DNA from: an uncultured Collinsella sp.
Lineage (GTDB): Bacteria; Actinomycetota; Coriobacteriia; Coriobacteriales; Coriobacteriaceae
Assembly (NCBI GenBank): GCA_900543275.1
Contig: UQQL01000001.1
Coordinates: 39,674 to 103,673 of the forward strand
Length of the DNA stretch: 64,000 nucleotides
Reading direction: 5' to 3'
Shown here: in pieces, positions 1 through 64,000 of the stretch
Position numbering within the stretch: position 1 is the first letter of the stretch
Layout of the letters: the number at the start of each line of letters is the position of its first letter
Translations under genes and position numbers: made by a program
The notes under the pieces: generated by a model
Told to the model about the DNA's origin: nothing
Databases searched by the model: none
The model's input: the letters and a program-made list of their open reading frames with translations, nothing else

Positions 1-1
1 C

Positions 2-549
2 CATGACGTCGACGACGATGACCTAAAGCCTCTCGGCGATCCCAACAGCCTGTACGACGATGATGACGATGACGACGAGGATGGCGGCGAAGCAACGCTC
101 TCTGAGCAGAACCTCTACCGCCGACTGAGCGAATACTACGACCTGCTCGAAGATCTCGACAGCCAGGTCCGTGGCTGCGCGCAGAACTTCAACGGCAACT
201 ATCTGGAAGAGGATCGAACCACCCGTCAAAATCTCGCCGACGTCGCCGAGCGCACGGAGGACACCATCGAGCAGTATTACGACATCGTCGAGGACCTGGA
301 CGTCCCGACGAGCTCCAAGAACTACAGCTCCTGGAAGGATATCATCGCCCTGTACGACGACCTGGATCACCGCATTGACGCAATCTGTGATGCCTGGGAG
401 ATCAGCCTGAAATACGCCAAGCCTGCGGACCACAAGAATGAGATCGTGGCGCCGCTGTCGCGCGACAACGTGGCGGGCACCAATGACAATAAGTACCGCC
501 TAGACTTTGAGGAGCGCTATCCCGGCGCCAAGCCCGTCGAGGTGAACTA
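2..549 (+). CDS. hypothetical acidic protein, 5'-truncated at window edge (C-terminal 182 aa)
   Basis: Frame 2 is open from nt 2 to the TAG at 547-549 with GC3-rich codon usage typical of this genome. Product is Asp/Glu-rich. The ORF track misses it only because there is no in-frame Met. The 23..433 minus-strand ORF is its antisense shadow. Confidence 0.55.
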
Positions 550-568
550 GCGCTTTGTCGTTCCCGAG

Positions 569-626
569 CCGGTAGTTAGGGACGTTCCTAAACTGCCGGC
601 AGAAAAGGAACGTCCCTAACTACCGG
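569..626 (+). repeat. long perfect hairpin containing the GGGACGTTCCTAAA motif (family A copy 1)
   Basis: ccggtagttagggacgttcctaaa ... aggaacgtccctaactaccgg, a 22-bp stem. It lies immediately after the stop of the upstream CDS. Confidence 0.6.
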
Positions 627-630
627 TCAA

Positions 631-670
631 AAAAACGAGCAAGGATCGCGGGGTCCTCGCTCGTTTTTTT
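631..670. terminator. bidirectional rho-independent terminator between the partial CDS (+) and topA (-)
   Basis: aaaaaaacgagc-aaggatcgcggggtcc-tcgctcgttttttt: a GC stem flanked by an A-run on one side and a T-run on the other. Confidence 0.7.
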
Positions 671-692
671 GGGCAATGTTTCGACTGCGCCG

Positions 693-3284
693 TTACTTGT
701 CGGCGGCTGTTTTCTTGGCAGTCGACTTCTTCGCGGTCGTCTTCTTGGCGGCAGTGGCTTTCTTAGCCGTGGTCTTCTTGGCCGTCGTCTTCTTCGCCGT
801 GCTCGCCTTGGTTGTGGTCTTGCGGCCGCGGGCAGGCTTCTTCTCCTTGGTCGGGCAGTCCATGTTCACGCAGATACGCCACGGGCCGCGCGCCGTGTTG
901 ACCACCACGATGGGAGCGCCGCACTCGGGACAGGTCTCGCCCGTCGCCTCGAGTTTTCCACGCGCCGGCAGTGGATAGCTCACGCCGCAATCGTCATAGT
1001 TGGTGCAGCGGATAAAGCGCTTGCCGCTCTTCTCGCTCTTGTGTGCGATCAGGTCGCCATGGCGTCCGGCCTCGGCACACACCTTGCACTCGCCCACCTT
1101 AAGGTCGGGCTCGTAGTTGGTGGGACACGTCGGGTTCACGCAGATCTCGAAAGCCTTCTGGCGGAACGGCTGACACTTAATGCGCGGCGCACCGCATTCG
1201 GGGCACACGGCGGCCTCGCCCTCGAGCGGGCTCACCTTGACGCCGCTCGGCACCGGATAGGTCACGTCGCAGTCGGGCCAGCCCATGCAGCCGATAAAGC
1301 TGCCGCGGGTCTTGGCGCTCGTCTTCATAACCAGGTCCTTGCCGCACTTGGGGCAGGCGCCCACGCGCGCATCGGCCGTGACGGCGTCGCTGATGGCGTC
1401 GCCGAGCTCCTGCGTATGCTTGAGCAGCTCGTCGAGCACGCCGGCCAGCAGCGCACGCGAGTGCGTCACGACATGTTCTTCGGTGTCCTCGCCGCGCTCG
1501 ACGCGAGTCATGTCGCCGTCGAGCTCGCTGGTCATATCGGGGCTCGTTATGCGCGGGGCAAACTGCGTCAGCGCGTCGATGATGGCGATGCCCAGCTGGC
1601 TCGGCTCAACGGGATCGTTTTTGAGATAGCGCACGGCATACAGGCGCTCGATGATGCTCGCGCGCGTGGACTTGGTGCCCAGGCCGCGCTTTTCCATCTC
1701 CTGCACGAGCTTGCCCTGGCTGTAGCGCGCGGGCGGCTCGGTCTGCTTGGCCTCAAGCTTAATGTCGAACACGTCGACCGTGTCGCCCTGCTCCAGCGGC
1801 GGCATCTGCTCGTCGCGCTTGAGCCCGTACGGGTACGCCTCGCGGAAGCCCGGGGTCACGAGCACGTCGCCCGAGGCCACGAACGGCTCGCCGCTCACGT
1901 CGAGCTCGAGCTTGGTGTTCTCGATGGTCGCGGGACCCATAAGCGTCGCCAGGAAGCGGCGGGCGATGAGGTCGTAGAGCTTACGCTGGCCGCCATCGAG
2001 CGTGGACGGATCGCCCTCGCCCGTGGGATAGATAGGCGGGTGGTCGGTGGTCTCGACTTTGCCGCGCGTGGGCTTCATAGGGCCGGCAAGCACCTTTTTG
2101 CACACGGGCGCCAGCGCCGGGTTGATCTTTGCCAGGTCGCTCACCACGGCGCCCAGATCGAGCGTCGCAGGGTACACGGTGTTGTCGACACGCGGATAGC
2201 TGATGAGGCCCGCCATGTAGAGGGACTCGGCGATGCGCATGGTACGTGCAGGTGAGATGCCCTCGGCCGCGGCGGCAGCCTGCAGCGAGGTCGTCGCAAA
2301 CGGGGTGGGCGGCTGCTGCTTGCGGGAGCGCTTGGTCACCGCGGCGACGGTTGCCGTCGTAGCGCCGTCGACGTGGCCGTACGCCGTCTCGGCAGCATCT
2401 TTATCGGTAAAACGTGCCGTCTTGTGCGCAATCTTAAAGCGGTCATCCTCGGCAGCACCCTGAGCGGCACCCATGCCGCGAATCTGCCAATAGTCCTCGG
2501 GCACAAACGCCATGCGCTCGCGCTCGCGCTCGACCACCAAGGCAAGCGTCGGCGTCTGCACGCGGCCGGCGGAGCGCACGTTGCCAAAGCCGCCAAACTT
2601 GGCGAGCGTCAGGTAGCGCGTGAGCACCGCACCCCAAATGAGGTCGATGTGCTGGCGGCTCTCGCCGGCGTCGGCCAGATTCTGGTCGAGCGAGACAAGA
2701 TTATCGAAGGCCTGCGTGATCTCGGCCTTGGTAAACGAAGAATACTGGGCGCGGGCGACCGGCAAGTCGGGCGCCACCTCGCGCACCTTGTTGAGGGCGT
2801 CCGAACCGATCAGCTCGCCCTCGCGATCGAAGTCCGTGGCGATGATGACGCTGTCGGACTTTTTGGCGAGGTTCTTAAGCGAGCGGATGAGCTCTTTCTC
2901 GGCCGGAAGCTTAATGACGGGCGCCCAGGTGAGATAGGGCAGGCTCTCGAGCTTCCAGCCCTTGATGGAAATGCCATCGGCAAGGAACGGCTTGCGCTTG
3001 GTGTCGTACGGCGGGCGGGCCAGGCCATCGGGCATATCGGCCGGCAGCATTTCGCCGTCCTCCGTGACCGAATACCAGCCCAACTTTTTATCGAACAGCA
3101 CACTGTCGCAAAAATCGGGTGCCAGGATGTGACCGGCAAGGCCGATGGTCACGCACTCCTCGCCCTTCCACTCAAAACGGTAGATGGCGGTGTTGTACAC
3201 CTTGTCCTTTTTGGGTTTGCCCGTGGACAGACGCTCGGCAATCTGACGCGCGGCGTCGTTTTTCTCTGCGATGATGAGCTTCAA
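693..3284 (-). CDS. topA: DNA topoisomerase I (type IA) with C-terminal zinc ribbons and a lysine-rich tail
   Basis: Toprim N-terminus (IIAEKNDAARQIA) and a type IA core (GVQTPTLALVVERERE). Several C4 zinc-ribbon motifs are present (CPKCGKD, CPECGAP). C-terminal KKTTAKK repeats. TTG start at 3284 preceded by AGGAG. Confidence 0.95.
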   Translation of the reverse strand: MKLIIAEKNDAARQIAERLSTGKPKKDKVYNTAIYRFEWKGEECVTIGLAGHILAPDFCDSVLFDKKLGWYSVTEDGEMLPADMPDGLARPPYDTKRKPFLADGISIKGWKLESLPYLTWAPVIKLPAEKELIRSLKNLAKKSDSVIIATDFDREGELIGSDALNKVREVAPDLPVARAQYSSFTKAEITQAFDNLVSLDQNLADAGESRQHIDLIWGAVLTRYLTLAKFGGFGNVRSAGRVQTPTLALVVERERERMAFVPEDYWQIRGMGAAQGAAEDDRFKIAHKTARFTDKDAAETAYGHVDGATTATVAAVTKRSRKQQPPTPFATTSLQAAAAAEGISPARTMRIAESLYMAGLISYPRVDNTVYPATLDLGAVVSDLAKINPALAPVCKKVLAGPMKPTRGKVETTDHPPIYPTGEGDPSTLDGGQRKLYDLIARRFLATLMGPATIENTKLELDVSGEPFVASGDVLVTPGFREAYPYGLKRDEQMPPLEQGDTVDVFDIKLEAKQTEPPARYSQGKLVQEMEKRGLGTKSTRASIIERLYAVRYLKNDPVEPSQLGIAIIDALTQFAPRITSPDMTSELDGDMTRVERGEDTEEHVVTHSRALLAGVLDELLKHTQELGDAISDAVTADARVGACPKCGKDLVMKTSAKTRGSFIGCMGWPDCDVTYPVPSGVKVSPLEGEAAVCPECGAPRIKCQPFRQKAFEICVNPTCPTNYEPDLKVGECKVCAEAGRHGDLIAHKSEKSGKRFIRCTNYDDCGVSYPLPARGKLEATGETCPECGAPIVVVNTARGPWRICVNMDCPTKEKKPARGRKTTTKASTAKKTTAKKTTAKKATAAKKTTAKKSTAKKTAADK

Positions 3285-3338
3285 AAGAGGCTCCTATCTC
3301 GTGTGTCTGCGGCTGCGCCCGCCCTCTTGGCGGCCGAC

Positions 3339-4022
3339 TTACGCCCTTGCTTGCTCAATCTGCCCGATGAGCCAATCGCACCAGGCATCCATGCCCTCGC
3401 CCTTGCGCGCGCTCACGGCAAACCGCGGCGCCTGCGGATTGAGGTCATCGAGTGTCTTAGTATACCTATCCATGTCAAAATCGAAAGCCGGGGCCACGTC
3501 GACCTTATTGAGCAGCTGCGCGCCGGCGTGCTGGAAGATGCCCGGGTACTTGATGGGCTTGTCGTCGCCCTCGGGCACCGAGAGGATCATGATGGACAGG
3601 TTCTCGCCCAGGTCAAAGTCGACCGGGCAGACCAGGTTACCCACATTTTCGATAAAGATGACGTCGATGTTCTCCAGACCGACGGCCTGGTCGAAGGCGT
3701 CGACGGCCTCCATGATCATGTTGCCCTCGAGGTGGCACAGGCCGCCCGTGTTGATCTGGATGGCGGGCATGCCGGCTTCCTTCATGGTGATGGCGTCGAC
3801 GTCCGAGGCGATATCGCCCTCGATAACGGCACAGCGCAGGCTGGCTTTGTCACGCAGGCGCTCGTTGGTGCTCAGAATCGTGGTGGTCTTACCCGAGCCA
3901 GGGCTCGACAGCACATTGATCACGTAGGTGTTCGTCTGCTCAAACCGCTGACGCAGCTGATCTGCCAGGCGCTCGTTGCGCGACAGGATCGGCGACGCGA
4001 TATCAATCGTTTTCTCGGCCAT
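3339..4022 (-). CDS. hypB: hydrogenase nickel incorporation GTPase HypB
   Basis: P-loop SSPGSGKTT, ENVGNLVCP and CxxC motifs are typical of HypB rather than UreG. It sits directly downstream of hypA. Confidence 0.85.
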   Translation of the reverse strand: MAEKTIDIASPILSRNERLADQLRQRFEQTNTYVINVLSSPGSGKTTTILSTNERLRDKASLRCAVIEGDIASDVDAITMKEAGMPAIQINTGGLCHLEGNMIMEAVDAFDQAVGLENIDVIFIENVGNLVCPVDFDLGENLSIMILSVPEGDDKPIKYPGIFQHAGAQLLNKVDVAPAFDFDMDRYTKTLDDLNPQAPRFAVSARKGEGMDAWCDWLIGQIEQARA

Positions 4023-4077
4023 ACTTAGCGCTCCTTACTTTGGCCCCTTTATACCCCATCATTAGATGGCTAGCGGG

Positions 4078-4434
4078 CTAATCGTCGGGGGTTTCGATTT
4101 CGATACTTGCGATATCGAGCTCGCGGCCGTGCAGCAGGCGCACGTTGGCGCCGCCACACTGGGGGCAGCGACAATGGAAACGGTCGTGCTCAAAGACCTC
4201 GCCGCAGTCCAGGCACTCGCTTTGTGGATGGACCTCCTCCACGGCAAGCTCGCAGCCGCGCGTGAGCGGGTCCTCATCGCGAAACGTCTCCCACGCAAAG
4301 TCGAGTGCCTCGCGCACGACCTCGGTCATATCCCCGATACGAAGCGTTACCAAAACGGCGCGCGAGGCCCCCGCCCCACGCGCCGCGCGAATCACTGTAT
4401 CGAGTATGCCGTTGACAATGCCAACCTCGTGCAT
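4078..4434 (-). CDS. hypA: hydrogenase nickel insertion protein HypA
   Basis: N-terminal MHE nickel site and two CxxC pairs (CLDCGEVF...CPQCGG), 118 aa. Confidence 0.9.
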   Translation of the reverse strand: MHEVGIVNGILDTVIRAARGAGASRAVLVTLRIGDMTEVVREALDFAWETFRDEDPLTRGCELAVEEVHPQSECLDCGEVFEHDRFHCRCPQCGGANVRLLHGRELDIASIEIETPDD

Positions 4435-4440
4435 ACCGAT

Positions 4441-5232
4441 TTACTCCTCGTCGTCCTCGTCGTCCGAGAACAGGTCCAGACGGCTCACGAACAGGCCCTC
4501 CTTGCCCTCGCGCGCGGTAATGACCACGCGAGCGATGGCGAGCGAAATCTCGTAGAGCGAGAGCAGGGCGCCATACATGAGACCCAGCGTAACGGGCGAG
4601 CCGTCGGGCGTAATCACAGCCGAGCCCACAAGCAGGCCTACGTACACGTAGCGCCAGGCGCTGCGGAAGGCCGCATAGGACACGATGTGAAAGACGGACA
4701 GATAGAAGATGATGAGCGGCAGCTCAAACGCCACACCAAAGCCGATCATAAAGAGCAGCTCCATGTTGACGTAGTTCTCCAGGTCGGGCAGCGCCGTAGC
4801 GACGGCCGAGGTCTCGCCGATGAGCCACTCAAAGCCCGCCGGGATGATGATGAAATAGCAGAAGATGGCACCCAGGAAGAACAGCACCGTCGAGGCGAGC
4901 ACCGTGGGCACGACCCACTTGCGCTCGTTGGGGCGCAGCGCCGGCAGGAAAAATGCCAGGATCTGCCAGATGATCATGGGCGTGCACATGACCACGGCCA
5001 TCTTGATGGCCAGCGAGAAGCGCAGGCCAAAGCCGCCGAGTGTGGTGGTGATGTAGAACTTACCGTCCGGCACAAACGAGCGGATGGGGTCTTCCAGGAT
5101 ATCGAGCACCACGGGCGTGGCAAAGTACAGCACGATGGCGGCGGCAAACACCGACACGACCACGATGGTCAGGCGGCGACGGAGCTCTCCCAAGTGATCG
5201 AAGAGCGGCATTCGCGCGGGTCCGATAGGCAT
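4441..5232 (-). CDS. tatC: twin-arginine translocase subunit TatC
   Basis: MPLFDHLGELRRRL signature and six predicted TM helices. The start overlaps the tatA stop (TAATG). Confidence 0.9.
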   Translation of the reverse strand: MPIGPARMPLFDHLGELRRRLTIVVVSVFAAAIVLYFATPVVLDILEDPIRSFVPDGKFYITTTLGGFGLRFSLAIKMAVVMCTPMIIWQILAFFLPALRPNERKWVVPTVLASTVLFFLGAIFCYFIIIPAGFEWLIGETSAVATALPDLENYVNMELLFMIGFGVAFELPLIIFYLSVFHIVSYAAFRSAWRYVYVGLLVGSAVITPDGSPVTLGLMYGALLSLYEISLAIARVVITAREGKEGLFVSRLDLFSDDEDDEE

Positions 5233-5819
5233 TACTCATCGCCTCCCTTCGAGGCGTCGGCGGCAGTGGCTTCGTCCTCGGCCTCGAGCTCGCGAGCGAG
5301 CTGGTCGACGACAGCCTTGCGCTTGCGGGGACGACGGGCGTAGAGGTCAGCCGTCGTGGGCTCTGCCGGCTCGGGCTCGGGCTCTGCAGCAGGCTCGGGC
5401 TCGACGGCAGGCTCGGCGGCAGCGGCAGGCTCGGCCTCGGCACCCTCGGCCTCGGACTCCTCAGCAGCACCCTCGCCCTCGGCGGCAGCCTCGCTCGCGG
5501 CCTTCTCGGCAGCAAGGCGGGCACGACGCTCGGCAAAGGTCTCCTTCTTGGCGGGCGCTACCGTCTCGGCGGCATCCTCGTCCGCATCGGAATCGTCATC
5601 GACGGCAGCCTTCTTGGGCTTGACCGGAGCCGAAGCGGCCTCGCTTACCGGATCGATGATCTCGGACTGGACAACCGCCGTCATCTTTTCCTGCGTCTCG
5701 CGGAACTGACGGATGGCACGGCCGATCGTACGGCCCATCTGCGGGAGCTTATCCGGGCCAAACAGCAAAAAGCCGAAGACCACGATGATTGCCAGCTCAC
5801 CTTCTCCAATACCAAACAC
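5232..5819 (-). CDS. tatA: Sec-independent translocase TatA/TatB family protein with a long Ala/Glu-rich tail
   Basis: FGIGEGELAIIVVFGFLLFGPDKLP TatA signature. Probable GTG start at 5819, 5 nt after GGAGG. The track's upstream Met extension is unlikely to be real. Confidence 0.75.
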   Translation of the reverse strand: MFGIGEGELAIIVVFGFLLFGPDKLPQMGRTIGRAIRQFRETQEKMTAVVQSEIIDPVSEAASAPVKPKKAAVDDDSDADEDAAETVAPAKKETFAERRARLAAEKAASEAAAEGEGAAEESEAEGAEAEPAAAAEPAVEPEPAAEPEPEPAEPTTADLYARRPRKRKAVVDQLARELEAEDEATAADASKGGDE

Positions 5820-5972
5820 ACATACCTCCAAGGCTCGATGTGATTCGAGCCCGCACCGCGCCATTCGGCCGGAACTCGTCTATTCATTCGGTCAAGTATA
5901 GCGCCCGGACGCCAAAACGTCCGAGCGCATCACAAACATATGCCAAACGGCACGCCCTTTTGGGGACAAAGA

Positions 5973-6287
5973 TTATGCAGCGGTGATCGAAATCTCCTGG
6001 TCGACGCCCAACAGCTGAACCACGCGCATCACCGGGGGCTGCACGTTGACGCAGCTAAAACGCTTACTATGATCAGCTGCGTGGTGTGCGGCGCCCACAA
6101 GCACGCCAATGCCCGTCGAATCGATGTAGCTCACCTGGGCAAAATCGAGCTCAACGGCCTCAGTGGGCTGCTCGAGCGCCAGGTCGATGGCATTGCGCAG
6201 GCTATCGGCGTTAGAGATATCGATCTCACCGGTCACCTTAATGGTGTAGAGCTCTGGCGTGGGGTTGGTAGAAATACCCAAATCCAT
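5973..6287 (-). CDS. STAS-domain anti-sigma factor antagonist-like protein
   Basis: SpoIIAA-like pattern (LDFAQVSYIDSTGIGVLV) and an AAAGGAG RBS. Confidence 0.7.
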   Translation of the reverse strand: MDLGISTNPTPELYTIKVTGEIDISNADSLRNAIDLALEQPTEAVELDFAQVSYIDSTGIGVLVGAAHHAADHSKRFSCVNVQPPVMRVVQLLGVDQEISITAA

Positions 6288-6353
6288 GTATACGCTCCTT
6301 TACGTATCGAAAGTGCGGATAGTACTAGGCGCGGACTTGCGGGGCCCTACGCG

Positions 6354-7658
6354 TTAGGCGCGCTCGGTACGCGCAAGCTCGGCAGCGACGAGCTTGACAG
6401 CCAGCACCAGCACATCGAGCGCAGCCTCCAGGTCCTCGACCGTGGGATAGCTCGGCGCGATGCGGATGTTGGTGTCGCGCGGATCCTTGCCATAAGGCCA
6501 GGTGGCACCAGCCGGCGTGAGCTTGACGCCCAGGTCGGCACAAAGCGCGGCGACCTTTTGGGCCGAGCCCTCGGGACCATCGAAGCTCACAAAGTAGCCG
6601 CCGCGGGGATGCGTCCAAGTGGCGCAACCCGTATCGCCCAGACCCTCGGTGAGCTTGCGCTCAACGGCCTCAAAGCGCGGGCGCAGGAACTCGGCATGCT
6701 TTTTCATGTGTTCCTTGACCGCCTCGATGGTGGGAAGGAAGCGCACGTGGCGCAGCTGGTTGAGCTTATCGGCGCTAATAAGACCGGCCTTCAGGCGCTT
6801 GGAGAACTCGGCGATGACCGCGGGGCTCGCACCGATAAAGCCGATGCCGGCGCCCGGGAAGGTGATCTTGGACGTCGAGGCAAAGGCCACCACGCGATCC
6901 TCGGTGCCCGCCGCGCGAGCGAGGTCAAAGATATTTGCGAGCTCGTCGGTCTCGTCGTACAGGTCGTGCACGCAGTAAGCGTTGTCCCAAAAGATGCGGA
7001 AATCGGGCGCGGCCGTGGGCATCTCGACCAGGCGGCGCACAGTGTCCTCGCTAAAGGTGATGCCCGTGGGGTTGGAATACTTGGGCACGCACCAGATGCC
7101 CTTGATGGAATCGTCGGCGGCAACCAGGCGCTCAACCTCGTCCATGTCGGGGCCGTTGTCGGTCATCGCGACGGGGACGTTCTCGATGCCCAAGTCGGCG
7201 GTGATGCCAAAGTGGCGATCGTAGCCGGGAACGGGGCACAGGAACTTGACCTTCTTGCCGTCGTGCGCGGCCTCGTAGGCGTCCCAGGGCTCGCTGCCGC
7301 ACGAGCCACAGCGCCAGAACATGCCGGCGATGTCATGCTCAATCAAAAGGCTCGATGAGCCCAGTACGAGCGTCTGCTCGGCAGGACAACCCAGGAACTC
7401 CCCCGCCAGCTTGCGTGCCGAGGGAATGCCCTCGAAGCAACCGTAGTTGGAGCAGTCGACATTGCCGTCGTGCAGATCGGCATCGGCATTGAGGATATCG
7501 AGCATGGGGCGAGAAATGTTCACCTGGGAGGGCGACGGCTTGCCGCGCGCCATGTCGAGCGCCAGGCCCTTGGCCTTGACCTCGGCAACCTCGGCTTTAA
7601 GCGCCTCGATGGCGGCATCGAGTTCGGTGGTTTCCATCTTCTGGTAGATCGTCTGCAT
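6354..7658 (-). CDS. PLP-dependent aminotransferase (class I/II fold, aspartate-aminotransferase-like family)
   Basis: 434 aa with an SKITFPGAGIG lysine region and overall fold-type I aminotransferase layout. Confidence 0.75.
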   Translation of the reverse strand: MQTIYQKMETTELDAAIEALKAEVAEVKAKGLALDMARGKPSPSQVNISRPMLDILNADADLHDGNVDCSNYGCFEGIPSARKLAGEFLGCPAEQTLVLGSSSLLIEHDIAGMFWRCGSCGSEPWDAYEAAHDGKKVKFLCPVPGYDRHFGITADLGIENVPVAMTDNGPDMDEVERLVAADDSIKGIWCVPKYSNPTGITFSEDTVRRLVEMPTAAPDFRIFWDNAYCVHDLYDETDELANIFDLARAAGTEDRVVAFASTSKITFPGAGIGFIGASPAVIAEFSKRLKAGLISADKLNQLRHVRFLPTIEAVKEHMKKHAEFLRPRFEAVERKLTEGLGDTGCATWTHPRGGYFVSFDGPEGSAQKVAALCADLGVKLTPAGATWPYGKDPRDTNIRIAPSYPTVEDLEAALDVLVLAVKLVAAELARTERA

Positions 7659-7808
7659 GGGGTGCGACCTTTCGCGAAGCGGTACGTTGCAGTTCGTCTA
7701 AGTATAGACCGCCATCGTCGCAACGTTATGAAGCCGTGATAGATTAAGTTCATCGCAATCAATTACGAATCGCCGCGCATGCCGGCGTGGGGCGCCCAAG
7801 GAGGCACT

Positions 7809-8063
7809 ATGGAGTACGGATCGTTTCAGGCCGAGGAATTCGGCGACTTGCAGCGCCTGGTCGACGGACTGTTTTACGACCGCCACGCCATCGACCGCCT
7901 GGATCTGATCGTACAGGCCGAAATCTTGGACCTGGCGCCCGACCTCATGGAGATCGTGAATCTTTTGCCGCCCGGCTACTACGACCGCCAGTCACTTTGC
8001 GACCAGCTCAACTCCGCCTTGGCCGCCCACGGCTGGGGCGCCGTCTACGGCACCGTGGAATAA
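7809..8063 (+). CDS. small hypothetical protein
   Basis: GGAGG followed 5 nt later by ATG at 7809. Compact 84-aa ORF, followed by the family A hairpin and a terminator. Confidence 0.5.
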   Translation: MEYGSFQAEEFGDLQRLVDGLFYDRHAIDRLDLIVQAEILDLAPDLMEIVNLLPPGYYDRQSLCDQLNSALAAHGWGAVYGTVE

Positions 8064-8067
8064 AACC

Positions 8068-8094
8068 AGTCATTGGGGACGTTCTTAAATGACT
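8068..8094 (+). repeat. family A hairpin motif copy 2 (agtcatt-GGGGACGTTCTTAA-atgact)
   Basis: 7-bp stem around the conserved 14-nt loop, directly after the stop codon. Confidence 0.6.
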
Positions 8095-8095
8095 A

Positions 8096-8134
8096 AAACG
8101 CCGCCTGTGATGGTGTTCACAGGCGGCGTTTTTA
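8096..8134 (+). terminator. rho-independent terminator
   Basis: aaaacgccgcctgtga-tggtgt-tcacaggcggcgttttt. Confidence 0.75.
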
Positions 8135-8159
8135 AACTTGCACAAACTTGTATGTGCTC

Positions 8160-9518
8160 TTACTCGTCCTTGGGCGCGGGGTGTTTGCAGACCACGCTCA
8201 TGTAGATCATGCCCAGCACCGCGGCGGTGACAGAACCGGCAAGAATGGCGGCCTTGGCGGCCAGGACCTCAAACTGAGCCGTGGGAAAGGCGAGGCCACT
8301 GATGAGAATCGACATGGTAAAGCCGATGCCGCCCAAAATGCCCACGCCGGCGATCATGTGCCAGTTAACGTTATGCGGCAACTCGGAAATCTTGAGTTTA
8401 ACCAGGGCAAACGTCATGCCAAAGATACCGATCGGCTTGCCCAGCAGCATGCCAAAGTACACGCCGAGCGTCACCGGATCGGTGAGCAGCGTGCTCATGT
8501 CCACGCCCACTAAGCGAACCTGAGCGTTTACGAACGCAAAGATCGGCAGGATCACAAAGTTGACCGGCGTGGAGATCAGACGCTCCATACGGATAAGCGG
8601 CGGGGTCACGCGGTGCATGACGCGCTCGACCTTGGTAGTCGAGACGGTAAAGTCATGCTGGCCCAGGATGTGTGCCTCGTCGTCGTAGCGGTCATCGAGC
8701 AGCGGCAGGCACTCGCCCAGCCAATCGGTGAGACTATCGAGCTTGACGCCGCACTTGGCCGGAATGGTGAAGGCCAGGATGACGCCAGCAAGCGTGGCAT
8801 GTACGCCGCTCTTGAACATGCAGAACCACAACAGCAGCCCCAGTACCGAATACGGGGCAAGGCGGTAATGCTGCGTCTTGTTGAGCCACACGAGCGCGCA
8901 GGTCACAAGCGCGGCGGCGCCCAACCAAAACGGATTGGGGCTCTGACCGTAGAAAATGGCGATGGCGGCGATGGAGATCAGGTCGTCGGCGATGGCGAGC
9001 GTCGAGAAGAACACGCGCACGCCGTTGGGCACGCGATTGCCCAAAAGCGACAGCACGCCCAGCGCAAAGGCAATATCGGTTGCCATGGGGATGGCCCAAC
9101 CGTTACGGGCACCGGCATGGTTAAAGATCAGGTAGATGCAGGCGGGAACGACGACGCCGCCCACCGCCGCCAACATGGGAAGCATGGCCTGACGCGGATT
9201 CTTGAGCTCGCCGACCGTCATCTCGTACTTAAGCTCAATGCCCACCAACAAAAAGAAAATCGCCATGAGGAAGTCGTTGACGAAAAGCTCAACGGTGAGA
9301 CCAGCCGTAAGGTTGCCCAGACCCACATACAGCGGGGTCTCCAAAAAGTGATGGATGGCCTCGTAGGCATCGGTATTGGCGCAGATGACGGCGGCGATGG
9401 CGGCGATCACCATGACGGCGGCAGAAATGGTGCCGTTCTCGGCAATGCGCTCCCAGATGTCGTGACGTTCAAAGCGCTTGCGCTCACGAACATTGAACAG
9501 CTGCTCAGTTGCTGCCAT
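8160..9518 (-). CDS. nhaA: Na+/H+ antiporter NhaA
   Basis: NhaA family TM topology and conserved motifs; AAAGGAG RBS. Confidence 0.9.
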   Translation of the reverse strand: MAATEQLFNVRERKRFERHDIWERIAENGTISAAVMVIAAIAAVICANTDAYEAIHHFLETPLYVGLGNLTAGLTVELFVNDFLMAIFFLLVGIELKYEMTVGELKNPRQAMLPMLAAVGGVVVPACIYLIFNHAGARNGWAIPMATDIAFALGVLSLLGNRVPNGVRVFFSTLAIADDLISIAAIAIFYGQSPNPFWLGAAALVTCALVWLNKTQHYRLAPYSVLGLLLWFCMFKSGVHATLAGVILAFTIPAKCGVKLDSLTDWLGECLPLLDDRYDDEAHILGQHDFTVSTTKVERVMHRVTPPLIRMERLISTPVNFVILPIFAFVNAQVRLVGVDMSTLLTDPVTLGVYFGMLLGKPIGIFGMTFALVKLKISELPHNVNWHMIAGVGILGGIGFTMSILISGLAFPTAQFEVLAAKAAILAGSVTAAVLGMIYMSVVCKHPAPKDE

Positions 9519-9785
9519 GGGCGGCTCCTTTCACGGGAAAGCTCCCGTCTTAAAAAAGCACGGCCCGCCCAGATGGCGGCGCCGCGCTCTAACGTATTAC
9601 GCTTGCATCTAGCCTACCCTGCGCGACAAGCGCGCAAGCGCGGCCGAAAAGCGGAACCACAGGTTGAACATTATTTGCTCAACGGCACGGGCGCCCCTGT
9701 CCAATAGGCGACGTGGTCCCGCGCACAAAAAACGACCGGAGCGCGGGGCGTCCGCGATCCGGTCGGGGCGTTTGGTCAACTAAAC

Positions 9786-10709
9786 CTAGCAGGCGGCCAT
9801 GATGGGGGCAGCGACCTGCTTCTTACGGGAGAGGACGCCCGGCATCCAGACGCCGTCGTGCTCGTCGGCAATGCCCAGGCCCTTCTGAGCAGCCTCGGTC
9901 TCGCCCTCGAGCAGGACCTGCGAGCCCTCCTCCATGATGTCGGTGATGCACAGGACAATGCCGTCGGCGCCCTTCTCGGCGGCGTAGGCGCGCATGGCCT
10001 CGCGGATCTCGTCGATCATGCCGAGTGCGCGGCTCTTGTCGACGGTCTCGTACTGGCCAATGAGCAGCTTCTTGCCAGCGGGCTCGAACATCTTGATGTC
10101 GTTGCCGACCATCTCGGCTGCAGTGAAGGAGCCGGACGGACGGGTGAGGAAGACCTCCATGCCAAACTTGACCGGGTCGACGCCCACCTGCTCGCCGAGC
10201 TTGGCGGCGACGGCGCGGTCGACATCGGTGGTGGTGGGGCTCTTGAGCATGAGCGTGTCGGTCATCATGGCCGAGAGCAGCAGCTTGGCCTGTACGTCGG
10301 AAAGCTCAGCGCCGAGCACGCCGGCGAGCTTGGTGACGATGGTGCAGCTGGAGCCCCAGGGCAGGCAGATGTAATGCAGCGGGCCGGCGGTCTCGAAGTC
10401 GCCGATGCGGTGATGGTCGACGACGCCAAAGACCGTGGCGTCCTTAAGGCCCGCGACGGACTGGGCGGACTCGTTGTGGTCGGTGAGGACGACAAGCTGA
10501 CCGGCCTCGACGGACTCAATCACGCGGGGCTCGGCAATGCCGGCGTCGGCGAGCAGCTTGGCGGACTCTGCCGGAAGCTGACCAAGGGCGCAGGCCTCGT
10601 AGGTGTTGCCGGCATACTCAACCTGGTTGAGCAGCTGGGACAGGACGACGGCGCTCATGATGGCGTCGTTATCGGGGTTCTGGTGACCAAAGACAAGAAC
10701 GTTTGCCAT
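9786..10709 (-). CDS. ppaC: manganese-dependent inorganic pyrophosphatase (family II, DHH-DHHA2)
   Basis: N-terminal VFGHQNPDNDAIMSA DHH motif, 307 aa; GGAGGA RBS. Confidence 0.9.
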   Translation of the reverse strand: MANVLVFGHQNPDNDAIMSAVVLSQLLNQVEYAGNTYEACALGQLPAESAKLLADAGIAEPRVIESVEAGQLVVLTDHNESAQSVAGLKDATVFGVVDHHRIGDFETAGPLHYICLPWGSSCTIVTKLAGVLGAELSDVQAKLLLSAMMTDTLMLKSPTTTDVDRAVAAKLGEQVGVDPVKFGMEVFLTRPSGSFTAAEMVGNDIKMFEPAGKKLLIGQYETVDKSRALGMIDEIREAMRAYAAEKGADGIVLCITDIMEEGSQVLLEGETEAAQKGLGIADEHDGVWMPGVLSRKKQVAAPIMAAC

Positions 10710-10868
10710 GGATATCCTCCACTTGATATGTGTACTTGGACGTAGCTATGGTAGCACGCCGATGCCGAGCCTTATGAGACGGAAGGGTCGCGGCACAATT
10801 TGGGGCAAGCGCTGAGGCGAGGTCAGGGACGAAGCCTGTCCCCCTTTCACCACCTGCCCCCGCACCAG

Positions 10869-11822
10869 CTATTTACCGGCGGCGCGCAGGGCTACGTAAG
10901 CGGCACCGATGATGCCGGCGTCGTTGCCGAGCGAAGCGACCTTAATGGGCGTCTCGCGCGAGGCGGAGAGCGCGTACTGCTTAAAGTGCTCGCGGACCTT
11001 GTCGAGGTAGACATCGGCCGAAGCGGATGCGCCGCCGCCGATCAGGAACATCTCGGGATCAACCACGTTGGCAATAAGCGCCAGGGCGCGGCCGAGATAG
11101 TCGGCCATGGTATCGGCAGCTGCCAGCGCGAGCTTGTCACCCTCGCGGCAGGCCTGGAACACGTCCTTGGAATCAGAAGGCCCGGTGAGCTCGATGGGCT
11201 CGACGCCCGCCTTCTTGCACTCGGCAAGGTAGTTACTCACCACGCCGGTGGCGCTGGAATACTGCTCCAGATGGCCATGGCCGCCACAGCCGCAGGTGCG
11301 CTCCTCAGCCGGGTTCAGGCACATGTGGCCAATCTCGCCGCCGGCACCCACAACGCCCGACACCACGTCGCCGTTGACGATAACGCCGCCACCCACGCCG
11401 GTACCAATGGTGACCATCACCACGTTCTGTACGCCCTTGGCAGAGCCGAGCCAGGCCTCGCCCATGGCAGCGGCGTTGGCATCGTTCTCGTATTTAACAA
11501 CCGCGTCGGGGCAGTGCTCCTGAATGGCGACTCTTAGCTCGGGCAGGTTAATGGCAATGTTGGCCTTGACCTTGGCATCGCCCGATGCCGGAATGGGGCA
11601 CGGAACGGCCAGGCCAATACCCGCCACAAAGGCGCGCGGAATCTGGGCCTTGGCGACCACCTGGTCGATAGCCTCGGTCACCGCGGCAAAGCCCGCGGCG
11701 TCAACGATAGGCGGCGTGGGCACGCTGGCCTTGGCCAGCAGGTTACCGTCCTCGTCGAACAGGCCCTCCTTAACCGAAGTGCCGCCGACGTCGATGCCGA
11801 TGTAATACTGCTTAGGTTCCAT
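10869..11822 (-). CDS. glcK: ROK-family glucokinase
   Basis: YYIGIDVGGTSVK ATP site and CGCGxxGHLE zinc motif. Start chosen at the Met with a GAAAGG RBS; the track's upstream extension overlaps a terminator hairpin. Confidence 0.85.
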   Translation of the reverse strand: MEPKQYYIGIDVGGTSVKEGLFDEDGNLLAKASVPTPPIVDAAGFAAVTEAIDQVVAKAQIPRAFVAGIGLAVPCPIPASGDAKVKANIAINLPELRVAIQEHCPDAVVKYENDANAAAMGEAWLGSAKGVQNVVMVTIGTGVGGGVIVNGDVVSGVVGAGGEIGHMCLNPAEERTCGCGGHGHLEQYSSATGVVSNYLAECKKAGVEPIELTGPSDSKDVFQACREGDKLALAAADTMADYLGRALALIANVVDPEMFLIGGGASASADVYLDKVREHFKQYALSASRETPIKVASLGNDAGIIGAAYVALRAAGK

Positions 11823-11866
11823 GGGAGCCCGCCTTTCTCGTTTAAACATTGCCTGTATGGTACCGC

Positions 11867-11906
11867 TCCCAAGGCAAAAACCTGCCAAAAAGGGACAGGT
11901 TTGTTT
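11867..11906. terminator. strong hairpin terminator (aaaacctgccaaaa...ttttggcaggtttt)
   Basis: 14-bp stem flanked by A and T runs, downstream of the PTS operon and upstream of glcK. Confidence 0.65.
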
Positions 11907-12063
11907 TGGCAGGTTTTATCTGGGGAAGCGCGAATGGTCACTCAATAGATCGCGCAAGACCTTCCCCAAATATAAAGGCGCCGGGAGGCGGAGACTCCCG
12001 GCGCCCGTCAAAGGGACTATGTTGTCTGTCGGACCGCACGGTCCTTCGCGGCGATAACGCTGA

Positions 12064-12405
12064 CTAGGCCTTAAGTGCCTGCAACTGTTTGTGAACCTCG
12101 ATGAGCTCCGTCGCCATGACGCGCATGGTCTCGGTACCGGCCATCTGGTCCTCGGCATGCAGCAGAATCAACGGAGCCTCACCGTTACGCTCGCCGTTGG
12201 CCTCCTTCTTCAGAAGCCCCATGTGAACATCGTGGCCACCGTTATAGGCCTCGTCGCCCTGCTTGATAAGCTCCTCGGCGGCGTCAAAATCGCCCTCCTT
12301 GGCCTTTTGCACGGCATTGATGTACATGCTCTTGGCGGTGCCAACGTAGCTGATGATCTCGAAGCAGGTCATCTGCAGCTCGTTCATATCCTCCATGTGC
12401 TGCAC
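12064..12405 (-). CDS. PTS lactose/cellobiose-family EIIA
   Basis: PTS_IIA type-3 helical bundle sequence, 113 aa. Confidence 0.85.
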   Translation of the reverse strand: MQHMEDMNELQMTCFEIISYVGTAKSMYINAVQKAKEGDFDAAEELIKQGDEAYNGGHDVHMGLLKKEANGERNGEAPLILLHAEDQMAGTETMRVMATELIEVHKQLQALKA

Positions 12406-12708
12406 CTAGCCCATCACGCTGACGCAGTGGTCGATGATGCCGGCGGCGTTCATACGGCCGTAATCGACCATGTTGATGACCTCGACCGGGAAACGGCCGG
12501 CGGCCTCCTTCTCAAAATCGCCCTTGGTGTAGCCAATCTGCGGACCGAGCAGCAGGATATCGCACTCGTCCAGGTGATCGTGGGCCTCGTTCATGGGACG
12601 AGCCTCGACCTCGATGTCCAGACCGCGGCTTGCAACCTCGGCCTGCATCTTCTGGACCAGCAGGCTCGTGGACATGCCGGCGTTGCAGCAAAGCATGATC
12701 TTCTTCAT
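12406..12708 (-). CDS. PTS lactose/cellobiose-family EIIB
   Basis: MKKIMLCCNAGMSTS with the active-site Cys, 100 aa. Confidence 0.9.
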   Translation of the reverse strand: MKKIMLCCNAGMSTSLLVQKMQAEVASRGLDIEVEARPMNEAHDHLDECDILLLGPQIGYTKGDFEKEAAGRFPVEVINMVDYGRMNAAGIIDHCVSVMG

Positions 12709-12861
12709 GGTTTTCTCCTTATAACTGCGCGGCGCGCAGACGACAACTGGTTTTATTCCTTGCGGCTATTGTGCCCACCCCCTGCGTCTTTACACAAGGA
12801 GAGAGCCGCGGGCATCGGCACCGCGTACCGGCGCCCGCAACGGTGAAAGGGAGAACGACGT

Positions 12862-14214
12862 TTAAGCGTTCTGCTCGGCAAGGGCCTCCTGCTTGGCGAT
12901 GGCCTTCTCGGAGATCCTCATAAAGGGCAGGTAGACAGCCATGCCGATGACAAGCTCGAGGGCCTGCCACACGCCGGCACGCCAGTCAAAGCCAGTGGCA
13001 AGCAGGGCGTTGATAACGGGAGGCATGGTCCAAGGCACCTGGGCAATGCAGGGGCTAATGATGCCCGCGCAGGTCAGAGCATAGGTGATGCCGATGAACA
13101 GGTCGGGAAGAAGCACGAACGGAATCATGAGCGGCAGGTTGTACACGACGGGGTAACCGTAGATAACCGGCTCGTTGATGTTGAACAGGCCAGGAACGAT
13201 AGCCATCTTGGCAACGGTCTTGGAAGCCTTGTTCTTGGAGAACAGGAAGGTGTCGAGCAGGAGCATGAGGGTGCAGCCCGAACCGCCGATGAGGGCGAAG
13301 CTGTTAACGATCTGCATGTTCATGTAGTGATCGGGCTGGATGGTGCCGCCGGCGGCGAAGGTAGCCATGTTGTCGACGATGAGCATGGTCAGGATCGGCT
13401 CGACGGTAGCGCCAGAGATGGTGGACTGGTGAATACCGACACAGAACAGCAGGTTCGCAAGGGTGTAGATGAGGATGACAGCCCACGGGCCGGCGTTCAT
13501 GATGCTCTTGAGCGGGTTGGAGATGCACGTGGAGATGATGGTGCACAGATCGGTGCCGGCAAACACGGCGAGCAGGGCTGCGGCAACAGCGAAGATAGAG
13601 AGGTTGAGCAGCATCGGGATCATGACGTTAAAGGAGTTGGAGACCGCGGGAGGCACGCCCTCGCCCAGCTTGACCTTAAGCTTCTCGACGCCGGAGATCT
13701 TGATGAAGAGCGTGACGGAGAGCAGGGCGATGATAATAGCCGCGAACAGACCGTTGGTGCCGGTGTTGGCAGTCGAAAGGGCGCCCGTGACCTCGGCAGA
13801 GGTGATCTTGTCGGTGAGCAGCGGGCTCGTGGCGGCAAGCGTGGCGGTGATCTGTTGCGGCATCATGATGACGAAAGCGGAGATTGCGACGACCACGCAG
13901 GCAAGCGGGTTATCGAAGCGCTCGTTCTTAGCGAGGCTGTAGCCAATCAATCCGGCCAGGATAATGGCAGAGACGTTGAGGGTGCCCAGCGTAATTGCCG
14001 AACCCCAGGTCTGGAGGTTGGCAAGACCCGCCGCATCGAGCGGGAACAGAGGGAACACGACATTGTTAATAAGAACCGCGATACCCGCAAGGATATAGAG
14101 CGGCGTGATGGTTGCGAAGGCATCGCGCAGGGAACGCAGGTGAACCTGGTTTCCCACCTTCGCAGAGACCTCGGCAAATTTGTCGAGGAAGCTCTTTCCG
14201 TTTTCACTGGCCAT
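12862..14214 (-). CDS. PTS lactose/cellobiose-family EIIC permease
   Basis: 450 aa polytopic membrane protein with a CelB-like N-terminus. Confidence 0.9.
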   Translation of the reverse strand: MASENGKSFLDKFAEVSAKVGNQVHLRSLRDAFATITPLYILAGIAVLINNVVFPLFPLDAAGLANLQTWGSAITLGTLNVSAIILAGLIGYSLAKNERFDNPLACVVVAISAFVIMMPQQITATLAATSPLLTDKITSAEVTGALSTANTGTNGLFAAIIIALLSVTLFIKISGVEKLKVKLGEGVPPAVSNSFNVMIPMLLNLSIFAVAAALLAVFAGTDLCTIISTCISNPLKSIMNAGPWAVILIYTLANLLFCVGIHQSTISGATVEPILTMLIVDNMATFAAGGTIQPDHYMNMQIVNSFALIGGSGCTLMLLLDTFLFSKNKASKTVAKMAIVPGLFNINEPVIYGYPVVYNLPLMIPFVLLPDLFIGITYALTCAGIISPCIAQVPWTMPPVINALLATGFDWRAGVWQALELVIGMAVYLPFMRISEKAIAKQEALAEQNA

Positions 14215-14334
14215 GATTGCTCCTAACTTTCAAATCCGGCCTTTTCCTATGCGCACGGTGGTCTGTCGCCCTCTGCCACCAGATGTGCCATGTTTTGCGC
14301 GCGGCGGCGCGCGGTCTGGACGTTTGCCCGGTCG

Positions 14335-15738
14335 CTAGTCGACCACGTGGGTCGTTGCGACCTGCTTGAGCCAAGCTGCCGACTTCTTAAGGCGGCGCTT
14401 GTAACCGTCCATGAGGTCGACCTCGACAAATCCGTAACGGTTCTTAAAGGCATTGGCCCAAGACCAGTTATCGATGACAGCCCAGTAGTGATATCCGCGG
14501 CATTTGGCGCCCTCGGCGATTGCCTTGGCGACCCACTCCAGGTGCTGGCGCACAAAGTCGACGCGGTAGTCGTCCTGGATGGTGCCCTCGGCGTCACGGT
14601 TCTTGTATTCGTCCATGATTCCGATGCCGTTCTCGGACACAAACCACTCAAGATCGGGGTAATTCCTAGCGCAGTCCATGCCAAAGTCGTAGAGACCCTG
14701 CGGGTAGATCTCCCAGCCGCGACTCTTGTTCATAACGGCGTTGGGCCACACGTACTCGTCGGCAAAGTGCGGCAGACCGTACTGGTCGATCTTGCTCGCC
14801 GGGGCCTGAACGCGCGTGGGGTGGTAGTAGTTGCAACCGAGCCAGTCGACAACGCCCTGCTTGAGGATCTCATGGTCGCCGGCACGGAACGGGAGCCTAA
14901 CGCCGCCCTCGGCCAAGCTGTCGAGCACGTCGGCGGGAAGCTCGCCCTTGGTAATAAGGTCGAGCCACCAGCGATTGTTGATACCGCTGGTCATGCGCAC
15001 GGCCTCGAGGTCCGCCTCGCTGGGGTTCTCCTTGGTGTAGACCGGGGTAAAGCAGTTGATCATGCCAATCTTGGCATCGGCACGAACGGCGTCCTCGTCA
15101 TAGGCACGGCGATAGTTGGCCACGGCCAGCGCGTGCGCCAACGAGATGTGATACTGCACGGTGCGAGCGCGGTTATAGTCATGGAGCTGCGGGAACCACA
15201 CGCCCTCCTGGTAGCGCTGCTCGGGCTCGACGATGGGCTCGTTAAAGGTGAACCAGTACTTGATCTCCTGGCCAAACTCGCGGAAGGCAACGTCGGCGTA
15301 ATGGGCGTAAGCCTCGACGACCTCACGGCTCTCCCAACCGCCGCGGTCAAAGAGGTGGGTGGGCATGTCAAAGTGGTACAGGTTGACGAACGGCTCCAGG
15401 CCGGCCTCGCGAGAGGCACGGAACAGCTCGTGGTACCACGCGGCGCCCTCCTCATTAAGGTTGCCGTTAGCATCGAGCAGACGACTCCACTGGATGGAGG
15501 TACGGTAGGTATCCAGGCCCAAGTCCTTCAAAATGCGAAGGTCCTCCTGGTACTTGGCCATAAAGTCATTGCCGGCATAAGAACCAACGCGGTTATAGAA
15601 CGAATCCAGATCCTGGATGGACCAGGTATCCCACAGGTTCTCGAGCTTGCCGCCCTGGTTCCACTGACCCTCAGTCTGCGGGCCGGACATAGCGGCGCCA
15701 AAGAAGAAGTCACGGGGCAGCTGATACTGTGCCATCAA
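14335..15738 (-). CDS. 6-phospho-beta-glucosidase (glycoside hydrolase family 1)
   Basis: GH1 signatures (TFNEP acid/base, ENG nucleophile region) and an N-terminal FFFGAAMSGPQTEG motif. Confidence 0.9.
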   Translation of the reverse strand: MMAQYQLPRDFFFGAAMSGPQTEGQWNQGGKLENLWDTWSIQDLDSFYNRVGSYAGNDFMAKYQEDLRILKDLGLDTYRTSIQWSRLLDANGNLNEEGAAWYHELFRASREAGLEPFVNLYHFDMPTHLFDRGGWESREVVEAYAHYADVAFREFGQEIKYWFTFNEPIVEPEQRYQEGVWFPQLHDYNRARTVQYHISLAHALAVANYRRAYDEDAVRADAKIGMINCFTPVYTKENPSEADLEAVRMTSGINNRWWLDLITKGELPADVLDSLAEGGVRLPFRAGDHEILKQGVVDWLGCNYYHPTRVQAPASKIDQYGLPHFADEYVWPNAVMNKSRGWEIYPQGLYDFGMDCARNYPDLEWFVSENGIGIMDEYKNRDAEGTIQDDYRVDFVRQHLEWVAKAIAEGAKCRGYHYWAVIDNWSWANAFKNRYGFVEVDLMDGYKRRLKKSAAWLKQVATTHVVD

Positions 15739-16039
15739 AGTCCTCGCTTTCGTGTTCTAGAGCTTCCGGTTGGAGACGGGTTTGCCTTGGCAGGTTATCC
15801 GGCGCGGGCGCGCACCTGATATCTGGATATTCAGCCCGCCAAAACAAAGCCGCCCCCAAACGGTCGGGCCTGCCGTGCGGCATGGTTCCGTTTGTTGGCT
15901 ACAACTATAGCGCTCTAATTTAATAAGTAAAGCGTCTTTTTCTTTTTTCTTTCTCGAACTTCTTTTATAAAAGTAATATGGGTGCCTCGTTGCGGGTTAT
16001 ACTTACTTATGTATTGATATATGTCGGAAAGGAGGTTCC
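15739..16039. promoter_or_regulatory. AT-rich divergent promoter/operator region between the bgl-PTS operon and the gntR-family regulator
   Basis: GC falls sharply across 15900-16040 relative to the flanks. Confidence 0.4.
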
Positions 16040-16759
16040 ATGATTCCCAAATACGAGGCGATAGCTGCGGATATTCGTCGAAGCATCGAAGACGGCGCTC
16101 TTAAGCCGGGCGACAAGCTGCCCACCGTCGTTGAGTTCTGCGAGCTCTATAGCGTTTCCAAGATCACCGTCAAACGAGCGATTGAGCAGATTACTGAGGA
16201 AGGCCTCATTACCAGCCGACGCGGATCGGGCACCTACGTCAAGGACACGGCGGGACTTCCCAGCAAGGCGTTTTTCCAGGGCAAGAACGACCGTGCCCAG
16301 GGCTTTTCGTATGAGCACCGCGGGGAGAAGGTGACCTCGGTGGTCTACGATTTCTCGATTGTCAATCCACCGGCGGACGTCGCTGCCCAGCTGGGAATTG
16401 CCGAGGATGACTTTGCCTACCACATCGTGCGCGTGCGCCAGGTTGACGAGAAGCCCATCGTTATCGAGTACACCTACATGCCCCTCGAGCTGATTCCGGG
16501 CCTTAAAAAGAAGGACCTGTACGGATCGGTCTACAGCTTCATCCGCAAGCAATGCGGGCTGAAGATTTCGAGCTTCCACCGCACCATTCGCGCCGTAGCG
16601 GCAACCGAGGAAGAGGCTGAGCGCCTGGACACCAAACCCGGCTCTCCCCTGCTCGAGCTCAACCAGATTGGCTTTTTGGATAGCGGCACCGCCTTTGAGC
16701 ATTCGATCTCGCGCAACGTTGGTGACCGCTTTGAGCTGCACAACGTAACGTTGGCATAG
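16040..16759 (+). CDS. GntR/HutC-family transcriptional regulator (HTH plus UTRA effector domain)
   Basis: N-terminal winged HTH (LPTVVEFCELYSVSKITVKRAI) and a C-terminal UTRA domain; GAAAGGAGG RBS. Confidence 0.85.
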   Translation: MIPKYEAIAADIRRSIEDGALKPGDKLPTVVEFCELYSVSKITVKRAIEQITEEGLITSRRGSGTYVKDTAGLPSKAFFQGKNDRAQGFSYEHRGEKVTSVVYDFSIVNPPADVAAQLGIAEDDFAYHIVRVRQVDEKPIVIEYTYMPLELIPGLKKKDLYGSVYSFIRKQCGLKISSFHRTIRAVAATEEEAERLDTKPGSPLLELNQIGFLDSGTAFEHSISRNVGDRFELHNVTLA

Positions 16760-16834
16760 GTTTTTGTAGTCATGCGGGCGCTCGTTACGGCTCGTTTAGA
16801 GTGGGCGGCCGCGCAACACCATGGGGGTATGAAC

Positions 16835-17767
16835 ATGTCCGATTTGATTAAACTGACGCCGATCTTTCACGAGAAGATCTGGGGCGGCCGCCAGCTCGAA
16901 ACCGTATTTGGTTATGACATTCCCGAGGGTCCCATCGGTGAGTGCTGGGCCATCTCGGCACACCCCAACGGCGACTGCCAGATCGCTGAGGGCCCGTACG
17001 CCGGTCACGCGCTGTCATGGCTGTGGGCCGAGCACCGCGAGCTCTTTGGCAACTGCGAGGGCAAGGAGTTCCCGCTGCTCATTAAGATTCTGGACGCCAA
17101 GGACGACCTTTCGATCCAGATCCATCCCAACGACGAGTACGCCGCCGAGCACGAGAACGGCAGCCTGGGCAAAACCGAGTGCTGGTATGTGCTGGACTGC
17201 GAGCCCGGCGCCACAATCATCGTCGGCCAGCGCGCCAAGGACCGCGCCGAGGCTGCACAGATGATCGAAGACGGCCGCTGGGACGACATGCTCAACGTGC
17301 TGCCGATCCACAAGGGCGACTTTTTCCAGATTGATTCCGGTACCGTCCACGCCATCAAGACCGGCACGCTCATTTTGGAGACGCAGCAGTCGAGCGACGT
17401 GACGTATCGCCTGTACGACTACGACCGTCCCGGCACCGACGGCAAACTGCGTCCCCTGCACATTGAGCAGAGTCTCGACTGCATCGACTTTGATTCTCAG
17501 GCCCCGACCGACGGCACCGTGACCGCGCCCGAAGTCGACGGCGTGACCGAACTCGAGTCCAACCCCTGCTACACCGTCGATCGCGTGCGTGTTGACGGCA
17601 GCAAGACCCTCGACCAGCGCTGGCCATTCATGTGCCTGTCGGTCATCGACGGCGAAGGCACCGTCTGCGGCGACCCCGTCCACAAGGGAAGCCACCTGCT
17701 GGCCCCCAGCACCGTGAAGTCCATTGACCTCGAGGGCAAAATGGAGCTGATCATCTCGCACCTGTAG
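16835..17767 (+). CDS. manA: mannose-6-phosphate isomerase, class I
   Basis: Cupin PMI with the His/Glu/Gln zinc-ligand pattern. Confidence 0.85.
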   Translation: MSDLIKLTPIFHEKIWGGRQLETVFGYDIPEGPIGECWAISAHPNGDCQIAEGPYAGHALSWLWAEHRELFGNCEGKEFPLLIKILDAKDDLSIQIHPNDEYAAEHENGSLGKTECWYVLDCEPGATIIVGQRAKDRAEAAQMIEDGRWDDMLNVLPIHKGDFFQIDSGTVHAIKTGTLILETQQSSDVTYRLYDYDRPGTDGKLRPLHIEQSLDCIDFDSQAPTDGTVTAPEVDGVTELESNPCYTVDRVRVDGSKTLDQRWPFMCLSVIDGEGTVCGDPVHKGSHLLAPSTVKSIDLEGKMELIISHL

Positions 17768-17925
17768 GTCGCACCAACAACCCAAACGCAACAAGGGGCT
17801 CCCCCGCCCATCAACGGGGGAGCCCCTACTCGTATCTATATATCAGCCCACCCGGCTCTCCAGATCAAAAAGCGGACGAGCAAAGCGACGTTCGTAAGCT
17901 GCAGGCCAAAACGCCACAAGGAAGA

Positions 17926-18040
17926 GGGCGCGCCGGGGGCTTTGGTCGATCGCGAGTTCCGCACGAGCCGGAGAGCACTTAATGTGCTCTCCGTGCGAGC
18001 AGGACTGTCCGAGCAGGCGACCAAAGCCCCCGGCGCGCCC
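17926..18040. repeat. perfect 23-bp inverted repeat flanking a 69-nt spacer with an inner 10-bp hairpin
   Basis: gggcgcgccgggggctttggtcg ... cgaccaaagcccccggcgcgccc, with inner ccggagagcac/gtgctctccg. Sits between the convergent manA and pcrA. Confidence 0.6.
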
Positions 18041-18054
18041 GGTCAACCTCGCAG

Positions 18055-20958
18055 TTAGGCATTCAGCTTGACGATCGGTGCAAAGCCCTTCATTAGCTTT
18101 TTGGTCTGGCCGGTCTTTTCGAACTGAACCTCGATCATGTCTCCAACGACCGAGATCACAGTGCCCGTGCCAAAGGTCTTGTGACTCACGGTATCGCCCG
18201 CGGCAAAGTCCTGCGATGCGCTGGCGCGATCGACCTTGCGCTCCACCGTCGGGGACACCTTAGATGACGGCTTTTTGGCTCGCGGCGCGCCCGACCCAAA
18301 GGTCGAGGCAACGCGGCCGGCATCGGGCGAGACCCCACGATGGCGCTCGGTACCATAGGTGCTGCCACCAAAGAAATCGTCGAAGCTCGACCCGCCGCGC
18401 GAACCGGAACCGCCGGTCGAGCGCGTATGCGAGCCAAACACCTTGCCGCCATACATGTCCGAGCCCATACCCGAGCCAAAGGTGCCGTGTCGGTCGCCAC
18501 GCTTCTCCCAACCCGTGCCCTCAAAACCGGCAGAACCGATACCGCTAAACTCGATGTCCTCAAACGGAATCTCGTTGAGGAAGCGCGAGCGCGGGTTGGC
18601 AGAGGTCGAGCCGTAGGTGCGGCGCGTAGCGGCGTAAGTCAAGAACAGGCGCTTGCGAGCACGCGTGATGGCGACGTAGGCCAAGCGACGCTCCTCCTCG
18701 AGCTTGCCCGGATCGTCACTACCGCCAAAGTCGTGCACGTGCGGGAAGATGCCTTCCTCCATGCCGGCCACGAACACCGCGGGGAACTCCAAGCCCTTGG
18801 CGGAGTGAATGGTCATCATGGTGATGGCATGCGTCTCGCCGGCCAGAGAATCCAAGTCGGAGCGCAGAGCCAGCCACTCCATGAGTGCAGGCAACGCCTT
18901 ACAGGTGAGCGGGCCGTAGGTGCGCTCGATCTCATCGGCATGCACGGCACCGGCGGGCAGCTCTGTCGGCGCGGCATACGCGTTGCCCGCGATGGCGGCG
19001 GCCAGAGCATCTTGCGGAGAAAGCGCCGGGGCGGCCAAACTATCGAGCGGATTGGAGCCCGCGGCGTCACGGGCGCCGACAAGCGCCTCAAACGAAGACG
19101 CGGGCGCAGACGGGCCAGGCTCGGGCGCAGGTGCGCTCACCACAACGGGCTCGGGCTCAGCGTCGGCAGGCACATCGGCAACACCGGCCGCACGCAGCTC
19201 TTCCAAGCTCTCGAGCGTGCCTTCGATATCCTCGTGCGTCTCCTCAAATTCCGCCGCAACGCCCAGGAATTCCTGGATGTTCTCGGCGCGGCTCTCGGAC
19301 TCCATGGTGCCCTCGGCGCGGAAGGCCTGCAGCAGGCCCGTCTTGTCGACAATCATCTCGACGACGTCCTTGAGCTCGCCGTCCATGCGCCGGCCCTCGC
19401 GCACCAGCGCCACAAAGCTCGACAGGCCGTTGCGCACCTTGGCGCTAAACATGCCCGTCTCGGCCGTCGCAATCTCACAGGCTTGGAAGAACGAGCAGCG
19501 GTTGTCGCGTGCCAGCTGCTCAATCTTTTGAATCGAGGTGGAGCCGATGCCGCGGCGCGGCGTGTTGATGACGCGCTTGACGCTCATCTCGTCGGCCGGG
19601 TTCACGATCATCTTGAGGTAGGCCATGACGTCGCGGATCTCGGCACGGTCGAAGAATCGCGTGCCGCCGACGACCTTGTAGGGCACGCCCGCGCGCAGGA
19701 ACATATCTTCGAGGATACGCGACTGGGCGTTGGTGCGATAGAACACGGCGATGTCGTCGTAGCTCGTGCCCTTGGAGTGCAGCTTTTCGATCTCGCCGGC
19801 AATCCAGCGGCCCTCGTCGCGCTCATCGCTCGCTTGGAAGGCCTGAATCTTCTCGCCATCGCCCTCGGCCGTAAACAGACGCTTGTCCTTGCGCTGCGAG
19901 TTGTGGCGAACAACGGCGTTGGCGGCGCTCAGGATGTGACCCGTGGAGCGATAGTTCTGCTCCAGCTTTACGGTCTTGCAGTTTTTAAAGTCCTTCTCAA
20001 AGTCCAGGATGTTGGTGATGTCGGCGCCGCGCCAGCTATAAATGGACTGGTCATCGTCGCCTACGACCATGAGGTTTTGGTACTTGGCGGCCAGCAGGTT
20101 GGCGATCTCGTACTGGACGTGGTTGGTGTCCTGATACTCGTCGACGCTAATGTAGCGGAAGCGCTCCTGGTACTTGTCGAGCACCTCGGGGCGGGTGCGC
20201 AGCAGCTCGAGCGTGCGCACGAGCAGGTCATCGAAGTCCATCGCGTTGGCGGCGCGCAGGCGACGCTCCAGCTCCATATAGACCTGTGCGGCCTTTTTAT
20301 CGTTGGGGCTATCGGCAGATTTGAGCATGTCCTCGGGCCCGATCATGGCGTTTTTGGCCGAACTGATCTTGCTGCGGATCATGTTGATGGGGAACTGCTT
20401 TTGCTCGATACCGAGTGCCTGCATAATGTCGCGCACCATGCGCTTGGAATCGTCGTCATCGTAGATGGTGAACTGACCGGTATAGCCCAGCAGGTCGGCG
20501 TCCTCGCGCAGCATGCGCACGCACATGGCATGGAAGGTGCACACCCACATGCCACGGGTACCGCTGGGAATAAGTGCCGCCAGACGCTCGCGCATCTCGG
20601 CCGCGGCCTTGTTGGTAAACGTGATGGCAAGGATCTGCCAGGGCTTAACACCCAGGTCGCCGAGCATATGGGCGATGCGGAAGGTCAAGACGCGGGTCTT
20701 GCCCGAGCCGGCGCCGGCAAGCACCAGCAACGGGCCCTCGGTGGTCAGAACTGCCTCGCGCTGGGCGGAATTAAGGCTGTCGATGTCGACGAGCGGCTTG
20801 GCGGGCTTGGGCGCCGGCGCGGGAGCGTCGTAGATGTCGAGCGGAACGAGCTCGGGCTCCGGCGCGGCGGGGGCAGTGTATGCATCGAGCGGCACGGGTT
20901 CCGGCGCGGGCGGCACGGCCGCGGCGGTGTTCTTTTCCCAGGGCAAGGGCTGGGTCAT
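18055..20958 (-). CDS. pcrA: ATP-dependent DNA helicase PcrA/UvrD with a long low-complexity insert and a C-terminal Tudor-like domain
   Basis: Walker A AGAGSGKTRVL and SF1 motifs. A Gly/Ser/Ala-rich region of about 250 aa precedes the C-terminus. GAGGAG RBS before the MTQPLPW start. Confidence 0.9.
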   Translation of the reverse strand: MTQPLPWEKNTAAAVPPAPEPVPLDAYTAPAAPEPELVPLDIYDAPAPAPKPAKPLVDIDSLNSAQREAVLTTEGPLLVLAGAGSGKTRVLTFRIAHMLGDLGVKPWQILAITFTNKAAAEMRERLAALIPSGTRGMWVCTFHAMCVRMLREDADLLGYTGQFTIYDDDDSKRMVRDIMQALGIEQKQFPINMIRSKISSAKNAMIGPEDMLKSADSPNDKKAAQVYMELERRLRAANAMDFDDLLVRTLELLRTRPEVLDKYQERFRYISVDEYQDTNHVQYEIANLLAAKYQNLMVVGDDDQSIYSWRGADITNILDFEKDFKNCKTVKLEQNYRSTGHILSAANAVVRHNSQRKDKRLFTAEGDGEKIQAFQASDERDEGRWIAGEIEKLHSKGTSYDDIAVFYRTNAQSRILEDMFLRAGVPYKVVGGTRFFDRAEIRDVMAYLKMIVNPADEMSVKRVINTPRRGIGSTSIQKIEQLARDNRCSFFQACEIATAETGMFSAKVRNGLSSFVALVREGRRMDGELKDVVEMIVDKTGLLQAFRAEGTMESESRAENIQEFLGVAAEFEETHEDIEGTLESLEELRAAGVADVPADAEPEPVVVSAPAPEPGPSAPASSFEALVGARDAAGSNPLDSLAAPALSPQDALAAAIAGNAYAAPTELPAGAVHADEIERTYGPLTCKALPALMEWLALRSDLDSLAGETHAITMMTIHSAKGLEFPAVFVAGMEEGIFPHVHDFGGSDDPGKLEEERRLAYVAITRARKRLFLTYAATRRTYGSTSANPRSRFLNEIPFEDIEFSGIGSAGFEGTGWEKRGDRHGTFGSGMGSDMYGGKVFGSHTRSTGGSGSRGGSSFDDFFGGSTYGTERHRGVSPDAGRVASTFGSGAPRAKKPSSKVSPTVERKVDRASASQDFAAGDTVSHKTFGTGTVISVVGDMIEVQFEKTGQTKKLMKGFAPIVKLNA

Positions 20959-21176
20959 GGGCGACTCCTCATCTGACGGACGGCGCGCCTGCGGGCAGCG
21001 CCATAGTTTGAGCCGTACCAGTATACCGAGCCGCGCGGACACCGACGCAAATCACACCACGACTCCGTGCGCCACCGTCAGGCCCGCCCCAGCGGATTTG
21101 GCGCAATGGGTTCAGGTTACTTTGCACCAATCTATTGACAATCACGAAACCGCCGATGTCATGGCAGCAGCAGCGA

Positions 21177-21276
21177 GCGGCGGCCAGAGCGAACAAATTG
21201 GCATGAAAAGAGGGCGGCATAGACCTTTTGGTCATGCCACCCTCTTTGAATGACAAGTTGTCGCTCTGGCCGCCGC
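21177..21276. repeat. nested inverted-repeat element (19-bp outer arms plus inner hairpin) between uppP and pcrA
   Basis: gcggcggccagagcgaacaa ... ttgtcgctctggccgccgc, with inner aaagagggcggcat/atgccaccctcttt. Confidence 0.5.
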
Positions 21277-21291
21277 GCAGCGTCAACCAAG

Positions 21292-22272
21292 TTACAGGCC
21301 GAGCATAGGCTCCAGAACGAAGAAGTACGCGAGCACCACGATGCCCAGGATGATGCGGTAGACGCCGAAGCACTTGAAGTCGTGACGGCGAACGAAGCCC
21401 ATGAGCCACTTGATGGCAATGAGCGACACCACAAAGGCGACGACGCAGCCCACGCCCAAGATGGCGATCTCGTTGGTGCCGAACGCGCCGCCCTTGATGA
21501 AGTACTTGACCAGCTTGAGCGCACTCGCGCCAAACATGACAGGGATGGCCAGGAAGAACGTGAACTTAGACGCCACCGAGCGCGTGCAGCCCAAAAGCAG
21601 GCCGCCGATGATGGTAGAACCGGAGCGAGACGTACCAGGCACCAGCGAAAGCACTTGGAAGCAGCCGATACCCAGCGCAGTCTTCCAGCTTAGATCCTCG
21701 AGCGTGGCGATGGAACCAAAGTCCAGATTCTCGTCATCGTCCTCATCCTCAGCGGTAGCCGTGGCGGGCGCCGCAAAGTGCGCACCGGCGGGACGTTCAC
21801 CCGACACCACAGCACGCGAACCAAACGAACCGGCAACGGCCATTTCCTCGCGCTTGCTCGCGCGCCAGTTCTCGATCACGATAAACAGCACGCCGTACAC
21901 GATGAGCGCCAGCGCCACGACGGGAGCATTGTAGAAATGCTCCTCCATCCAGTCGTTGAGCGGCAGGCCGATCGCCGCCGCAGGAATGCAACCGAGCACA
22001 ATCTTGCCCCACAGCACCCAGGTGTTGCGACGGCCCTCCTTGCCCTTGCTGGGCGAGAACGGATTGAGCTCATGGAAGAACAGCACACAGACGGCCAAAA
22101 TGGCGCCAAGCTGAATCACGACCAGGAACATGTTCCAGAACGTCTCGCTCACGTTCATCTTGACGAACTCGTCCACCAAGATCATGTGACCGGTCGACGA
22201 AACAGGCAGCCATTCGGTGATGCCCTCGACCAGGCCCATGAAGGCAGATTTTAAAAGCTCGATGATATCCAA
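21292..22272 (-). CDS. uppP: undecaprenyl-diphosphate phosphatase UppP/BacA with an acidic insertion
   Basis: GLVEGITEWLPVSSTGHM signature. TTG start after GAGGGGG. The 100-aa upstream extension in the track is not coding. Insert AEDEDDDENLDFG. Confidence 0.8.
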   Translation of the reverse strand: MDIIELLKSAFMGLVEGITEWLPVSSTGHMILVDEFVKMNVSETFWNMFLVVIQLGAILAVCVLFFHELNPFSPSKGKEGRRNTWVLWGKIVLGCIPAAAIGLPLNDWMEEHFYNAPVVALALIVYGVLFIVIENWRASKREEMAVAGSFGSRAVVSGERPAGAHFAAPATATAEDEDDDENLDFGSIATLEDLSWKTALGIGCFQVLSLVPGTSRSGSTIIGGLLLGCTRSVASKFTFFLAIPVMFGASALKLVKYFIKGGAFGTNEIAILGVGCVVAFVVSLIAIKWLMGFVRRHDFKCFGVYRIILGIVVLAYFFVLEPMLGL

Positions 22273-22520
22273 AGGGACCCCCTCGTTAGACACCCGCCGA
22301 TATTGTTCTGCGGACGGTGCGGGCGATGTCCCATTATCAACCGTTGGCGGCGCGCCTGCGCCTACCCTTACCAAAAAACTCGCCCGTTCACAGAATTGCG
22401 AGCGGTCAAACCCAAATCCTTGGGTATAACTGCAACAAGATAAAGTGTCCGGCGGCCAACGCGCCCGCGCCCGCCCGATGCACGAGCCCCGCGCCCGTGC
22501 GATAGACCAAGGAGGAAACC

Positions 22521-22958
22521 ATGAACGAGGGCTACACCAAGGTATTTGTTTCACTCGACGGTACTGAACAGCAGGATTTTGTGCTCGCACGCGCCATCAA
22601 GGTCGCCGCGAACAACGGCGCCAAGCTAATCATCGGCCACGTTATCGATTCCACGGCGCTCGAGAGCGCCGGTTCCTATCCGGTCGATCTGGTCAACGGC
22701 CTAGAGGAGGCATTTAAGAACTCCATCGCCAAGCAGCTCGAAGAGGCCAAGGCCAATCCCGACATTCCCGAGGTCGAAGTCATGATTCGCGCCGGCCGTA
22801 TTCGTGAGACGCTCAAAGACGAGATGCTCGACGTGGTCAAGCCCGACCTGGTGCTCTGCGGCGCCCGCGGCCTGTCCTCGATCAAGTATGCGCTGCTGGG
22901 TTCGATTTCGACGTTCCTGCTGCGCAATACGGACTGCGACATTTTGGTCGTGAAGTAG
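22521..22958 (+). CDS. universal stress protein UspA family
   Basis: USP fold (KVFVSLDGTEQQDF...GARGLSSIKYALLGSIS); AGGAGG RBS. Confidence 0.85.
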   Translation: MNEGYTKVFVSLDGTEQQDFVLARAIKVAANNGAKLIIGHVIDSTALESAGSYPVDLVNGLEEAFKNSIAKQLEEAKANPDIPEVEVMIRAGRIRETLKDEMLDVVKPDLVLCGARGLSSIKYALLGSISTFLLRNTDCDILVVK

Positions 22959-22974
22959 CGTTGCTCCCACCGGC

Positions 22975-23075
22975 CGCGGGGCCTGCGGGGTTTCCACGGG
23001 CACGTCCTCGCCGCGTTGCGGCTGCGGGATGTGCCCTTAGGAAACCCCTCCCGGCCCCGCGGCCTTCGCAGCCTT
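22975..23075. repeat. nested imperfect inverted repeat downstream of usp
   Basis: ccgcggggcctgcggggtttcc ... ggaaacccctcccggccccgcgg, with inner gggcacgtcc/ggatgtgccc. Confidence 0.4.
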
Positions 23076-23115
23076 ACTTCAGCGAGTTGGCTGATAAAAG
23101 ATAGCGTGCCGCCCC

Positions 23116-23185
23116 GTTTGGGGTGGCACGTTTTGTTTGGGGTGGCACGTTTTGTTTGGGCTGCACGTTTTTGTTTGGGTGGGCG
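23116..23185. repeat. tandem repeat, 19-bp unit x about 3.7 (gtttggggtggcacgtttt)
   Basis: Two identical units, a third with two substitutions, and a partial fourth, immediately 3' of the histidine kinase gene. Confidence 0.7.
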
Positions 23186-23198
23186 TCTGCCGCGTGCG

Positions 23199-24242
23199 TT
23201 ACTCGAAATATTGAAACTTATTCGTTGAAAACGCGAATGTTACGACGAAGCCTTCGCCGAGCTCGGATGCCGCGGTGACGTCGATGCCCATCTTGGAGCA
23301 CAGGCGCGCCACCAGGTAGAGGCCGATGCCCGTTGCGCGCTTGGTGGTGCGGCCGTTGTCGCCGGTAAAGCCCTTCTCGAACACGCGCGGCAGGTCGGCC
23401 GCGCTCACGCCGCAGCCGTTGTCCGCGACGGTGAGCTCGATGCGTTCGCTCGCCAAGCCCTCGTCCAGCAATGCGCCCGAAAACACGATCTTCGCGCCGT
23501 CCTCGCGCGCATATTTAATGCTGTTCTGAATGAGCTGACCCAGGATAAATTCGAGCCATTTTTCGTCGGTAAAGACCTCAAAGTCAAGGTTCTCGCACAC
23601 CGGAGCCACATGCGCCGCAATGAGCTCGCGCGCGTTGGCTTTAATCGCACCCGTCACCAAGGTCTTAAGATCCCAGCGGCGAATCAGGTAATCGCGCTCC
23701 ACGACTTCCGAGCGCGCATAGTACAGCGCCTGATCGATATAGCGCTCCACGCGGGCCAGCTCGCGACCCAGGTCATCCACGCGCGAGAGGTCACCTTCGC
23801 TGCCGTCCAGGTTTTCCAAAATCAGATGAGCTGCCGCCAGGGGCAGCTTGGCCTCGTGGACCCAGCTCTCGATATAGTCGCGATAGTCATCGGTCTGACG
23901 TCGGCCTTCGGCAACCTCGTCGCATGCCGCCTTGCCCACCCGGCACAGGACCTCGTACTCGAGCTCGCCCTCGGCATAGGTTGGGCATTGCACCATCTCC
24001 TGCACCCATGCGGGACTCTCGAGCTCCTCTGCCGCGCGCTCCAACTGACGCAGAAAACGGCGACGGCGAGCGTACTCGATCACGATGCCGAGCATACCGA
24101 AGATAAAGGACACGCCAACCGCCACGACCACGATAGAAACGGGTGCGCCGGCGACCGTCAGCACAAAGCAGCTCAGCAGCACGCCGCACGTCCACACGGC
24201 GACGGGAAGCAGTGCATCTTTAAAGAACTTGCCAAACGACAT
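23199..24242 (-). CDS. sensor histidine kinase, intramembrane-sensing type (two TM helices, no extracytoplasmic domain)
   Basis: N-terminal two TM helices, H-box VHEAKLPL, HATPase_c N/G boxes (NSIKYA, DNGCGV, GIGLYL). Confidence 0.85.
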   Translation of the reverse strand: MSFGKFFKDALLPVAVWTCGVLLSCFVLTVAGAPVSIVVVAVGVSFIFGMLGIVIEYARRRRFLRQLERAAEELESPAWVQEMVQCPTYAEGELEYEVLCRVGKAACDEVAEGRRQTDDYRDYIESWVHEAKLPLAAAHLILENLDGSEGDLSRVDDLGRELARVERYIDQALYYARSEVVERDYLIRRWDLKTLVTGAIKANARELIAAHVAPVCENLDFEVFTDEKWLEFILGQLIQNSIKYAREDGAKIVFSGALLDEGLASERIELTVADNGCGVSAADLPRVFEKGFTGDNGRTTKRATGIGLYLVARLCSKMGIDVTAASELGEGFVVTFAFSTNKFQYFE

Positions 24243-24251
24243 AGCCGGCCC

Positions 24252-24923
24252 CTAGACCGAATAGCCTTGGCCGCGATGCGTCGTCAAATACCCCTTGATG
24301 CCGATTTTTTCGAGCGTGGTGCGCAGGCGGTTGATGTTGACGGTGAGCGTATTGTCGTCCACGAAGGCGTCGGAGTCCCACAGGTCCTGCATGATGGCCG
24401 AGCGCGAGACGATCTTGCCCGCGCGGCTCAGGAGCAGCGAGAGAATGCGCAGCTCATTTTTGGTGAGCTCGGTGCTTTCGCCGGTCGCCGTGTTGGTGAC
24501 CATAGAGCGGGCGAGGTCGAGCTCCAGCCCCTTGTGGACGAGCGTGCTGCGCTCGCCTGACGCCGCGGTGCGACGCAGCAGTGCGTTGATGCGCGCCACG
24601 AGCACGCGCGCGCTATAGGGCTTGGGAACAAAGTCGTCCGCGCCGAGCGTCATGGCCATGACCTCGTCGATCTCGGTCGTGCGCGAGGTGAGGACGATGA
24701 TGGGGACCTCGGATTCGCGGCGAACCTCGTGGCAGATATGCTGGCCGTCCTTGACGGGAAGCGTGAGGTCGAGCAGCACCAGGTCGGGCGCGGCGGCCAG
24801 GATGTCACGCGAGACATGCTCGAACGACTCGCAGGCCTCGACCTCAAAACCGGCACGGGCAAGGATATCGACAAGCTCGCGACGAATGGGCTCGTCGTCC
24901 TCAACGACATAAATCAGCGCCAT
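24252..24923 (-). CDS. OmpR-family response regulator
   Basis: REC domain (YVVEDDEPI...LLDLTLP) and a winged-helix output domain. Confidence 0.9.
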   Translation of the reverse strand: MALIYVVEDDEPIRRELVDILARAGFEVEACESFEHVSRDILAAAPDLVLLDLTLPVKDGQHICHEVRRESEVPIIVLTSRTTEIDEVMAMTLGADDFVPKPYSARVLVARINALLRRTAASGERSTLVHKGLELDLARSMVTNTATGESTELTKNELRILSLLLSRAGKIVSRSAIMQDLWDSDAFVDDNTLTVNINRLRTTLEKIGIKGYLTTHRGQGYSV

Positions 24924-25092
24924 GTGTCCTCCCGTTTCTCGTAACTTGCACTTTCCACACCATTATGCCCACGGCGTCGCAGCGATGCGACCCCGTGGGC
25001 ATCTAATGTGACAATAGTGTTCGGTAGCCTTGAGAGAGAGTAGGGGCCCTCGGTCCTAAACCGATCGGCCCCATCACTTCGGCCTCGAGCCT

Positions 25093-26222
25093 CTACTCGA
25101 GCGTACGCATGTACGCCGAAATGGCATCCAGGCCCTTCTGCAGGTCATCGGTGTTGTCGGAGTATGCATAGCCGATGCGCATGCTCTTGGGTTCCTCGAA
25201 GCAATCGCCCGGGGTGACGAGCGCGCCGGACTTCTTAATCATGTCGGTGCAGAACGTCCTGGAGTCAATGTCGTAGTCGTAATACACGAGCGCGGTGCTA
25301 CCCGCCTCGGGCTTGACGAACGACAGGTGCGGCTCGCTCTCGACCCACTTCTCCAGAACAGCAAGGTTCTGACGGACGATGCGACGGCTGCGCTCAAGGA
25401 TCACGGAAGCGTTGCCCAGAATCAGCTCCGCCACCGACTCGCTGAATATGCCGGCGGAAATCAGGTTGTAGTCGCGATGCGAGAGCAGCGCGCGACGGAG
25501 CTCCGGGCTCTTGGTGACCGCCCAGCCCAGACGCAGGCCGGCGAACGACCAGACCTTGGACATGGATGCGGTGGCGACGGCCTTGTCGTACAGGTCGACC
25601 ACGGACTCGGCGTACTCATCCGTCTGAGTAAGCAGACGGTAGACCTCGTCGCAGAGCAGCCACGCGTCGTGTTTGCGTGCGACCTCGACAATCGCCTTGA
25701 GCGTATCGGCGTCGAGCAGGGCGCCCGTGGGGTTGTCCGGGTTATTGATGCAGATGAGCTTGGTATCGTCGGTCACCAAGGCATCGAGTGCGTCGACGTC
25801 GACGTGGTAACCGTTCTTGCGATCGAGCTGAAGGATATCGACCTTCGCACCGCACATCTCGGGAATCGAATAAAGCTGCTGGTAGGTGGGCTTGACGGAG
25901 ACTACATGATCGCCCGGTCGACGAGCGTGGAAATAACCAGGGAGTTGGCGCCGGTCGCGCCGTGCGTGGGCACGATATGCCCGGGCTCGACCGTCTTATA
26001 GAGACGCGCGACCCCCTCGAGGAAGCCGGGCTGTCCCTCGATGTCTCCATAGGTGAATCGGCGCGAGCACAGGCTATCGAGCCACGCCTTCTTGTCGGTG
26101 TTCGTAAGCTCGAACAGCTGGTCGAGTGTGAGGGAGTAGACGCACGTCTCCGCAACGTTGTGGGTGCACTTGGTCTCCCACTCGTTCATCCACTGCTCGA
26201 CGGCGAAATCCTTGATCTGCAT
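25093..26222 (-). pseudogene. class I/II PLP-dependent aminotransferase disrupted by a -1 frameshift near 25905
   Basis: N-terminal ORF 25902..26222 ends ...ISTLVDRAIM*. Shifting by one base continues as PGDHVVSVKPTYQQLYSIPEMCGAKV into ORF 25093..25857. One C appears missing in a CCGGG run. Confidence 0.7.
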
Positions 26223-26246
26223 TGTCGTTTCCTTTCCTTGACTTTC

Positions 26247-27278
26247 TTACAGTTCCACCACGGTGCCCAGCCCCGCCTCGACGGCGCGGTCGTAGGCGAT
26301 TTTCGATGCCGAAAGGTCCTGAACGGCGATGCCCGACGTATCGAACACCGTCACCTGTTCGTCATCCGAACGTCCCGTAGCCGTGCCGGCGATGACTTCA
26401 CCGAGCTCCGCTTTGATGTCCTCGGGGGTGATGGCACCCTCGGCAACCGGAATCTCCAGCTCGCCGGATGCGACCGATTGCTCGCGGTCGTCGACGTAAA
26501 CAGCGGCGCGGGCGACAAGTGCCGAGGCGAGCTCCTGTTTGCCGGGCATGTCGGCACCGGCGCAGGAAATATGCGTACCGGGGCGCACCCATGCATCGGG
26601 GATGATGGGCTTGGTCGCCGGCGTGATCGTCACGATGATGTCGGCCTCTGCCGCGGCGCCTTGGCCGTCGGCCGTCGCCTCGATGGAATAGGTGGATGCC
26701 TCGCGAGCATGCTCGCAAGCGCCCAAGATATGGGCGACCTCGTCTCGCATGCGCTCGACGCGAGCCTCGGGCGCGGCATCGGAAACCGGCTCCCACACCT
26801 TGACCTCGCTCACTTTGGGACAGGCGGCGAGCACGCCCGCCACCATATAGGTGCTCATGTGGCCGGCACCCGCAACAAGCAGTTTGGACGCATCCGCCCG
26901 AGCCAGCCACTTGGCGCCGAGCGCAGCGGCAGCACCGGTGCGAAGTCCAGTGACGGCGGAGGCATTGAGCAGCGCCAACGGCTCGCCCGTCGCGTTGTCG
27001 CACAGCAGCGTAGTGCCAAAGATCTCGGGGAGCCTCTTTTTGGGATTCTGAGAGAACCAAGCAGTGAGCTTCAGGCCGAAGAGGCCGCTTCCCGCCAACT
27101 CGCCCGAGCGGATATCCATATCGGCCACGCCGGGTTCGAACTGCTCATATACCATCGGCCACGCAACACCCTTGCCCGTTGCCTTCTGGCGATATGCCTC
27201 CTCCACGGCAGCGATTGCATCCTCGATCGTCAGCACCTTGGAAACTTCCTCGGCCGAAAGCACCACCATCTGCCCCAT
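26247..27278 (-). CDS. ornithine cyclodeaminase/mu-crystallin family protein (possible ketimine reductase or cyclodeaminase)
   Basis: OCD_Mu_crystall family Rossmann motif (LLVAGAGHMS); AAAGGAG RBS. Confidence 0.85.
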   Translation of the reverse strand: MGQMVVLSAEEVSKVLTIEDAIAAVEEAYRQKATGKGVAWPMVYEQFEPGVADMDIRSGELAGSGLFGLKLTAWFSQNPKKRLPEIFGTTLLCDNATGEPLALLNASAVTGLRTGAAAALGAKWLARADASKLLVAGAGHMSTYMVAGVLAACPKVSEVKVWEPVSDAAPEARVERMRDEVAHILGACEHAREASTYSIEATADGQGAAAEADIIVTITPATKPIIPDAWVRPGTHISCAGADMPGKQELASALVARAAVYVDDREQSVASGELEIPVAEGAITPEDIKAELGEVIAGTATGRSDDEQVTVFDTSGIAVQDLSASKIAYDRAVEAGLGTVVEL

Positions 27279-27489
27279 CATCGCTCCTTTCAGCGAAAGC
27301 TTTACGTTGCTTCACTGTACGGTTTAGTAACGATGCCGCCAAGGATCATTTTTTGTTGGAATCTACAACAATTCTTAATCTGATTTTTTGCTCTATCAGC
27401 AGATATTTGAACTATTTCTCGCATCAACGGCATACGGATGTGCGATTATCCTTTTTATGCCGGTATTTATTGTAGTGATTTACAGGGTG

Positions 27490-28677
27490 ATGTTGATGCT
27501 ATACACCGTCTCGGACTTCTCACGGGAATATGAGGGGTCGGTCCGTCTAATCGCCGGCAGCGATGGCATCTCGCGTGCCGTCTCCGGCGTTGGGATCCTC
27601 GATTATGAACTCATGCCCGGCCTCAAGAACAAGTACCAGCGCGTCAACTTCAGCTCAGACGAGATCGTCCTCAGCACCTTCCTCTATGCGAAGGACGACC
27701 CGCACCTCATCACTGAAGCCGTGAAATACCTCGTCGCCAAGGGAACGAGCGGTCTCATCATCAAAAACGTCCTGCACATCCCGATTCCCGACCAAGCCAT
27801 CCGCTACGCCAACGCGCGGCACTACCCGGTCTTTCTCACGACCGACGACTCACTGTTCTTTGACAGCGTCATCTATGAGGTCAAACGGCATATCGAGCAG
27901 CTCGCGTCCATCGACTTCGCACAGCGCGAGATCGATGCCCTGAGGACAGACGTATCGCCCGAGTCCATCTGCCGACGCATCCGAGGCCTCAACCCGTCAT
28001 TTCTGGACGAAGCGGTCGCCCTGTTCACATCGTTTGCAGAGCCCCTCGACCCGCGTACGTTTTTGCAAATCGAACGTCTCCGTGCAAAATCGACCCTCGC
28101 CGGATGCCACAACATGCTGGCACCCTATGACGGAGGTCTGTTATTCGTAGCGACAAGCGACTCGGAGCAGACGCTCGATGTGGAGCGAATCGTGCAGGCG
28201 CTCACGGAGCTCATCGAGGCTAGCGGCATCGATGGCGGAGCGGAAGGGCTTGGCATCAGCGATATTCTGTTTGGAGACGAGGCGGTGGCGCAGGCGATCT
28301 CGCAGGCGATTTACGCACAGCGCCTATCTTGTCAACGAGCCGAGGGTCCCGTCCGCTATACGCAGCTCGGCATCCTGAGAACCGTGATGCCTTTTGCGGA
28401 AACCCCGGAGATGCGATCGTTCTCGGAGGCGATTCTCTCGCCGATACGCGAGCACGACAGTGAGCATGGCAGCGAGCTGGAATCCACGCTCGCCGCATTC
28501 ATCGAGAACGACCGACGTATCGAGCGAACCGCCAAGCAGACTGGCCAGCACCCGAACACGATTCGATATCGCCTCGATAAGGTGACGGCTCTCACCGGAC
28601 TGAGCTACAAATGCGCCCCGGAGATGGAGCAGCTGTCGCTCGCCTACGCCATCGAACGCGCTCGCTCGCTTCAGTAA
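27490..28677 (+). CDS. PucR-family transcriptional regulator
   Basis: C-terminal PucR HTH (TAKQTGQHPNTIRYRLDKV) and an N-terminal PurC-like domain. The track's first 34 aa fall in an AT-rich promoter region and are not coding. Confidence 0.75.
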   Translation: MLMLYTVSDFSREYEGSVRLIAGSDGISRAVSGVGILDYELMPGLKNKYQRVNFSSDEIVLSTFLYAKDDPHLITEAVKYLVAKGTSGLIIKNVLHIPIPDQAIRYANARHYPVFLTTDDSLFFDSVIYEVKRHIEQLASIDFAQREIDALRTDVSPESICRRIRGLNPSFLDEAVALFTSFAEPLDPRTFLQIERLRAKSTLAGCHNMLAPYDGGLLFVATSDSEQTLDVERIVQALTELIEASGIDGGAEGLGISDILFGDEAVAQAISQAIYAQRLSCQRAEGPVRYTQLGILRTVMPFAETPEMRSFSEAILSPIREHDSEHGSELESTLAAFIENDRRIERTAKQTGQHPNTIRYRLDKVTALTGLSYKCAPEMEQLSLAYAIERARSLQ

Positions 28678-28695
28678 GCCCACCCCACCTTGAGG

Positions 28696-29430
28696 TTAGG
28701 AACGGCGGGCACGGAGCTTTTCGTAGCCATCGGCGAAGAAGGCGACCGTGGCGGCGTCGGCCTCGGCGGCGTCCGTCTCGGTTGCGGGGACCACGCCGTG
28801 CTCGTCGCTCACCAGGAACAGCGCGCCCTTAAGCTGCGCGGGAATATCTACGCGCGCGACCGGGATGTCCTTGGTCTGGGCCAGCTGTTCGATGAGCGTC
28901 GCCGTGCCGCACAGGCACTCGTCCGCCGGCGCCACAAAGGCCAGCTCGCCGTCGTTGACGGCAGCAAGCAGCTCGGGCGCCACGCCGGTTTCGTCGGCCT
29001 CGGAACGGGCCTCGGCAGAGCGGGCACGCAGCGCCTTGGCTGACGTATCGGCGAGCGGCTCGTACTCCCCCACTGTCATGGCGGCGTTGCCGTTGATGTC
29101 GATCACCAGCATGAGCACGCCGTCGTGCGCAGTATAGTCGCCCTCGGCTAGCGACCACTCAACGTGCTGCTTGGCCCAGCTGAGCATGTTATGGGTAAGT
29201 GGCTCGCCCTGCACCAGACGCTCGGACAGCGCGCGGATGTGGCGGTTGAGCATGGGCACCTTTTTGTTGGACATGCGCCAACGGCAGACAAGCGCGGGCT
29301 TGTCGAGCGTAAACTTCTCGACCGCCTCCTGATTGGCGCAAAAGTCCTCGTACGCACGCTGGTCCTCGGCATTGCCAAACAGCTCTGCATCATCAATCTG
29401 GGGCATGGTTGTACCTTTCGTGTTAGTCAT
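28696..29430 (-). CDS. hypothetical protein
   Basis: 244-aa ORF with good codon usage and no confidently recognisable domain. Lies downstream of RNA element copy A. Confidence 0.5.
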   Translation of the reverse strand: MTNTKGTTMPQIDDAELFGNAEDQRAYEDFCANQEAVEKFTLDKPALVCRWRMSNKKVPMLNRHIRALSERLVQGEPLTHNMLSWAKQHVEWSLAEGDYTAHDGVLMLVIDINGNAAMTVGEYEPLADTSAKALRARSAEARSEADETGVAPELLAAVNDGELAFVAPADECLCGTATLIEQLAQTKDIPVARVDIPAQLKGALFLVSDEHGVVPATETDAAEADAATVAFFADGYEKLRARRS

Positions 29431-29446
29431 TCCGTCCTCTTATACC

Positions 29447-29482
29447 AAAAAGACGGCCCTCCAAACGGAGCAGCCGTCTTTT
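29447..29482 (-). terminator. rho-independent terminator of purH
   Basis: On the minus strand: aagacggctgctccgtttggagggccgtctt followed by TTTTT. Confidence 0.7.
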
Positions 29483-29558
29483 GCAGAGATTATTTTGACG
29501 ATATGGTCAGGCGACCGAACAGTTTAATGGGATAGAGAAACATCCCATTAAGGGTTTT

Positions 29559-29652
29559 CCAAGTGCCCGAGATTGCCCCGAAAGAGGAGCGCCGCGTACT
29601 AAATGTACGCAAGCGACGGTTTGAGGGGCAAGGTCGGGTGCTTGGGAAAGCC
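29559..29652 (-). ncRNA. candidate structured RNA element (family B copy A), 3' of purH
   Basis: About 85% identical to 57396..57488. It has three long-range helices with compensatory changes against copy B and an inner 6-bp hairpin GCGTAC/GTACGC whose extension uses U-G pairs only on the minus strand. Confidence 0.5.
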
Positions 29653-29653
29653 T

Positions 29654-31261
29654 CTAGTGCCTAAAATGTCTGGCTCCGGTGAAGACCATCGCAATACCAT
29701 GCTCGTTGCAGGCCTGGATGCTCTCGTCATCGCGCTTGGAGCCGCCGGGCTGGATGATGCAGGTCACGCCGTGCGCGGCAAGCACGTCGACGTTGTCGCG
29801 GAACGGGAAGAACGCGTCGCTTGCACAGGCAAAGCCGCCCTTCTCCACGCCCTCGCGCTCGCAGAAGTCCTCAGCACGCTCGCAGGCCAGCAACGCGGAA
29901 TCCACGCGGTTGGGCTGACCGGGGCCCATGCCAATGCCGGCCTTACCCTTGGAGACCAGGATGGCGTTGGACTTGACGCCCTTGCAGACCTTCCAGGCAA
30001 ACTCGAGCTCGGCCATCTCGGCGTCGGTGGGCTTACGGTCGGTGGGGAACGTAAAGGTCGCGGGGTCCTCGGTCACGTGGTCGACTTCCTGCACCAGCAT
30101 GCCGCCGTCGATGGAGCGCAGCTCCACATGGGCACCGTGGTCCACGCCGCCGGTAGCCAGCACGCGCAGGTTGGGGCGCTTGGCCATGCGCTCGAGCGCC
30201 TCATCGGTGTAGCTCGGGGCGATGATGACCTCGACGAACTGCTTGTTCTGATCGGCAAAGTGCTCAACCAGCTCAAAGGGAACCTCGCGGTTGCAGGCGA
30301 TGATGCCGCCGAAGGCGCTCTTGGGATCGCAGGCGAAGGCGCGGTCGTAGGCGGCCGTGATGTCCTCGGCAACGGCGGAACCGCAGGGGTTCTGATGCTT
30401 GAGGATCACGCAGGCCGGCTCGTCGAACTCGCGGACCAGGTTCCAAGCGGCATCGGCGTCCAGATAGTTGTTGTAGCTGAGCGGCTTGCCCTGGATCTGC
30501 TCGGAGCCCACGAGCGGGAACTGAGAGCTCGCGGTGTTCTCGCAGCCCTCGGCAAAGCGATAGACCGTGGCCTTCTGCTGCGGGTTCTCGCCATAGCGCA
30601 GGTCGTCGACCTTTTCCAGCGAGATCTCGAGCTTGGCAGAGGTGTCCGCCACGTCGCTTGCCTGGGCGGCAAGCCAACGGGAGATAGCCGTGTCGTAGGC
30701 GGCGGTGGTCTGGTAGACCTTCACCTGCAGGCGACGACGGGTGGAAAGCGTGGTGCAGCCACCGGTCTCGCGCATCTCGGCCAGGACGGCATCATAGTCG
30801 GCCGGGTCGGAGATGACGGTAACGCTCGCGGCGTTCTTGGCGGCAGAGCGCAACATGGAGGGGCCACCGATGTCGATGTGCTCGATGGCATCCGCAAAGG
30901 TGACCTCGGGGTTGGCGACGGTCTTCTCGAACTCGTACAGGTTGACGACGACCAAGTCGATCAGCTTAATGCCGTGCTGAGCGGCCTCCTGCATGTGCTG
31001 CTCGGAATCGCGGCGGGCCAGCAGCGCGCCGTGAACCTTGGGGTGCAGGGTCTTAACGCGGCCGTCCATCATCTCGGGATAGCCCGTGAACTCCTCGATG
31101 GGGGTTACGGGAACGCCCGCGTCCTCGATGGCACGAGCCGTGCCGCCCGTAGAGATGATCTCGACGCCAAAGTCATCGACCAGCGTCCGTGCGAAATCGA
31201 CGACGCCCGTTTTATCGGTAACCGAGATCAACGCGCGTGCGATCTTCACATCAGATCCCAT
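29654..31261 (-). CDS. purH: bifunctional AICAR transformylase / IMP cyclohydrolase
   Basis: MGS domain [10 protein letters not shown] and the AICARFT core, 535 aa; GGAGGA RBS. Confidence 0.95.
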
Positions 31262-31526
31262 GCAGTCCTCCTGTCTGGTACGCCGCCGTGCTCTGTGAGT
31301 CGGTGATACGTCGATCTGCAGCGCTCGCGCAGCGGCATTGAAAATACTGATTCAATGTAGCGCATCGAGCGCATCGATGCACCCCGCAACGGGCGCATGT
31401 GCAGAAAAAGTTTGCGCGCGGAGGGGATGGGCACGGTGAGTTCATGGAACACAGGGGCACCATAATTAGATGCCAATGGCGTGGTAGAACTGTGCTCGAT
31501 ATGTATCCGCAATAGAAAGAGGCACC

Positions 31527-32168
31527 ATGGTCTCGCGGGTTCTCTACCGACCGTTTGATACCGAAGATTTCGACGCCATCGCGCTGATCTTGCAGCAGCT
31601 TTGGCACAACAACTCGGATAACGATGAGTACAACCGCCTCGAAGCCGCGTGCGACCTCGCCTATTGCCTTTCTTCCTCAACGTTTTCGCAGGTTGCAGTT
31701 ATAGATGGCGAGGCGCGCGGCATTTCGCTTGCGCGTGCGGGACAGAGCTCCGGCACCGCCGTCAGGGAACATTGGATGGATACTGAGCGTACACTGCTGT
31801 CGCAGATGCGTGAGCTAGAACCCGAGTCGTGCGCCGAGTATCTCTCGTTTGTGCGCGCCACCATTCGAACCAACAACCGCCTGCTCGAGAAAAGCCCACT
31901 GCCGCATGACAATGAGGTCACGCTGCTCGCCGTCGACCCTGACGTCCACGGCCTGGGCGTGGGATCGGTGCTGCTCGACGCCGCAATCTCACATCTGTCC
32001 TCGTGCGGGGCGACCAGCGCACACCTGTATACCGATTCCAACTGCTCGTGGAAATTCTACGAGCTGCACGGCTTTAAGCGCACGGCCACGCACCGCGCCA
32101 ACCGCGAAGAGCGCCGTCACGACATGCCGCGTGAAAGCTTTCTCTACGAACTCGACCTAACAGCCTAG
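31527..32168 (+). CDS. GNAT-family N-acetyltransferase
   Basis: Acetyl-CoA motif A (LAVDPDVHGLGVGSVLL); AAAGAGG RBS. Confidence 0.8.
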   Translation: MVSRVLYRPFDTEDFDAIALILQQLWHNNSDNDEYNRLEAACDLAYCLSSSTFSQVAVIDGEARGISLARAGQSSGTAVREHWMDTERTLLSQMRELEPESCAEYLSFVRATIRTNNRLLEKSPLPHDNEVTLLAVDPDVHGLGVGSVLLDAAISHLSSCGATSAHLYTDSNCSWKFYELHGFKRTATHRANREERRHDMPRESFLYELDLTA

Positions 32169-32184
32169 CCCAGGCAGCCACACC

Positions 32185-32213
32185 TAGTCATTTAAGTCTG
32201 TCCCCAATGAGTA
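32185..32213 (-). repeat. family A hairpin motif copy 3 (reverse orientation, degenerate loop)
   Basis: tagtcatttaagtctgtccccaatgagta versus tagtcatttaagaacgtccccaatgact, the reverse complement of copy 2. Confidence 0.5.
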
Positions 32214-32250
32214 GCCTTGGTGATCTGCAAATAGCTGTGGTCAAAAAACA

Positions 32251-32453
32251 TCAAATATGAGTACTGTTACCTTTTTAGTAGCAGCGATTTGGGGCATTTT
32301 TGATGCTTGTAGGCATGACGACCAGCTGCACGAGCTGACGTAGCTCCCCAAATGTTCAATAAAATAGGCTCCTAACGAGAAGTACTCTCATTAGGAGCCA
32401 TTATTATGTGCAAACATATGTGACCAACGCAGCAACAGTACTCATATTTGGCA
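32251..32453. mobile_element. MITE-like AT-rich insert with 17-bp perfect terminal inverted repeats
   Basis: CAAATATGAGTACTGTT at 32251-32267 and AACAGTACTCATATTTG at 32437-32453. The roughly 170-bp interior is near 40% GC in a roughly 65% GC genome. It has internal hairpin ggctcctaa...ttaggagcc. Confidence 0.4.
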
Positions 32454-32578
32454 TTTTTTGTCCACTGCCCCTTGCGCGAAGGTCCTCAGCGGAAAGTTTG
32501 ACCCGTTTCGATGCACAAAAATGGGATGAATCTTCCCTGGCAACCGCCCAGAAAGATCCACCCCAAAGCAAGCGCTCG

Positions 32579-34525
32579 CTAGAACGTTCCGCCGCCGCCT
32601 CCGCCGACGCCGCCACCGCCGCCACCGGAAAAGCCGCCGCCGCTGCCGCCGCTCGAGCTATCGGAACTCGAAGCCAGCTCGCGGATGGTCTCGTGGTACA
32701 CATCGTTGAACGAATCGAGCGGGGACTCGTTGCCGTAGTGATGGTAATACCACCAGTAGCAGGGGTAGTTGTCGTAGAAATCGTCGCTGTTGCGCAGGTC
32801 CGCTGGCACGGCCTCGGCCAGCTGTCGCAGCACTTCTTTCGAAACGCCCAGGGCAACGCCCATCACCAGCAGTTTGTTCCACAAGATCAGGTCGCTGGGA
32901 ATGGCCTCCTTCAGGCGCGTAAAGTCCTCAAGCCAATGCTTGAGCGCCTTGCAGCGAGCCGCCACCTCGGCGCCCTCCGGCGTGTAGCGGCGGAAGGTGC
33001 AGCTCAGGACAAAGCCCACGATCGTGACGGGGATCGAGATCATAGCGGCACCGACGTTGGCGTCCGCAAAGTCGGTATAGATCAGAGAGCCCAGAATGCC
33101 AAAGACGATGATGATACCGATAACCAAGCCGGCAACCAGGGCGATGGTGCCGTCCGATGCAATAAGCTCGCGCGCCTCCAGCTTGCCCTTAACTGCGCTC
33201 TGATAGTCCTCGAGCTTGTCGCCAACAGATGTGGTGCGCTCGCTAGCGTACTCCTCCAGCTCGCTAAACGTGCGCGAACGGACTCCGTCCTTATCGGGCT
33301 TAACGCCGGCGAAGAAGACCTTGAGCACATCGCGATCGATGCCGTCCTTCTTGGCAGCCTTCCAGGCCTCGTCGGTCACTGTGATGCGATACGTCTGCTC
33401 CTCTTTTTCGCGACGGAGCAGACCCTTCTTCTTGGTCTCGGTCGCTTCTTCCAGCTTGATCACGCGGTCGTCGGTGAGCTTCATAAGCGTGGCGATATAT
33501 GCCTGATCGGGCACGTCGTTCCAGCTCATGAGGGCCGAAAGCACGGCGGGATGGTCGGCCGAAGGCACATCGCGGAAATATTCGTCCTGGAAAAGCGGCT
33601 TGGGCTTGCGGCGGCGCAGCTTGAGCACAACGATTGTGCCGGTAAAGGCCACCGCCGCGACAACACTTAGCACGGCAAGCGCATTGGCAATCATGCGAGC
33701 GTGAGCGCGGCGAGCGTTGGCCTCGTCGGCCCATTCCTTCTCTTCGCTCAGAATCGTCGACATGCGCTTTTCGCCCGAGACGGCAAGCTGCGGCACCCAG
33801 TCGCTGGGGAAGGCGATGCGTGCCTCGGCGAATTCGCCCTCATGCACGCAGGGAATGGTATAGGTGACCATGGGCTCGTCCGCATCGAGCGACACGTCGC
33901 CCGTCAGTGGGCCGTGGCCCCATGCGCGGAAGTTATCGCCCTTGACGGCAGCCGTCCCGGCAGCGGCATTTGCAAAGTAGACTTCCATCTCGACGTCATC
34001 GGAATCCGCCGACCAGCCGTCACCCACGAACTTCCAGTAGAGCTCGGCGGTATCGGCCCAGTTCATAACCGCACCGGTCATGGAATAACTCACGTAGTAG
34101 ATTGCGCTGTCGCCGCTCTCGTGGGGGCTGAACACCTTAATCTTTACGCCGTCGTCGGACTGCTCCACCGTGTAAACGCCGTCGTCGCCTTTGTTTGCGC
34201 TGTCGACCTTGTTAAACGCAGCGTCGTCTTCCTCGACGCTCAGCACATTGACGACCACCGAGCCGCCTTGCTGGTTAGAGCCTGTATTGATATCCCAATA
34301 CACGCCGTTAATGTCGTCGTCGAAATCGAACTGGCGTCCCTCGACAACGGTCAGCGAGCCATCGGCCTCAACCGTGGCACCGATATAGGTTTGGCTCATG
34401 GAGTAGCCGTCGGCGTGCGCGACGGCAGGCAGCAGCAACAACGCAAGCGCGACGAGTGCGCAGACGGAAGCGAACCGCGCAAACAGGCGGCGCTGCCGAC
34501 AGGGCTGGGCAACGGGGGCGTTCAT
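32579..34525 (-). CDS. DUF2207-family membrane protein (signal peptide, extracytoplasmic domain, TM region, Gly-rich tail)
   Basis: Signal peptide ending AHADG, internal TM helices and a C-terminal SSGGSGGGFSGGGGGGVGGGGG tail typical of DUF2207. Start at the Met preceded by AAAGGA. Confidence 0.7.
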   Translation of the reverse strand: MNAPVAQPCRQRRLFARFASVCALVALALLLLPAVAHADGYSMSQTYIGATVEADGSLTVVEGRQFDFDDDINGVYWDINTGSNQQGGSVVVNVLSVEEDDAAFNKVDSANKGDDGVYTVEQSDDGVKIKVFSPHESGDSAIYYVSYSMTGAVMNWADTAELYWKFVGDGWSADSDDVEMEVYFANAAAGTAAVKGDNFRAWGHGPLTGDVSLDADEPMVTYTIPCVHEGEFAEARIAFPSDWVPQLAVSGEKRMSTILSEEKEWADEANARRAHARMIANALAVLSVVAAVAFTGTIVVLKLRRRKPKPLFQDEYFRDVPSADHPAVLSALMSWNDVPDQAYIATLMKLTDDRVIKLEEATETKKKGLLRREKEEQTYRITVTDEAWKAAKKDGIDRDVLKVFFAGVKPDKDGVRSRTFSELEEYASERTTSVGDKLEDYQSAVKGKLEARELIASDGTIALVAGLVIGIIIVFGILGSLIYTDFADANVGAAMISIPVTIVGFVLSCTFRRYTPEGAEVAARCKALKHWLEDFTRLKEAIPSDLILWNKLLVMGVALGVSKEVLRQLAEAVPADLRNSDDFYDNYPCYWWYYHHYGNESPLDSFNDVYHETIRELASSSDSSSGGSGGGFSGGGGGGVGGGGGGTF

Positions 34526-34646
34526 AGGCACATCCTTTGTCTGTGGTACCAGTAGCGTCATTGTCCCACGTTTGCGAGTTCATGTGACGAACATCTAGGT
34601 CAGCGGAGCGTCAAAACGGGACAAAAGTCACGCCCGCCGCCGGCAC

Positions 34647-34672
34647 CTGGGGACGTTCCTTATCTGCCGGCA
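34647..34672 (+). repeat. family A motif copy 4 (GGGGACGTTCCTTATCTGCCGGCA, degenerate)
   Basis: Shares the GGGACGTTCCT-A-CTGCCGGCA core with copy 1. Confidence 0.45.
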
Positions 34673-34860
34673 ATCTGGGACACTCCTTGGCATAGCCCGC
34701 TCCGGCAATAGATACCACTTCATAGCTCCATCACAGGTGTAGCGGCTTTGTGTGGGCGCGGCATGCGCTGATTGAGCCGCCAGTTGAGGGGCATAAAGCA
34801 GTTGAGCGAAAACGGTTTGCCCCTTTGCCGTCCGCTTGAGGATCATGTCCCCCTTTTCCG

Positions 34861-34900
34861 CGGAAACCCCGGCAGTTGCGAAGAGCTGCCGGGGTTTCTG
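34861..34900 (+). terminator. strong hairpin in the gluQ leader region (terminator-like)
   Basis: cggaaaccccggcag-ttgcgaagag-ctgccggggtttctg, a 15-bp stem, then tcgtttg. Confidence 0.4.
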
Positions 34901-35034
34901 TCGTTTGAAGGCTAGATTGATTGACGACGATTAAGGCGCCGAGCCGGTGGTCCGGCACGCGCAACGTGTGGCCTCAGCAACTTGCAGGCCACGGCAGCGT
35001 CTCCCCCACCGCGCCCCGCGCTATACTCGTCCGC

Positions 35035-36039
35035 ATGGACATCAACGCACGCAACATAGCAACAACCGCCGCCGACGCGCCAACGACGCCGGCCGCTCCC
35101 GCGCCCGTCGTGGGGCGCTTCGCCCCGTCGCCCTCGGGCCGTATGCACCTGGGCAACGTGTTCAGCTGCCTGTGCGCATGGCTTTCGGCCCGCAGCCAGG
35201 GCGGCAGCATCGTGTTACGCATTGAGGACCTGGACGATCGCTGCAAGCGCCCGGAACTTGCCGCCCAATTGATTGACGACCTGGCCTGGCTGGGGCTGGA
35301 GTGGGACGAAGGCCCCTACTACCAGCACGACCGCCTAGACCTGTACGAGAGCGCCTTGCGCCGGCTGAAAGACGCCGGCCTCACCTATCCCTGCTTTTGC
35401 ACACGCGCCGAGCTCCACGCCGCGAGTGCACCGCACGCGAGCGACGGCACGCCCATCTACCGTGGCGCCTGCCGAAGTCTTTCGGCCGAGGAGGTGGCCC
35501 GCCGCAGCGCCCTGCGCGCCCCGGCCACACGTCTGCGCGTGCCCACCGTCGACGACCTCGCAGACGACGTGATCGAATTTGTGGATCGCACGTACGGCGC
35601 CCAATGCGAAGCACTCGCCACCGAGTGCGGCGACTTTTTGGTGCGCCGCAGCGACGGCGTGTTTGCCTATCAGCTAGCCGTGGTGGTCGACGACGCTGCC
35701 ATGGGCGTCACCGAGGTCGTGCGCGGATGCGACCTGCTGGGGTCCACACCGCGCCAGATCTATCTGCAGCACCTGTTGGGACTGCCCACGCCGCACTACG
35801 GACATATTCCGCTGCTCATGGCACCGGACGGCCGCCGCCTTTCCAAACGAGACCGCGATCTGGACCTGGGCGAACTCCGCGCCCGCTTTGGCACGCCCGA
35901 AGCGCTGCTGGGCTGGCTCGCCGGGCAAACGGGCATCGCGCCGGACACCACGCCGCGCTCTGCCGAGCGGCTGGTCGAGCACTTTAGCTGGGATGTTATC
36001 CGCGCGCACCGAGAGAACATCGCTGTAACGGCCGAGTAG
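35035..36039 (+). CDS. gluQ: tRNA glutamyl-Q(34) synthetase (glutamyl-tRNA synthetase paralog GluQRS)
   Basis: GRFAPSPSGRMHLGN class I HIGH region and a truncated GluRS catalytic domain. The exact start is uncertain; an alternative GTG lies just before GRFAPS. Confidence 0.75.
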   Translation: MDINARNIATTAADAPTTPAAPAPVVGRFAPSPSGRMHLGNVFSCLCAWLSARSQGGSIVLRIEDLDDRCKRPELAAQLIDDLAWLGLEWDEGPYYQHDRLDLYESALRRLKDAGLTYPCFCTRAELHAASAPHASDGTPIYRGACRSLSAEEVARRSALRAPATRLRVPTVDDLADDVIEFVDRTYGAQCEALATECGDFLVRRSDGVFAYQLAVVVDDAAMGVTEVVRGCDLLGSTPRQIYLQHLLGLPTPHYGHIPLLMAPDGRRLSKRDRDLDLGELRARFGTPEALLGWLAGQTGIAPDTTPRSAERLVEHFSWDVIRAHRENIAVTAE

Positions 36040-36056
36040 CCAAATACGCCCCACCC

Positions 36057-36782
36057 CTACGCAACATCCCAAGGCTGGAGTTCGTCGCCCAGGCGAACGA
36101 TGCAGTCGTAGAGCACGGTATGGCGCTCGGTCGGGTTGGCATCCCGATGAAAATGCCCGTAGTACCAGCGCTTGTAGTCCAAGCGGTCTTCCAACTCGTC
36201 AAAAAATGCCGTAAGTCGATCGACGGCGGGGCAATTCCAGCCGGGCGCCGGATAGAGCGTGGGCGAAAGCATGCGCGTAGAGCAGGTGTGGGTGACCACG
36301 TAGTCGACCTTCCAGGCCACGCTGTCGAGCTTCGTCCGTGCCTCCTCAAAGTTGCGCTCGTCCGGCAACTCCTGCGGCCACCAGCTGGAATACGGAATGC
36401 GGTATTCCTTGTCCACGCTCGTGGCGCCGCCCATGATAAAGACCGTTGAGCCGTCGAGTTCAAAAACCTCGCCGCGCGTCAGGCGCCGTATGGGCGAGGT
36501 GTCCGACAGGCGCTGTGTCAGTCCGCCGTGCCACAACTCCATGGGTCGCTCCGCCCAGTGGTCGAAACGTTCGTGGTTGCCGTCGACGAACAGCACGGTA
36601 TAGGGGCGCGACTCCAGCCAAGCGATGTCGGCGCACTCCTCGGCAGAGAAATCCCACGGAAAGCCAAAGTCGCCGGCAATGATGAGATAGTCGTCGCTCG
36701 TCAGGCTTTCCCCAAGATCCCAATCGCGCAGCTTTTGCATGTCGAGGCCGCCGTGAATATCGCCCGTCACATAGACCGTCAT
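36057..36782 (-). CDS. metallophosphoesterase (calcineurin-like phosphoesterase)
   Basis: VTGDIHGG, IIAGDFG, GNHE and GHFH metal-binding motifs. Confidence 0.7.
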   Translation of the reverse strand: MTVYVTGDIHGGLDMQKLRDWDLGESLTSDDYLIIAGDFGFPWDFSAEECADIAWLESRPYTVLFVDGNHERFDHWAERPMELWHGGLTQRLSDTSPIRRLTRGEVFELDGSTVFIMGGATSVDKEYRIPYSSWWPQELPDERNFEEARTKLDSVAWKVDYVVTHTCSTRMLSPTLYPAPGWNCPAVDRLTAFFDELEDRLDYKRWYYGHFHRDANPTERHTVLYDCIVRLGDELQPWDVA

Positions 36783-36867
36783 CGGATCACCACTTCCCTG
36801 TAAGTCGCTAGCCCACATTCTGCGCGATCACTAAGCCAACCGTTCCAGCCCTTCCATCCTTTAGGAC

Positions 36868-37107
36868 CTACCCCTCGCTCTTCCATCCAAACGGGTCAAG
36901 CACCCAAAAAACCAGATCGAGCACGCCGCTGGTCATCATGGCACCGGCAAGGGCCATGCAAACATGCAGAGAACTGGCACTTCGGAGCACGTCAAATGGT
37001 CCCAGAACAGCCAGCAGCGCGACCGCCACGCCGGCCGCGCACAGCACAAGACACGGCCCTGCGTCCTTAACGCACTTCTTTGCGAGATGCTTTGCGTTGT
37101 CACTCAT
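36868..37107 (-). CDS. small membrane protein (79 aa)
   Basis: AAGGAG RBS upstream of MSDNAKH and two predicted TM helices. Divergent from the helicase-nuclease gene. Confidence 0.45.
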   Translation of the reverse strand: MSDNAKHLAKKCVKDAGPCLVLCAAGVAVALLAVLGPFDVLRSASSLHVCMALAGAMMTSGVLDLVFWVLDPFGWKSEG

Positions 37108-37308
37108 CGATATCGAACTCCTTAGAGGGTCGTTGTTCAGATGCATGCCGCCGCGGCGGAGCATGGTGGCAGGGTAAGTGTCACATATCGTGCGGACACG
37201 TCCGAAAGCTCGCGCCAAACCGCCAATCTTAATCGTCATACGCCCAAAATACGAACGATCGATCTGTTATCCTGGCGCCAACATAGTCTTTCGAAAGGTT
37301 TGGCCGGG

Positions 37309-40185
37309 ATGACTACGCAGCAGCAGATTGATATTGAATTCGACTCGCTTGCACGCGAGAACGATTCACCCAAGCTCATCGCCAACTCGAAGGCGACCGG
37401 CGGAACATTACTATCCGTTATCAAGGAGCAGCTCTCGACCTGCAGCTCTTTTGACTTTTGCGTAGCGTTTGTTGCAGACGGTGGCCTTCAAATCTTGGTC
37501 GAAGCGTCCCAGGAGCTCAAGCAGCGTGGCATTAAGGGCAGGCTGCTGACGTCCACCTATCTCAACTTCAACTCACCCGATGCGTTTCGCAAGCTCCTGG
37601 AATACGACAACATAGAAGTTCGCGTATTCCAGGGTAATTTGCATGCTAAGGGATACATTTTTGATAAGGGCGAAACCAGCACGATAATCGTCGGCAGCTC
37701 GAACATGACGCAGACCGCCCTCACCTGCAATAAAGAATGGAACGTGCTGTACCAGACCGTTGAAAACAGCCGCTTGCTCGGAGAGCTTAGAGGTGAGTTC
37801 AATTCGCTGTGGAGTGACGCCTCGACCGTTGCGCTTTCCCAAGACTGGATTGACAAATATGCCGCATATCGATCGGCGCGTCCCCCAAAGCCCAAATCGA
37901 AACCGACGTTCCAGGCAACTGTTAGCCCAACCACGAACGATCTCGAAGAACTCAAGCCCAATAAAATGCAGCAGCGCGCCCTTGAGGCGCTCGGTGCAAT
38001 CCACCGTAAGGGCGAGACTCGCGCCCTGCTGGTCTCGGCAACCGGCACTGGCAAGACCTTCCTGTCGGCGTTCGATGTGCTCGCAACTAAACCCCGGCGC
38101 GTCCTCTTTCTTGCGCACCGCCGGCGCATTATCGACGCCTCCCGTGCAAGCTACGAACGGCTCTTAGGTAGTACCTATATGTTCGACACCTATCAAACTG
38201 GCAAGAATACAAGCGATGCTACCTGTGTGTTTGCCATGTGTTCTTCGGTCGCCAAACATCTGAGCGATTTCCGTCCCGATGAGTTCGACTACATCGTCAT
38301 CGACGAGGCCCACCGCACGGGATCTCAGGGCTACCAATCCATCATGTCGCACTTTACGCCTCGGTTTTATCTGGGCATGACCGCTACACCCAATCGCACC
38401 GACGGCTATGACGTCTTTGCCCTTTTCAATCACGTCATCGCATTCCAGATCACGCTGCAGGACGCTTTGTCCGAGGAGATGCTAGCCCCCTTCCATTATT
38501 TTGGCATTCACGATCTGGAGATTGACGATGAGACGATCGAAAATACCGCCCTGTTCGGGCGCTTAACGTCCGACGAGCGTGTGCGTCACATCACCGAGAA
38601 GATCGAAGAATATAGCGTCACCAAAAGCAGCCGCAGGGGCTTAATTTTCTGCAATCGAAACGCCGAGGCCAAAGAACTGTCGCGCAAATTCAACGCTCTC
38701 GGATATCGAACGGCTGCGATTAGCGGTCAAGATCCCGATGAAGTCCGCGATGCCGTTATCAGCCGACTTGAAGCCGGCGAGCTCGAGTATATTTTCTCGG
38801 TCGATATCATGAACGAAGGCGTCGACATCCCCTCGCTCAATCAGATCATCATGCTTCGACGCACCGACTCCGCAATCATCTTTATTCAACAGCTCGGACG
38901 AGGTTTGCGTCTGAATGATGGTAAGGAATACGCACTGGTGCTCGACTTTATTGGCAACTACCAGAGCAACTTCTTGGTGCCCATCGCGCTTTCGGGTGAC
39001 AAAACGTACAACAAAGATCGCCTGCGTCGTCTCGTCCAAGAGGGCGATTCGACGATCCCCGGATGCTCGACCGTGAGCTTCGATCGTATTTCCGAGGCAC
39101 GCATCTACAAGGCCATCGATGGCGGCGATTTCACCTCCGTCAGGTTTTTGAAAAACGAATATCTCGACTTGCGCCAGAAACTCGGCAAGATTCCCTCGCT
39201 GCTCGAATTTGATCGTAACGGCTCCATCGATCCGCTGCTTATCTTCAAGAATAGCGGCCTGGGGTCCTACCACGCATTTCTATCCAAATACGAGCCGGAC
39301 TACACGGTTCAATTTTCCTCTGATCAAACCAAGATTCTCAAATTTATTTCTCAAAAGCTCGCCGCGGGCAAGCGTTTCGAAGACCTCTATTTGCTTCAAA
39401 CGCTCGTCGAAGCCGGACACGAGGGCTACCGGCATATGCGCGAGGCTGCGCTTAGGAACTACCACACACAGCTTAAGGACAGCGCCGTTAGGTCGGCAAT
39501 CACAGTCCTTAAGGGCGACTTTGCCACTCCCAAGGATTTCGTTTCCCTGCTTATTGACGATGGATGCGGACCTCGTCTGACCGAAGCGTTTGCGACCGCT
39601 CTGCGCAACGCAGAGTTCAAGCGTCAGATTCTCGAGGTGCTGGATTTTGGCATTGCGCGTAACCGACTCGACTATGCCGAGACGTACCAAAACACAAATT
39701 TCGTTCTCAACGCCAAGTACACGTACGAAGAAGTTTGCCGCTTGATGAACTGGGAAAAGAACATCAACGGCCAAAATCTTGGCGGCTACTTCTACGACGA
39801 GAAGACCATTACATTCCCCGTGTTTATTAACTATGACAAGGCACCCGACATTAGCGAGTCCATTCAGTATGAAGACCGCTTTGTTTCGCCGAGTAAGCTA
39901 GTTGCAATCTCTAAGAACAACCGCACGCTCAACTCCCCCGAGATTCAGCGACTGCAGGCATGGCCGGGCAACGGGCTAAAGACGTATTTGTTTATGCGCA
40001 AGAACAAGGACGATAAGGGTGGCAAGGAATTTTACTTCCTAGGCGAAATGCATCCGACTGGCGAGTTCAAAGCTATTAAAACTAAGAGCGGCGACAACGC
40101 CGTCGAAATCGAATATGAACTCAATGCTCCCGTGCGCCAGGACATTTACGAGTTTATGCTCAGCGATCTGAGTGAGACAGAGTAA
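37309..40185 (+). CDS. PLD/HKD nuclease - SF2 (ResIII/DEAH) helicase - DUF3427-like C-terminal domain protein; restriction or defence-like
   Basis: A single HKD motif (HAKGYIFDKGETSTIIVGSSNMT) sits at the N-terminus. Helicase motifs I (SATGTGKT), II (VIDEAHR), III (TATPNR) and VI (QQLGRGLR) follow. The C-terminal roughly 350 aa resemble DUF3427. GC is markedly lower (about 50%) than neighbours. Start at the MTTQQQ Met. Confidence 0.85.
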   Translation: MTTQQQIDIEFDSLARENDSPKLIANSKATGGTLLSVIKEQLSTCSSFDFCVAFVADGGLQILVEASQELKQRGIKGRLLTSTYLNFNSPDAFRKLLEYDNIEVRVFQGNLHAKGYIFDKGETSTIIVGSSNMTQTALTCNKEWNVLYQTVENSRLLGELRGEFNSLWSDASTVALSQDWIDKYAAYRSARPPKPKSKPTFQATVSPTTNDLEELKPNKMQQRALEALGAIHRKGETRALLVSATGTGKTFLSAFDVLATKPRRVLFLAHRRRIIDASRASYERLLGSTYMFDTYQTGKNTSDATCVFAMCSSVAKHLSDFRPDEFDYIVIDEAHRTGSQGYQSIMSHFTPRFYLGMTATPNRTDGYDVFALFNHVIAFQITLQDALSEEMLAPFHYFGIHDLEIDDETIENTALFGRLTSDERVRHITEKIEEYSVTKSSRRGLIFCNRNAEAKELSRKFNALGYRTAAISGQDPDEVRDAVISRLEAGELEYIFSVDIMNEGVDIPSLNQIIMLRRTDSAIIFIQQLGRGLRLNDGKEYALVLDFIGNYQSNFLVPIALSGDKTYNKDRLRRLVQEGDSTIPGCSTVSFDRISEARIYKAIDGGDFTSVRFLKNEYLDLRQKLGKIPSLLEFDRNGSIDPLLIFKNSGLGSYHAFLSKYEPDYTVQFSSDQTKILKFISQKLAAGKRFEDLYLLQTLVEAGHEGYRHMREAALRNYHTQLKDSAVRSAITVLKGDFATPKDFVSLLIDDGCGPRLTEAFATALRNAEFKRQILEVLDFGIARNRLDYAETYQNTNFVLNAKYTYEEVCRLMNWEKNINGQNLGGYFYDEKTITFPVFINYDKAPDISESIQYEDRFVSPSKLVAISKNNRTLNSPEIQRLQAWPGNGLKTYLFMRKNKDDKGGKEFYFLGEMHPTGEFKAIKTKSGDNAVEIEYELNAPVRQDIYEFMLSDLSETE

Positions 40186-40225
40186 CAAAGAAGGAGCGGG
40201 CCGCCATGCGACGTCCGCTCCTTTC

Positions 40226-40621
40226 TCACATAAGCCCGAGTTTCTTTTCGAGTTCCTTAACGACTTTAACGTCCGCCGGAAGCCAATCGACATCCCACAG
40301 GTTATTGGTATCGAGCCACTTCATGTCCTCGTGAGCGTGCTCTTTGAACTCGCCCGAAAGGATGCTAGCTAGGTAGCACTGCATCGACAGATGGAACGTC
40401 TCGTAATCGTGTTCGACCGTGCAAAGATAGTCAAGGTTACCGATCGTGACCTCGAGCTCTTCTTGAATCTCGCGCACGATTGCCTGCTCGCCGGTCTCGC
40501 CCGGCTCGAGCTTACCGCCCGGAAACTCCCAGCCGTCTTTAAACTCGCCGTAGCCACGCTGGCAGCTCAGGATTTTCCCGTCCTTCTGAATAATTGCCGC
40601 TGCAACATTGATTGATTTCAT
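40226..40621 (-). CDS. NUDIX hydrolase (MutT-like)
   Basis: Nudix box GGKLEPGETGEQAIVREIQEELEV. Lower GC, convergent with the helicase-nuclease. Confidence 0.8.
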   Translation of the reverse strand: MKSINVAAAIIQKDGKILSCQRGYGEFKDGWEFPGGKLEPGETGEQAIVREIQEELEVTIGNLDYLCTVEHDYETFHLSMQCYLASILSGEFKEHAHEDMKWLDTNNLWDVDWLPADVKVVKELEKKLGLM

Positions 40622-40948
40622 AACTAGTTATCACCTCTCCAGTTGAGCTCAACCAGTATAGGCGATCGACCGCCCGCCATGTCCCAGTCGCCTGAAAACC
40701 GCCTGCTCGACCAACCCTTGACGCCGTTTTGTACCGGCACCCCATCTCCCGCTATCGAGGTCTAATACTTTTCCCACTGCCACCCAAAAACTCATCCAAC
40801 ATTAATCTTGGCTCAAGAATCGCTTAATCTATAACCTGCACTATAGAGTTCGACCAAGGGCGGGGCGGCGCAACGCAGACCGCCGAACGCAACGCTCGCG
40901 CCCGAGCAAATTGCCCGGCGTCGCGCCCATCGAACGAAAGGACAGGTC

Positions 40949-41491
40949 ATGGACGACCTCGAAAAAGTTGAAACCATCCGCACCAAGTGCAACGTGAGTT
41001 ACACCGATGCCAAGGCGGCGCTCGACGCTGCCGACGGCAACGTTTTGGATGCCATCATTTGGCTCGAGTCGCAGGGCAAGACCCAGACCACGTCGGCGCA
41101 TGCCGCCACCGAGTCCGCGCCAGTCGATGAGCCCTCTGCCGAGATGGTCGCCGCGCAGGCAGCCTACGAAAAGTCGAGCGAAAAGACCGACTTCTCCAAG
41201 AAGATGGACAGCGTGTGGGAGTACCTCAAAAAGCTCTTCCGCCTGAGTCTGGACACCAAGTTTATCGCCACGCGCCGCGATGCGATCATCCTCAACATCC
41301 CCATCCTGATTCCCATCGTCGCGCTGTTTGCCTGGGGCGCCACGATATGGCTGATGCTGATTGGCCTGTTCTTTGGCATGCGCTACCGCATCGACAGCGA
41401 CGGCGACGTGCCCGGCAGCATCAACAACCTTATGGATAGCGCTGCTAACGCCGCGGACGACATCAAGCAAAATCTCAACGACGACAAGTAA
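40949..41491 (+). CDS. hypothetical membrane protein with an N-terminal UBA/EF-Ts-like domain (DUF4342-like)
   Basis: The N-terminal region (IRTKCNVSYTDAKAALDAADGNVLDAIIWL) resembles a UBA fold. One TM segment. AAAGGA RBS. Confidence 0.55.
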   Translation: MDDLEKVETIRTKCNVSYTDAKAALDAADGNVLDAIIWLESQGKTQTTSAHAATESAPVDEPSAEMVAAQAAYEKSSEKTDFSKKMDSVWEYLKKLFRLSLDTKFIATRRDAIILNIPILIPIVALFAWGATIWLMLIGLFFGMRYRIDSDGDVPGSINNLMDSAANAADDIKQNLNDDK

Positions 41492-41509
41492 TCGCAGACG
41501 GGGGCACGC

Positions 41510-42278
<769 letters not shown>

Positions 42279-42295
<17 letters not shown>

Positions 42296-43574
42296 CGCCG
42301 AGACCAAGCGCGTCACCTCCATCGCCCGTGCCATCAACTGGAGCTACATGTGGCGCCGCCTGGCGAGCTACATCTGGCTCGACCTGTGGCTGCTGGTTGC
42401 TGCGGCGGCGATCCTCATCTATGGCTATAACCAAACGCTGCCCGACGGCGCGTTTACCGCGGGATGGATCCCCGGTGCCGCCGTCCACGGCATGTCGCTG
42501 ACGCCCGCGCACGGCTGGGACCCCGCCACGCTCACCTATACCGTCGAGCTTGCGCGCACCACCAAGACCTTCCCCCTCGCGCAGGACCTCATCGCGCTGT
42601 GGCCCCTCTATCTTGTCGTTGCAGGTGGGCAGGTCATCAGCGTGCTCAACATGCTCGGCGGCGCCCGCCGCGTGCGCCGCACCATGGCACCGCTCAACGA
42701 CCTGGCCCTGCGCGTAGACGAGCTCAGCCGTATGCAGCTCTCCGGCGGCAAGATGGAAACGCTGGAGCAGGCCATCGAGCGCGCAAGCGTCGACTCGCCG
42801 AGCGTCACCACCGGCGACGCCGACCTGGCGAGCATCGAGGTCGCGCTCAACCGCCTGCTGCGCCAGATGCAAGAGGCAAAGCTGCAGCAGATGCGCTTTG
42901 TCAACGATGCAAGCCACGAGCTACGAACGCCCATCGCGGTGATTCAGGGTTACGTAAACATGCTCGACCGCTGGGGCAAAGATGACCCGGACGTGCTGGC
43001 GGAATCCATCGCGTCCCTCAAGGCCGAAAGCGAGCATATGCAGGAGCTCGTGGAGCAGCTGCTGTTTTTGGCGCGCGGCGATGCCGGGCGCACGGTCCTG
43101 CGGCGTGCGAATACCAACCTGGCCGCACTGGTCGGCGAGGTATGCGAGGAATCGCAGATGATCGATGCCGCGCACACATATCGACTGGCGTACGATGCCG
43201 CACTTACCAGCGACCCGCGCTGCGACGCGCCCGTTGACGTGGCGCTCGTGAAGCAGGCTCTGCGCGTGATCGTGCAGAACGCCGCCAAGTATTCGGACGC
43301 GGGCACATCCATCTCGTTTGGCGTGACGCCGGATGCGGGCGCGGGCACGATCGACATAAGTGTTGAGGACGAGGGCATCGGCATGAACCAGGAATCCGCA
43401 GCCCACGCGTTTGAACGGTTCTACCGCGCCGACAACGCACGCGATGCCGGCGCGCAGGGCTCGGGTCTGGGGCTTGCCATTGCCAAGTGGATCGTCGACA
43501 GCCATGGCGGTGTCATTGGCGTGACCTCAGTCGAGGGCGTCGGCAGCCGCTTTACGATTCGCCTGCCGCGCTAG
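42279..43574 (+). CDS. sensor histidine kinase (HAMP-less, HisKA plus HATPase_c)
   Basis: H-box SHELRTPIAVI and G-boxes DEGIGM, GSGLGLAI. The start overlaps the regulator's stop. Confidence 0.85.
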
Positions 43575-43593
43575 GAAGCCCCTCGGCATAAAT

Positions 43594-43627
43594 AAAGGGA
43601 TAGGGCCACACGGCCCTATCCCTTTTT
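43594..43627. terminator. bidirectional terminator
   Basis: aaagggatagggcc-acac-ggccctatcccttttt. Confidence 0.75.
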
Positions 43628-43649
43628 GCTAGCTATGGCAGCTTGTGCG

Positions 43650-44024
43650 CTACTCGCGGCACAGATGCACGGCGAAGCCGGCGAACTCGCGCTTAAAGTA
43701 CACGAGCTTGGTGCCGCCGTCGGGCAGCAGCACGCGCGACTCCTCGTTGACCTCGAGCCCGCGCTCGGCAAACCACTTCTCGGCCGCATCGATGTCGTTG
43801 ACGGCAAAGCCAATGTGGCCCTTGGTGCCACGACCGTTCTGCTTCATGACCTCGATCAGCGAATCGTTAAAGTACGAAACCGGGGTCTCGATAACGGGTA
43901 GGCCCATCATCGTCGAGAACAGCTCCGCGATCTCCAGGGCATCGGCCGGGTCGGTGGCGTTAATGCCCACGTGGGCGACGCGCATGCCAAAGAGCTCTAC
44001 CGGGTTGGCGTTCTGCTCATTCAT
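43650..44024 (-). CDS. VOC-family (glyoxalase/bleomycin-resistance fold) protein
   Basis: The VOC-like N-terminal segment (VAHVGINATD) fits a paired beta-alpha-beta-beta-beta fold. Confidence 0.65.
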   Translation of the reverse strand: MNEQNANPVELFGMRVAHVGINATDPADALEIAELFSTMMGLPVIETPVSYFNDSLIEVMKQNGRGTKGHIGFAVNDIDAAEKWFAERGLEVNEESRVLLPDGGTKLVYFKREFAGFAVHLCRE

Positions 44025-44036
44025 TACAGGCAGCGC

Positions 44037-44324
44037 CTACTGAGCCATAACGTCGAGAACGGCCTTCTCGGCAGCGACGCGGTTCATGCCGGTCATGAAG
44101 GGCACGCCGCTCACGTACGGGCAGGTGAGGCCCTCGGGGGCAACGGTGGTGGCGATCAGCAGGTCGGCGCCCTCGTCGCAAGCGTCCTTGGCCTCAGAGA
44201 TGGCGCACTGCACGATCTCATACTTGCCGGCATAACCGTTGGCGTCGAGCATGGTAGCGACCTTCTGGGCAACAAGCGTGGAAGTAGCAGCGCCAGCACC
44301 GCAAGCCAAAACGATCTTCTTCAT
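44037..44324 (-). CDS. PTS EIIB component, galactitol/ascorbate-type (orphan)
   Basis: MKKIVLACGAGAATST with the active-site Cys, 95 aa. No IIC or IIA nearby. Confidence 0.75.
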   Translation of the reverse strand: MKKIVLACGAGAATSTLVAQKVATMLDANGYAGKYEIVQCAISEAKDACDEGADLLIATTVAPEGLTCPYVSGVPFMTGMNRVAAEKAVLDVMAQ

Positions 44325-44487
44325 AGGTAATGTCTCCCTTCATGGTTTACTTTAGGTAAGTGTACCGCAGCGAGCGATGGCACTCAGCCTCGATGAGCTT
44401 TTATGCCAGTTTGCTTGCGCGCTGCGTATAATACATCTAGTACGTGTTGTCATACCGCTCGCTATATGAGCGACTAAGGATCCCAAT

Positions 44488-45111
44488 ATGCCCGATTCCC
44501 GCACACTCTGGACCGCCGTCGTTATCATCTGCATCGGCGTGTCGGTGTTCTTTAGCGTCAAAAAACGCACCACGTTCAAGCGTCTGCAGCAGCTTATGGC
44601 TGCCAAGCAGTGGGACGAGTTCGATCGTTTGCTCGACGGCAAACTCACCAGCATGCTGTACCCGCGCTACAACCGCGACTACCTGCGTCTGAACTCCTAT
44701 CTGCTGCGCGAGGACCACAAGCGCGCCGATGAGATGTTCGATTTGCTGCTGGGGCTCAATCTGCCCAAGATGCAGCGCGTCGACCTGGTGATTAAGGCCT
44801 TTAACTACTATGCTGGCCAGGAGGACCGCAAAAAGTCCAAGGAGCTTCTGCACGAGATCAAGGGCTTTGAGGGCGGTCAGGCCGAGGCGGTCGCACACGA
44901 ATGCCAGCTGATGTACGACACGATGATCCTCAAGCGCCACAACGACATTCCCGAGCTGGAGCGCATGCTCAAGGAAGCCGGTGACGACAAGGTTAAGAGC
45001 TGCCGCCTGGAATACCTGCTAGCCCTGCAGTACCAGAACAAGGGCGACGAGGCCAAGTTCGCCGAGTACTTGGAAAAGTCGGGCCAACACTCGATGGCCG
45101 TCAACGCGTAA
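44488..45111 (+). CDS. hypothetical N-terminally anchored protein
   Basis: AAGGA RBS, one N-terminal TM helix, helical repeat-like body. Confidence 0.55.
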   Translation: MPDSRTLWTAVVIICIGVSVFFSVKKRTTFKRLQQLMAAKQWDEFDRLLDGKLTSMLYPRYNRDYLRLNSYLLREDHKRADEMFDLLLGLNLPKMQRVDLVIKAFNYYAGQEDRKKSKELLHEIKGFEGGQAEAVAHECQLMYDTMILKRHNDIPELERMLKEAGDDKVKSCRLEYLLALQYQNKGDEAKFAEYLEKSGQHSMAVNA

Positions 45112-45142
45112 CGGACGACTTGTGCTAGACTTCTAGTCTCAC

Positions 45143-45227
45143 GGGGGCGTGGCGGAATTGGCATACGCAGGGGACTTAAAATCCCTCGCCGCAAGGATTG
45201 TGGGTTCGAGTCCCACCGCCCCTACCA
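45143..45227 (+). tRNA. tRNA-Leu (anticodon UAA), type II with long variable arm, CCA encoded
   Basis: Acceptor GGGGGCG/CGCCCCU, anticodon stem GGGGA/UCCCU with loop CUUAAAA, T-arm GUGGG-UUCGAGU-CCCAC, discriminator A, then CCA. Confidence 0.85.
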
Positions 45228-45239
45228 TGTAGTGCTTAC

Positions 45240-45276
45240 GAGCCCGTGTCCCCCAGGGATGCGGGCTCATTTCTTT
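45240..45276 (+). terminator. terminator hairpin after tRNA-Leu
   Basis: gagcccg-tgtcccccagggatg-cgggctc then atttcttt. Confidence 0.6.
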
Positions 45277-45405
45277 AAGATGCCGGTGGGGCTCGAACCC
45301 GCGAGGGGGCGAGCGTCAAGCGGACGCGCAGCGTCCGTAGCGAGCCGGCGAGGACGCCGGCAGGCAGCCGAAGCCGGTGCGGATTTGCGCAACAAATACG
45401 CAGAT

Positions 45406-45471
45406 GTCCCACCGCCCCTACCATTTGGCTTTTACGGGCCCGTGCCCCCTGGGGATGCGGGCTCGTTTCTT
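45406..45471 (+). repeat. direct repeat of the tRNA-Leu 3' 18 nt plus a copy of its terminator hairpin (att-like remnant)
   Basis: gtcccaccgcccctacca recurs exactly at 45406-45423. The following roughly 48 nt are about 80% identical to 45228-45275. Confidence 0.7.
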
Positions 45472-45491
45472 CTGGATGCCGTTAAGCCTCT

Positions 45492-45560
45492 AAGTTGCGG
45501 TGGAATAGTTCCTGTTTTGGCAGTTTATCAGCCCATTTAGGAACTATTTCACCGCAACTT
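45492..45560. repeat. 22-bp inverted repeat hairpin in an AT-richer stretch
   Basis: aagttgcggtggaatagttcct ... aggaactatttcaccgcaactt with one mismatch and a 25-nt loop. Confidence 0.55.
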
Positions 45561-45572
45561 ATGAGGGGATGG

Positions 45573-46574
45573 TTAAAGGGCGCTGAGGCTGGGGGTCCAG
45601 CCGATGGTGGGTAGCTCACCGTCGAGAGTCTCGTTGATAGTGGCAGCCATACCGGCGAGGAGGCTGTTCTCACTTACGGTGAGCGTCTTGTAGCCGCCGG
45701 CTCGCATGAGCTCGCGAATCACCACGGCGCCGGCCAGAATCACGCCCGCGCGTTTGGGCTGTACACCCGGTAGCGCGGCGATACCCTCCACATCCAGCGT
45801 AGACATACGATCGATGGCGGCCGAGATCTGCTCCATCGTAAGCTCGCGCAGGTGCACAAAGTTCGAGTCGTACGGCTCCAGTTCGTGGACCAGCGCCACG
45901 AGCGTGGTGACGGTACCGCCCACCGCAACGAGGCGCTCGGCGCGCTCAAAGTCGCTGGGCAGGCCCTCAAAATAGGCGGAGAACTGCTCGCCTGCCCACG
46001 CGGCGGCAGCCGCAAGCTCGTTCGTCGACGGCGGCAGTGCAGAGAAAAACCGCTCCGTCACGCGGCGGCAACCGATGTCCAGTGAGCGCGTTCCCTCCAG
46101 CGCAAAGACCCCGCGCTCAGGCGCATAGACGCCCGTCGCGAGCTCCGTGGATCCGCCACCCGAATCGGCGACGATGATGCGCTCGCCTGCAAAGTCGTGC
46201 GCCACGCCAAAAAACGTCAGGCGCGCCTCGACCTCGCCCGGAATCACCTGCGGTTCGAGCCCCAGATCGCGCAGGCCGTCCAGCAGCAGTGCGGCGTTGG
46301 ACGCATCACGCGCAGCACTCGTGCACGTGGTGCAGATGCACGCGGCCCCAAAGGCACGGGCTTCGTCCACAAACATGTGGCACGCAGCGAGCACGCGCTC
46401 AACGGCCGCCTCGCAAAAGCGCCCCGTCGCGTCCACGCCCTCGCCCAAGTCGGTGATCTCGGTATGCTTGGACGATTCCACGATCGCCCCGCCCTCGACC
46501 TGCGCTAGCACTAGTCGCGACGACACCGTTCCCAAGTCGATCGCGGCCACCTTATATCGTTTGCAATTTGTCAT
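45573..46574 (-). CDS. ppx: Ppx/GppA-family exopolyphosphatase / guanosine pentaphosphate phosphohydrolase
   Basis: ASKHA fold motifs (AAIDLGTVSSRL, ADSGGGSTEL); GAGGGGAG RBS. Confidence 0.85.
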   Translation of the reverse strand: MTNCKRYKVAAIDLGTVSSRLVLAQVEGGAIVESSKHTEITDLGEGVDATGRFCEAAVERVLAACHMFVDEARAFGAACICTTCTSAARDASNAALLLDGLRDLGLEPQVIPGEVEARLTFFGVAHDFAGERIIVADSGGGSTELATGVYAPERGVFALEGTRSLDIGCRRVTERFFSALPPSTNELAAAAAWAGEQFSAYFEGLPSDFERAERLVAVGGTVTTLVALVHELEPYDSNFVHLRELTMEQISAAIDRMSTLDVEGIAALPGVQPKRAGVILAGAVVIRELMRAGGYKTLTVSENSLLAGMAATINETLDGELPTIGWTPSLSAL

Positions 46575-46594
46575 TGCGGGCTCCCCTCTGGGCG

Positions 46595-47353
46595 CTACTC
46601 GCCGCTGGACGCGACCGTCTGACCTTCGACGCCGCTAAACCCAAACAGCATGTCGAGCGTCTGAATGTACCACGGCACGTCCTTGCCGACCTCTTCGATC
46701 TCTTTGGCCACTTCGCTGGCCTTCTTGGCGTTTGAGGACTTTTTGCTCGACGACGAATCCGAATCCTCGTCCAGACCCTGTACTTCAATCCTCTTTTCGC
46801 CGGGCATCACCATGCCCAGTTCCCGTGCCCGATCCTTAATGCCCTCTTCCGAGAGCCACTTGTCAGTGTCTTTTTTCATCTCGTCTCTGTATTGCTCGCG
46901 AATCTCGACCTGCTTGGCCAAGATGTCGCTCGAACGCTTTGCCACGTACAGATCGCGCACGGGGAAATACAGGCTCACGAGCACCAGCGCCACCACGATA
47001 CCGATAAACAGCGGACGCAGAGGGCCATGCGTAAAGTCATAGATCGCCTTGACCACCGCGTTGTCGTTGGCGTAATGCATAAAGTCCGAGCCCGAAAGAC
47101 GGTTCGAGGGCCTACTCGATTTGTCGTGTGCTTGAGTCGAGGGACGCGACGCATGCGACGAACGTGCCGGGCGCACCGGTCCATCTGCCAAGGTATTTGA
47201 TTGAGCATTGGGGCGCGAGGTACTTGTCGGGCGCTGCGCGGGGCGGTCGACGCCGGCGTAGGCGGACCCACCGAGCTGCACCGTGCGCGCACGGCGAGGC
47301 GACGGCTCACGCGAACCGGCGGAATAGTGCCTGTTGTCGTAAATCTGATCCAT
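46595..47353 (-). CDS. septum formation initiator (FtsB/DivIC-like) family protein with a disordered N-terminus
   Basis: Single TM helix then a coiled-coil (LYVAKRSSDILAKQVEIREQYRDEMKK). Sits between eno and ppx as in other Actinobacteria. Confidence 0.6.
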   Translation of the reverse strand: MDQIYDNRHYSAGSREPSPRRARTVQLGGSAYAGVDRPAQRPTSTSRPNAQSNTLADGPVRPARSSHASRPSTQAHDKSSRPSNRLSGSDFMHYANDNAVVKAIYDFTHGPLRPLFIGIVVALVLVSLYFPVRDLYVAKRSSDILAKQVEIREQYRDEMKKDTDKWLSEEGIKDRARELGMVMPGEKRIEVQGLDEDSDSSSSKKSSNAKKASEVAKEIEEVGKDVPWYIQTLDMLFGFSGVEGQTVASSGE

Positions 47354-47548
47354 GTGCGCCTTGTGCGGTTGAGGTTTGTTTGCGCTAAGTCCTTTAGTTA
47401 TAGCACGAGCGCCCGCACCGCCTTCGCCAGCCTTTGCTCGACATAAAAAAGGCGCTGAGCCATATGGCCCAGCGCCCACAGCGCTTTGCGGCGTCCAGCC
47501 AAGGCGGGGCGGAACCGAGTCAGCCTCCTCCTCGCCAAATTCGCCCGT

Positions 47549-48850
<1,302 letters not shown>

Positions 48851-49027
48851 TCACTTGGAAACATAGTGGATGCAAGCGACCGGCTGACCGTGCACCGTCG
48901 GTGCGCCTCCGTAAGTTAGCCATGTCGCACTTTTTGCATTATGCCCTAAGTTAGCCGAGGGATACACTTGATTTTCGAAAAATTTAGCGGGAACGATGAG
49001 GCGTGTCAGCCCGTCGTTCCCGCAGTC

Positions 49028-49888
49028 TTACTCCTCCGCCTTTGCGGCATCCCACAGGTCGTTAAGGCCGTGGGTCGAAAGCTCGGCAAGATCCACGTGG
49101 GCGTCAGCCGCCATCTGCTCCATCGCAGCCCAGCGGCGGCGGAACTTGGCCGTGCTCGCGCGCAGGGCACTCTCGGCGTCAATCCCCTCTTTGCGCGCAA
49201 CGTTGACTAGGGCAAAGAGCAGGTCGCCAAACTCCATCTCGCGCTCGGGCGAGCCGGGCTCCTCGGCCTCAAACTCGGCACGCTCCTCGGCGACCTCGTC
49301 CCACACATCCTGGACCGTCTCCCACTCAAAGCCCACGGCCGCCGCCTTGCGCGACACCTTCTGAGCTTGCATCAGCGCCGGCAGGTGCGTGGGCACGCCG
49401 TCGAGCAGGCCTTCGGGCGCAGCCTCGTCCGCCGCCACAGCCTTGTCCTTGGCAGCCTTCTCGGCAAGCTTGACCTCATCCCAGATCTTGAGCACCTCGT
49501 CGGGGTTGTCGGCATCCGCATCGCCAAACACGTGCGGGTGGCGGCGAATGAGCTTGGCGTCGATATCGCGCGCCACGTCGGCCAGCGTAAACTCGCCGGC
49601 GTCCGCCGCAATCTGCGCATGCAGCACCACCTGCATGAGCACGTCGCCCAGCTCCTCGCGCAGATGCGTGGCATCGTCGGCCTCGATACAGTCGAGCGCC
49701 TCATAGGCCTCCTCGATCATGTTCTTGCCAATGCTACGGTGCGTCTGCTCACGGTCCCACGGACAGCCGTCGGGCTGACGCAGGCGCCAGATGGTCTGCA
49801 CCAGATGCTGCAGCTCGGCCGACGCGTCGACCAGCGTAGACAGGTCGCGCGAGCCCTCGGCATTTTGCTGAGCCATGTGCTGCGCCAT
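49028..49888 (-). CDS. mazG: MazG-family nucleoside triphosphate pyrophosphohydrolase
   Basis: Two MazG EExxE motifs (EEAYEALDC, EELGDVLMQV); GGAGGAGG RBS. Confidence 0.85.
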   Translation of the reverse strand: MAQHMAQQNAEGSRDLSTLVDASAELQHLVQTIWRLRQPDGCPWDREQTHRSIGKNMIEEAYEALDCIEADDATHLREELGDVLMQVVLHAQIAADAGEFTLADVARDIDAKLIRRHPHVFGDADADNPDEVLKIWDEVKLAEKAAKDKAVAADEAAPEGLLDGVPTHLPALMQAQKVSRKAAAVGFEWETVQDVWDEVAEERAEFEAEEPGSPEREMEFGDLLFALVNVARKEGIDAESALRASTAKFRRRWAAMEQMAADAHVDLAELSTHGLNDLWDAAKAEE

Positions 49889-49890
49889 GG

Positions 49891-50439
49891 TTATTCCTCC
49901 TCCAGGATCACGTGACGGAACGCGCCGCCCTCGTAGATGCCGTAGCTGTGCGTACCGTCCTTGGGAATGCTCACGCTGCCGGGGTTGAAGAGCCACAGGC
50001 CCGGGTGCGCCTCGCTTGCCTCGTTAACCTTGATATGCGTGTGGCCGTAGACGAGCGCGGAGCCCTCGGGCAGCGCGGGCGCGTGGTCGACGCTGTTGTG
50101 CATGCCGGCGCCAAAGACGTGGCCGTGCGTCAGGAACAGCTCGCGGCCGGTCTCGTCGAACAGCGTGGCGTAGTCCGCCATGACGGGGAAGTCGAGCACC
50201 ATCTGGTCGACTTCGGCGTCGCAGTTGCCGCGCACCGCGATGATGCGGTCGGCCAGGGCGTTGAGCAGCGGAATCACGCGCTTGGGGGCGTAATCGCGCG
50301 GCAGGTCGTTGCGCGGGCCGTGGTAGAGCAGGTCGCCTAGCAGCACGATGCGGTCGGGCTGCTCGGACTCGATGGCGGTGCAGAGGCGCTCAGTCCAATA
50401 TGCCGAGCCGTGAATGTCGGAGGCGATGAGGTATTTCAT
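49891..50439 (-). CDS. YfcE-like metallophosphoesterase
   Basis: MKYLIASDIHGS, LGDLLYHGP, GNCD and GHTH motifs; AAAGGA RBS. Confidence 0.8.
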   Translation of the reverse strand: MKYLIASDIHGSAYWTERLCTAIESEQPDRIVLLGDLLYHGPRNDLPRDYAPKRVIPLLNALADRIIAVRGNCDAEVDQMVLDFPVMADYATLFDETGRELFLTHGHVFGAGMHNSVDHAPALPEGSALVYGHTHIKVNEASEAHPGLWLFNPGSVSIPKDGTHSYGIYEGGAFRHVILEEE

Positions 50440-50512
50440 GGGGAGTCCTTTCGGTGTGGGGTTGATGGGGGCTGAATACGGAGTCCAGCGGATGTGGAGC
50501 CCATCTACTGTG

Positions 50513-51037
50513 TTACTCAAATCGAAGCGCCGCACTCTGAGCCGCCTGCATCACGCGTTGGAGCGGCACGCCATGTTCGCGGGCAAGACGGGCGCAATCC
50601 TCGTACTCGGGAGCCGCGCGCTCGCTGCCGTCTGGCAGGGTCGCCACCTTAACGGACACCTCGCCCCAAGGCGTCGCTACCTGCTCAAAACGACGCGGCA
50701 GGCAAACGCGTTCCATCACCTGGCGACGAACGGCGTTGGTCGTGGTTTCCAAAAAGATAATCGTCTGCAGGCGTTCGATATCCTCATGCGAGCAGATCAC
50801 CTGCAGCTGCCAGCCGGGGCGGCCTTTTTTGCAGTAGAGGGGCAGCCAGTGCACCTCGCGGGCGCCTGCCTCGCGCAGGCGGTCGGCGGCATAGGCGAGC
50901 ACCTCGGGCGACGCGTCGTCAATATCGCACTCCAGCTTGACGATGGTTTCGGGCGCATCGGTCTCGCGGGACAGCGGAGATGTACTTCCACGTTGCATAC
51001 GGTCCGGATCCTTTCCGCACGGGCTCGTTTTGTTCAT
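50513..51037 (-). CDS. LarC-family (DUF111) C-terminal region only; truncated or standalone fragment
   Basis: Contains the LarC-type IVKLECDIDDASPE motif and downstream region, but the roughly 220-aa N-terminal part is absent. No upstream ORF supplies it. Confidence 0.4.
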   Translation of the reverse strand: MNKTSPCGKDPDRMQRGSTSPLSRETDAPETIVKLECDIDDASPEVLAYAADRLREAGAREVHWLPLYCKKGRPGWQLQVICSHEDIERLQTIIFLETTTNAVRRQVMERVCLPRRFEQVATPWGEVSVKVATLPDGSERAAPEYEDCARLAREHGVPLQRVMQAAQSAALRFE

Positions 51038-51129
51038 CCAAACGCTAGCACATCACGGGCGGCGCAGGGGCGGCGTCATGGGATAGGCGCGACTTTCGTC
51101 CGTCGTCACCCTCGCCCTCATCCAAACAT

Positions 51130-51182
51130 GTACGTCAGCCTCCAAACATGTCATTTTTTGCAGCTTTTGGAGGCTGACGTAC
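51130..51182 (+). repeat. 17-bp perfect inverted repeat hairpin upstream of the ABC exporter gene
   Basis: gtacgtcagcctccaaa (20-nt loop) tttggaggctgacgtac, followed by acgttttgg. Confidence 0.55.
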
Positions 51183-51400
51183 ACGTTTTGGAGCGGGGCC
51201 ACACACGATCAAAATTGCGCCCGCACTCCGTCCACCACAAAGTTCGCCGCACTCAACAATTTTGAACTTTCTACGCAGTTCATCGGCTAAAAATTACCCT
51301 CGGCATACTTATCCGCTGCACGATGTTACTCTAGTTGCATTTGGCTAACTAAGCGGCTGCCGACGACCCAGCCCGGCACCGTTACGGCATAGGAGGTTTC

Positions 51401-54400
51401 ATGTTCGAGAAGCGGCTCTTCTCCCTGGTTCCGCAGGCAACGCCCTACATTATGGCAAGCGTCCTGTTTAAGTGGATCGCGCTCATGGCAAACATCACGG
51501 TGATGTGGATGCTTGCGCGCATCTTGGGCGGCATCGTCACGAACGGTCTTTCCGCCGCGCTCGCCGTCGATGCCCTCGCACAGGCGGCCTTGCCGCTCGC
51601 CGCCGCCATCATCGTGCGCGCCGCCTCCATCTACCTGGCCCAACGCGCCGGCGACAAGGCCGCGTTCGAGGCCGTCCGCCGCGTGCGCTCGCTCGTCTAC
51701 GACAAGCTCACCGCACTCGGCCCCTCCTACACCGAAACCGTCCCCACCGCCGAGGCCGTCCAGACCAGCGTCGAGGGCGCCACGCAACTCCAGGTGTACT
51801 TTGGCGGTTACCTGCCGCAGCTCTTCTTTGCCGGTTTGGCACCCATCACGCTGTTTGTACTGCTCGTGGGCCAAGCGGGTCTTCCCGCCGCGCTACTGCT
51901 CGCCTGCGTTCCGGTCATCCCCGTCTCCATCATGATGGTCATGCGCAACGCCAAAAAGATCGGTGCCGAGTACTGGGGCAGCTATGTCGATCTTGGCGGC
52001 ATGTTCCTGGAGGCCGTGCAGGGTCTCACCACCCTTAAGGTCTACCAGGCCGATCGCAGCTGGCACGAGCGCATCAACGCCGAGTCCGAGCGTTTCCGCA
52101 CAGCGACCATGCGCCTGCTGGTGATGCAGCTGCGCTCCATTTGCGTTATGGACCTGGTCGTCTATATGGGCGCCGCGCTCGGCATTATCGTAGCCACGCT
52201 GCAGCTCGCCACGGGCAAGATTGGCTTTGAGGCTGCCTTCCTCATCGTCTTTCTGTCGCAGGAGTTCTTTTTGCCCATGCGCCGCCTGGGATCGCTGTTC
52301 CACACGGCCATGAACGGCATGGCCGCCTCGCGCCGCATGTTTGGCATTTTGGATACGCCCGAGTCCGAGCGCGGCGATGTTGAGCTTGACGGTCGCGGCG
52401 ATATCGAGCTCACGGACGTGAGCTATGCCTACGGCGACCGCACGGTGCTGGACAGCGCCAGCGCGACCATTGCGCACGGCTCGCTCGTGGCACTCGTGGG
52501 CGAAAGCGGCGGCGGCAAATCTACGCTCGCGGGGATTATCGCGGGCCGCAAGGGTGCCTACCGCGGCAGCGTGCGCATTGGCGGCGTCGAGCTGCGCGAT
52601 GCCACGGCCACCTCACTCATGCGCGCCGTCACGCTGGTGCCCACCAACGGCTACCTGTTTGCCGGCACCCTGCGCGACAACCTGCTGCTCGCCCAGCCCA
52701 GCGCCACCGATACCGAGCTTTTGCGCGCACTCGACCGCACGCGCGTGGCGGCCTTTGTGCAGGCCAACGGCGGGCTCGACATGGTGATTAACGAGGGCGG
52801 CACCAACCTTTCGGGTGGCCAGCGCCAACGCGTGTGCATGGCACGCGCCCTGCTGCACGACTCGCCCATCTATGTGTTTGACGAGGCGACGAGCAATGTG
52901 GACGCTGCGAGCGAAGCCGCGATCGGCGAGGTCATCGCATCGCTTGCCGGCGAGCACACTGTAATTGTGGTGGCACACCGCCTGTCGACGATCGTGGACG
53001 CCGACCAGATTCTGGTGCTGGAACGCGGTCGCATTGTCGAGCACGGGACTCACGGCGAGCTCTTGGCAACCGCGGGCGCCTATGCGCGCATGTGGAACAG
53101 CCAGGAGCAGCTCTCGGCATATGCGTATGCGGAGGATGATGCCGAGGATGCCGGCGCGGTTGAGGCTGTTGACGGCAGCACCGCCCGTGCCGATGGCCTC
53201 AACGGTGCCGGCTCGTCTTCCGCTGCCGCGGCGCCTGACTCCGGCCGCGCCCGTCGCTCGGCGCCGTCCATCATGTGGCGCATGATGGGGCTCGTCCGAC
53301 CGCTTGCCGGCTGGCTTGTGCTAGCCGTCGCGCTGGGCAGCATTGGTATGCTCACTGCCGCGTTCGTGCCGGCCTTTGGCGCCCTTGGCCTTATGGCCGC
53401 GCTGGGCCGCTACGCCTTGGGGCTTGGTCTGATCGCAGCATGCGCGGCCTGTGCCGCCTGCGGCATCGCACGCGGGCCGCTCCACTACGGCGAGCAGCTC
53501 TGCAACCACTACATCGCGTTTCGCCTGCTCGCGCACATCCGCGACTTGGTGTTTGGCGCCCTGCGCCAGCTCGCCCCCGCCAAGCTCGAGGGCCGCGGCA
53601 AGGGCGATCTCGTGAGCCTGGTCACCTCGGATATCGAGCTGCTCGAGGTCTTCTACGCGCACACCATCTCGCCCATTGCCATCGCTCTGGTCTGCACCGT
53701 TGTGTTTGAGGGCTTTTTGCTGGCTGTGAGCCCCGAGCTCGCGGGCATCGCGCTCGTGGCCTACGCGGTCCTGGGCGTGCTACTGCCCCTGACCTCGGCC
53801 AAGGCATGCGGCACCACTGGCCGCCAGAGCCGCGAGGGCGCCGGTAAGCTGGGTGCCTTTGTGCTCGACAGTCTACGCGGCGCGTCCGAGACTATCCAGT
53901 TTGCCGGTGGCGCCGATCGCAGCCGTGCCCTGGGCAAGCTGACCGAGCAAGTCGGCGCCGTGGACGCGCGCCTCAAGCGCCGCCAGGCGGCCAGCGAGGC
54001 CGTAGCCGATGCGCTTATTCTTGCGGCCAATCTGGTGATGCTCGGGCGAGCGCTGCAGCTGGTGGCTGCGGGAACGATCGATTTTGCCGCAGCGTTTGTC
54101 GCCGTCTTTACCTTTGTGTCGTCGTTTGGCTCGGTGATGGCCGTGAGCCGCCTGGGCGCCTCACTGCAGGAGACGCTCGCCTCGGGCGCACGCGTGCTCG
54201 ATTTGCTCGACGAGCAGCCCCAGTGCGCCGAGGTCGCCGATGGACAGGACGTTGAGTTTGCCGGCGCCGCAGCCGAGCATGTGAGCTTTAGCTATGCGGA
54301 CGGCGTGGACGCGGGTGGTGCCGACGCCACAGAGCAGGCCGCGAATGACCCCGCTTCGAGTCTCATCCTCGACGACGTGACCTGCACCTTTGCGCCCGGC

Positions 54401-54967
54401 ACCATGACCTGCATCATGGGGCGCTCGGGCTCGGGCAAGTCGACGCTGCTTAAGCTGCTCATGCGTTTTTGGGACCCCGCAGCCGGCACCATCACGGTGA
54501 GCGGCGTCGATGCCCGCCACATCAACACGGCGAGCCTGCGCAGCCACGAGGCCTATATGACCCAGGACACACATCTGTTCTGCGGCACCGTACGCGAGAA
54601 TCTGCTGGTCGCGCGCGCCAACGCCACCAATGCCGAGCTGCTCGACGCTTGCCGCTCCGCCTCACTCACCACGCTCATCGACCGCCTGCCGCAGGGTCTC
54701 GACACCCCGGTTGCCGAGCTAGGCGACTCGCTCTCGGGAGGCGAGCGCCAGCGCATCGGCCTTGCGCGTATCTTCCTCAACGACGCACCCTTCATCTTGC
54801 TCGACGAGCCCACCAGCGCACTCGACGCTCTCAACGAGGCAGCCGTAATGCAGGCCGTTGACGAGCTCAAGCGCCGCGGCAAGACCATCGTGCTCGTAAG
54901 CCATCGCGCCAGCACCTGCGCCTTTGCCGATTTCTCGCTTTCGGTCGAGCACGGGAGGCTGAGCTAG
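51401..54967 (+). CDS. fused two-half ABC exporter (CydD-like plus CydC-like; thiol-reductant exporter family)
   Basis: Two TMD-NBD units. Each has Walker A (GESGGGKST, GRSGSGKST), signature LSGGQ/LSGGE and Walker B. AGGAGG RBS. Confidence 0.85.
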   Translation: MFEKRLFSLVPQATPYIMASVLFKWIALMANITVMWMLARILGGIVTNGLSAALAVDALAQAALPLAAAIIVRAASIYLAQRAGDKAAFEAVRRVRSLVYDKLTALGPSYTETVPTAEAVQTSVEGATQLQVYFGGYLPQLFFAGLAPITLFVLLVGQAGLPAALLLACVPVIPVSIMMVMRNAKKIGAEYWGSYVDLGGMFLEAVQGLTTLKVYQADRSWHERINAESERFRTATMRLLVMQLRSICVMDLVVYMGAALGIIVATLQLATGKIGFEAAFLIVFLSQEFFLPMRRLGSLFHTAMNGMAASRRMFGILDTPESERGDVELDGRGDIELTDVSYAYGDRTVLDSASATIAHGSLVALVGESGGGKSTLAGIIAGRKGAYRGSVRIGGVELRDATATSLMRAVTLVPTNGYLFAGTLRDNLLLAQPSATDTELLRALDRTRVAAFVQANGGLDMVINEGGTNLSGGQRQRVCMARALLHDSPIYVFDEATSNVDAASEAAIGEVIASLAGEHTVIVVAHRLSTIVDADQILVLERGRIVEHGTHGELLATAGAYARMWNSQEQLSAYAYAEDDAEDAGAVEAVDGSTARADGLNGAGSSSAAAAPDSGRARRSAPSIMWRMMGLVRPLAGWLVLAVALGSIGMLTAAFVPAFGALGLMAALGRYALGLGLIAACAACAACGIARGPLHYGEQLCNHYIAFRLLAHIRDLVFGALRQLAPAKLEGRGKGDLVSLVTSDIELLEVFYAHTISPIAIALVCTVVFEGFLLAVSPELAGIALVAYAVLGVLLPLTSAKACGTTGRQSREGAGKLGAFVLDSLRGASETIQFAGGADRSRALGKLTEQVGAVDARLKRRQAASEAVADALILAANLVMLGRALQLVAAGTIDFAAAFVAVFTFVSSFGSVMAVSRLGASLQETLASGARVLDLLDEQPQCAEVADGQDVEFAGAAAEHVSFSYADGVDAGGADATEQAANDPASSLILDDVTCTFAPGTMTCIMGRSGSGKSTLLKLLMRFWDPAAGTITVSGVDARHINTASLRSHEAYMTQDTHLFCGTVRENLLVARANATNAELLDACRSASLTTLIDRLPQGLDTPVAELGDSLSGGERQRIGLARIFLNDAPFILLDEPTSALDALNEAAVMQAVDELKRRGKTIVLVSHRASTCAFADFSLSVEHGRLS

Positions 54968-55387
54968 ATGGCGCGCACCGCCGACACACCGGAGCTGGCA
55001 CGCAAACGTGAGCGCGAGGCCCAAATGGTGTCGCAGATGATTGCGCTGTGGTGCCGCGGGCATCATGGCGGCGGGCATGCGATCGAGCAGGCTGGCGACG
55101 ATGAGCCCGCGCGCGTGAAGCTCGGCCTTCGGACCATTACGCTCTGCCCCGAATGCGCCGAGCTGCAGAAATACGCCATCGCGCGCATTGAGCACTGCCC
55201 GCACATGGGCACCAAGACATTTTGCTCGGCCTGTCCTTCGCATTGTTACCGGCCTGCCATGCGCGAGAAGATACGCGAGGTCATGCGCTGGTCGGGACCG
55301 CGTATGATCCGCTATCGCCCCATCACCGCCGTGCGGCACGCGATGGTAACGGTGCAGGCCAAACGCGTGGCGGCACGAAGCAAGTAG
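54968..55387 (+). CDS. nitrous-oxide-stimulated-promoter (YgbA-like) family Cys-rich protein
   Basis: LWCRGHHGG...LCPECAEL...CPHMGTKTFCSACPSHCYRP...MRWSGPRM pattern. ATG directly abuts the ABC exporter's stop. Confidence 0.65.
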   Translation: MARTADTPELARKREREAQMVSQMIALWCRGHHGGGHAIEQAGDDEPARVKLGLRTITLCPECAELQKYAIARIEHCPHMGTKTFCSACPSHCYRPAMREKIREVMRWSGPRMIRYRPITAVRHAMVTVQAKRVAARSK

Positions 55388-55506
55388 TCGCCGGCGCCGG
55401 CACGCGCCGCCTGCCCTTTCCAGTCGGTTTCGACTTGCAGCGTTCCCGCCGCGCCGAGGCTGCGCCATTACAATGGAACGGATTCGCCAAATGCAAAGGA
55501 GCCGCC

Positions 55507-56418
55507 ATGTCCGCTTGCCCGCTGGTCGATTGTCACACCCACACCTCGTTTTCGGATGGCCATGCCTCGTTTGAGGACAACGTCCGCGCTGCTGCCGCCG
55601 CCGGCTGCCGCGTTATGGTCTCGACTGACCACCTCACCCTGCCCGCCAGCATGGACGCCAACTGCGAAGTGCAGGTTGTCGAGGGCGACCTGACGGCGCA
55701 TCGCCTGGCGTTTGAGGACGCCCGCAGGCTTGCCGCGCAAATCGCGCCGGAGCTTGAGCTTATCTATGGCTTTGAATGCGACTGGTACGAAGGTTGCGAG
55801 CCTTTGGTTGAGGGCTGGTCCGCGGGTGCCATAGTGCGCTTGGGCAGTGTGCACTGGATTGGCGACCCGGGCGATATCATGGCCGGCGCTGCGGGTACGG
55901 CGGGAACGGAGGGCGTCGCTCGCCCTGATACGCCCGATTCGCTCTGCGGCTGGATCGACGACGACACCAACCTGCATGTTTGGGAAAACCTGGGCGTGCG
56001 CGGCGTGTGGGAGCGCTACGTCGACGACTGGTGCCGTGCTTGCGAAAGCTCACTCAACTTTGATGTAATGGCCCATCCCGACCTGGTCATGCGCTTTTCG
56101 AAGGAAGGCTTTGCGCCCGACTTTGACCCCGCGCCGTTTTGGCAGCAGATGGCCGAGTGCGCCCATGACACGGGCCGGCGCGTTGAGGTCTCGACCGCCG
56201 CACCGCGCAAGGGCCTCGATGACTACTATCCCGCGACCGGATTGCTGCGTTGCTTCGCCCACGCCGAGGTGCCAATCACCTTTGGCTCGGACGCACACCG
56301 CGCCTGTGACATCTGTTGGAATATCCGCGAAGCGCAGGCCCACGCCTACGACTGCGGTTATCGAACCTTCGACATCCCCCACCCCACCGGAGAATGGGAG
56401 TCCACGCCCCTCGCCTAA
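55507..56418 (+). CDS. hisK: PHP-family histidinol-phosphatase (HisJ/HisK type)
   Basis: PHP motifs (VDCHTHTSFSDGH, MVSTDH, FGSDAH). Adjacent to the his operon. AAAGGAG RBS. Confidence 0.7.
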   Translation: MSACPLVDCHTHTSFSDGHASFEDNVRAAAAAGCRVMVSTDHLTLPASMDANCEVQVVEGDLTAHRLAFEDARRLAAQIAPELELIYGFECDWYEGCEPLVEGWSAGAIVRLGSVHWIGDPGDIMAGAAGTAGTEGVARPDTPDSLCGWIDDDTNLHVWENLGVRGVWERYVDDWCRACESSLNFDVMAHPDLVMRFSKEGFAPDFDPAPFWQQMAECAHDTGRRVEVSTAAPRKGLDDYYPATGLLRCFAHAEVPITFGSDAHRACDICWNIREAQAHAYDCGYRTFDIPHPTGEWESTPLA

Positions 56419-56421
56419 GAT

Positions 56422-56450
56422 TAGTCGTTGGGGACGTTCTTAAACGACTA
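56422..56450 (+). repeat. family A hairpin motif copy 5 (tagtcgtt-GGGGACGTTCTTAA-acgacta)
   Basis: Same loop as copy 2. The stem carries compensatory changes (cat/atg to cgt/acg). Overlaps the hisE stop codon. Confidence 0.6.
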
Positions 56451-56765
56451 GTGGCGGCGGGCATTGAGTTCGCCGGCCAGTTCGTCGAGGGTGATGCCGT
56501 AGCGTTCGAGTGTCACGAGCAAGTGATAGATCAGGTCGCCGGCCTCGTAGCGAATGTGATCGTGGTCGTTATCCTTGCAAGCCATGATAACCTCGCTCGC
56601 CTCCTCGGCAAGCTTCTTGAGCAGCTCGTCCTCGACATCGGTCAGCAGACGGGCGGTATAGCTCTCCTGCGGCGACGCATCGCGACGGCCGTGAATCACC
56701 TCAGCAAGGCCGGTCAAGGTCTCGCCGATATTTCCCGGCTGCACGTTAGCGGTTCTGACTCCCAT
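56448..56765 (-). CDS. hisE: phosphoribosyl-ATP pyrophosphatase
   Basis: MazG-like HisE (LAEEASEVIMAC...EAGDLIYHLLV). Confidence 0.9.
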   Translation of the reverse strand: MGVRTANVQPGNIGETLTGLAEVIHGRRDASPQESYTARLLTDVEDELLKKLAEEASEVIMACKDNDHDHIRYEAGDLIYHLLVTLERYGITLDELAGELNARRH

Positions 56766-56780
56766 GGTTATTTCCTCTCG

Positions 56781-57008
56781 TTACTGCAGCGTAAAGTAGG
56801 TACCGGCCTCATCGAACCGAGGCTTTGCACCCTTCTTCCCAAAGAACCCATCGATGACGGCATGGGCCTCATCGAGCCTTTCTTTCTCGGTCTCGAGCCA
56901 AAGCGACTGTGCCCCGCAGGCATCGGTCAGATGCACGCGGCACGGCACGCCCGCACGGAGGAGCTCGGCGTTACAATCGGCGACTTCGAACGGCGTCACG
57001 ACCCTCAT
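56781..57008 (-). CDS. small hypothetical protein (75 aa, possibly DUF2007-like), translationally coupled to hisI
   Basis: ATGA overlap with the hisI stop. GGGGGAG lies 4 nt upstream. A beta-alpha-beta-like pattern. Confidence 0.5.
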
Positions 57009-57349
57009 CGCGCTCCCCCTTCCACGCGCTTAAAGAAGCAGGTACGGTTGCCGGTGTGGCAGGCCGGACCCGGCGAGTCGACCTTGACCAGCAGCGTATC
57101 GCTATCGCAGTCGGCCCAGAGTTCCTTGACCTCCTGCATATTGCCGCTCGTCGCGCCCTTGTTCCAGAGCTCTTGGCGGCTGCGGCTCCAAAACCACGTG
57201 GTGCCGGTCTTGAGCGTCAGCCCCACCGATTCCTCATTCATCCAAGCAACCATAAGCACCTCACCGGTGTCATACTGCTGAACCACACAGGGAATCAGCC
57301 CGCGGGCGTCGTATTTAAGATCAGCAGCTTCTACTACCTCAGTCATCAT
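57005..57349 (-). CDS. hisI: phosphoribosyl-AMP cyclohydrolase
   Basis: [24 protein letters not shown] and CHTG zinc motif. The ATG at 57349/57346 after GGGAG is preferred over the TTG in the track. Confidence 0.9.
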
Positions 57350-57395
57350 TTCTCCCAAGTAATAACAGTAAGCCCCACAGGTCGGCGAGGGTTGT

Positions 57396-57488
57396 CCAGG
57401 TGCCGCAGGTTGCCGCGAAAGAGGAGCGACGCGTACTTTGGTACGCGAGCGACGGTTTGAGCGGCAAGATGCGGTGCCTGGGCAAGCC
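57396..57488 (-). ncRNA. candidate structured RNA element (family B copy B), between hisF and hisI
   Basis: Paralogous to 29559..29652. Covarying helices: CCAGG/CCTGG, CCGCA/TGCGG and TTGCCGC/GCGGCAA here, versus CCAAG/CTTGG, CCCGA/TCGGG and TTGCCCC/GGGGCAA in copy A. Confidence 0.5.
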
Positions 57489-57494
57489 GCAGCG

Positions 57495-58277
57495 CTAGAA
57501 GTCCAACCTGACAGGGATGCCCTGCGAGGCCATGTACTCCTTCACCTGGCGAATGCTGAAGGTTCCAAAGTGAAAGACGCTGGCCGCCAGTACGGCGTCG
57601 GCTTCGCCCTCGATCACGCCCTCGGCAAAATGCTCGAGCGTGCCCACGCCGCCGCTCGCGATGACGGGGATTGGCACCGCGCGCGCCACGGCGCGGGTGA
57701 GCGCCAGGTCAAAGCCAGCCTTGGTGCCGTCGCGATCCATACTGGTCAGCAGAATCTCGCCGGCGCCGCGACGAGCCGCCTCCTCGGCCCATGCCACTGC
57801 ATCGATACCCGTGGCGTTGCGGCCTCCTGCGGTAAAAACCTCCCACTTGTCGGCATCCGGCTGCCCAGGCAGGCCGACGCGCTTGGCATCGATCGCCACG
57901 ACCACGGCCTGGCTGCCAAACGCCGCGGCAGCTTGGCTGATCAGCGACGGGTCACGCACGGCGGCAGAGTTGAGCGATACCTTGTCGGCACCGGCCGCCA
58001 CCATGGTTCGCATGCCCGCCAGGTCGCGGAAACCGCCGCCCACGGTATAGGGAATAGCGAGCTCCTCGGCCGCGTGCGCCGCCATCTCGATGGTCGTCGC
58101 GCGGTTGTCGCTCGTAGCGGTAATGTCCAGGAAGACGACCTCGTCTGCACCCTCGCGGTCGTAGGCACGGGCAAGCTCCACCGGATCGCCCGCATCGCGC
58201 AGGCTCACAAAGTTGACGCCCTTGACCACACGGCCGTCCTTGACGTCTAGACAGGGAATCACGCGCTTGGTAAGCAT
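57495..58277 (-). CDS. hisF: imidazole glycerol phosphate synthase cyclase subunit
   Basis: Canonical HisF TIM barrel ([16 protein letters not shown]). Confidence 0.95.
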
Positions 58278-58280
58278 GGG

Positions 58281-59024
58281 CTACTCCTCCCCTCGGGCGG
58301 CGGCCAACGCCTGTACCAGCGTAAAGTTGCCCTCGTAGAGCGCACGGCCGGTGATGGCACCTTCAATCGCGCCCTCGCCCACCGCGGCGAGCGCGCGGAT
58401 GTCGTCGAGCGTCGAGATGCCGCCCGAAGCCACGACAGGAAATCCCGCGACCTCGGCCACATGGCGATACGCCGCCACATCGATGCCCGTCTGCATGCCA
58501 TCGCGCGCGATGTCGGTATACACCAGATGCTTAAAGCCCAGCTCGGAAAGCTGCGCCACGGCATCGTCGAGCGCCACGCCCGCGCCGTCGCGCCAGCCAT
58601 TCACCTTGACCTGACCGTCGCGCGCGGCAATATCTGCCACCAACAGCTCGCCAAAGCCTTGGGCTGCCACCTCGGCAAAACCCGGCTCAGTCACCAGCAC
58701 GGTGCCCAGTGCGATGCGGCGTGCACCGTAGCCGGCCAGCTCGTCGATGCGCGCGAGCGAGCGGACACCGCCGCCCACGTCCACGGACAGGCCGTCGACG
58801 CCGCAGATAGCCTTAATCGCCGCCGAGTTGGCAGCGCACGCGTCCTCGTCCTCGCCAAAGGCAGCGGACAGGTCGACGACATGCACCCAGTTCGCGCCCT
58901 GCTCGGCAAACGAGCGGGCGACGGCGACGGGGTCGTCGGAATATACCTTGCAGCGGCTGCGGTCGCCGCGCTCCAGGCGCACGACCTTGCCACCGATCAG
59001 ATCGATTGCGGGAAACAGGATCAT
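58281..59024 (-). CDS. hisA: ProFAR isomerase
   Basis: MILFPAIDLIGGKVVRL. Confidence 0.95.
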   Translation of the reverse strand: MILFPAIDLIGGKVVRLERGDRSRCKVYSDDPVAVARSFAEQGANWVHVVDLSAAFGEDEDACAANSAAIKAICGVDGLSVDVGGGVRSLARIDELAGYGARRIALGTVLVTEPGFAEVAAQGFGELLVADIAARDGQVKVNGWRDGAGVALDDAVAQLSELGFKHLVYTDIARDGMQTGIDVAAYRHVAEVAGFPVVASGGISTLDDIRALAAVGEGAIEGAITGRALYEGNFTLVQALAAARGEE

Positions 59025-59722
59025 CGGCCGGCCTCCTCGACGATGTTGACAAAGTTCTTAAGGATGCGCTGTCCCAGCGCCGAGGATTTCTCGGGATGGA
59101 ACTGGCAGCCCCACACGTTGCCGTGGCGCACGATGCACGGAAAGCTCCGCGTATAGTGCGTGCGCGCCAGCACATCGGCGGCATCGGCATCGCCTGCCAC
59201 CGCGTAGCTGTGGGTAAAGTACATGTTGGTGCCCTCGGCAAAACCGGCGAGCAGCGGATCGGCCGCACCGGCGGGCGTCATATGCACCTGGTCCCAGCCC
59301 ACGTGCGGCACCTTCAGGCGACTCGACTCCAAGCGCGTGCACGAGCCGCGCATAATGCCCAGGCCATCGACCCAGGGGCCGCCAGCCTGCTCGGGGGTGC
59401 CGCCATCCGCGACCACGCCCTCGTCCGCAGGCACGCCCTCGTTGCCGCGCTCAAAAAAGAGCTGAAGACCCAGGCAGATGCCGAGCAGCGGAGTTCCGGC
59501 GGCAACGGCATCGAGCACGGCGGCCTCCTCGCCGCTCTGGCGCATAAAGGCGATCGCGTCGTAGAACGCGCCCACGCCCGGGATAACCAGGCCGTCGGCG
59601 TTGCGGATCTGTTCCGGATCGTCCGACGTGCAAGCGGCGGCACCGGCGCGCGCAAGCCCGCGCACGACGCTCGACAAGTTGCCCTTGCGGTAGTCGACCA
59701 CCACGATCTTCGGTTCGCCCAC
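59021..59722 (-). CDS. hisH: imidazole glycerol phosphate synthase glutamine amidotransferase subunit
   Basis: Class I GATase (GICLGLQL Cys, HPEKS His). GTG start chosen after GGAGGAGGGG. The ATG at 59740 is an alternative. Confidence 0.85.
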   Translation of the reverse strand: MGEPKIVVVDYRKGNLSSVVRGLARAGAAACTSDDPEQIRNADGLVIPGVGAFYDAIAFMRQSGEEAAVLDAVAAGTPLLGICLGLQLFFERGNEGVPADEGVVADGGTPEQAGGPWVDGLGIMRGSCTRLESSRLKVPHVGWDQVHMTPAGAADPLLAGFAEGTNMYFTHSYAVAGDADAADVLARTHYTRSFPCIVRHGNVWGCQFHPEKSSALGQRILKNFVNIVEEAGR

Positions 59723-59746
59723 GCGACCCCTCCTCCTCATCTTGTC

Positions 59747-59788
59747 AAAAACCACCACAAAGGGGACAGGCGCCTTCGTGGTGGTTTT
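59747..59788 (-). terminator. intrinsic-terminator-like hairpin between hisB and hisH
   Basis: On the minus strand: aaaaccaccac-gaaggcgcctgtcccctt-tgtggtggttttt. An 11-bp stem followed by a U-run. Confidence 0.45.
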
Positions 59789-59801
59789 ACCCTTGCGGCG
59801 G

Positions 59802-60389
59802 TTACAGTGAGCCCTTGGTGCTGGGGATGCCCTGCACGCGGGGATCGAGCTCGCAGGCGCGGCGCATCGTGCGACCAACGGCCTTAAAGGCGGCTTCGAT
59901 AATGTGGTGCGAGTTGCCGCCCGCCAGCTCGCGCACGTGCAGCGTGAGCTTGGCGTCACGCGCGAAGGCATAGAAGAACTCGACGGCTAGCTCAGTATCG
60001 AAGCTGCCCACGCGCTCGGTCGGCACGGGCAGCTCGCAGTAGGCCTGCCCGCGGCCCGAAATATCAACAGCAGCCATCACGAGCGTCTCGTCCATGGCGA
60101 TCGCCGCGTCGGCAAAGCGCGTAATGCCCACCTTGTCGCCCAGCGCCTGGCAAAACGCCTCGCCCAGCACAATGCCCGTGTCCTCGACGGTATGGTGCGC
60201 ATCGACCTCGACGTCGCCCACCGCGTGCACCGTCAGATCGAACAGACCATGGCGGCCAAAAGCGTTGAGCATGTGGTCGAAAAACAGCACGCCGGTCGAG
60301 ATATCGCACACGCCGCTTCCGTCCAAGTCGAGCTTTACGACAATGTCGGTCTCGCCCGTCTTGCGGGTTACCTCGGCATAGCGGTCCAT
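59802..60389 (-). CDS. hisB: imidazoleglycerol-phosphate dehydratase
   Basis: IGPD motifs (DLTVHAVGDVEVDAHHTVED). Confidence 0.95.
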   Translation of the reverse strand: MDRYAEVTRKTGETDIVVKLDLDGSGVCDISTGVLFFDHMLNAFGRHGLFDLTVHAVGDVEVDAHHTVEDTGIVLGEAFCQALGDKVGITRFADAAIAMDETLVMAAVDISGRGQAYCELPVPTERVGSFDTELAVEFFYAFARDAKLTLHVRELAGGNSHHIIEAAFKAVGRTMRRACELDPRVQGIPSTKGSL

Positions 60390-61505
60390 CTACATCTCCT
60401 CCTTCACCAGCGCGGCAAACGCGGCCAGCACCTCATCGTTTTCCTGCGGGGTGCCCACGGTAATGCGCAGACAATCCGCGAGCCCCGGCGCGTAGCTAAA
60501 GTCGCGCACCAGAATCGAATACTCGTCGCGCAGACGCTCGCGCACGCGCGTGGCATGCGGCGTGCGCGCGAGCACAAAATTCGCCGCGCTCGGCCATACC
60601 TCCACGGGCAGACCCTCGGCAGCCATTGCGTGCAGGGCACACAGTTCGCGCTTGCGCTCGGATGCGACCTGCGCCACCACGGGCGCGTACGCATCGCGGG
60701 CACGCACGCAGGCAAGCGCGGCGGCCTGGCTCAGCACATTGACCGAATAGATCTGGCGAATCGCCGCGAACACATCGATGACCTCGGGCGCCGCGATCAC
60801 ATAGCCCAGACGCGTGCCGGCGGCGCCAAACGCCTTGGACAGCGTATGCAAAATCACCAGGTTGGGATGCTCGGCGATAAGGCCTTGCGCCGTGGTTGCC
60901 GTGCCAAACGAATCGTCGGCAAACTCAACGTAAGCCTCGTCGACCATCACCATGCCGGGACACGCATCGCACAGGGCCGCGACAAAGTCGAGCGGCGCCA
61001 CATCGCCCGTGGGATTGTTGGGCGAGGTCACGATGGCGAGATCGCACTCGGGAGCCGCCGCAAGCACCGCCGCATGGTCGAGCTCAAAGGTCACCGGGTC
61101 GCGCCACACGTCGCGCACCTCGGTCTGGCACAGCGACGCAAAGAACGCGTACTCGCTAAAGCACGGCGGGCAGTTGAGCAGGGTCCGCCCCGCGCCGCCA
61201 AACGCCAGCAGGTAGTTATAGAGCAGCTCATCGCCGCCGTTTCCCGCGCAAATATTCTCACGCGCCACGCCATGCCAGGCAGCGAGCTCATCGCGCAGGT
61301 CGTTGGACATGGGATCGGGATAACGGTTGAGCGGCGTGGCAGCCAAGGCCGCATCAACCGCCTCGCGCACGCCAGCAGGTACGGGATAGGTGTTCTCGTT
61401 GGCCGAAAGATTGATGCGCGTGGGCGTAAAGTTGGGATCGTAGGGCTCGATACCGGCCAAGTAGGGCTGGACGAGCTCCTTCATGCGCGGCGTGAGTTCG
61501 GCCAT
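60390..61505 (-). CDS. hisC: histidinol-phosphate aminotransferase
   Basis: Class II aminotransferase with LSKAFGAAGTRLGY lysine region. GGGGAGG RBS before MAELTPRMKE. Confidence 0.9.
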   Translation of the reverse strand: MAELTPRMKELVQPYLAGIEPYDPNFTPTRINLSANENTYPVPAGVREAVDAALAATPLNRYPDPMSNDLRDELAAWHGVARENICAGNGGDELLYNYLLAFGGAGRTLLNCPPCFSEYAFFASLCQTEVRDVWRDPVTFELDHAAVLAAAPECDLAIVTSPNNPTGDVAPLDFVAALCDACPGMVMVDEAYVEFADDSFGTATTAQGLIAEHPNLVILHTLSKAFGAAGTRLGYVIAAPEVIDVFAAIRQIYSVNVLSQAAALACVRARDAYAPVVAQVASERKRELCALHAMAAEGLPVEVWPSAANFVLARTPHATRVRERLRDEYSILVRDFSYAPGLADCLRITVGTPQENDEVLAAFAALVKEEM

Positions 61506-61506
61506 G

Positions 61507-62943
61507 TTAGGCCTCCCCGCCGGTCGCGCCAGCGGCACCGCCCGCAGCCGCCGCCAGGTCCACGCCCTCGGAGACCGTCGCGGTCGCATCGCCCGGCCAG
61601 GCAACCTTGGTCAGGTCGGCCGCGGCCAGCGACGCGGCACTTACGGCATCCTCGCCCTGCTCCAGCACGCGGCGGCGCAGTGCGGCCGAAAGTGCGTGCG
61701 CCCATAGACCCTCGGCCTCGGCCAGACGCTGCGTAGCAGGAGCGTCGGAGAGCAGACCTTCGGGCGTATAGCAAATGACGCTCGAGCGCTTAACGAACTC
61801 TTCGACCGAAAGCGGGTTGGAGAACATGGCCGTGCCGCCGGTCGGCAGCGTGTGGTTGGGACCGGCGACGTAATCGCCGAGTGGCTCGGAGCTCCAGGCA
61901 CCCACAAAGATGGCACCGGCGTTGCGAATGCCGCCGAGCAGGCCCATCGCGTCCTTGCAGTGCAGCTCAAGGTGCTCAGGCGCCACGGTGTTCACGGCCT
62001 CGACGGCGGCAGCCATATCGGCGGCGACCACGATGGTGCCCTCGTTATCGAGCGAGGCGCGCGTGATCTCGGCGCGCGGGGACTGCGCCACCAGAATGTC
62101 GATACCCGCCTCGACCTCGCGCGCAAACTGCTCGTCGCAGGTCACCAGATAGCAGGCAGCCAGCGGATCGTGCTCGGCCTGCGCCATCAAGTCGGCCGCG
62201 ACCACCATGGGCTTGGCCGTGGCATCGGCCAACACGCAGACCTCGGAGGGGCCAGCGACCATGTCGATGCCCACGTCGCCCGAGACAATCTGCTTGGCAG
62301 CGGCAACAAAAGCGTTGCCCGGACCGGTGATTTTATCGACGCGCGGAATGGTCTCGGTACCGTACGCCAGCGCGGCCACGGCCTGAGCGCCGCCCACCAT
62401 ATAGATCTCATCCACGCCGCCGAGCTTGGCTGCCGCGAGCGTGTAGGGGCTGATCAGGCCGTCCTTTTGCGGCGGGGTCACCATGACCACGCGCTCAACG
62501 CCGGCGACCTTGGCGGGAATGGCGTTCATAAGCACGGTGGAAGGGTACTGTGCACGACCGCCCGGCACATAGATGCCGGCCGCAGCAAGCGGGGTCACCT
62601 TAACGCCGAGCATCGTGCCGTCCGGGCGCGTGGTAAACCAGCTCTGCTCGACCTCGCGCTGGTGGAACTCGCGAATCTGGCGTGCAGCCTTTTCGAGCGC
62701 CGCGACAAAAGCGGGATCGAGGCCTTCGAGCGCGGCATCGATCTGCTCTTGCGGCAGACGGAAGCTCTGCAGTTCAACGCCGTCAAAACGCTGACAGTAA
62801 TCGCGCACCGCGGCATCGCCGTTGGCACGCACGTTGGCCACGATATCGCGGGCGGCGTCAACAATTTTTTGCGGTAGCACGCCCTTGCGGTTGAGCTGAT
62901 TGGTAACGAGACGCTCGCCGGGAGCAAGTTTGATGGTCTTCAT
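61507..62943 (-). CDS. hisD: histidinol dehydrogenase
   Basis: HisD signatures, 478 aa. Confidence 0.95.
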
Positions 62944-63048
62944 ATCGGTATCCCCTATCGGTCGAGATTGTGTTCGAAAAACGAGAGGCCGGGCGGCGGC
63001 GCCAATTGGCCCGCAGCCCGTACGTTGGGGCGCCCGTGCGCGCTCGCG

Positions 63049-64000
63049 CTATTGTGCCGAGCCCGCGACGGGCTCAAAATGCTTGTCCTTCACGGCCGCC
63101 ACCAAGCGATCTGCCAGATTGCGCACGCGCGGATCCAAGCGAGCGGCACCCGGGTTGACAAAGAAGCGGGCCGTGCAGTCCATAATGCGGCCGGTGATGA
63201 CCAGGTCGTTGTCGCGCAGGGTGGCACCCGTGGCGGTAATGTCCACGATGCGATCGGTCATGCCGACAATGGGGCCCAGCTCGATGTTGCCGTGCAGCGA
63301 GACGATATCGGCGTTCACGCCGCGCTCGGCATACCAGGCACTCGCGATGCGCGGGTACTTGGTTGCCACGCGAAGCGAACCGCGGCGGGCATAGTTTCGC
63401 TCGGCCTGCCCGGCGCGCCATGCGGGCTCCGCCTCGATAAAGGTGCACAGGCCATAGCCCAGGTCGACCAGCTGCAGCAAGTTGAGGTCGGCCTCGATGA
63501 GCGAGTCCCAGCCGCAGATGCCACAGTCGGCACCGCCGCAGCCCACAAAGGCAGGCGCATCGCTGGGGCGCACGATGACAAACTCGATATCGCCGACCGT
63601 GCCCTCGCCAGCACGCGTGTCGCGACCGCGCACAATCAGGTGACGGCCGGGATCACGCAGCTCAGAGACGTCCAGGCCCGCGGCCTCGAGCACGTCGAGC
63701 GTATCGGCCTTAAGCGAGCCCTTGGGCACGGCGATGCGCAGCGGACCCTCGGCACCACGGCCCGCGGCGTGATCGCCATCGGAAGCGGCGTCCTCGGCCG
63801 AGGTACGCGCGGCCTCCAGGCGCTCGAGCGAAAAGGCAAAGCCCGCCGCCGGCACCTCGATGCCATCGCCGAACGCGCCGGTAAAGATGGAGTCATAGCG
63901 ACCGCCCGAGCCCACCGGATCGGGCAAGCCGCCGGCATAGGCCTTAAAGACCAAGCCCGTGTAGTAATCAAAAGAGTTCATGATAGAAAAGTCGAACGAC
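63049..64000 (-). CDS. hisG: HisZ (C-terminal part, gene continues beyond the window) fused in-frame to short-form ATP phosphoribosyltransferase HisG
   Basis: Reading into the window, the frame gives a HisZ class-II-like motif (SFDYYTGLVFKAY...GGRYDSIF...GFAFSLERL). An Ala/Asp/Gly linker follows, then full short-form HisG (LRIAVPKGSL...). There is no stop codon between them, and the frame stays open to the window edge. Confidence 0.7.
   Translation of the reverse strand, partial: SFDFSIMNSFDYYTGLVFKAYAGGLPDPVGSGGRYDSIFTGAFGDGIEVPAAGFAFSLERLEAARTSAEDAASDGDHAAGRGAEGPLRIAVPKGSLKADTLDVLEAAGLDVSELRDPGRHLIVRGRDTRAGEGTVGDIEFVIVRPSDAPAFVGCGGADCGICGWDSLIEADLNLLQLVDLGYGLCTFIEAEPAWRAGQAERNYARRGSLRVATKYPRIASAWYAERGVNADIVSLHGNIELGPIVGMTDRIVDITATGATLRDNDLVITGRIMDCTARFFVNPGAARLDPRVRNLADRLVAAVKDKHFEPVAGSAQ

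Follow-up and report, generated by a model that had tools for sequence, protein, structure and literature searches.

A short intergenic hairpin of Collinsella as the probable unit of a high-copy, REP/BIME-like repeat family

Just behind a stop codon in an uncultured Collinsella sp., at positions 8068-8094 of the stretch of DNA analysed here (64,000 nt in all, hereafter the window), lies a short hairpin around a conserved centre, which raises the question of whether it is a signal belonging to its neighbouring genes or one member of a dispersed family. A first-pass annotation had listed five such hairpins in the window and proposed a REP-like or protein-binding element, or a transcript 3'-end stabiliser, specific to this lineage. 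Our analysis favours the dispersed family: the hairpin is probably one unit of a high-copy, genus-wide Collinsella family of short intergenic palindromic repeats that is REP/BIME-like in kind.

Repeat units in the window and their anatomy

All five hairpin copies were found where the annotation had placed them. A search with GGGACGTTCYTWA at no more than one mismatch gave five matches (579, 8076, 34650 and 56431 on the plus strand, 604 on the minus strand) against a mean of 0.18 in shuffled windows, and none of 100 shuffles reached five. The copy 1 site consists of two inverted units and thus supplies two of the five matches; copy 3 is too divergent for the pattern and was recovered by a covariance model of the unit. 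This model, which was built from 95 distinct units with some window copies in the training alignment and was run with the filters off, returned six units in the window at 34.7-40.6 bits (E ≤ 6e-8), with the next best match at 11 bits (Table 1). The looser core GGGAC[AGC]N[ACT]C[CT]T matched seven times, compared with 1.3 expected, with all seven matches intergenic, and added a seventh unit without a hairpin at 34677-34687. The window total is therefore six strong hairpin units and one hairpin-less unit, distributed over five intergenic sites and none in coding sequence.

Table 1 Repeat units and adjoining terminators in the window, with arms, centres and flanking genes.
Feature	Position	Strand	Arm-centre-arm	Bits	Covariance-model match	Context
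Unit 1a, class B	569-599	+	CCGGTAGTT-AGGGACGTTCCTA-AACTGCCGG	37.5	568-600 (+)	Left half of 58-nt palindrome; zinc-ribbon gene and topA, convergent
Unit 1b, class B, reverse orientation	596-626	-		34.7	595-627 (-)	Same spacer as unit 1a
Bidirectional intrinsic terminator	628-671	.				Separate, outside the repeat family; adjoins copy 1 doublet
Unit 2, class A (copy flagged in the first-pass annotation)	8068-8094	+	AGTCATT-GGGGACGTTCTTA-AATGACT	38.5	8065-8097 (+)	Arms 8068-8074 and 8088-8094; 94-aa gene and nhaA, convergent
Bidirectional intrinsic terminator	8095-8132	.				Separate; adjoins unit 2; -29.4 kcal/mol
Unit 3, class C/A hybrid	32184-32214	-	CTACTCATT-GGGGACAGACTTA-AATGACTAG (reverse complement)	36.9	32183-32215 (-)	GNAT gene and DUF2207 gene, convergent
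Unit 4a, class B1	34639-34671	+	GCCGGCA-CCTGGGGACGTTCCTTATC-TGCCGGC	38.3	34639-34671 (+)	Arms 34639-34645 and 34665-34671; divergent promoter spacer of DUF2207 gene and GluQ-tRNA-synthetase-like gene
Unit 4b, class B2, without arm of its own	34669-34690	+	GGCAATCT-GGGACACTCCTT-G			27 nt downstream of unit 4a
Unit 5, class A	56421-56451	+	TAGTCGTT-GGGGACGTTCTTA-AACGACTA	40.6	56420-56452 (+)	Arms 56422-56429 and 56443-56450; PHP-domain gene and hisE, convergent

Several details of the annotation held as well. Copies 1, 2, 3 and 5 lie 17, 4, 16 and 3 nt after a stop codon, which bears out the stop-codon proximity it had reported for four of the five, and the stems of copies 2 and 5 are as described there. 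Unit 5 occupies the gap between the stop of the PHP gene (56416-56418) and that of hisE, and the hisE stop (TAG, minus strand, 56448-56450) falls inside its right arm, in agreement with the overlap that had been pointed out; the separate intrinsic terminators reported after copies 1 and 2 are also there. The palindrome of copy 1 spans 58 nt at 569-626 as claimed, but its perfect arms measure 21 bp, not 22. Its two units share CCGG (596-599) and make a forward-then-reverse (+-) doublet with a folding energy of -45.3 kcal/mol. Copies 3 and 4 had been dismissed as degenerate, whereas both fall into recurrent subfamilies (the fetched loci contain GGGACAGACTTA 20 times and GGGACGTTCCTT 33 times) and are thus ordinary members of abundant subfamilies, copy 3 having no perfect 7-bp stem. 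The B1-B2 pair formed by units 4a and 4b was seen again in many loci. The fetched loci amount to about 780 kb in 8-kb blocks of contigs and were chosen by one exact 17-mer, so that class A is inflated among them.

Common to all subfamilies is an asymmetric, invariant core, GGGAC-N3-C-Y-T, while the arms differ (AGTCRTT, ACTCATT, GGCASTT). The unit has a 27-nt period, and in most subfamilies the core is flanked by inverted arms of 5-9 bp; what is conserved is the centre or loop of 13 nt, and the stems are AT-rich. Class A reads (C)TAGTC[A/G]TT-GGGGACGTTCTTA-AA[T/C]GACTA(G), with a variant whose 3' side is ...CTTG-TTTGACTA; class C reads ACTCATT-GGGGACAGACTTA-AATGAGT, window copy 3 being its hybrid with class A; and class B1, which includes window copies 1 and 4, reads GGCA[G/C]TT-[A/G]GGGACGTTCCT...-[C/G]TGCC. 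Classes B2 (GGGACACTCCTT) and D (GGGACAGTC[C/T]TT) have no arm of their own.

The annotation had argued for a selected stem-loop from compensatory changes between copies 2 and 5, and the conclusion fared better than the argument. Perfect flanking arms of at least 5 bp were present in 55% of units but at only 4.8% of random positions. Across eight arm pairs in the 95 distinct units, 72.5% were paired compared with 60.4% in shuffles, a level that none of 500 shuffles reached, and pairing fell to 25-50% if the partner was slid by a few columns. The covariation score of the arms was 0.42 versus 0.25, with changes on both sides in all eight pairs; these changes separate subfamilies and so represent few independent events. 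Hairpin potential is genuinely maintained across subfamilies. Within class A, however, the compensatory argument is weak, since the position in question covaries weakly and is nearly uncoupled among 72 distinct copies (A..T 27, A..C 26, G..C 14, G..T 5). A single class A unit folds on average at -7.5 kcal/mol as RNA of the GGGAC strand, -4.8 as RNA of the complement and -2.8 as DNA, the GGGAC strand folding better because G-U pairs extend its stem. With AT-rich stems, no T-run and folding energies of -8 to -11 kcal/mol, the units do not qualify as intrinsic terminators.

Arrays and genomic location

Units abut directly in mosaic arrays of 1-7 units, in which subfamilies can mix. Neighbouring class A units share TA or CTAG of their arms, so that the junction reads GACTAGTC, and neighbouring class B units share CCGG; the distance from core to core is mostly 16 nt, hence the 27-nt period. 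Transitions between adjacent units numbered 51 for ++, 49 for --, 42 for +- and 10 for -+, which gives the arrays a polarity, forward units being followed by reverse units. Forward-reverse doublets were accordingly four times commoner than reverse-forward ones (42 versus 10), and their halves are 85% complementary on average, with none of 39 perfect. The idea that the doublet is one coherent master element whose outer (A/T) arms are distinct from its inner (G/C) ones was rejected: no consistent arm pattern appeared in seven class A-pattern doublets, and the lack of a single perfect doublet among the 39 also counters it.

Other small elements were seen in or beside the arrays. Arrays beside hisE contain an element of about 170 bp whose ends, TTACTACGATGAA...TTCATCGTAGTAA, are inverted (loci L137, 1900-2100; L141, 1880-2080; and L095), and arrays apparently attract other small insertions, like REPs do. 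A recurrent palindrome of about 70 nt, GAGAGTGGATAATCTCCC...GGGAGATTATCCACTCTC, stands beside many arrays (L015, L018, L029, L035, L037) and constitutes a separate repeat family.

The array junctions recall transposons of the IS630/Tc1 type, in which case class A units would be miniature elements of 25 nt inserted at TA with duplication of the TA; every insertion would restore the target on either side of itself, and arrays would grow with the junction GAC-TA-GTC. The sum of 25 nt and TA gives the 27-nt period, the GACTAGTC junctions have a single shared TA, lengths change in 27-nt steps, and of the ACTAGT and CTAG sites sampled, 83% and 26%, respectively, lie in units. Of the features expected of MITEs, the arms function as short terminal repeats and arrays vary by single units, but the sharing of TA at junctions fits class A only: classes B, B2 and D have the same period and core without TA or CTAG ends. 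At outer boundaries the base before TAGTC was G in 61 cases, C in 55, T in 16 and A in 13; with G as common there as C, we rejected CTAG as a specific insertion target. Moreover, no IS630-like gene was seen among the sampled loci, slippage between the 9-nt repeated arms gives the same length changes, and 25 nt is far too small, known miniature transposable elements all being far larger. We therefore regard insertion of this type as very unlikely.

Units avoid genes. The 843 kb of Collinsella DNA examined for location, 82% of it coding, contain 339 units, of which 327 lay outside called coding sequence and 12 (3.5%) inside. Clusters occupied 36 of 113 convergent spacers (32%), 50 of 406 tandem spacers (12%) and 18 of 109 divergent spacers (17%). 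Many clusters begin on or shortly after a stop codon, with many units 3-20 nt behind it, and several adjoin an intrinsic terminator. Counted per unit, sense orientation was mildly favoured (147:86 overall and 40:16 at up to 40 nt from a stop); counted per site, the single units in tandem spacers were antisense in four cases and sense in one.

Unit density was 0.05-0.11 per kb, which extrapolates to about 100-300 units per 2.4-Mb genome. A motif that is genus-specific, over-represented and often present as inverted pairs beside terminators could be a DNA uptake sequence for natural transformation, comparable to the Neisseria DUS or the Haemophilus USS. Uptake sequences, however, occur about once per kb and are frequent inside genes too, and directly abutting arrays are no feature of them; the present units are far sparser, nearly absent from coding sequence and split into several subfamilies. 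The low density and the absence from genes together exclude this function, and we hold it to be extremely improbable. Avoidance of GGGAC as a restriction-modification site was likewise rejected, its observed/expected ratio in coding sequence being 0.84 (rank 166 of 1024).

Turnover between strains and the readings that it bears on

The 156 clusters collapse to 44 orthologous sites, and with merely 44 sites the unit counts are not phylogenetically independent. Where flanks were at least 97% identical, the number of units differed in 12 of 52 comparisons and no site was empty; at 90-97% identity it differed in 42 of 90, with seven sites empty. Altogether 94% of orthologous spacers retain at least one unit. 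These counts indicate that occupied sites persist while the content of their arrays turns over, and length differences of about 27 nt are frequent between strains. A clean pair of empty and filled sites with a target duplication was looked for among the orthologous sites and not found, so that transposition as such stays putative.

The window sites illustrate this turnover. In strains with an identical 94-aa protein, the copy 2 spacer carries the unit in the opposite orientation (four loci) or an array of about seven units (L003), and an unrelated insert of about 290 bp replaces the unit in L002, L005, L007, L008 and L009. The site orthologous to copy 3 holds two units in L016 and L089 and four in L036. 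At the hisE site, in strains with an identical HisE, a forward allele fills exactly the 27-nt gap between the two stops; the window carries the reverse allele, and in some strains another small element breaks up large arrays. Besides orientation, the flipped hisE alleles differ in their flanks, by 2 nt, and at positions in the arms. Subfamilies can swap at one site as well, as with class B doublets, class A pairs and class E (copy 1; tmk/zinc-ribbon spacer).

Further elements were noted around these sites. Class E is a palindrome of GTTGCGGTGAAATAGGGAC, about 26 nt and GTCCCTATTTCACCGCAAC with a GGGAC core, and alternates with class A or B units between strains (L001-L004, L006, L007 and L010 at about 1650-1740; L003 and L005 at about 2830-2900; L050). 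In the window, 13 nt separate unit 3 from a MITE-like element of about 250 bp (32227-32475). The terminal inverted arms of this element are imperfect and 42 nt long; a perfect 16-mer, AAATATGAGTACTGTT, occurs in it at 32253 (+) and 32434 (-), an inner hairpin of 22 nt lies at 32359-32407, and the insert of about 290 bp in the 94-aa/nhaA spacer is related to the element. A small palindrome, GGGACGAAGCCTGTCCC, at about 10822-10850 in the spacer between a DHH-family and a ROK-family gene is probably a diverged relative that the core pattern missed; strains of the same species carry a reverse GGGACAG[T/C]CTT unit there.

This turnover bears on the proposal of a transcript 3'-end stabiliser or, more broadly, of a cis-acting RNA element in 3' UTRs, whose GGGGACGUUCUUA-loop hairpin, once transcribed, would act by shielding the 3' end, by pausing or terminating RNA polymerase, or as the target of an RNA-binding protein. 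The many units that begin 3-20 nt after a stop codon, the better RNA fold of the GGGAC strand (-7.5 versus -4.8 kcal/mol) and the mild sense bias per unit are what such an element would lead one to expect. Yet opposite orientations occur at one and the same site in strains with identical flanking proteins, and at two window sites the opposite orientation in other strains argues against a strand-specific RNA role, which is unlikely. Orientation is inconsistent when counted per site, with antisense single units outnumbering sense ones in tandem spacers; both orientations occur within arrays; and 18 clusters, window copy 4 among them, lie in divergent promoter spacers. The single hairpin is weak and AT-rich and has no U-tract, and strong canonical terminators stand directly beside copies 1 and 2. 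The stabiliser proposal is thus not supported, and an RNA element of any of these kinds appears quite unlikely.

The reading that we favour is a family of dispersed DNA repeats. Array changes would arise by slippage or recombination between the repeated arms, and a forward-reverse doublet that lost either half would look like an inversion of the loop. The flipped alleles do not call for site-specific loop inversion, as recombination between the 9-nt repeated arms accounts for them through loss of half a doublet. Three features point to a protein that reads the core: the invariant, asymmetric sequence of that core, the fixed phasing of the units and the polarity of the arrays. A putative trans-acting enzyme or protein of this kind may have dispersed the family and may keep it uniform, probably recognising the core in single-stranded DNA that the arms have folded into a hairpin. 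If the host profits at all, for instance through a 3' hairpin or a landing site for a protein, this would be secondary. Persistent occupancy and an invariant core could, however, equally reflect selection for a host function.

In one such function the units would serve a chromosomal protein as DNA sites; this protein, for instance gyrase, a nucleoid-associated protein or a transcription roadblock, would need phased GGGAC between transcription units. E. coli BIMEs are bound by gyrase and IHF. In keeping with this, the asymmetric core is invariant though the arms of the subfamilies differ, 27-nt phasing is fixed, arrays have a polarity, convergent spacers are preferred, and occupancy is kept across the genus while array content changes. 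However, no candidate protein could be identified, GGGAC is neither avoided nor enriched in genes (observed/expected 0.84), and the unit count of a given site ranges freely between 1 and 7, an oddity in a tuned binding array. We consider this function unlikely as the primary one, although it is compatible with a REP/BIME-like family.

Host range, candidate enzymes and relation to known systems

Scanning of one-genome-per-species bacterial DNA with the exact 17-mer TTGGGGACGTTCTTAAA matched at least 120 stretches; among the matches listed, all belonged to Collinsella, Coriobacteriaceae or unnamed gut bins, except for three. The first exception was a chance match without arms on a contig of 39.5% GC. 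The other two were small contigs of 58% GC labelled Methanobrevibacter and Sodaliphilus, which are about 94% identical to Collinsella loci and hence mis-binned. In a viral collection the single match lay on a contig 98% identical to Collinsella chromosomal loci, and carriage by phages was rejected because this sole match is Collinsella chromosomal sequence. Among the fetched loci, the short repeat-bearing contigs labelled Methanobrevibacter smithii (L107), Sodaliphilus sp. (L031) and 'viral' (L131) must be mis-binned or mis-called, given their 58-61% GC and an identity of 94-98% to Collinsella loci. In true contig coordinates, 30 of 133 matches lay within 300 nt of a contig end, compared with 6.8 expected, a 4.4-fold enrichment typical of repeats that break assemblies. 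The REP-like, lineage-specific element of the first-pass annotation is thereby supported: the units are high-copy, intergenic, clustered, strain-variable and, in the genome scan, restricted to Collinsella.

Against the reading as a REP/BIME-like family, no transposase of any kind could be tied to the units in a test of low power. A pattern search over 208 protein families from about 1.1 Mb of sampled loci gave no HUH/Y1 signature, again with low power, and tblastn over the same roughly 1.1 Mb with three Y1 transposase queries gave only E > 0.1, at similarly low power. Pfam analysis of genes flanked by units on both sides found housekeeping genes and no RAYT, IS630-like or other transposase. 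On the plus strand of the window, 37141-40185 encodes a 1014-aa protein with PLD-nuclease, helicase and DUF3427 domains that the GC3-based gene filter had left uncalled; it is possibly a horizontally acquired defence-type gene.

More speculatively, the invariant, asymmetric GGGAC-N3-CYT core, set in a hairpin with freely changing arms, might be the recognition site of a putative dedicated Actinomycetota factor that copies and maintains the arrays and orders them, with forward units ahead of reverse ones in a 27-nt phase, an idea to which we assign a low probability. Candidates for such a factor would be a structure-specific DNA-binding protein or a nuclease or transposase, domesticated and with no relation to RAYT, and the same system might lie behind the GGGAC palindromes of Bifidobacterium. 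If true, it would represent a second, independent partnership of repeat and protein, analogous to REPIN-RAYT.

The closest parallels are the REP/BIME sequences of Enterobacteria and the REPIN-RAYT system of Pseudomonas. Like these, the Collinsella units are short, extragenic, imperfect palindromes at gene ends and in convergent spacers, high-copy and dispersed, and able to form a stem-loop; like REP/BIME sequences, they form mosaic arrays of several subfamilies at sites that are vertically inherited while their content is quick to change, and like REPs they break assemblies and attract other small insertions. They differ in architecture. No conserved 5' GTAG/GTGG head is present; the stem is short and AT-rich and the centre conserved, whereas REPs have a GC-rich stem and a small variable loop; and, in contrast to the strict alternation and conserved linkers of BIMEs, units abut, forward before reverse, with same-orientation neighbours dominating. 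No RAYT was found in the approximately 1.1 Mb sampled, a low-power comparison with REPIN-RAYT. The listed hosts of REP/RAYT are Proteobacteria (PMC2817692); Collinsella belongs to the Coriobacteriia within the Actinomycetota.

The remaining comparisons are looser. Neisseria dRS3 and NIME repeats and Correia elements resemble the Collinsella units as short inverted-repeat units in intergenic mosaic arrays with TA-type junctions, strain variation and positions beside terminators. NIME repeat units measure 50-150 bp, however, and dRS3 has conserved ends around a variable centre, a layout opposite to that of the Collinsella unit; no sequence similarity to the Neisseria elements is known. Mycobacterial MIRU/VNTR loci are likewise intergenic, actinobacterial and variable in copy number between strains, and overlap stop codons, but MIRUs are direct repeats of 46-100 bp in one orientation and are not known to be palindromic or to have a conserved hairpin loop. 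In Bifidobacterium animalis subsp. lactis AD011, there are 21 copies of GGGACAG(N)15TGTCCC, 95% of which lie between genes and mostly close to 3' ends; the paper lists it, without explaining it, as a 'potential novel motif' (PMC5217627). It is likewise an inverted pair with a GGGAC core, comparable to inner pairs of Collinsella such as GGGACAGTC(C/T)TT ... AAGRCTGTCCC, but has only 6-7 nt in common with the Collinsella unit. A guessed Bifidobacterium hairpin, GGGACAGTCCTTN4AAGGACTGTCCC, gave no match in metagenome contigs, the query being approximate.

At the gathering score, Rfam 15 returned no family for the units in the window, Collinsella-1 (RF01700) included, the only matches being tRNA and Ref55; on 50 kb of array-rich loci at E ≤ 1 it gave only spurious miRNA-type hairpin matches. 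The Ref55 match (Enterococcus sRNA 55, RF02838; 17789-17842 on the minus strand; 46.9 bits against a gathering score of 43) directly follows a mannose-6-phosphate isomerase gene and is probably a terminator-like hairpin, not a true homologue. No paper with the sequence came up when the literature was searched by string and topic, the only related item being the B. animalis GGGACAG motif. The family is apparently undescribed, and is best read as REP/BIME-like repeats with an unusual architecture.

Collinsella is a prevalent human gut genus that has been linked to disease and whose species structure is badly resolved. The repeats fragment its assemblies, and small repeat-bearing contigs have been binned into Methanobrevibacter and Sodaliphilus genomes. 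As they generate most of the intergenic length variation between strains, they could serve as VNTR-like markers for strain tracking. They also provide stop codons, and in housekeeping genes they remodel the 3' ends and some of the promoter regions. The Collinsella repeats are a new example of a familiar phenomenon, not a new principle, and as a model they allow the persistence of REP-like repeats with no obvious RAYT to be studied in a high-GC Gram-positive bacterium.

Follow-up and report, generated by a model that had tools for sequence, protein, structure and literature searches.

The two similar elements that follow purH and hisF in the stretch of Collinsella DNA analyzed here (64,000 nucleotides, hereafter the window) belong to a family of dispersed imperfect palindromes that is found across the genus Collinsella (Coriobacteriia) and is chromosomal as far as seen. 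The stems of these palindromes covary, the copies lie just past the stop codons of unrelated genes, related genomes differ in the presence or absence of copies at orthologous sites, and copies at orthologous loci are constrained in place. What is unusual about this family is that it is locked to stop codons and evolves under constraint where it sits. The best explanation, which is on balance probable, is that a palindromic repeat has been kept at gene ends, where it would act in cis on the stability, processing or insulation of mRNA 3' ends and intercistronic regions. Given that many unrelated genes carry the element past their stop codon, it is a hairpin module of gene ends in general and not a sensor of AICAR; the tie to purine-histidine cross-talk had been proposed from two copies in the first-pass annotation of the window. 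The family appears to be undescribed in Collinsella, a genus that is abundant in the human gut.

The two copies had been placed at positions 29559-29652 and 57396-57488 of the minus strand, directly 3' of the stop codons of purH and hisF, and both are indeed present there, with offsets of 0 and 4 nt from the stops. Their sequences are highly similar, as had been stated, but the identity is 82% (77 of 94 positions in a global alignment) and not the roughly 85% given at the time. Two core patterns of 21 nt each match copies A and B and no other site in the window, and none of 100 shuffles gives two matches. Copy A, which is of the main type, spans 29549-29654 of the minus strand (covariance-model hit of 114.9 bits, together with the fold, the sequence and the pair columns) and starts on the G of the purH TAG stop codon (29654-29656, minus strand), the last base of the stop being the first base of the model hit. 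Copy B, also of the main type, spans 57386-57490 of the minus strand (covariance-model hit of 121.4 bits, fold and sequence) and starts 4 nt past the hisF TAG stop codon (57495-57497, minus strand), in the intercistronic spacer between hisF and hisI of a hisH-A-F-I-E operon. The upstream genes were identified by the Pfam domains AICARFT_IMPCHas (purH) and His_biosynth (hisF).

The minimum-energy folds of the minus strand correspond to the helices originally drawn, with 5 + 5 + 7 bp around GCGTAC/GTACGC, and have energies of -43.2 and -43.4 kcal/mol (z = -4.8 and -4.1) for copies A and B, respectively. The compensatory differences between the two copies are likewise as described. In copy A (minus strand throughout), helix P0 is formed by 29653-29646 and 29558-29551, and P1 by 29645-29641 and 29563-29559. 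A 2x2 loop CA:CA (29640-29639 / 29565-29564) separates P1 from P2 (29638-29634 / 29570-29566), and a second 2x2 loop (29633-29632 / 29572-29571) separates P2 from P3 (29631-29625 / 29579-29573). P3 encloses the 5' loop TCAAACCGTCGCTT (29624-29611), the apical hairpin GCGTAC-ATTTA-GTACGC (29610-29594), and the 3' loop GGCGCTCCTCTTTC (29593-29580). A protein-coding origin of the repeat was rejected: the element begins past intact native C-termini (PurH ends in ...ARHFRH), the loops of the two copies differ in length by 1 nt, and the variation is pairwise-compensatory. Two database proteins of 416-424 residues (P0014 and P0055), in which a His_biosynth domain is combined with a PRA-CH domain and which share 99% identity with the HisF of the window, could be HisF-HisI fusions or gene calls that run through the spacer holding the element.

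The extent of the family was explored by scanning one genome per species with the pattern CAAACCGTCGC-N17-27-GCTCCTCTTTC, which contains a conserved core of 22 nt. This pattern matches at least 120 genomic stretches from at least about 110 assemblies, and among the matches listed nearly all source labels are Collinsella, while the few other labels look like mis-binned contigs. On two contigs (L097, CAVCRP010000006.1, and L100, CAVGCW010000002.1), the element and Collinsella-like flanks are found under bins named 'uncultured Ruminococcus sp.' and 'Alloprevotella sp.', respectively, labels that probably result from mis-binning. The flanking sequence sorts the listed matches into at least about 20 contexts. 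A covariance model (R1) was built from an alignment of 52 distinct copies (A3), with pairs counted on a hand-drawn structure; it recovers every copy and adds diverged ones. The covariance-model search, which had been suggested together with the initial description, does therefore yield further copies, and since these form a family, the count of two is superseded. One of them lies in the window itself: copy C, a diverged copy at 21173-21279 of the minus strand (39.6 bits, E = 2.4e-7; alignment A4), is located 12 nt past the TAA stop codon (21292-21294, minus strand) of a BacA/UppP gene (Pfam BacA) and has a fold of -80.1 kcal/mol (z = -12.6).

The core unit of about 105 nt is a long irregular hairpin in which P0, P1, the CA:CA loop, P2, the second 2x2 loop and P3 follow each other, with conserved TCAA and TTTC bulges and an apical module. 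Diverged copies retain the outer helices, the CTTG-NNNN / NNNN-CAA stem and the TCAA and TTTC bulges, and their apex, which has its own covariation (alignment A4), is fully paired as GGCATGACC-ARAA-GGTC-W-ATGCC. Copy C accordingly has the outer architecture and the TCAA / TTTC bulges of the main type and differs at the apex, which is a fully paired stem GGCATGACC-AAAA-GGTCTATGCC with the flanks GACGCTGCGC / GCTCGCTG. In a composite subfamily of about 190 nt, an extra covarying 5' hairpin GTTACGCGGTTTTACCAAACCGCGTAAC and conserved GACGCTGCGC / GCTCGCTGAC flanks are added to the unit. A DapA-like locus (L011, L014, L040, L041, L044, L062, L070, L082, L093 and L094) carries orthologous diverged copies in two haplotypes (GTGGTCGGGCGTGACC/... 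and CCGTGCGGCCATGACC/...), the 16-bp apical stems of which differ at many positions, all of them compensated, and which have the same loop and the same bulges.

Rfam gave no family match to the element, either in a search of the whole window at the gathering threshold or for copies A and B and one composite copy at E <= 10, where the noise consisted only of miRNA, CRISPR-DR and PhotoRC fragments. The Collinsella-1 RNA motif (RF01700) comes from the same genus, but its Rfam model matches no copy, even at E <= 10. Nothing relevant was found in the literature on Collinsella RNA motifs and palindromic repeats, and a search for the core sequence in text and in the supplements to a catalogue of structured RNAs from the human microbiome likewise gave nothing relevant.

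The proposal that the structure is under selection is borne out by the larger set of copies. Across the 52 copies, 88% of the cells are paired and changes on both sides are found in 22 of the 25 outer pairs; none of 500 shuffles reaches the observed values, and slid controls are only 28-43% paired. Constraint in place is observed at orthologous loci. In seven of eight ortholog sets, each made of copies from different species, the diversity of the stems is 0.008-0.083, while in the same genomes the upstream gene has 0.11-0.18 at its third codon positions, which makes the stems 2-15 times less variable; the diversity of the adjacent spacers is 0.04-0.36. Given that the search pattern excluded the stems, this comparison is not biased by the manner in which the loci were collected. 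The exception among the eight sets is the amt locus, where whole stem haplotypes have been turned over. Most loci retain their own stem haplotype across species, and a few haplotypes are common to several loci. The near-invariance of the 22 core positions is built in, because the search pattern required them, and the apical positions that the pattern left free have a diversity of 0-0.11. Copies obtained as by-catch, and therefore outside the selection by the pattern, carry substitutions in the apical module, some of them uncompensated. Among single changes within orthologs, 20 of 35 break a sense-strand pair.

These observations bear on the possibility, to which a rather low probability is given, that the element is a regulatory tag, in which the apical module (UCAAACCGUCGCU / GCGUAC hairpin / CGCUCCUCUUUC), presented on a covarying stem, would bind one trans-acting protein or RNA and thereby co-regulate tens of mRNAs. 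In the main type, conservation is highest in the apical segment, which is carried by stems that covary, are constrained in place at orthologous loci and have a strongly biased orientation relative to the gene; single transitions within orthologs also lean toward G-U pairs on the sense strand (15 versus 7 on the antisense strand, a difference that is not significant). Nonetheless, 22 of the apical positions owe their invariance to the search pattern, so that only the others count, the incidentally caught copies show decay of the module, and the diverged members have a different apical stem that lacks such loops. The trans-acting factor is itself hypothetical. A related and similarly improbable reading is that the family is a domesticated 3'UTR module abutting the stop codon, the conserved apical platform of which is read by one trans-acting factor; if true, this would give Collinsella a post-transcriptional 'tag' common to tens of housekeeping mRNAs. 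An alternative of the same low probability is a mobile element that targets the nucleotide immediately past a stop codon.

The position of the element relative to genes was determined at 32 representative loci, with genes called using a GC3 filter. At 27 of these, the element is preceded by a co-oriented gene of high GC3, the end of which lies at a distance of -12 to +14 nt, or of 38-43 nt where the 5' hairpin intervenes. The element is reversed at two loci, in both cases 13 nt past the stop, after a ROK kinase and after DnaJ, and three loci could not be judged. The orientation bias is therefore strong and not absolute. Downstream genes are co-directional or convergent and 4-220 nt away. The upstream genes are unrelated to each other: the 20 element-adjacent proteins scanned against Pfam belong to housekeeping genes, which include PurH, HisF, BacA/UppP, an ammonium transporter, IMP dehydrogenase, an ABC-F ATPase, CysS, PheS, a P-type ATPase, a GH1 glycosidase, two HGD-D dehydratase subunits, an ABC substrate-binding protein, an ABC permease, phosphoketolase, transketolase, PfkB and MoaC-MobB. 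The element is tied to no single pathway.

It had been suggested that the element is a cis-regulatory RNA or sRNA of purine-histidine cross-talk, which would sense AICAR/ZMP or respond to it and would be located at purH and hisF given that both enzymes act on this metabolite. These genes do precede two of the three window copies, the purine gene for IMP dehydrogenase precedes the element at one further locus, and the structure is under selection. This model is nonetheless very improbable, since at least about 20 other contexts have no purine or histidine link, the third copy in the window follows BacA/UppP, and the purH 3' end carries different subfamilies in different species. Close relatives have the same his operon without the element, at hisF-hisI junctions of 1-53 nt. 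The ZTP riboswitch (pfl motif) shares the metabolic theme, but neither it nor any other riboswitch matches the copies at E <= 10, as had been anticipated for ZTP, and the element lies 3' of genes and not in a 5' leader. Given that the upstream genes are unrelated, the connection to AICAR/ZMP is a coincidence of this window, and the false lead of an AICAR/ZMP-linked, riboswitch-like RNA at purH and hisF is removed. Two accompanying suggestions are likewise not supported. The stretch CUCCUCUUUC, taken for an anti-Shine-Dalgarno sequence, is absent from the diverged members, where the region is base-paired, and an independent sRNA finds no promoter-like or terminator-like site flanking the copies in the window.

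The copies are polymorphic between related genomes. At two junctions of an ABC-transporter operon (sites 9 and 10), filled and empty alleles are found among related genomes: the empty alleles have a TAATG gene overlap or a 7-nt spacer, and the filled ones an insertion of 152 nt or 190 nt that starts directly past the stop codon. A third allele in this operon looks like the remnant of an internal deletion. The hisF-hisI junction is filled in the window and in L125, and empty in the relatives L121-L124, with spacers of 1, 31 and 53 nt and HisF proteins that are 88-90% identical. The purH 3' end has the simple form in the window and the composite form in L055, where the ...ARHFRH C-terminus is the same. 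The genomes compared for an empty site at the HGD-D locus have different upstream genes, which makes this locus uninformative. No consistent target-site duplication was found between filled and empty junctions, and loci differ in where the outer boundary falls. Some copies are nested, in tandem or halved, and assemblies often break at the element. Transduced 3' tails were ruled out, given that the tails are locus-specific and found nowhere else.

Several individual loci illustrate these forms. The amt locus (L001, L004 and L085) has a truncated 5' half-copy GCACCTTGCCCTTCAAACCGTCGC fused straight to a full copy, L072 has a main-type and a diverged-type copy head to tail (5968-6176), and L027 has a full copy followed by a degenerate second one (2251-2424). 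In a comparison of L113 (3600-3680, minus strand) with L006 (4000-4140), L113 retains the 5' hairpin and the GACGCTGC...GCTGAC flanks and exactly lacks the long hairpin, which means either that the long hairpin was inserted as a module of its own or that palindromes can be cleanly deleted.

The presence and absence of copies, their nested, tandem and truncated forms and the precise loss of the long hairpin would also be expected of selfish mobile DNA. The hairpin would then matter only as single-stranded DNA during mobilization, as in REPIN/RAYT or IS200/IS605-PATE systems, and position and orientation would reflect the insertions that are tolerated. The identical stem haplotypes at different loci and the breaks in assemblies agree with this, as do the lack of target duplication, which is expected for elements moved by Y1 transposases, and the better hairpin of the G-rich strand, with its G-T and G-A pairs. 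However, most loci have locus-specific haplotypes that are kept across species with 2- to 15-fold less than the synonymous diversity, a pattern that does not agree with neutral relics. No transposase is among the 20 element-adjacent proteins that were searched for Pfam domains, and no copies were found in viral contigs. Purely selfish DNA is considered rather improbable.

A long G+C-rich hairpin at a gene end may also be a terminator, either an 'I-shaped' intrinsic terminator without a U-tract or a Rho-related signal. Actinobacteria have been reported to use terminators without U-tracts, and other long hairpins follow stop codons in the window. However, no copy is followed by a T-run, and a consensus scan finds no terminator at the elements. 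A canonical intrinsic terminator of the purH transcript, with a G+C-rich stem followed by UUUUU (29447-29482, minus strand; fold of -22.5 kcal/mol, z = -4.6), lies about 65 nt downstream of copy A, which places copy A within the purH 3'UTR, ahead of the terminator and distinct from it. A small extra hairpin UUAAUGGGAU...AUCCCAUUAA, predicted from the fold at 29524-29551 (minus strand) between copy A and this terminator, is found only at the purH locus and is outside the repeat. Copy B and the copies of the ABC operon split genes for which genomes that lack the element show tight coupling, and full termination at copy B would silence hisI and hisE. It is thus unlikely that the element is a terminator itself.

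The assignment of the RNA to the gene-sense strand had been based on a U-G extension of the inner hairpin, and this evidence is not kept across the family: the extension column has 24 C-G, 16 U-G and 12 other pairs, and the next pair is U-U in 30 copies and U-G in 19. Moreover, the antisense strand is the more stable one in all 52 main-type copies tested, with means of -49.5 kcal/mol for the sense and -63.9 kcal/mol for the antisense strand, about 14 kcal/mol apart; the plus-strand folds of copies A and B reach -55.7 and -62.1 kcal/mol. On the antisense strand, the CA:CA loop becomes tandem U-G/G-U and the UC:UC loops become tandem G-A pairs. Counts of G-U versus C-A lean to the sense strand in the inner stems and outer flanks, and to the antisense strand in the CA:CA and TCAA/TTTC loops and the P0/P1 stems. 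The evidence for the sense strand is that of position and orientation, with copy A between the purH stop and the terminator and copy B within the his operon. The mRNAs almost certainly contain the C-rich strand, and the functional form could be the other strand, as single-stranded DNA or antisense RNA.

The better folding of the plus strand of the window, with the conserved loops turned into tandem U-G and tandem G-A pairs, is what would be expected if the family were one of antisense RNAs or sRNAs made from that strand. Against this, there is no promoter-like site beside the three copies in the window, and the position is tied to the stop codon of the sense gene and not to any downstream feature. 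The sense strand of copy C is as stable as its antisense strand (-80.1 versus -78.8 kcal/mol), and in the composite form only the sense strand allows the outer flanks to pair through G-U. An opposite-strand RNA is regarded as quite improbable.

The gene-end explanation suggests the following course of events. The repeat would once have spread, and perhaps still spreads, to sites just past stop codons, with copies inserting directly 3' of the stop, inside operons or ahead of the real terminator. Transcription of the upstream gene would then extend through the element, which would be part of the message as a 3'UTR or intercistronic hairpin, and this stop-proximal hairpin may act in cis, like the REP/BIME and ERIC hairpins of enterobacteria. 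By analogy with these, it could block 3' exonucleases or serve as a point of processing or insulation, and the stop codon would stay intact in decay intermediates. The orientation may be kept by selection against the G-strand duplex in the message, because the opposite strand would introduce a nearly continuous duplex that is about 14 kcal/mol stronger, and which is plausibly a substrate of RNase III. The 3'-end formation in Actinobacteria is poorly understood. It is unusual for a repeat to be locked to stop codons, biased in orientation and several-fold slower in evolution than synonymous sites, and this combination makes the family a tractable case for how selfish palindromes become useful mRNA-end elements. 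The family also breaks assemblies, creates operon-spacer polymorphism between strains, and can pass for a regulatory RNA in comparative screens.

When compared with known repeats, the element can be placed in the broad class of dispersed, palindromic repeats of intergenic regions (REP/ERIC/MITE-like). It occurs at many unrelated loci, with three copies in 64 kb of the window alone, its arms are complementary across copies with most outer pairs changed on both sides, and it is present or absent at orthologous sites (sites 9 and 10 of the ABC operon and hisF-hisI). It does not fit the specific definitions of a REP/REPIN, a classical MITE, an integron attC site or an intrinsic terminator, the latter being a hairpin directly followed by a U-tract. 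The ERIC or IRU sequences of enterobacteria are imperfect palindromes of about 127 bp in transcribed intergenic regions. As ERIC is generally described, the two are alike in size, in the imperfect palindrome with its long RNA hairpin, in tens to hundreds of copies, in 3'UTR or intercistronic sites, in presence or absence between related genomes, and in having no transposase of their own. The Collinsella family differs from ERIC in sequence and phylum, in being locked to a distance of 0-14 nt from the stop codon and about 90% in one orientation, and in combining a conserved apical module with discrete base pairs that vary.

The REP/BIME elements are documented stabilizers of mRNA 3' ends, and REPINs are hairpins of about 100 nt. 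The REP/BIME and REPIN-RAYT systems of E. coli and Pseudomonas resemble the present family in being extragenic palindromes at gene ends with compensatory hairpin changes. A REP unit, however, has 20-40 nt and a conserved GTAG-like head, and a REPIN is an inverted doublet of REPs, while the Collinsella element has no head of the GTAG type and forms one hairpin of about 105 nt, the apex of which is conserved, and not a doublet of short REPs. No gene for a RAYT (Y1 transposase) is among the 20 element-adjacent genes scanned against Pfam. Its copies apparently number in the tens, versus hundreds for REP/REPIN. The MIRUs of Mycobacterium are operon-spacer repeats in one orientation that abut stop and start codons, and consist of tandem direct repeats with small ORFs. 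From what is known of MIRUs, the common features are the occurrence in Actinobacteria, in operon spacers, mainly in one orientation and touching the upstream stop codon; the Collinsella element differs in being a long hairpin, and the sequences are unrelated.

Like PATEs, which derive from IS200/IS605, and other MITEs such as Correia/NEMIS, the element is non-autonomous and rich in hairpins, and inserts without disrupting genes. As in PATEs, there is no target duplication, and the orientation is largely fixed (27 sense, two reversed), but there is no conserved target of 4-5 nt beyond the stop codon: the only common left flank is a TAA or TAG stop with a 0-14-nt spacer, and these stops are the genome-wide norm. 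The combination of terminal inverted repeats with target duplication that defines classical MITEs is lacking, and the outer boundary is variable. The neighbors are syntenic core genes (his operon, purH, tRNA synthetases), unlike the cassette ORFs that integron attC sites follow, and the ends of the element, by eye, do not fit the R''/R' core sites of attC (RYYYAAC...GTTRRRY).

The TAA/TAG stop codon was considered as an insertion target. All adjacent stops are TAA or TAG, but this is the norm throughout the genome, and the candidate was rejected because TGA makes up only 3.7% of stops overall. TGA ends two of the 41 GC3-filtered ORFs of the window and 22 of 593 (3.7%) in the window and loci L001-L120 taken together, while TAG is the commonest stop (53%). 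The G+C content of the window is 62%, and given that high-GC bacteria usually prefer TGA stops, its rarity here is unusual. Nonetheless, TGA does function as the hisF stop in L125.

Other long hairpins were observed in the window. An unrelated hairpin of about 115 nt (17926-18040, minus strand), with perfectly complementary outer arms of 23 nt (GGGCGCGCCGGGGGCTTTGGTCG...) and without the TCAA/TTTC signature, lies 14 nt past the TAA of a 999-codon ORF (18055-21051). Just downstream of it, at 17789-17842 (minus strand), Rfam reports 'Ref55, Enterococcus sRNA 55' with 46.9 bits versus a gathering threshold of 43; given that the DNA is from an actinobacterium, this match is probably a false positive of a terminator-like kind. 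Downstream of a gene ending at 23199, in the stretches 22972-23064 and 23100-23200 (minus strand), a unit of about 19 nt (CCCAAACAAAACGTGCCAC) is repeated three to four times in tandem, and after these repeats comes a further long G+C-rich hairpin, the arms of which have 22 nt. Long hairpins just past stop codons may therefore be a general feature of this genome, and given that unrelated hairpins share this location, the position of the Collinsella element may reflect the gene ends of this genome and not this family in particular. A palindrome with 29-nt arms is also found at 569-671, between convergent genes that end at 550 (plus strand) and 693 (minus strand), beside an A-tract/T-tract hairpin that resembles a bidirectional terminator.

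Follow-up and report, generated by a model that had tools for sequence, protein, structure and literature searches.

The Correia elements of Neisseria, which are MITEs (miniature inverted-repeat transposable elements), are 100-300 bp long, non-coding and AT-rich, and have terminal inverted repeats of a few tens of nucleotides and a long hairpin. They are dispersed in intergenic regions, often at gene ends, show insertion polymorphism between strains and can carry terminator- or promoter-like signals. The ERIC (IRU) elements of the enterobacteria are imperfect palindromes found in transcribed intergenic regions, at moderate copy number and in discrete size variants. No transposase is known for them, and their sequence is conserved across species beyond the neutral prediction. 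An RNase III-dependent or RNA-stability role in 3' UTRs has been proposed for both the Correia and the ERIC elements. The REPINs are doublets of REP sequences mobilised by RAYT. They consist of two inverted conserved units joined by a less conserved spacer, are extragenic, and persist vertically, recent copies being few or absent. The genus Collinsella is common in the gut and associated with disease, and to our knowledge almost no mobile or regulatory non-coding elements have been described in it.

The segment described here lies in a 64,000-nucleotide stretch of Collinsella DNA (called the "window" below). It is a member of a Collinsella-specific family of foldback elements, which are non-coding, measure about 240 bp and have the architecture of a MITE. 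The size, inverted repeats, hairpin, location and polymorphism listed above for the Correia elements and shared by bacterial MITEs are common to the Collinsella family. The features given for ERIC and IRU also resemble those of the family. However, there is no sequence relationship between them, the hosts belong to different phyla, the Collinsella element is about twice the length, and its conservation is concentrated in the arms, whereas that of ERIC and IRU is spread over the whole element. The REPINs are likewise similar in the properties given above, but the Collinsella arms do not appear to be short palindromic REP hairpins and the element is two to three times longer. No paper linking Collinsella with MITEs was found in the literature. 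The family is apparently undescribed so far; it falls within a broadly known kind but has some properties that are unusual.

The window genome belongs to the Collinsella aerofaciens group, and its GNAT protein occurs in identical form on many human-gut contigs, including GCA_003467795.1. The element lies between two convergent genes, a GNAT acetyltransferase gene on the plus strand and a DUF2207 gene on the minus strand, and beside a degenerate hairpin of REP-like type, in agreement with the initial annotation (Table 1). A perfect 17-nt repeat, CAAATATGAGTACTGTT, is found at 32252-32268 and its exact reverse complement at 32434-32450. These are the only two sites of the 17-mer in the whole 64 kb. 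The expectation for such an inverted repeat by chance is 0.03 matches, and two or more matches were found in none of 100 shuffles, which confirms the perfect 17-bp inverted repeats reported initially. The unit bounded by the repeats is 199 bp long (32252-32450); the earlier span of 203 bp, 32251-32453, was 1-3 nt off.

The arms are longer than the 17 nt first assigned to them. The inverted repeat extends imperfectly to 42 nt at 81% (32227-32268 and 32434-32475), and an nhmmer profile of 105 family copies picks out 32229-32473 (E=7e-56) as the single copy in the window. Between the arms of the family the inverted-repeat signal is significant to about 19-22 nt outside the 17-mer, and then drops to background. 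The true arms comprise an inverted repeat of about 37 nt followed by about 18-22 nt of conserved inner sequence, or about 55 nt together. There is no longer outer palindrome, the outer flanks scoring no better than the control; at the window locus a weak extended outer similarity is obtained with gaps only.

Table 1. Features of the element and its surroundings, in window coordinates
Feature	Position	Strand	Basis or remarks
GNAT acetyltransferase gene, left neighbour	31527..32168	+	PF13673, PF13508, PF00583
REP-like hairpin (CCTAGTCATT...AATGAGTAGCC), outside the element	32183..32216		related window motifs at 8066 and 56421
Segment missing from empty alleles (element plus about 12 nt of left and about 40 nt of right flank)	32217..32513		alignment with loci L152 and L153
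Whole element, about 245 bp	32229..32473		family profile limits; arm-to-arm signal at background about 19-22 nt outside the 17-mers
Left, A-type arm: GTGGTCAAAAAACATCAAATATGAGTACTGTT, then conserved inner part ACCTTTTTAGTAGCAGCG	32232..32286	+	family consensus, information content over 75 arms
Hypervariable interior	32287..32345		about one third of positions differ between orthologous copies with identical arms
Central hairpin (32367-32399) with tail TATTTTATTG, terminator-like	32357..32399	-	terminator scan; 15-copy alignment
Right arm, B-type, minus-strand sequence: GTGGACAAAAAATGCCAAATATGAGTACTGTT, then conserved inner part GCTGCGTTGGTCACATATGTTTGC	32411..32470	-	consensus; 17-mer at 32434-32450
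Terminator-like hairpin and T-run downstream of the DUF2207 gene, outside the element	32514..32563	-	read from the sequence
DUF2207 gene, right neighbour, convergent	32579..34561	-	PF09972, PF20990

The inner hairpin noted earlier, ggctcctaa...ttaggagcc, is indeed present at 32367-32399; it has 15 pairs and a T-rich tail on the minus strand. The short direct repeats that had also been reported reduce to one exact 9-mer, GGCATTTTT, at 32293 and 32450. The copy at 32450 is part of the conserved right arm, and that at 32293 lies in the variable interior and is not kept in orthologues, so the repeat is probably due to chance.

The repeat-bounded unit has a GC content of 42.2%, compared with 61.7% for the window. 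It is thus AT-rich, as first described, but its composition is not alien to the genome. Other 199-bp stretches below 45% GC occur in the window only at about 15.8 kb and 27.2-27.5 kb, and these are ordinary intergenic DNA upstream of ORFs, showing that intergenic DNA here is normally low in GC and that the composition of the unit does not speak for a foreign origin. The two AT-rich islands (15811-16120 and 27221-27570, 38-44% GC) are of promoter type. One precedes an ORF with a GntR-like start, MIPKYEAIAADIRRS..., at about 16040, and the other belongs to a divergent pair around 27380.

The REP-like hairpin that adjoins the element belongs to a second repeat family, separate from the element, built on CCTAGTCGTTGGGGAC and GTCCCCAACGACTAGG. 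In the window its hairpins occur beside the element, at about 8066 and at 56421 (the latter two on the minus strand), and further ones occur at loci L010, L164, L179 and L205. The GNAT-DUF2207 intergenic region contains one, two or three of these units, depending on the strain. They are found at the left junction of the indel that contains the element and, elsewhere, beside other copies of the family (L086, L118, L122). At the 3' end of the DUF2207 gene (32579-32660) the C-terminus is encoded by a GCC/GCCGCC-rich low-complexity run. The product is called as 648 or 649 aa in strains with an identical GNAT protein, and the longest ORF in the window has 660 aa.

A scan for the 17-mer with one genome per species gave at least 119 loci, almost all of them in Collinsella among the matches listed, and DNA matching the family is overwhelmingly annotated as Collinsella or C. 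aerofaciens. The GNAT and DUF2207 flanks are present at about 12 of the at least 119 listed loci; most of the others have a different context. The initial annotation had proposed a search for additional copies, and more than 100 were recovered from Collinsella genomes. Clustering of their flanks gave about 12 distinct contexts, all beside housekeeping genes. The neighbouring genes encode Nramp, peptidase C69, glutamine synthetase III, an aminotransferase with asparagine synthase, an ABC transporter with DAHP synthase, TatD with Band 7, an amino-acid permease, phosphoglucomutase and a Na+/H+ antiporter. In nearly all contexts at least one gene end faces the element. Five assemblies have two loci each, in different contexts.

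Eight matching places were found in a 0.9-Mb record of C. aerofaciens, NZ_OY725717.1, and the family profile found no copy in its first 250 kb. This record (L157-L162; 899,693 bp) has been deposited, and is included in PLSDB, as "plasmid 6" of C. aerofaciens TSDC17.2-1.1. Among its genes are recA, ftsK, rho and rny, together with many ribosomal protein genes and genes of aminoacyl-tRNA synthetases; it is therefore a piece of chromosome. Two copies were found in bins assigned to other organisms, Methanobrevibacter smithii (L093, CAVHBE010000048.1) and Alloprevotella sp. (L095, CAVGCW010000011.1). Both have Collinsella-type flanks, belonging to context clusters C4 and C2, respectively, and are probably binning contamination. 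A search of a phage collection gave no family match. A phage origin was rejected, because the IMG/VR matches share their chromosomal context clusters with bacterial contigs.

The conserved arm has the consensus (s)(s)cnGTGGnCAAAAAAnnnCAAATATGAGTACTGT(T/C), followed by one of two inner continuations, ACCwwTTTAGTArCAGCrAwTT in the A arm and GCnAAGnTAGTCACATATrTTT in the B arm. Most elements pair an A arm with a B arm. S-rich sequence without a fixed TG makes up the outer 4-7 nt of the arms, and the canonical arms have no obvious internal hairpin by eye. In one variant context the boxes GTGGTCAAAAAA and TGAGTACTGT are kept and the spacer is different. The right arm of this variant, GTGGTCAAAAAACGCCGTTTGTGAGTACTGTCACAAACGGCGT, forms a perfect hairpin of 13-14 bp with T6 behind it, a textbook terminator situated beside the Na+/H+ antiporter gene (L031, L092, L103, L105 and L116; for example, L103 6738-6990). 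ATG codons are present in both arms and open ORFs of 28 aa (MSTVTFLVAAIWG...) and 13 aa, whose lengths and sequences are not conserved. In the family, peptides initiated in the arms are 5-89 aa long, have only their first ten or so residues in common and end at different stops, which points to conservation of the DNA and not to coding. A protein-coding function was therefore rejected.

The GNAT-DUF2207 site was compared among relatives. Three syntenic purH-GNAT-DUF2207 loci in which GNAT is 77%, 58% and 51% identical have intergenic regions of 1, 267 and 80 nt, respectively, without the element. The 267-nt and 80-nt regions of these distant relatives contain ordinary terminators. In a set of 80 metagenomic loci from close relatives (GNAT 93-100% identical; 15 loci unresolved), the allele is empty in 35, with an intergenic region of 105-183 nt lacking the arms, and filled in 29, with an intergenic region of 402-497 nt containing an element of 198-200 bp. 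The one remaining locus has an unrelated 486-nt insert. This locus (L220), with neither an element nor a short empty allele, carries an array of units of about 45-50 nt, each a GGGAT...TTTCC-type hairpin resembling the DUF2207 terminator. Retained in the empty alleles are the hairpins of REP-like type and, downstream of DUF2207, the terminator-like hairpin with its block GCGCATAAAAATGGGATGGATCC...GATCCATCCC. The element was gained in this lineage and is accessory and polymorphic at the site. The initial annotation had reasoned that a single-copy segment conserved in relatives as a UTR would speak against a mobile element; the family is multi-copy, and the site is empty in the 35 relatives' loci.

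The indel at the site is not a clean arm-to-arm insertion. About 297 bp in filled alleles stand against about 8-26 bp of other sequence; the indel exceeds the element by about 50 nt and ends beyond its arms. In the empty alleles about 8 nt (cgtaggta) replace 32217-32513. The left junction is just past the REP-like sequence GGGGACAGTCTT, and in fuller alleles the left side is about 60 nt longer than in the window allele.

The arms and the interior of the element evolve differently. Copies from different contexts have arms that are at least 0.9 identical and interiors that are at most 0.68 identical (shuffles: mean 0.49, maximum 0.56). Within orthologous sets the identity is 0.85-0.94 for the arms as against 0.66-0.87 for the interiors. 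The left arm is better conserved than the interior in all eight clusters and the right arm in seven of the eight; at the window locus the left arm is near-invariant among orthologues. The arms are thus constrained in place, unlike those of a dead transposon. No near-identical copies were found across contexts, and there is therefore no sign of recent movement. Facing plus and minus 17-mers (at most 3 mismatches) were found in 108 loci. Their arm-to-arm lengths are 179 bp (3 loci), 189-190 bp (43 loci) and 199-201 bp (61 loci), with almost nothing between. Despite the divergence of the interiors, in which substitutions are close to saturation, the length is held within ±1 bp inside classes that are about 10-11 bp apart, a step of about one turn of the DNA helix (~10.5 bp).

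The two arms of an element also co-vary. An element's own arms match each other beyond permuted pairs at the free positions -19, -18 and -11 (z = 6.9, 4.4 and 7.1), and neither positions -3 to -1 nor the inner arm showed co-variation. Symmetric double changes number 24 within clusters; one of them, GTGG to GTGT in both arms, occurred in three separate lineages. Base-pairing or arm-to-arm conversion fits this co-variation better than protein recognition alone.

The Correia elements make a TA target duplication, whereas no direct repeat of 2-9 bp was enriched at any pair of offsets in 31 representative Collinsella copies. They have hundreds of copies, as compared with the eight matching places in the 0.9-Mb record. 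Also unlike the Correia elements, the Collinsella copies at different loci are alike only in their arms, have arms that are constrained in place, and lack a cognate transposase among the loci searched. The initial annotation had suggested looking for target-site duplications and for a cognate transposase, and both searches were negative: no autonomous element or transposase gene with matching ends was found among the 134 loci holding the 17-mer. The outer arm box was found in no other sequence in 1.57 Mb of Collinsella DNA.

Two candidate parents were rejected. An arm pair 965 bp apart (L087) proved to be an element interrupted by an IS200/IS605-type tnpA. At 5675-6639 of this locus the copy is split near its central region by an IS200/IS605-type element of about 765 bp, whose tnpA ORF is at 5848-6459 (...YSLSHTKWMCKYHVVFTPKYRRK...HVHMLL...). 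The other candidate, an IS1249-family element of C. aerofaciens, has ends without significant similarity to the arms. Six further copies are truncated or abutted by one kind of foreign end, GGT(A/G)GCGCGC(G)CAGA(G/C)(A/G)TGTGGTGTAAGAG..., at differing internal positions; the end lies inside the element in five (L017, L041, L097, L114, L125) and just outside the right arm in the sixth (L063). It seems that one insertion sequence lands repeatedly in elements of the family.

The arm sequence GTGGTCAAAAAATGGC resembles GTGGTCAACAAAAACTGGC of the IS911 right end (PMC2909936), with an alignment score of 11 that is reached by 0.7% of shuffles, in a comparison chosen post hoc. The subterminal region of this end has been proposed to be bound and bridged by an N-terminal fragment of the transposase (PMC2909936). 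The likeness to the IS3 family is confined to this short subterminal motif, GTGGTCAA(C)AAAA(AC)TGGC, noticed after the fact. The Collinsella element differs from that family in having neither the terminal TG...CA nor a 3-5 bp duplication, and no IS3-type gene with these ends was found.

Terminal inverted repeats, a small non-coding size and several dispersed copies per genome are all found in the family, as in MITEs. A defining feature of MITEs was tested for and not found, and the family is accordingly called MITE-like here and is not counted as a member. The initial interpretation as a non-autonomous transposable element therefore stands in part. The element is multi-copy, dispersed, non-coding, bounded by inverted repeats and absent from the site in relatives; against this, target-site duplications, a transposase, a full-length parent and near-identical copies were not found in the searches described above, and the indel exceeds the repeat-bounded unit.

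An old, MITE-like foldback element whose arms are bound by a protein acting in trans is an explanation that has about an even chance of being correct. A transposase or a relative of one, supplied in trans, would recognise GTGGnCAAAAAA-N10-TGAGTACTGT in both arms and bring the two arms together. Recognition and pairing of the arms would explain why they are kept while the interior drifts, why the length classes are about one helical turn apart, and why only some sites and some strains have the element. If both ends of a short, stiff DNA are synapsed, as in the synapsis of short transposons, the length is expected to change in steps of about 10.5 bp, and the classes of the Collinsella family may have arisen in this way. 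The copies would have landed long ago, by transposition, in AT-rich regions at gene ends, and would now be inherited mostly vertically or by allelic recombination. In the 200-bp subfamily, to which the window copy belongs, the centre would contain a one-directional intrinsic terminator, and transcripts arriving from the side of the B arm, here the DUF2207 side, should stop inside the element.

A simple MITE is argued against by the absence of a duplication in the copies compared, the lack of a partner and of recent copies in the collections searched, and the in-place constraint and co-variation of the arms. In view of these four findings there is real scope for an exapted function, be it as terminator, insulator or determinant of RNA stability, and also for a small-RNA cassette. 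The structure of the centre bears on both. In 15 copies of the 200-bp class, taken from five contexts, the central hairpin has compensatory changes at 12 of its 15 pairs and is followed by an invariant TTTTATT tail on the B-to-A strand only. A stem, a U-rich tract and compensatory changes, as in an intrinsic terminator, are all present, and the plus strand has no consistent U-tail. From its sequence, the hairpin looks like the signature of a unidirectional intrinsic terminator. The 189-bp subfamilies have no comparable central hairpin. The whole element folds far better than its shuffles on both strands (z = -7.6 and -9.2), because of the repeats.

The element could have been exapted by the host as a cis-acting foldback, with a stem of about 45 bp formed by the arms and a central terminator, acting in RNA or DNA at gene ends. 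It would either stop or insulate transcription between genes or serve as an RNase III or stability determinant in read-through 3' UTRs, with host selection keeping the arms. This possibility, which is rather unlikely, agrees with the strong folding, with the covarying hairpin and its invariant U-rich tail, and with the gene ends that face the element in nearly all contexts. Within orthologous sets the arms outdo not only the interiors but also most flanks in conservation, their free positions have co-varied in several independent lineages, and in the variant context the whole right arm is a perfect hairpin with T6. However, among the resolved loci of close relatives more than half are without the element, and these keep the terminator-like hairpin of DUF2207, so that the element is dispensable here. 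A structural role would, moreover, conserve the pairing and not the sequence of the arms across some 12 loci, and the spacer at -3 to -1 and the inner arm do not co-vary. The orientation with respect to the upstream gene is inconsistent between tandem contexts, and the 189-bp subfamilies have no strong central hairpin.

A small RNA with terminators, the other reading offered initially, receives some support from the covarying hairpin and its one-strand U-tail. Such a cassette would have a putative inward promoter, TGGnCA-18-TACTGT, in each arm. From the B arm a minus-strand RNA of about 70 nt (~32428 to 32358) is predicted to end at the central terminator, and from the A arm a convergent RNA of about 125 nt, the two overlapping at the hairpin. 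They would form a cis-antisense pair, laid out like the type I toxin-antitoxin loci with overlapping 3' ends. The conserved stretch begins about 40 nt ahead of the predicted start and ends about 10 nt past it, which is the span of a promoter; the terminator and its invariant tail point from B to A in five contexts; and a conserved block, ACATATGT, lies between the B arm and the hairpin. The sigma-70 match in the arm (TGGTCA-18-TACTGT) nevertheless scores 7/12, which is the background found upstream of arbitrary genes; clear Collinsella promoters reach 9-10/12 on the same score, and a consensus promoter scan of the element found none. No conserved (hydrophobic) peptide ORF of the type I toxin kind is present, the would-be body of the RNA is the least conserved part of the element, the plus strand lacks a consistent U-tail, and no Rfam family matches (best E=6.4, far below the gathering score). 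The small-RNA cassette is quite improbable. No tRNA or tmRNA was found in the element by ARAGORN, and no map of transcription start sites for C. aerofaciens was found in the literature. An outward promoter, with a -35 of TTGGCA in the arm and TATAAC in the flank, occurs in contexts C1 and C6 only and was rejected as a general property of the family.

Conserved inverted repeats that enclose about 165 bp of variable sequence, at many loci of a gut bacterium, are also what would be expected of an inverton, that is, a short segment flipped by a site-specific recombinase using a repeat common to many loci in each genome. This reading is extremely improbable and effectively refuted: none of 564 copy pairs with shared flanks and alignable interiors was inverted, and most copies are situated at the ends of genes rather than in front of them. 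A palindrome that arose by chance in ordinary intergenic or 3' UTR sequence would suit the low GC normal for such DNA here, but it has next to no probability and is refuted by the shuffles, none of 100 of which reproduced the repeat, and by the more than 100 homologous copies elsewhere.

Taken jointly, two further readings, in which the arms are no relics of a transposon but working sites of the host for a bridging DNA-binding protein, or belong to guide-like small RNAs, are unlikely. In the former, a protein, possibly a domesticated transposase, may bridge inverted sites of about 37 nt lying integral helical turns apart, at some 10-20 gene-end loci per genome. In the latter, the small RNAs may have a conserved 5' handle, a freely evolving body and a shared terminator. 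If true, either version would mean that a major Actinobacterium of the gut has a new system, common to the whole genus, for regulation or for organising the chromosome.

The family is of use as a polymorphic strain marker at otherwise conserved housekeeping loci, and the element is a recurrent landing pad for other insertion sequences. The conservation of the arms in place, the length steps of ~10.5 bp, the co-varying arms and the nearly free interior fit a simple dead MITE poorly. They make the family a testable case either for a protein that synapses both ends of a very short DNA, as in the old, MITE-like element preferred here, or for a foldback exapted as a terminator at gene ends.

Follow-up and report, generated by a model that had tools for sequence, protein, structure and literature searches.

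Introduction

SauUSI of Staphylococcus aureus is a Type IV, ATP-dependent restriction enzyme that acts on DNA carrying 5-methylcytosine (5mC) or 5-hydroxymethylcytosine (5hmC). Its biochemistry was published in 2011, its crystal structure in 2021 and its single-molecule mechanism in 2025; the papers behind the SauUSI-family reading offered below are PMC3141236, PMC7913695, bioRxiv 10.1101/2025.10.16.682607 and PMC6765204. In the 953-aa protein of S. aureus USA300 (PDB 7CLG), a PLD nuclease is followed by an SF2 DExH motor, a helical coupler and an SRA-like DUF3427 target-recognition domain (TRD), the last two spanning residues 618-805 and 806-953 (PMC7913695). Mutation of H119, K121, N139 or E150 to alanine abolishes cleavage in each case. 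A 5mC pocket comprising M829, Y831, F841, I842, D858 and W868 has been predicted by docking, and the base-stacking role of W868 rests on that model rather than on mutagenesis.

Experiments with SauUSI and other fusion enzymes support DUF3427 as a 5mC/5hmC sensor. Enzymes of the McaZI group (DUF3427-PD-(D/E)XK fusions) and Type IV enzymes of the McrBC/Mrr type are also modification-dependent and act on 5mC/5hmC DNA, but they carry a PD-(D/E)XK nuclease, with the motor absent or a GTPase. ResIII-type helicases occur as well in the Res subunits of Type III systems and in DrmA of DISARM, whose DrmC is also a PLD nuclease.

A NUDIX gene next to that of SauUSI was first remarked on in 2011, together with the guess that its product modulates restriction via ATP/dATP or pyrophosphate (PMC3141236). 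Deletion of the S. aureus nudix gene gave a viable mutant that, unlike a sauUSI deletion mutant, did not become transformable, indicating that the NUDIX protein is dispensable for restriction. Our literature search found nothing on this partner past remarks of 2011 and 2012, and 'PDC-S07', the name under which PADLOC lists it among its PDC entries (phage-defence candidates found by guilt-by-embedding), was absent from searchable text.

Here we compare with these systems a low-GC islet of a human-gut Collinsella genome, in which a 958-aa protein is very probably a SauUSI-family enzyme encoded in a strain-variable defence hotspot. The islet is a horizontally acquired defence module of a kind already known.

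Results

The window, by which we mean the whole 64-kb stretch of DNA analysed, contains the following features of interest.

37199..40695, no strand: low-GC islet of 3,497 bp, inserted by comparison with the empty-site Collinsella genome L083 (alignment to L083, GC)
37309..40185, + strand: gene for a probable SauUSI-family Type IV modification-dependent restriction endonuclease, 958 aa (phmmer PDB 7clg_A; PADLOC PDLC03658; Foldseek 7CLG)
37447..37812, + strand: PLD-type nuclease domain, aa 47-168, with predicted catalytic H112, K114, N132 and E143 (Pfam PLDc_2)
37951..38913, + strand: SF2 DExH helicase-like translocase, aa 215-535 (Pfam ResIII and Helicase_C, motifs)
39343..40155, + strand: DUF3427 region, aa 679-949, comprising the SRA-like TRD and, before it, the coupler's second half (Pfam DUF3427)
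40226..40621, - strand: NUDIX hydrolase gene, 131 aa, putative MutT/NudG-type (d)NTP pyrophosphohydrolase (Pfam NUDIX, NUDIX_4; PADLOC PDC-S07)
40448..40516, - strand: Nudix box, aa 36-58, GKLEPGETGEQAIVREIQEELEV (read from the translation)

The start of the larger gene was set at 37309 rather than at 37141, to which the ORF list extends it, because homologues are 956-958 aa long and the gene called in L085 encodes 958 aa. An earlier sequence-only reading of this region had proposed a PLD - helicase - DUF3427 architecture, and Pfam recovered all of its parts: PLDc_2 at aa 47-168 (E 3e-12), ResIII at aa 215-363 (E 2e-31), Helicase_C at aa 437-535 (E 1e-14) and DUF3427 at aa 679-949 (E 8e-73, profile positions 1-278 of 280). 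Homologues carry DUF8090 and DUF3427 as precomputed domains. The motifs quoted in that reading were found at 112, 129, 246, 332, 358 and 527. They are the nuclease motifs HAKG (at 112) and GSSN (at 129), Walker A GTGKT (246-250), DEAH (332-335), TATP (358-361) and motif VI QQLGRGLR (527-534). Among 63 homologues, no substitution occurs at H112, K114, N132 or E143, at the Thr of Walker A or at the Arg of motif VI.

The closest described relative is SauUSI. A phmmer comparison with PDB 7clg_A gave E 2.3e-188, with query residues 17-950 colinear with chain residues 25-951 at 37% identity, and the PADLOC profile mREase_IV (PDLC03658) was matched with E 3.3e-192 over 24-951 of its 953 positions. 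H112, K114, N132 and E143 align to SauUSI H119, K121, N139 and E150; the two proteins agree fully in this tetrad, in Walker A/B and in motif VI, share the order of their parts and are of similar size. The C-terminal region is colinear with SauUSI 618-951, so aligned that the TRD falls at about aa 801-952. When the predicted structure was searched with Foldseek, 7CLG was again the best match (E 1e-48, about 945 aligned columns), followed by RadD (E 1e-11, helicase core only). The AlphaFold model is of middling quality (mean pLDDT 68.1, pTM 0.43), being poor at residues 498-608 and weak in domain packing, and was used for fold confirmation only; its unreliable packing accounts for a global TM of 0.30-0.37 against 7CLG. 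Both loci have an adjoining NUDIX gene and lack a cognate methylase. They differ in host, an Actinomycetota gut anaerobe here, and in the placement of the NUDIX gene, which is convergent and downstream in Collinsella but upstream in S. aureus. The Collinsella protein has the same DUF3427 sensor domain as the McaZI group and differs from that group and from McrBC/Mrr-type enzymes in its PLD nuclease and SF2 translocase.

The 958-aa gene had been put forward as a stand-alone nuclease-helicase defence gene, a view that is upheld. It had also been called the most likely uncharacterised system of the window. This does not hold, given a full-length match to an enzyme of published biochemistry, structure and mechanism and an existing PADLOC profile. 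The gene does look unannotated, since NCBI gives its close homologues the name 'DUF3427 domain-containing protein' and nothing further, and PADLOC carries the NUDIX partner only as the candidate PDC-S07. One might accordingly suppose a new one-gene nuclease-helicase system that senses something besides DNA modification, with the NUDIX protein as an immunity or processing partner. We regard this as very improbable in view of the end-to-end SauUSI homology with catalytic, motor and sensor residues retained, the dedicated PADLOC Type IV profile (E 3e-192) and the experimental support for DUF3427 as a 5mC/5hmC sensor.

Type III restriction-modification and DISARM had already been set aside on first reading, and rightly so, with no Mod, DrmB or methylase nearby. 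For Type III, the nuclease is moreover PLD-type and not PD-(D/E)XK, and PADLOC REase_III hits were weak (E 3e-6 to 2e-3, about 50-200 residues). For DISARM, both a DUF1998 (DrmB) gene and a methylase are absent from the vicinity, and DrmC hits to the PLD domain were weak (E 4e-5 to 2e-3).

Next, we examined the composition and borders of the islet. Its GC content is 52.6%, against a mean of 62.1% (sd 2.1, minimum 57.9) in the other 3.5-kb tiles of the window (z = -4.6), making it the lowest-GC 3.5-kb tile in the 64 kb. The dip that had been noticed by eye is thus real, but its size had been overstated (about 50% against about 65%). GC3 of the islet genes is 65-67%, compared with 77-85% in six flanking genes. 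Genome L083 lacks the islet: it aligns to 34000-37198 and to 40696-44000, and these blocks are separated by about 9 bp. This comparison maps 37199-40695 as an indel, nearly equal to the 37108-40700 for which horizontal acquisition had been suggested; that suggestion is supported. In sister strains with an identical flanking protein, the same site holds other defence cargo, such as an EcoRII-type restriction-modification system that comprises a C5 methylase. An IS1595-type element disrupts the locus in L014, and in L108 it is truncated.

Around the islet lie the gene of a metallophosphoesterase, a 79-aa ORF, the gene of a DUF4342 protein and those of a two-component system, with no methylase, DrmB or other partner among them. 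The ORFs of the window include no C5 methylase homologue and no second copy of either islet gene. Flanking direct or inverted repeats, an integrase and an IS element are all absent from the islet borders, and the sole tRNA in the window (tRNA-Leu, 45143-45227) lies 4.4 kb away. A promoter and terminator scan of the islet gave hits no commoner than in shuffled sequence. Known plasmids gave only short matches to the helicase or NUDIX genes (68-80% identity), and neither of the two inspected adjoins a SauUSI gene. An exact-match look-up of the left flanking protein returned a single 1.1-kb contig, which was uninformative.

These data also bear on a housekeeping explanation, in which a RadD-like DNA-repair helicase and a MutT antimutator would have low GC by chance. 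RadD is the best NCBIfam match, RadD structures rank second in Foldseek, and the NUDIX protein matches MutT models. However, the protein scores 123 bits on the RadD model (cut-off 720), to which it aligns by the helicase core only, and RadD has neither a PLD nor a DUF3427 domain. Strains with an identical flanking protein lack the islet or have other cargo in its place, and it is disrupted in L014 and truncated in L108. We give this explanation hardly any credence.

Within the SauUSI-family reading, we asked how far the predicted 5mC pocket is preserved. Of the docking-model residues, the protein retains a Tyr (Y827 or Y829, depending on the alignment), F839, I840 and D856. It has Ala866 in place of SauUSI W868, and the position of M829 is Leu or Gly, again depending on the alignment. 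The Trp868-to-Ala change suggests that the exact modification or sequence context recognised may differ. An Ala-866 subclade reading another cytosine modification or context than S5mCNGS would fit the clean split of the W868 position among the 63 homologues (31 Ala, 30 Trp) and the M829 equivalent. It would also fit a C5 methylase about 900 bp from the SauUSI-like gene in L028, a proximity implying that 5mC must be tolerated in some contexts by certain members of the family. By contrast, two residues predicted to contact the base are invariant (63/63), namely F839 and D856, the latter forming hydrogen bonds specific to cytosine in the docking model; the protein also has the Tyr for which a contact with the methyl group was proposed; and W868 has its role from docking. 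A shifted specificity seems to us improbable, though less so than either non-SauUSI explanation.

The NUDIX gene is convergent to the 958-aa ORF across a 40-bp gap, and its product matches Pfam NUDIX with E 2e-17. Its Nudix box has an intact catalytic RE..EE and ends in Glu where Gly is usual; in 63 linked homologues the R, E, E and E of the box are invariant and the terminal Gly is not conserved. The PADLOC profile PDC-S07 is matched with E 6e-49, its positions 3-131 of 135 aligning to residues 1-127. Scores against NCBIfam models were 88.6 bits for PRK10546 (NudG; cut-off 156), 90.0 for TIGR00586 (mutt; cut-off 97.9) and 73.6 for PRK10776 (MutT; cut-off 148), all below the equivalog cut-offs. 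The protein has in common with NudG and MutT a small MutT-type Nudix fold and the RE..EE box, and differs from them in lacking the terminal Gly. Identity is 35% to NudG and 30% to MutT, NudG's EH and PAD motifs are shared, and a profile of the linked NUDIX family scores NudG at 99.5 bits and MutT at 83.3. By these sequence criteria it resembles NudG, a dCTP/5-methyl-dCTP pyrophosphatase, more than MutT, and is predicted to work like the NudG/MutT subfamily while being an equivalog of neither.

To what extent the two genes belong together was then addressed with 80 loci. A NUDIX gene adjoins the SauUSI-like gene in 70 of them (70/74 when only informative loci are counted). The earlier proposal of a NUDIX accessory is upheld; the linkage itself was already reported in 2011 (PMC3141236). 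Linked pairs occur in four gene arrangements from Actinomycetota to Archaea. Viewed from the NUDIX side, all 18 reciprocal contexts, at differing chromosomal sites, have a SauUSI-like neighbour, and the divergence of the two genes is correlated (Mantel r 0.76, with 0 of 999 permutations as high). In the E. coli K-12 regions compared, neither NudG nor MutT shows such a genomic tie to a Type IV restriction gene. A Rosetta-stone search of the 80 loci found no SauUSI-NUDIX fusion. The four NUDIX-less loci with full context hold no substitute pyrophosphatase; the neighbouring genes there code for a LysR regulator, a LuxR-type regulator, a pilin-like protein, OST-HTH, a resolvase, a C5 methylase, a pterin-binding enzyme and an MFS transporter. 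Both proteins match mREase_IV and PDC-S07, respectively, over nearly their full length, and PADLOC lists these as separate single-gene entries, whereas the comparative data show that the SauUSI-like gene and the NUDIX gene form one conserved module.

Discussion

Observed directly for the Collinsella islet are full-length homology, intact catalytic and ATPase residues, the lack of a nearby methylase, presence/absence polymorphism and NUDIX linkage. From published SauUSI work we infer that the protein cleaves 5mC/5hmC DNA in an ATP-dependent manner as a nuclease-domain dimer, and the steps would be as follows. The PLD nuclease domains would hold the protein as a dimer, and the C-terminal SRA-like domain would flip out and recognise 5-methylcytosine or 5-hydroxymethylcytosine in incoming DNA. 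Recognition would switch on the SF2 motor, which would translocate along double-stranded DNA and form loops. The PLD dimer would then make double-strand breaks away from the site, and repeated cycles would shred the modified DNA. Host DNA would be spared because it lacks the modification, making a cognate methylase unnecessary.

The NUDIX protein may be a dedicated 5-methyl-dCTP/5-hydroxymethyl-dCTP pyrophosphatase, the other half of a two-gene module directed against modified cytosine. In this more speculative scheme, a NudG-like enzyme would strip 5-methyl-dCTP or 5-hydroxymethyl-dCTP from the nucleotide pool, excluding modified cytosine from host DNA and so avoiding self-restriction by the Type IV enzyme; alternatively, it could starve hmC phages of their modified dNTP pool. 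The modified dC might be salvaged from shredded foreign DNA or be phage-made. If true, this would explain the linkage seen in 2011 and add a metabolic 'immunity' component to Type IV systems. We hold it as a tentative and rather unlikely proposal, against which stand the tolerated S. aureus deletion, the sub-cut-off NudG/MutT scores and the lack of a substitute at the four NUDIX-less loci. A generic nucleotide-pool cleaner acting on 8-oxo-dGTP or CTP, or a modulator via ATP/dATP or pyrophosphate, is a reasonable candidate, if short of an even chance. It is consistent with a mutt score on par with that of the NudG model, with the lack of a restriction phenotype upon deletion in S. aureus and with NUDIX-less loci that do without a replacement. 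However, a housekeeping gene would not be expected to be adjacent in 70/74 loci across phyla, in four arrangements and with correlated divergence, nor to show 18/18 reciprocal linkage at different sites, and the family profile and the shared EH and PAD motifs speak for NudG rather than MutT.

For Collinsella and related gut Actinomycetota, genes now called 'DUF3427 domain-containing protein' can be named SauUSI-type Type IV restriction enzymes. Strains carrying them likely reject Dcm-methylated E. coli DNA, as S. aureus does, and 5mC-free DNA is advisable for Collinsella transformation. That strains differ in whether this one hotspot holds a 5mC-dependent nuclease or a C5-methylase restriction-modification system fits a within-species conflict over DNA modification.

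Identity of the 958-aa protein

A long + strand frame that ends at 40185 appears in the ORF list, and the start at 37309 given in the sequence-only reading makes it 958 aa. This length agrees with homologues in the databases (956-958 aa at 100% coverage) and with the gene call on the near-identical contig L085, confirming the ORF proposed from the sequence alone. Four Pfam domains, together with every motif quoted in that sequence-only reading, bear out its PLD, helicase and DUF3427 anatomy.

37309-40185, + strand: gene for the 958-aa protein
aa 47-168: PLDc_2 (Pfam)
aa 215-363: ResIII (Pfam)
aa 437-535: Helicase_C (Pfam)
aa 679-949: DUF3427 (Pfam, E 8e-73)
Motifs, by residue: HAKG 112, GSSN 129, GTGKT 246, DEAH 332, TATP 358, QQLGRGLR 527

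The HMM and PADLOC checks suggested by the same reading returned PLDc_2, ResIII, Helicase_C and DUF3427, and also the PADLOC profile mREase_IV (PDLC03658, 953 positions), which covers residues 16-950 at E 3.3e-192. A PDB sequence search found chain A of 7CLG, the Staphylococcus aureus SauUSI crystal structure (E 2.3e-188; query 17-950 against chain 25-951), the two proteins being 37% identical. An AlphaFold model built with 37 homologues as input was of only moderate quality (mean pLDDT 68.1, pTM 0.43). With this model, Foldseek again placed 7CLG first (E 1e-48, ~945 columns), and the runners-up RadD, XPB and HsdR matched the helicase core only, at E 1e-11 or worse. The earlier view of an uncharacterised system does not survive this end-to-end match to SauUSI. 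Judged by its sequence, the protein is no orphan, and the locus is a further member of the SauUSI family, a kind already known. All defining features of that family that could be tested are present, one model-predicted pocket residue aside. By contrast, the locus lacks what defines Type III R-M and DISARM, and the exclusion of both systems was correct.

SauUSI requires ATP or dATP and cuts 5mC- or 5hmC-containing DNA at S5mCNGS sites; no methylase accompanies it, and it forms the chief obstacle to S. aureus transformation (PMC3141236; PMC3312211). In its structure, PLD domains join the dimer, and an SF2 translocase and a helical coupler are followed by an SRA-fold target-recognition domain (PMC7913695). 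Single-molecule data indicate unidirectional and loop translocation, then shredding (bioRxiv 10.1101/2025.10.16.682607). DUF3427 is a 5mC/5hmC-binding module also found in unrelated nuclease fusions (PMC6765204). The wide distribution of SauUSI-like enzymes among bacteria, and their presence in some archaea, had been described before.

Catalytic residues and recognition pocket

In published mutagenesis, an Ala change at any of SauUSI H119, K121, N139 or E150 abolishes cleavage. The equivalent residues of the 958-aa protein (H112, K114, N132 and E143) are invariant in 63/63 homologues from other genomes, as are the Walker A Thr and the motif VI Arg, which bind sulfate in the SauUSI crystal. Of the pocket residues predicted by the model, F841, I842 and D858 correspond to F839, I840 and D856, with F and D invariant, and the Tyr proposed as the methyl-group contact is present. 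The exception is W868, the proposed stacking partner of the flipped 5mC, which is replaced by Ala866 (nt 39904-39906). Among the 63 homologues this position divides almost evenly into subclades (31 Ala versus 30 Trp). This split may mark a specificity difference between subclades; the docking model may also overstate the role of W868.

In two other loci a tandem paralogue without DUF3427 lies directly downstream of the SauUSI-like gene (L071, 8842-11337; L019, 9238-11421). The former has PLD, ResIII and Helicase_C matches and the latter ResIII and Helicase_C, with no PLD match. Their C-termini differ from that of the SauUSI-like gene, carry no annotation, and may represent a second sensor specificity. 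Full-length SauUSI-like ORFs (36-41% identity) also occur on three phage-labelled records (MT837736.1, OR845003.1 and MT836554.1), one of them an S. aureus phage record and the others 'Bacteriophage sp.' contigs from human faeces; they may be misbinned host DNA or reflect carriage by mobile elements.

Acquisition and decay of the islet

The low-GC islet is the lowest tile in the window, with 52.6% GC against a mean of 62.1% for the other 3.5-kb tiles (sd 2.1, minimum 57.9; z = -4.6). Its GC3 is 65-67%, compared with 77-85% in six flanking genes. The dip reported from the sequence alone is therefore real, and its size (~50% versus ~65%) was overstated. Elsewhere in the window, three ORFs in mildly low-GC patches (0.54-0.56) gave no Pfam match: 14290-15819 (+, 509 aa), 25962-27383 (+, 473 aa) and 44488-45111 (+, 207 aa). 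The true coding strand of the first two is uncertain because a long opposite-strand ORF overlaps each. A marginal Rfam match to Ref55 'Enterococcus sRNA 55' lies at 17789-17842 (-; E 8.5e-4), its 46.9 bits exceeding the gathering score of 43.

The proposed indel comparison with relatives was run, and alignment to an empty site in contig L083 delimits the islet to 37199-40695, with ~9 bp in its place in L083. Given this empty site and the other cargo at the site in other contigs, the islet is, on sequence comparison, horizontally acquired, as first proposed. Because no flanking repeats, integrase or IS element were found at its borders, the islet seems more likely to have been exchanged through recombination between conserved flanks than to have integrated site-specifically. 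The islet occupies the same site in nine species-level Collinsella genomes, where its DNA is ~93% identical to that of the window and the flanks are 86-96% identical. Being conserved as much as its flanks, it is an old acquisition within this genus, at a polymorphic site.

The SauUSI-like gene decays in some strains. In Collinsella sp. i06-0019-1H4 (L014), a ~1.4-kb insertion (L014 4601-6001; window ~38639-38648) encoding an IS1595-family (ISXO2-like DDE) transposase splits the gene and leaves the NUDIX gene intact. In L108 (5390-6877), a 2.4-Mb contig with a NUDIX protein that NCBI assigns to Olsenella sp. An293, the gene is only 495 aa long (the C-terminal half), probably a pseudogene, and the NUDIX gene is again intact.

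A strain-variable defence hotspot

Contigs whose right-flank 180-aa DUF4342 protein is identical to that of the window (L081-L090) were compared. The intergenic site 37107-40949, bordered by the metallophosphoesterase/79-aa genes on one side and the DUF4342 gene on the other, takes at least six states.

Cargo at the hotspot, by contig
L085: SauUSI and NUDIX
L083: empty
L082, L086: DUF6788 and a Halo_RE-like protein
L087: 469-aa protein of no known type, EcoRII-C endonuclease, C5 DNA methylase and AbiEi
L081, L084, L090: AbiEi/AbiEii adjoining conjugative-element genes; in L089, AbiEi adjoining conjugative-element genes, and an Eco47II-type endonuclease
L088: Z1, HATPase_c_3 and DUF4420

The L087 methylase has the C5-methylase motifs FxGxG, PCQ and ENV. 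If its specificity is that of EcoRII/Dcm (C5mCWGG), its product would fit the SauUSI target S5mCNGS; the SauUSI and L087 cargoes could then not share a cell, and each strain type would restrict the DNA of the other.

Just left of the islet, relatives carry further insertions of ~640 bp at 36799/36853 and of ~1.7 kb at 37219/37241 (L002 4229-5933, L014 1438-3142). The latter encodes, in L014, an AAA_14 and DUF4143 ATPase of a type that recurs near the hotspot in other strains. A mechanically called 123-aa ORF (36868-37239, -) extends into the islet; the gene called there in relatives has 79 aa (36868-37107), starts at Met45 of this ORF, has no Pfam match and looks hydrophobic. After the histidine-kinase gene, at window 43575/43579, several relatives have a 220-bp MITE-like element with ~35-bp terminal inverted repeats (L001 12272-12494), of which the window has no copy at that site or elsewhere.

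Linkage of the NUDIX gene

The convergent gene beside the 958-aa gene was also correctly called from the sequence.

40226-40621, - strand: NUDIX gene, 131 aa, convergent with the 958-aa gene across a 40-bp gap

The 2011 description of SauUSI (PMC3141236) counted at least 60 genomes in which a conserved MutT/NUDIX gene accompanies a SauUSI-like gene, its role being left open there. Its deletion in S. aureus Newman gave no transformable phenotype (Monk et al. 2012; data not shown in that paper), and the gene is thus dispensable for restriction.

We sampled the linkage with a degenerate-pattern scan, taking one genome per species. This gave 80 loci (36-99% identity) from Collinsella, other Actinomycetota, Bacillota, Bacteroidota, Pseudomonadota, Spirochaetes and Archaea. 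A NUDIX homologue (phmmer E < 1e-5 against the window protein) directly adjoined the SauUSI-like gene in 70 of the 80, or 70/74 of those flanked on each side by 600 bp or more. It lay upstream on the same strand in 31, downstream on the same strand in 22, downstream and convergent in 16, and upstream and divergent in one. None of the 80 loci had a SauUSI-NUDIX fusion or a NUDIX match elsewhere in the flanks (up to 6 kb per side). Pairwise divergences of the two proteins were correlated (Mantel r = 0.76, reached by 0/999 permutations; r = 0.63 without near-identical pairs). Reciprocally, three NUDIX homologues (69-74% identical) had a convergent SauUSI-like gene, with a 4-bp overlap, in 18/18 contexts, which fall in two other chromosomal neighbourhoods. 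Adjacency, correlated divergence and reciprocal linkage together indicate that both genes form one module that moves together. The earlier view of the NUDIX enzyme as an accessory was right.

Other arrangements were seen. On Selenomonas ruminantium plasmid pSRC2 (L095 1666-5164), a NUDIX homologue lies near DUF262 (GmrSD-type), a nucleoside 2-deoxyribosyltransferase and a macro-domain protein, with no SauUSI gene, a hint that the family may have ties to other modified-base defence genes. In a Bacteroidales locus (L028 3691-5837) lacking the NUDIX gene, a C5 cytosine methylase and a resolvase sit directly upstream of the SauUSI-like gene, whose product must therefore tolerate the sites of that methylase.

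Subfamily and possible activity of the NUDIX protein

The NUDIX protein matches PADLOC PDC-S07 (E 6e-49); PDC entries are 'guilt-by-embedding' candidates, not experimentally tested. Its sequence places it in the small MutT/NudG subfamily of (d)NTP pyrophosphohydrolases. Its best PDB matches include 3GWY, a putative CTP pyrophosphohydrolase, and 2RRK, E. coli Orf135/NudG (E 6e-17), compared with E 2e-13 for E. coli MutT. With a profile of 63 linked NUDIX proteins, E. coli NudG reached 99.5 bits, compared with 83.3 bits for MutT; their identities to the window protein are 35% and 30%, respectively. The window protein has the 'EH' and 'PAD' motifs of NudG, whereas MutT has 'EG' and 'PAN'. Its NCBIfam scores fall below the curated cut-offs for both, indicating that it is an equivalog of neither. 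In the window protein and aligned linked examples, the Nudix box (40448-40516, -) ends EEL-E/D/N, in contrast to the canonical EE-x-G; across the 63 linked proteins RE..EE is invariant and the terminal Gly is not conserved.

A search for a substitute pyrophosphatase in NUDIX-less loci, as in non-orthologous replacement, found none, and our literature search found no experimental explanation for the SauUSI-NUDIX linkage, though it has been known since 2011. One tentative idea, which we consider rather doubtful, is that the partner might clear 5-modified dCTP from the nucleotide pool. It is in this NUDIX partner that the remaining interest of the locus lies.
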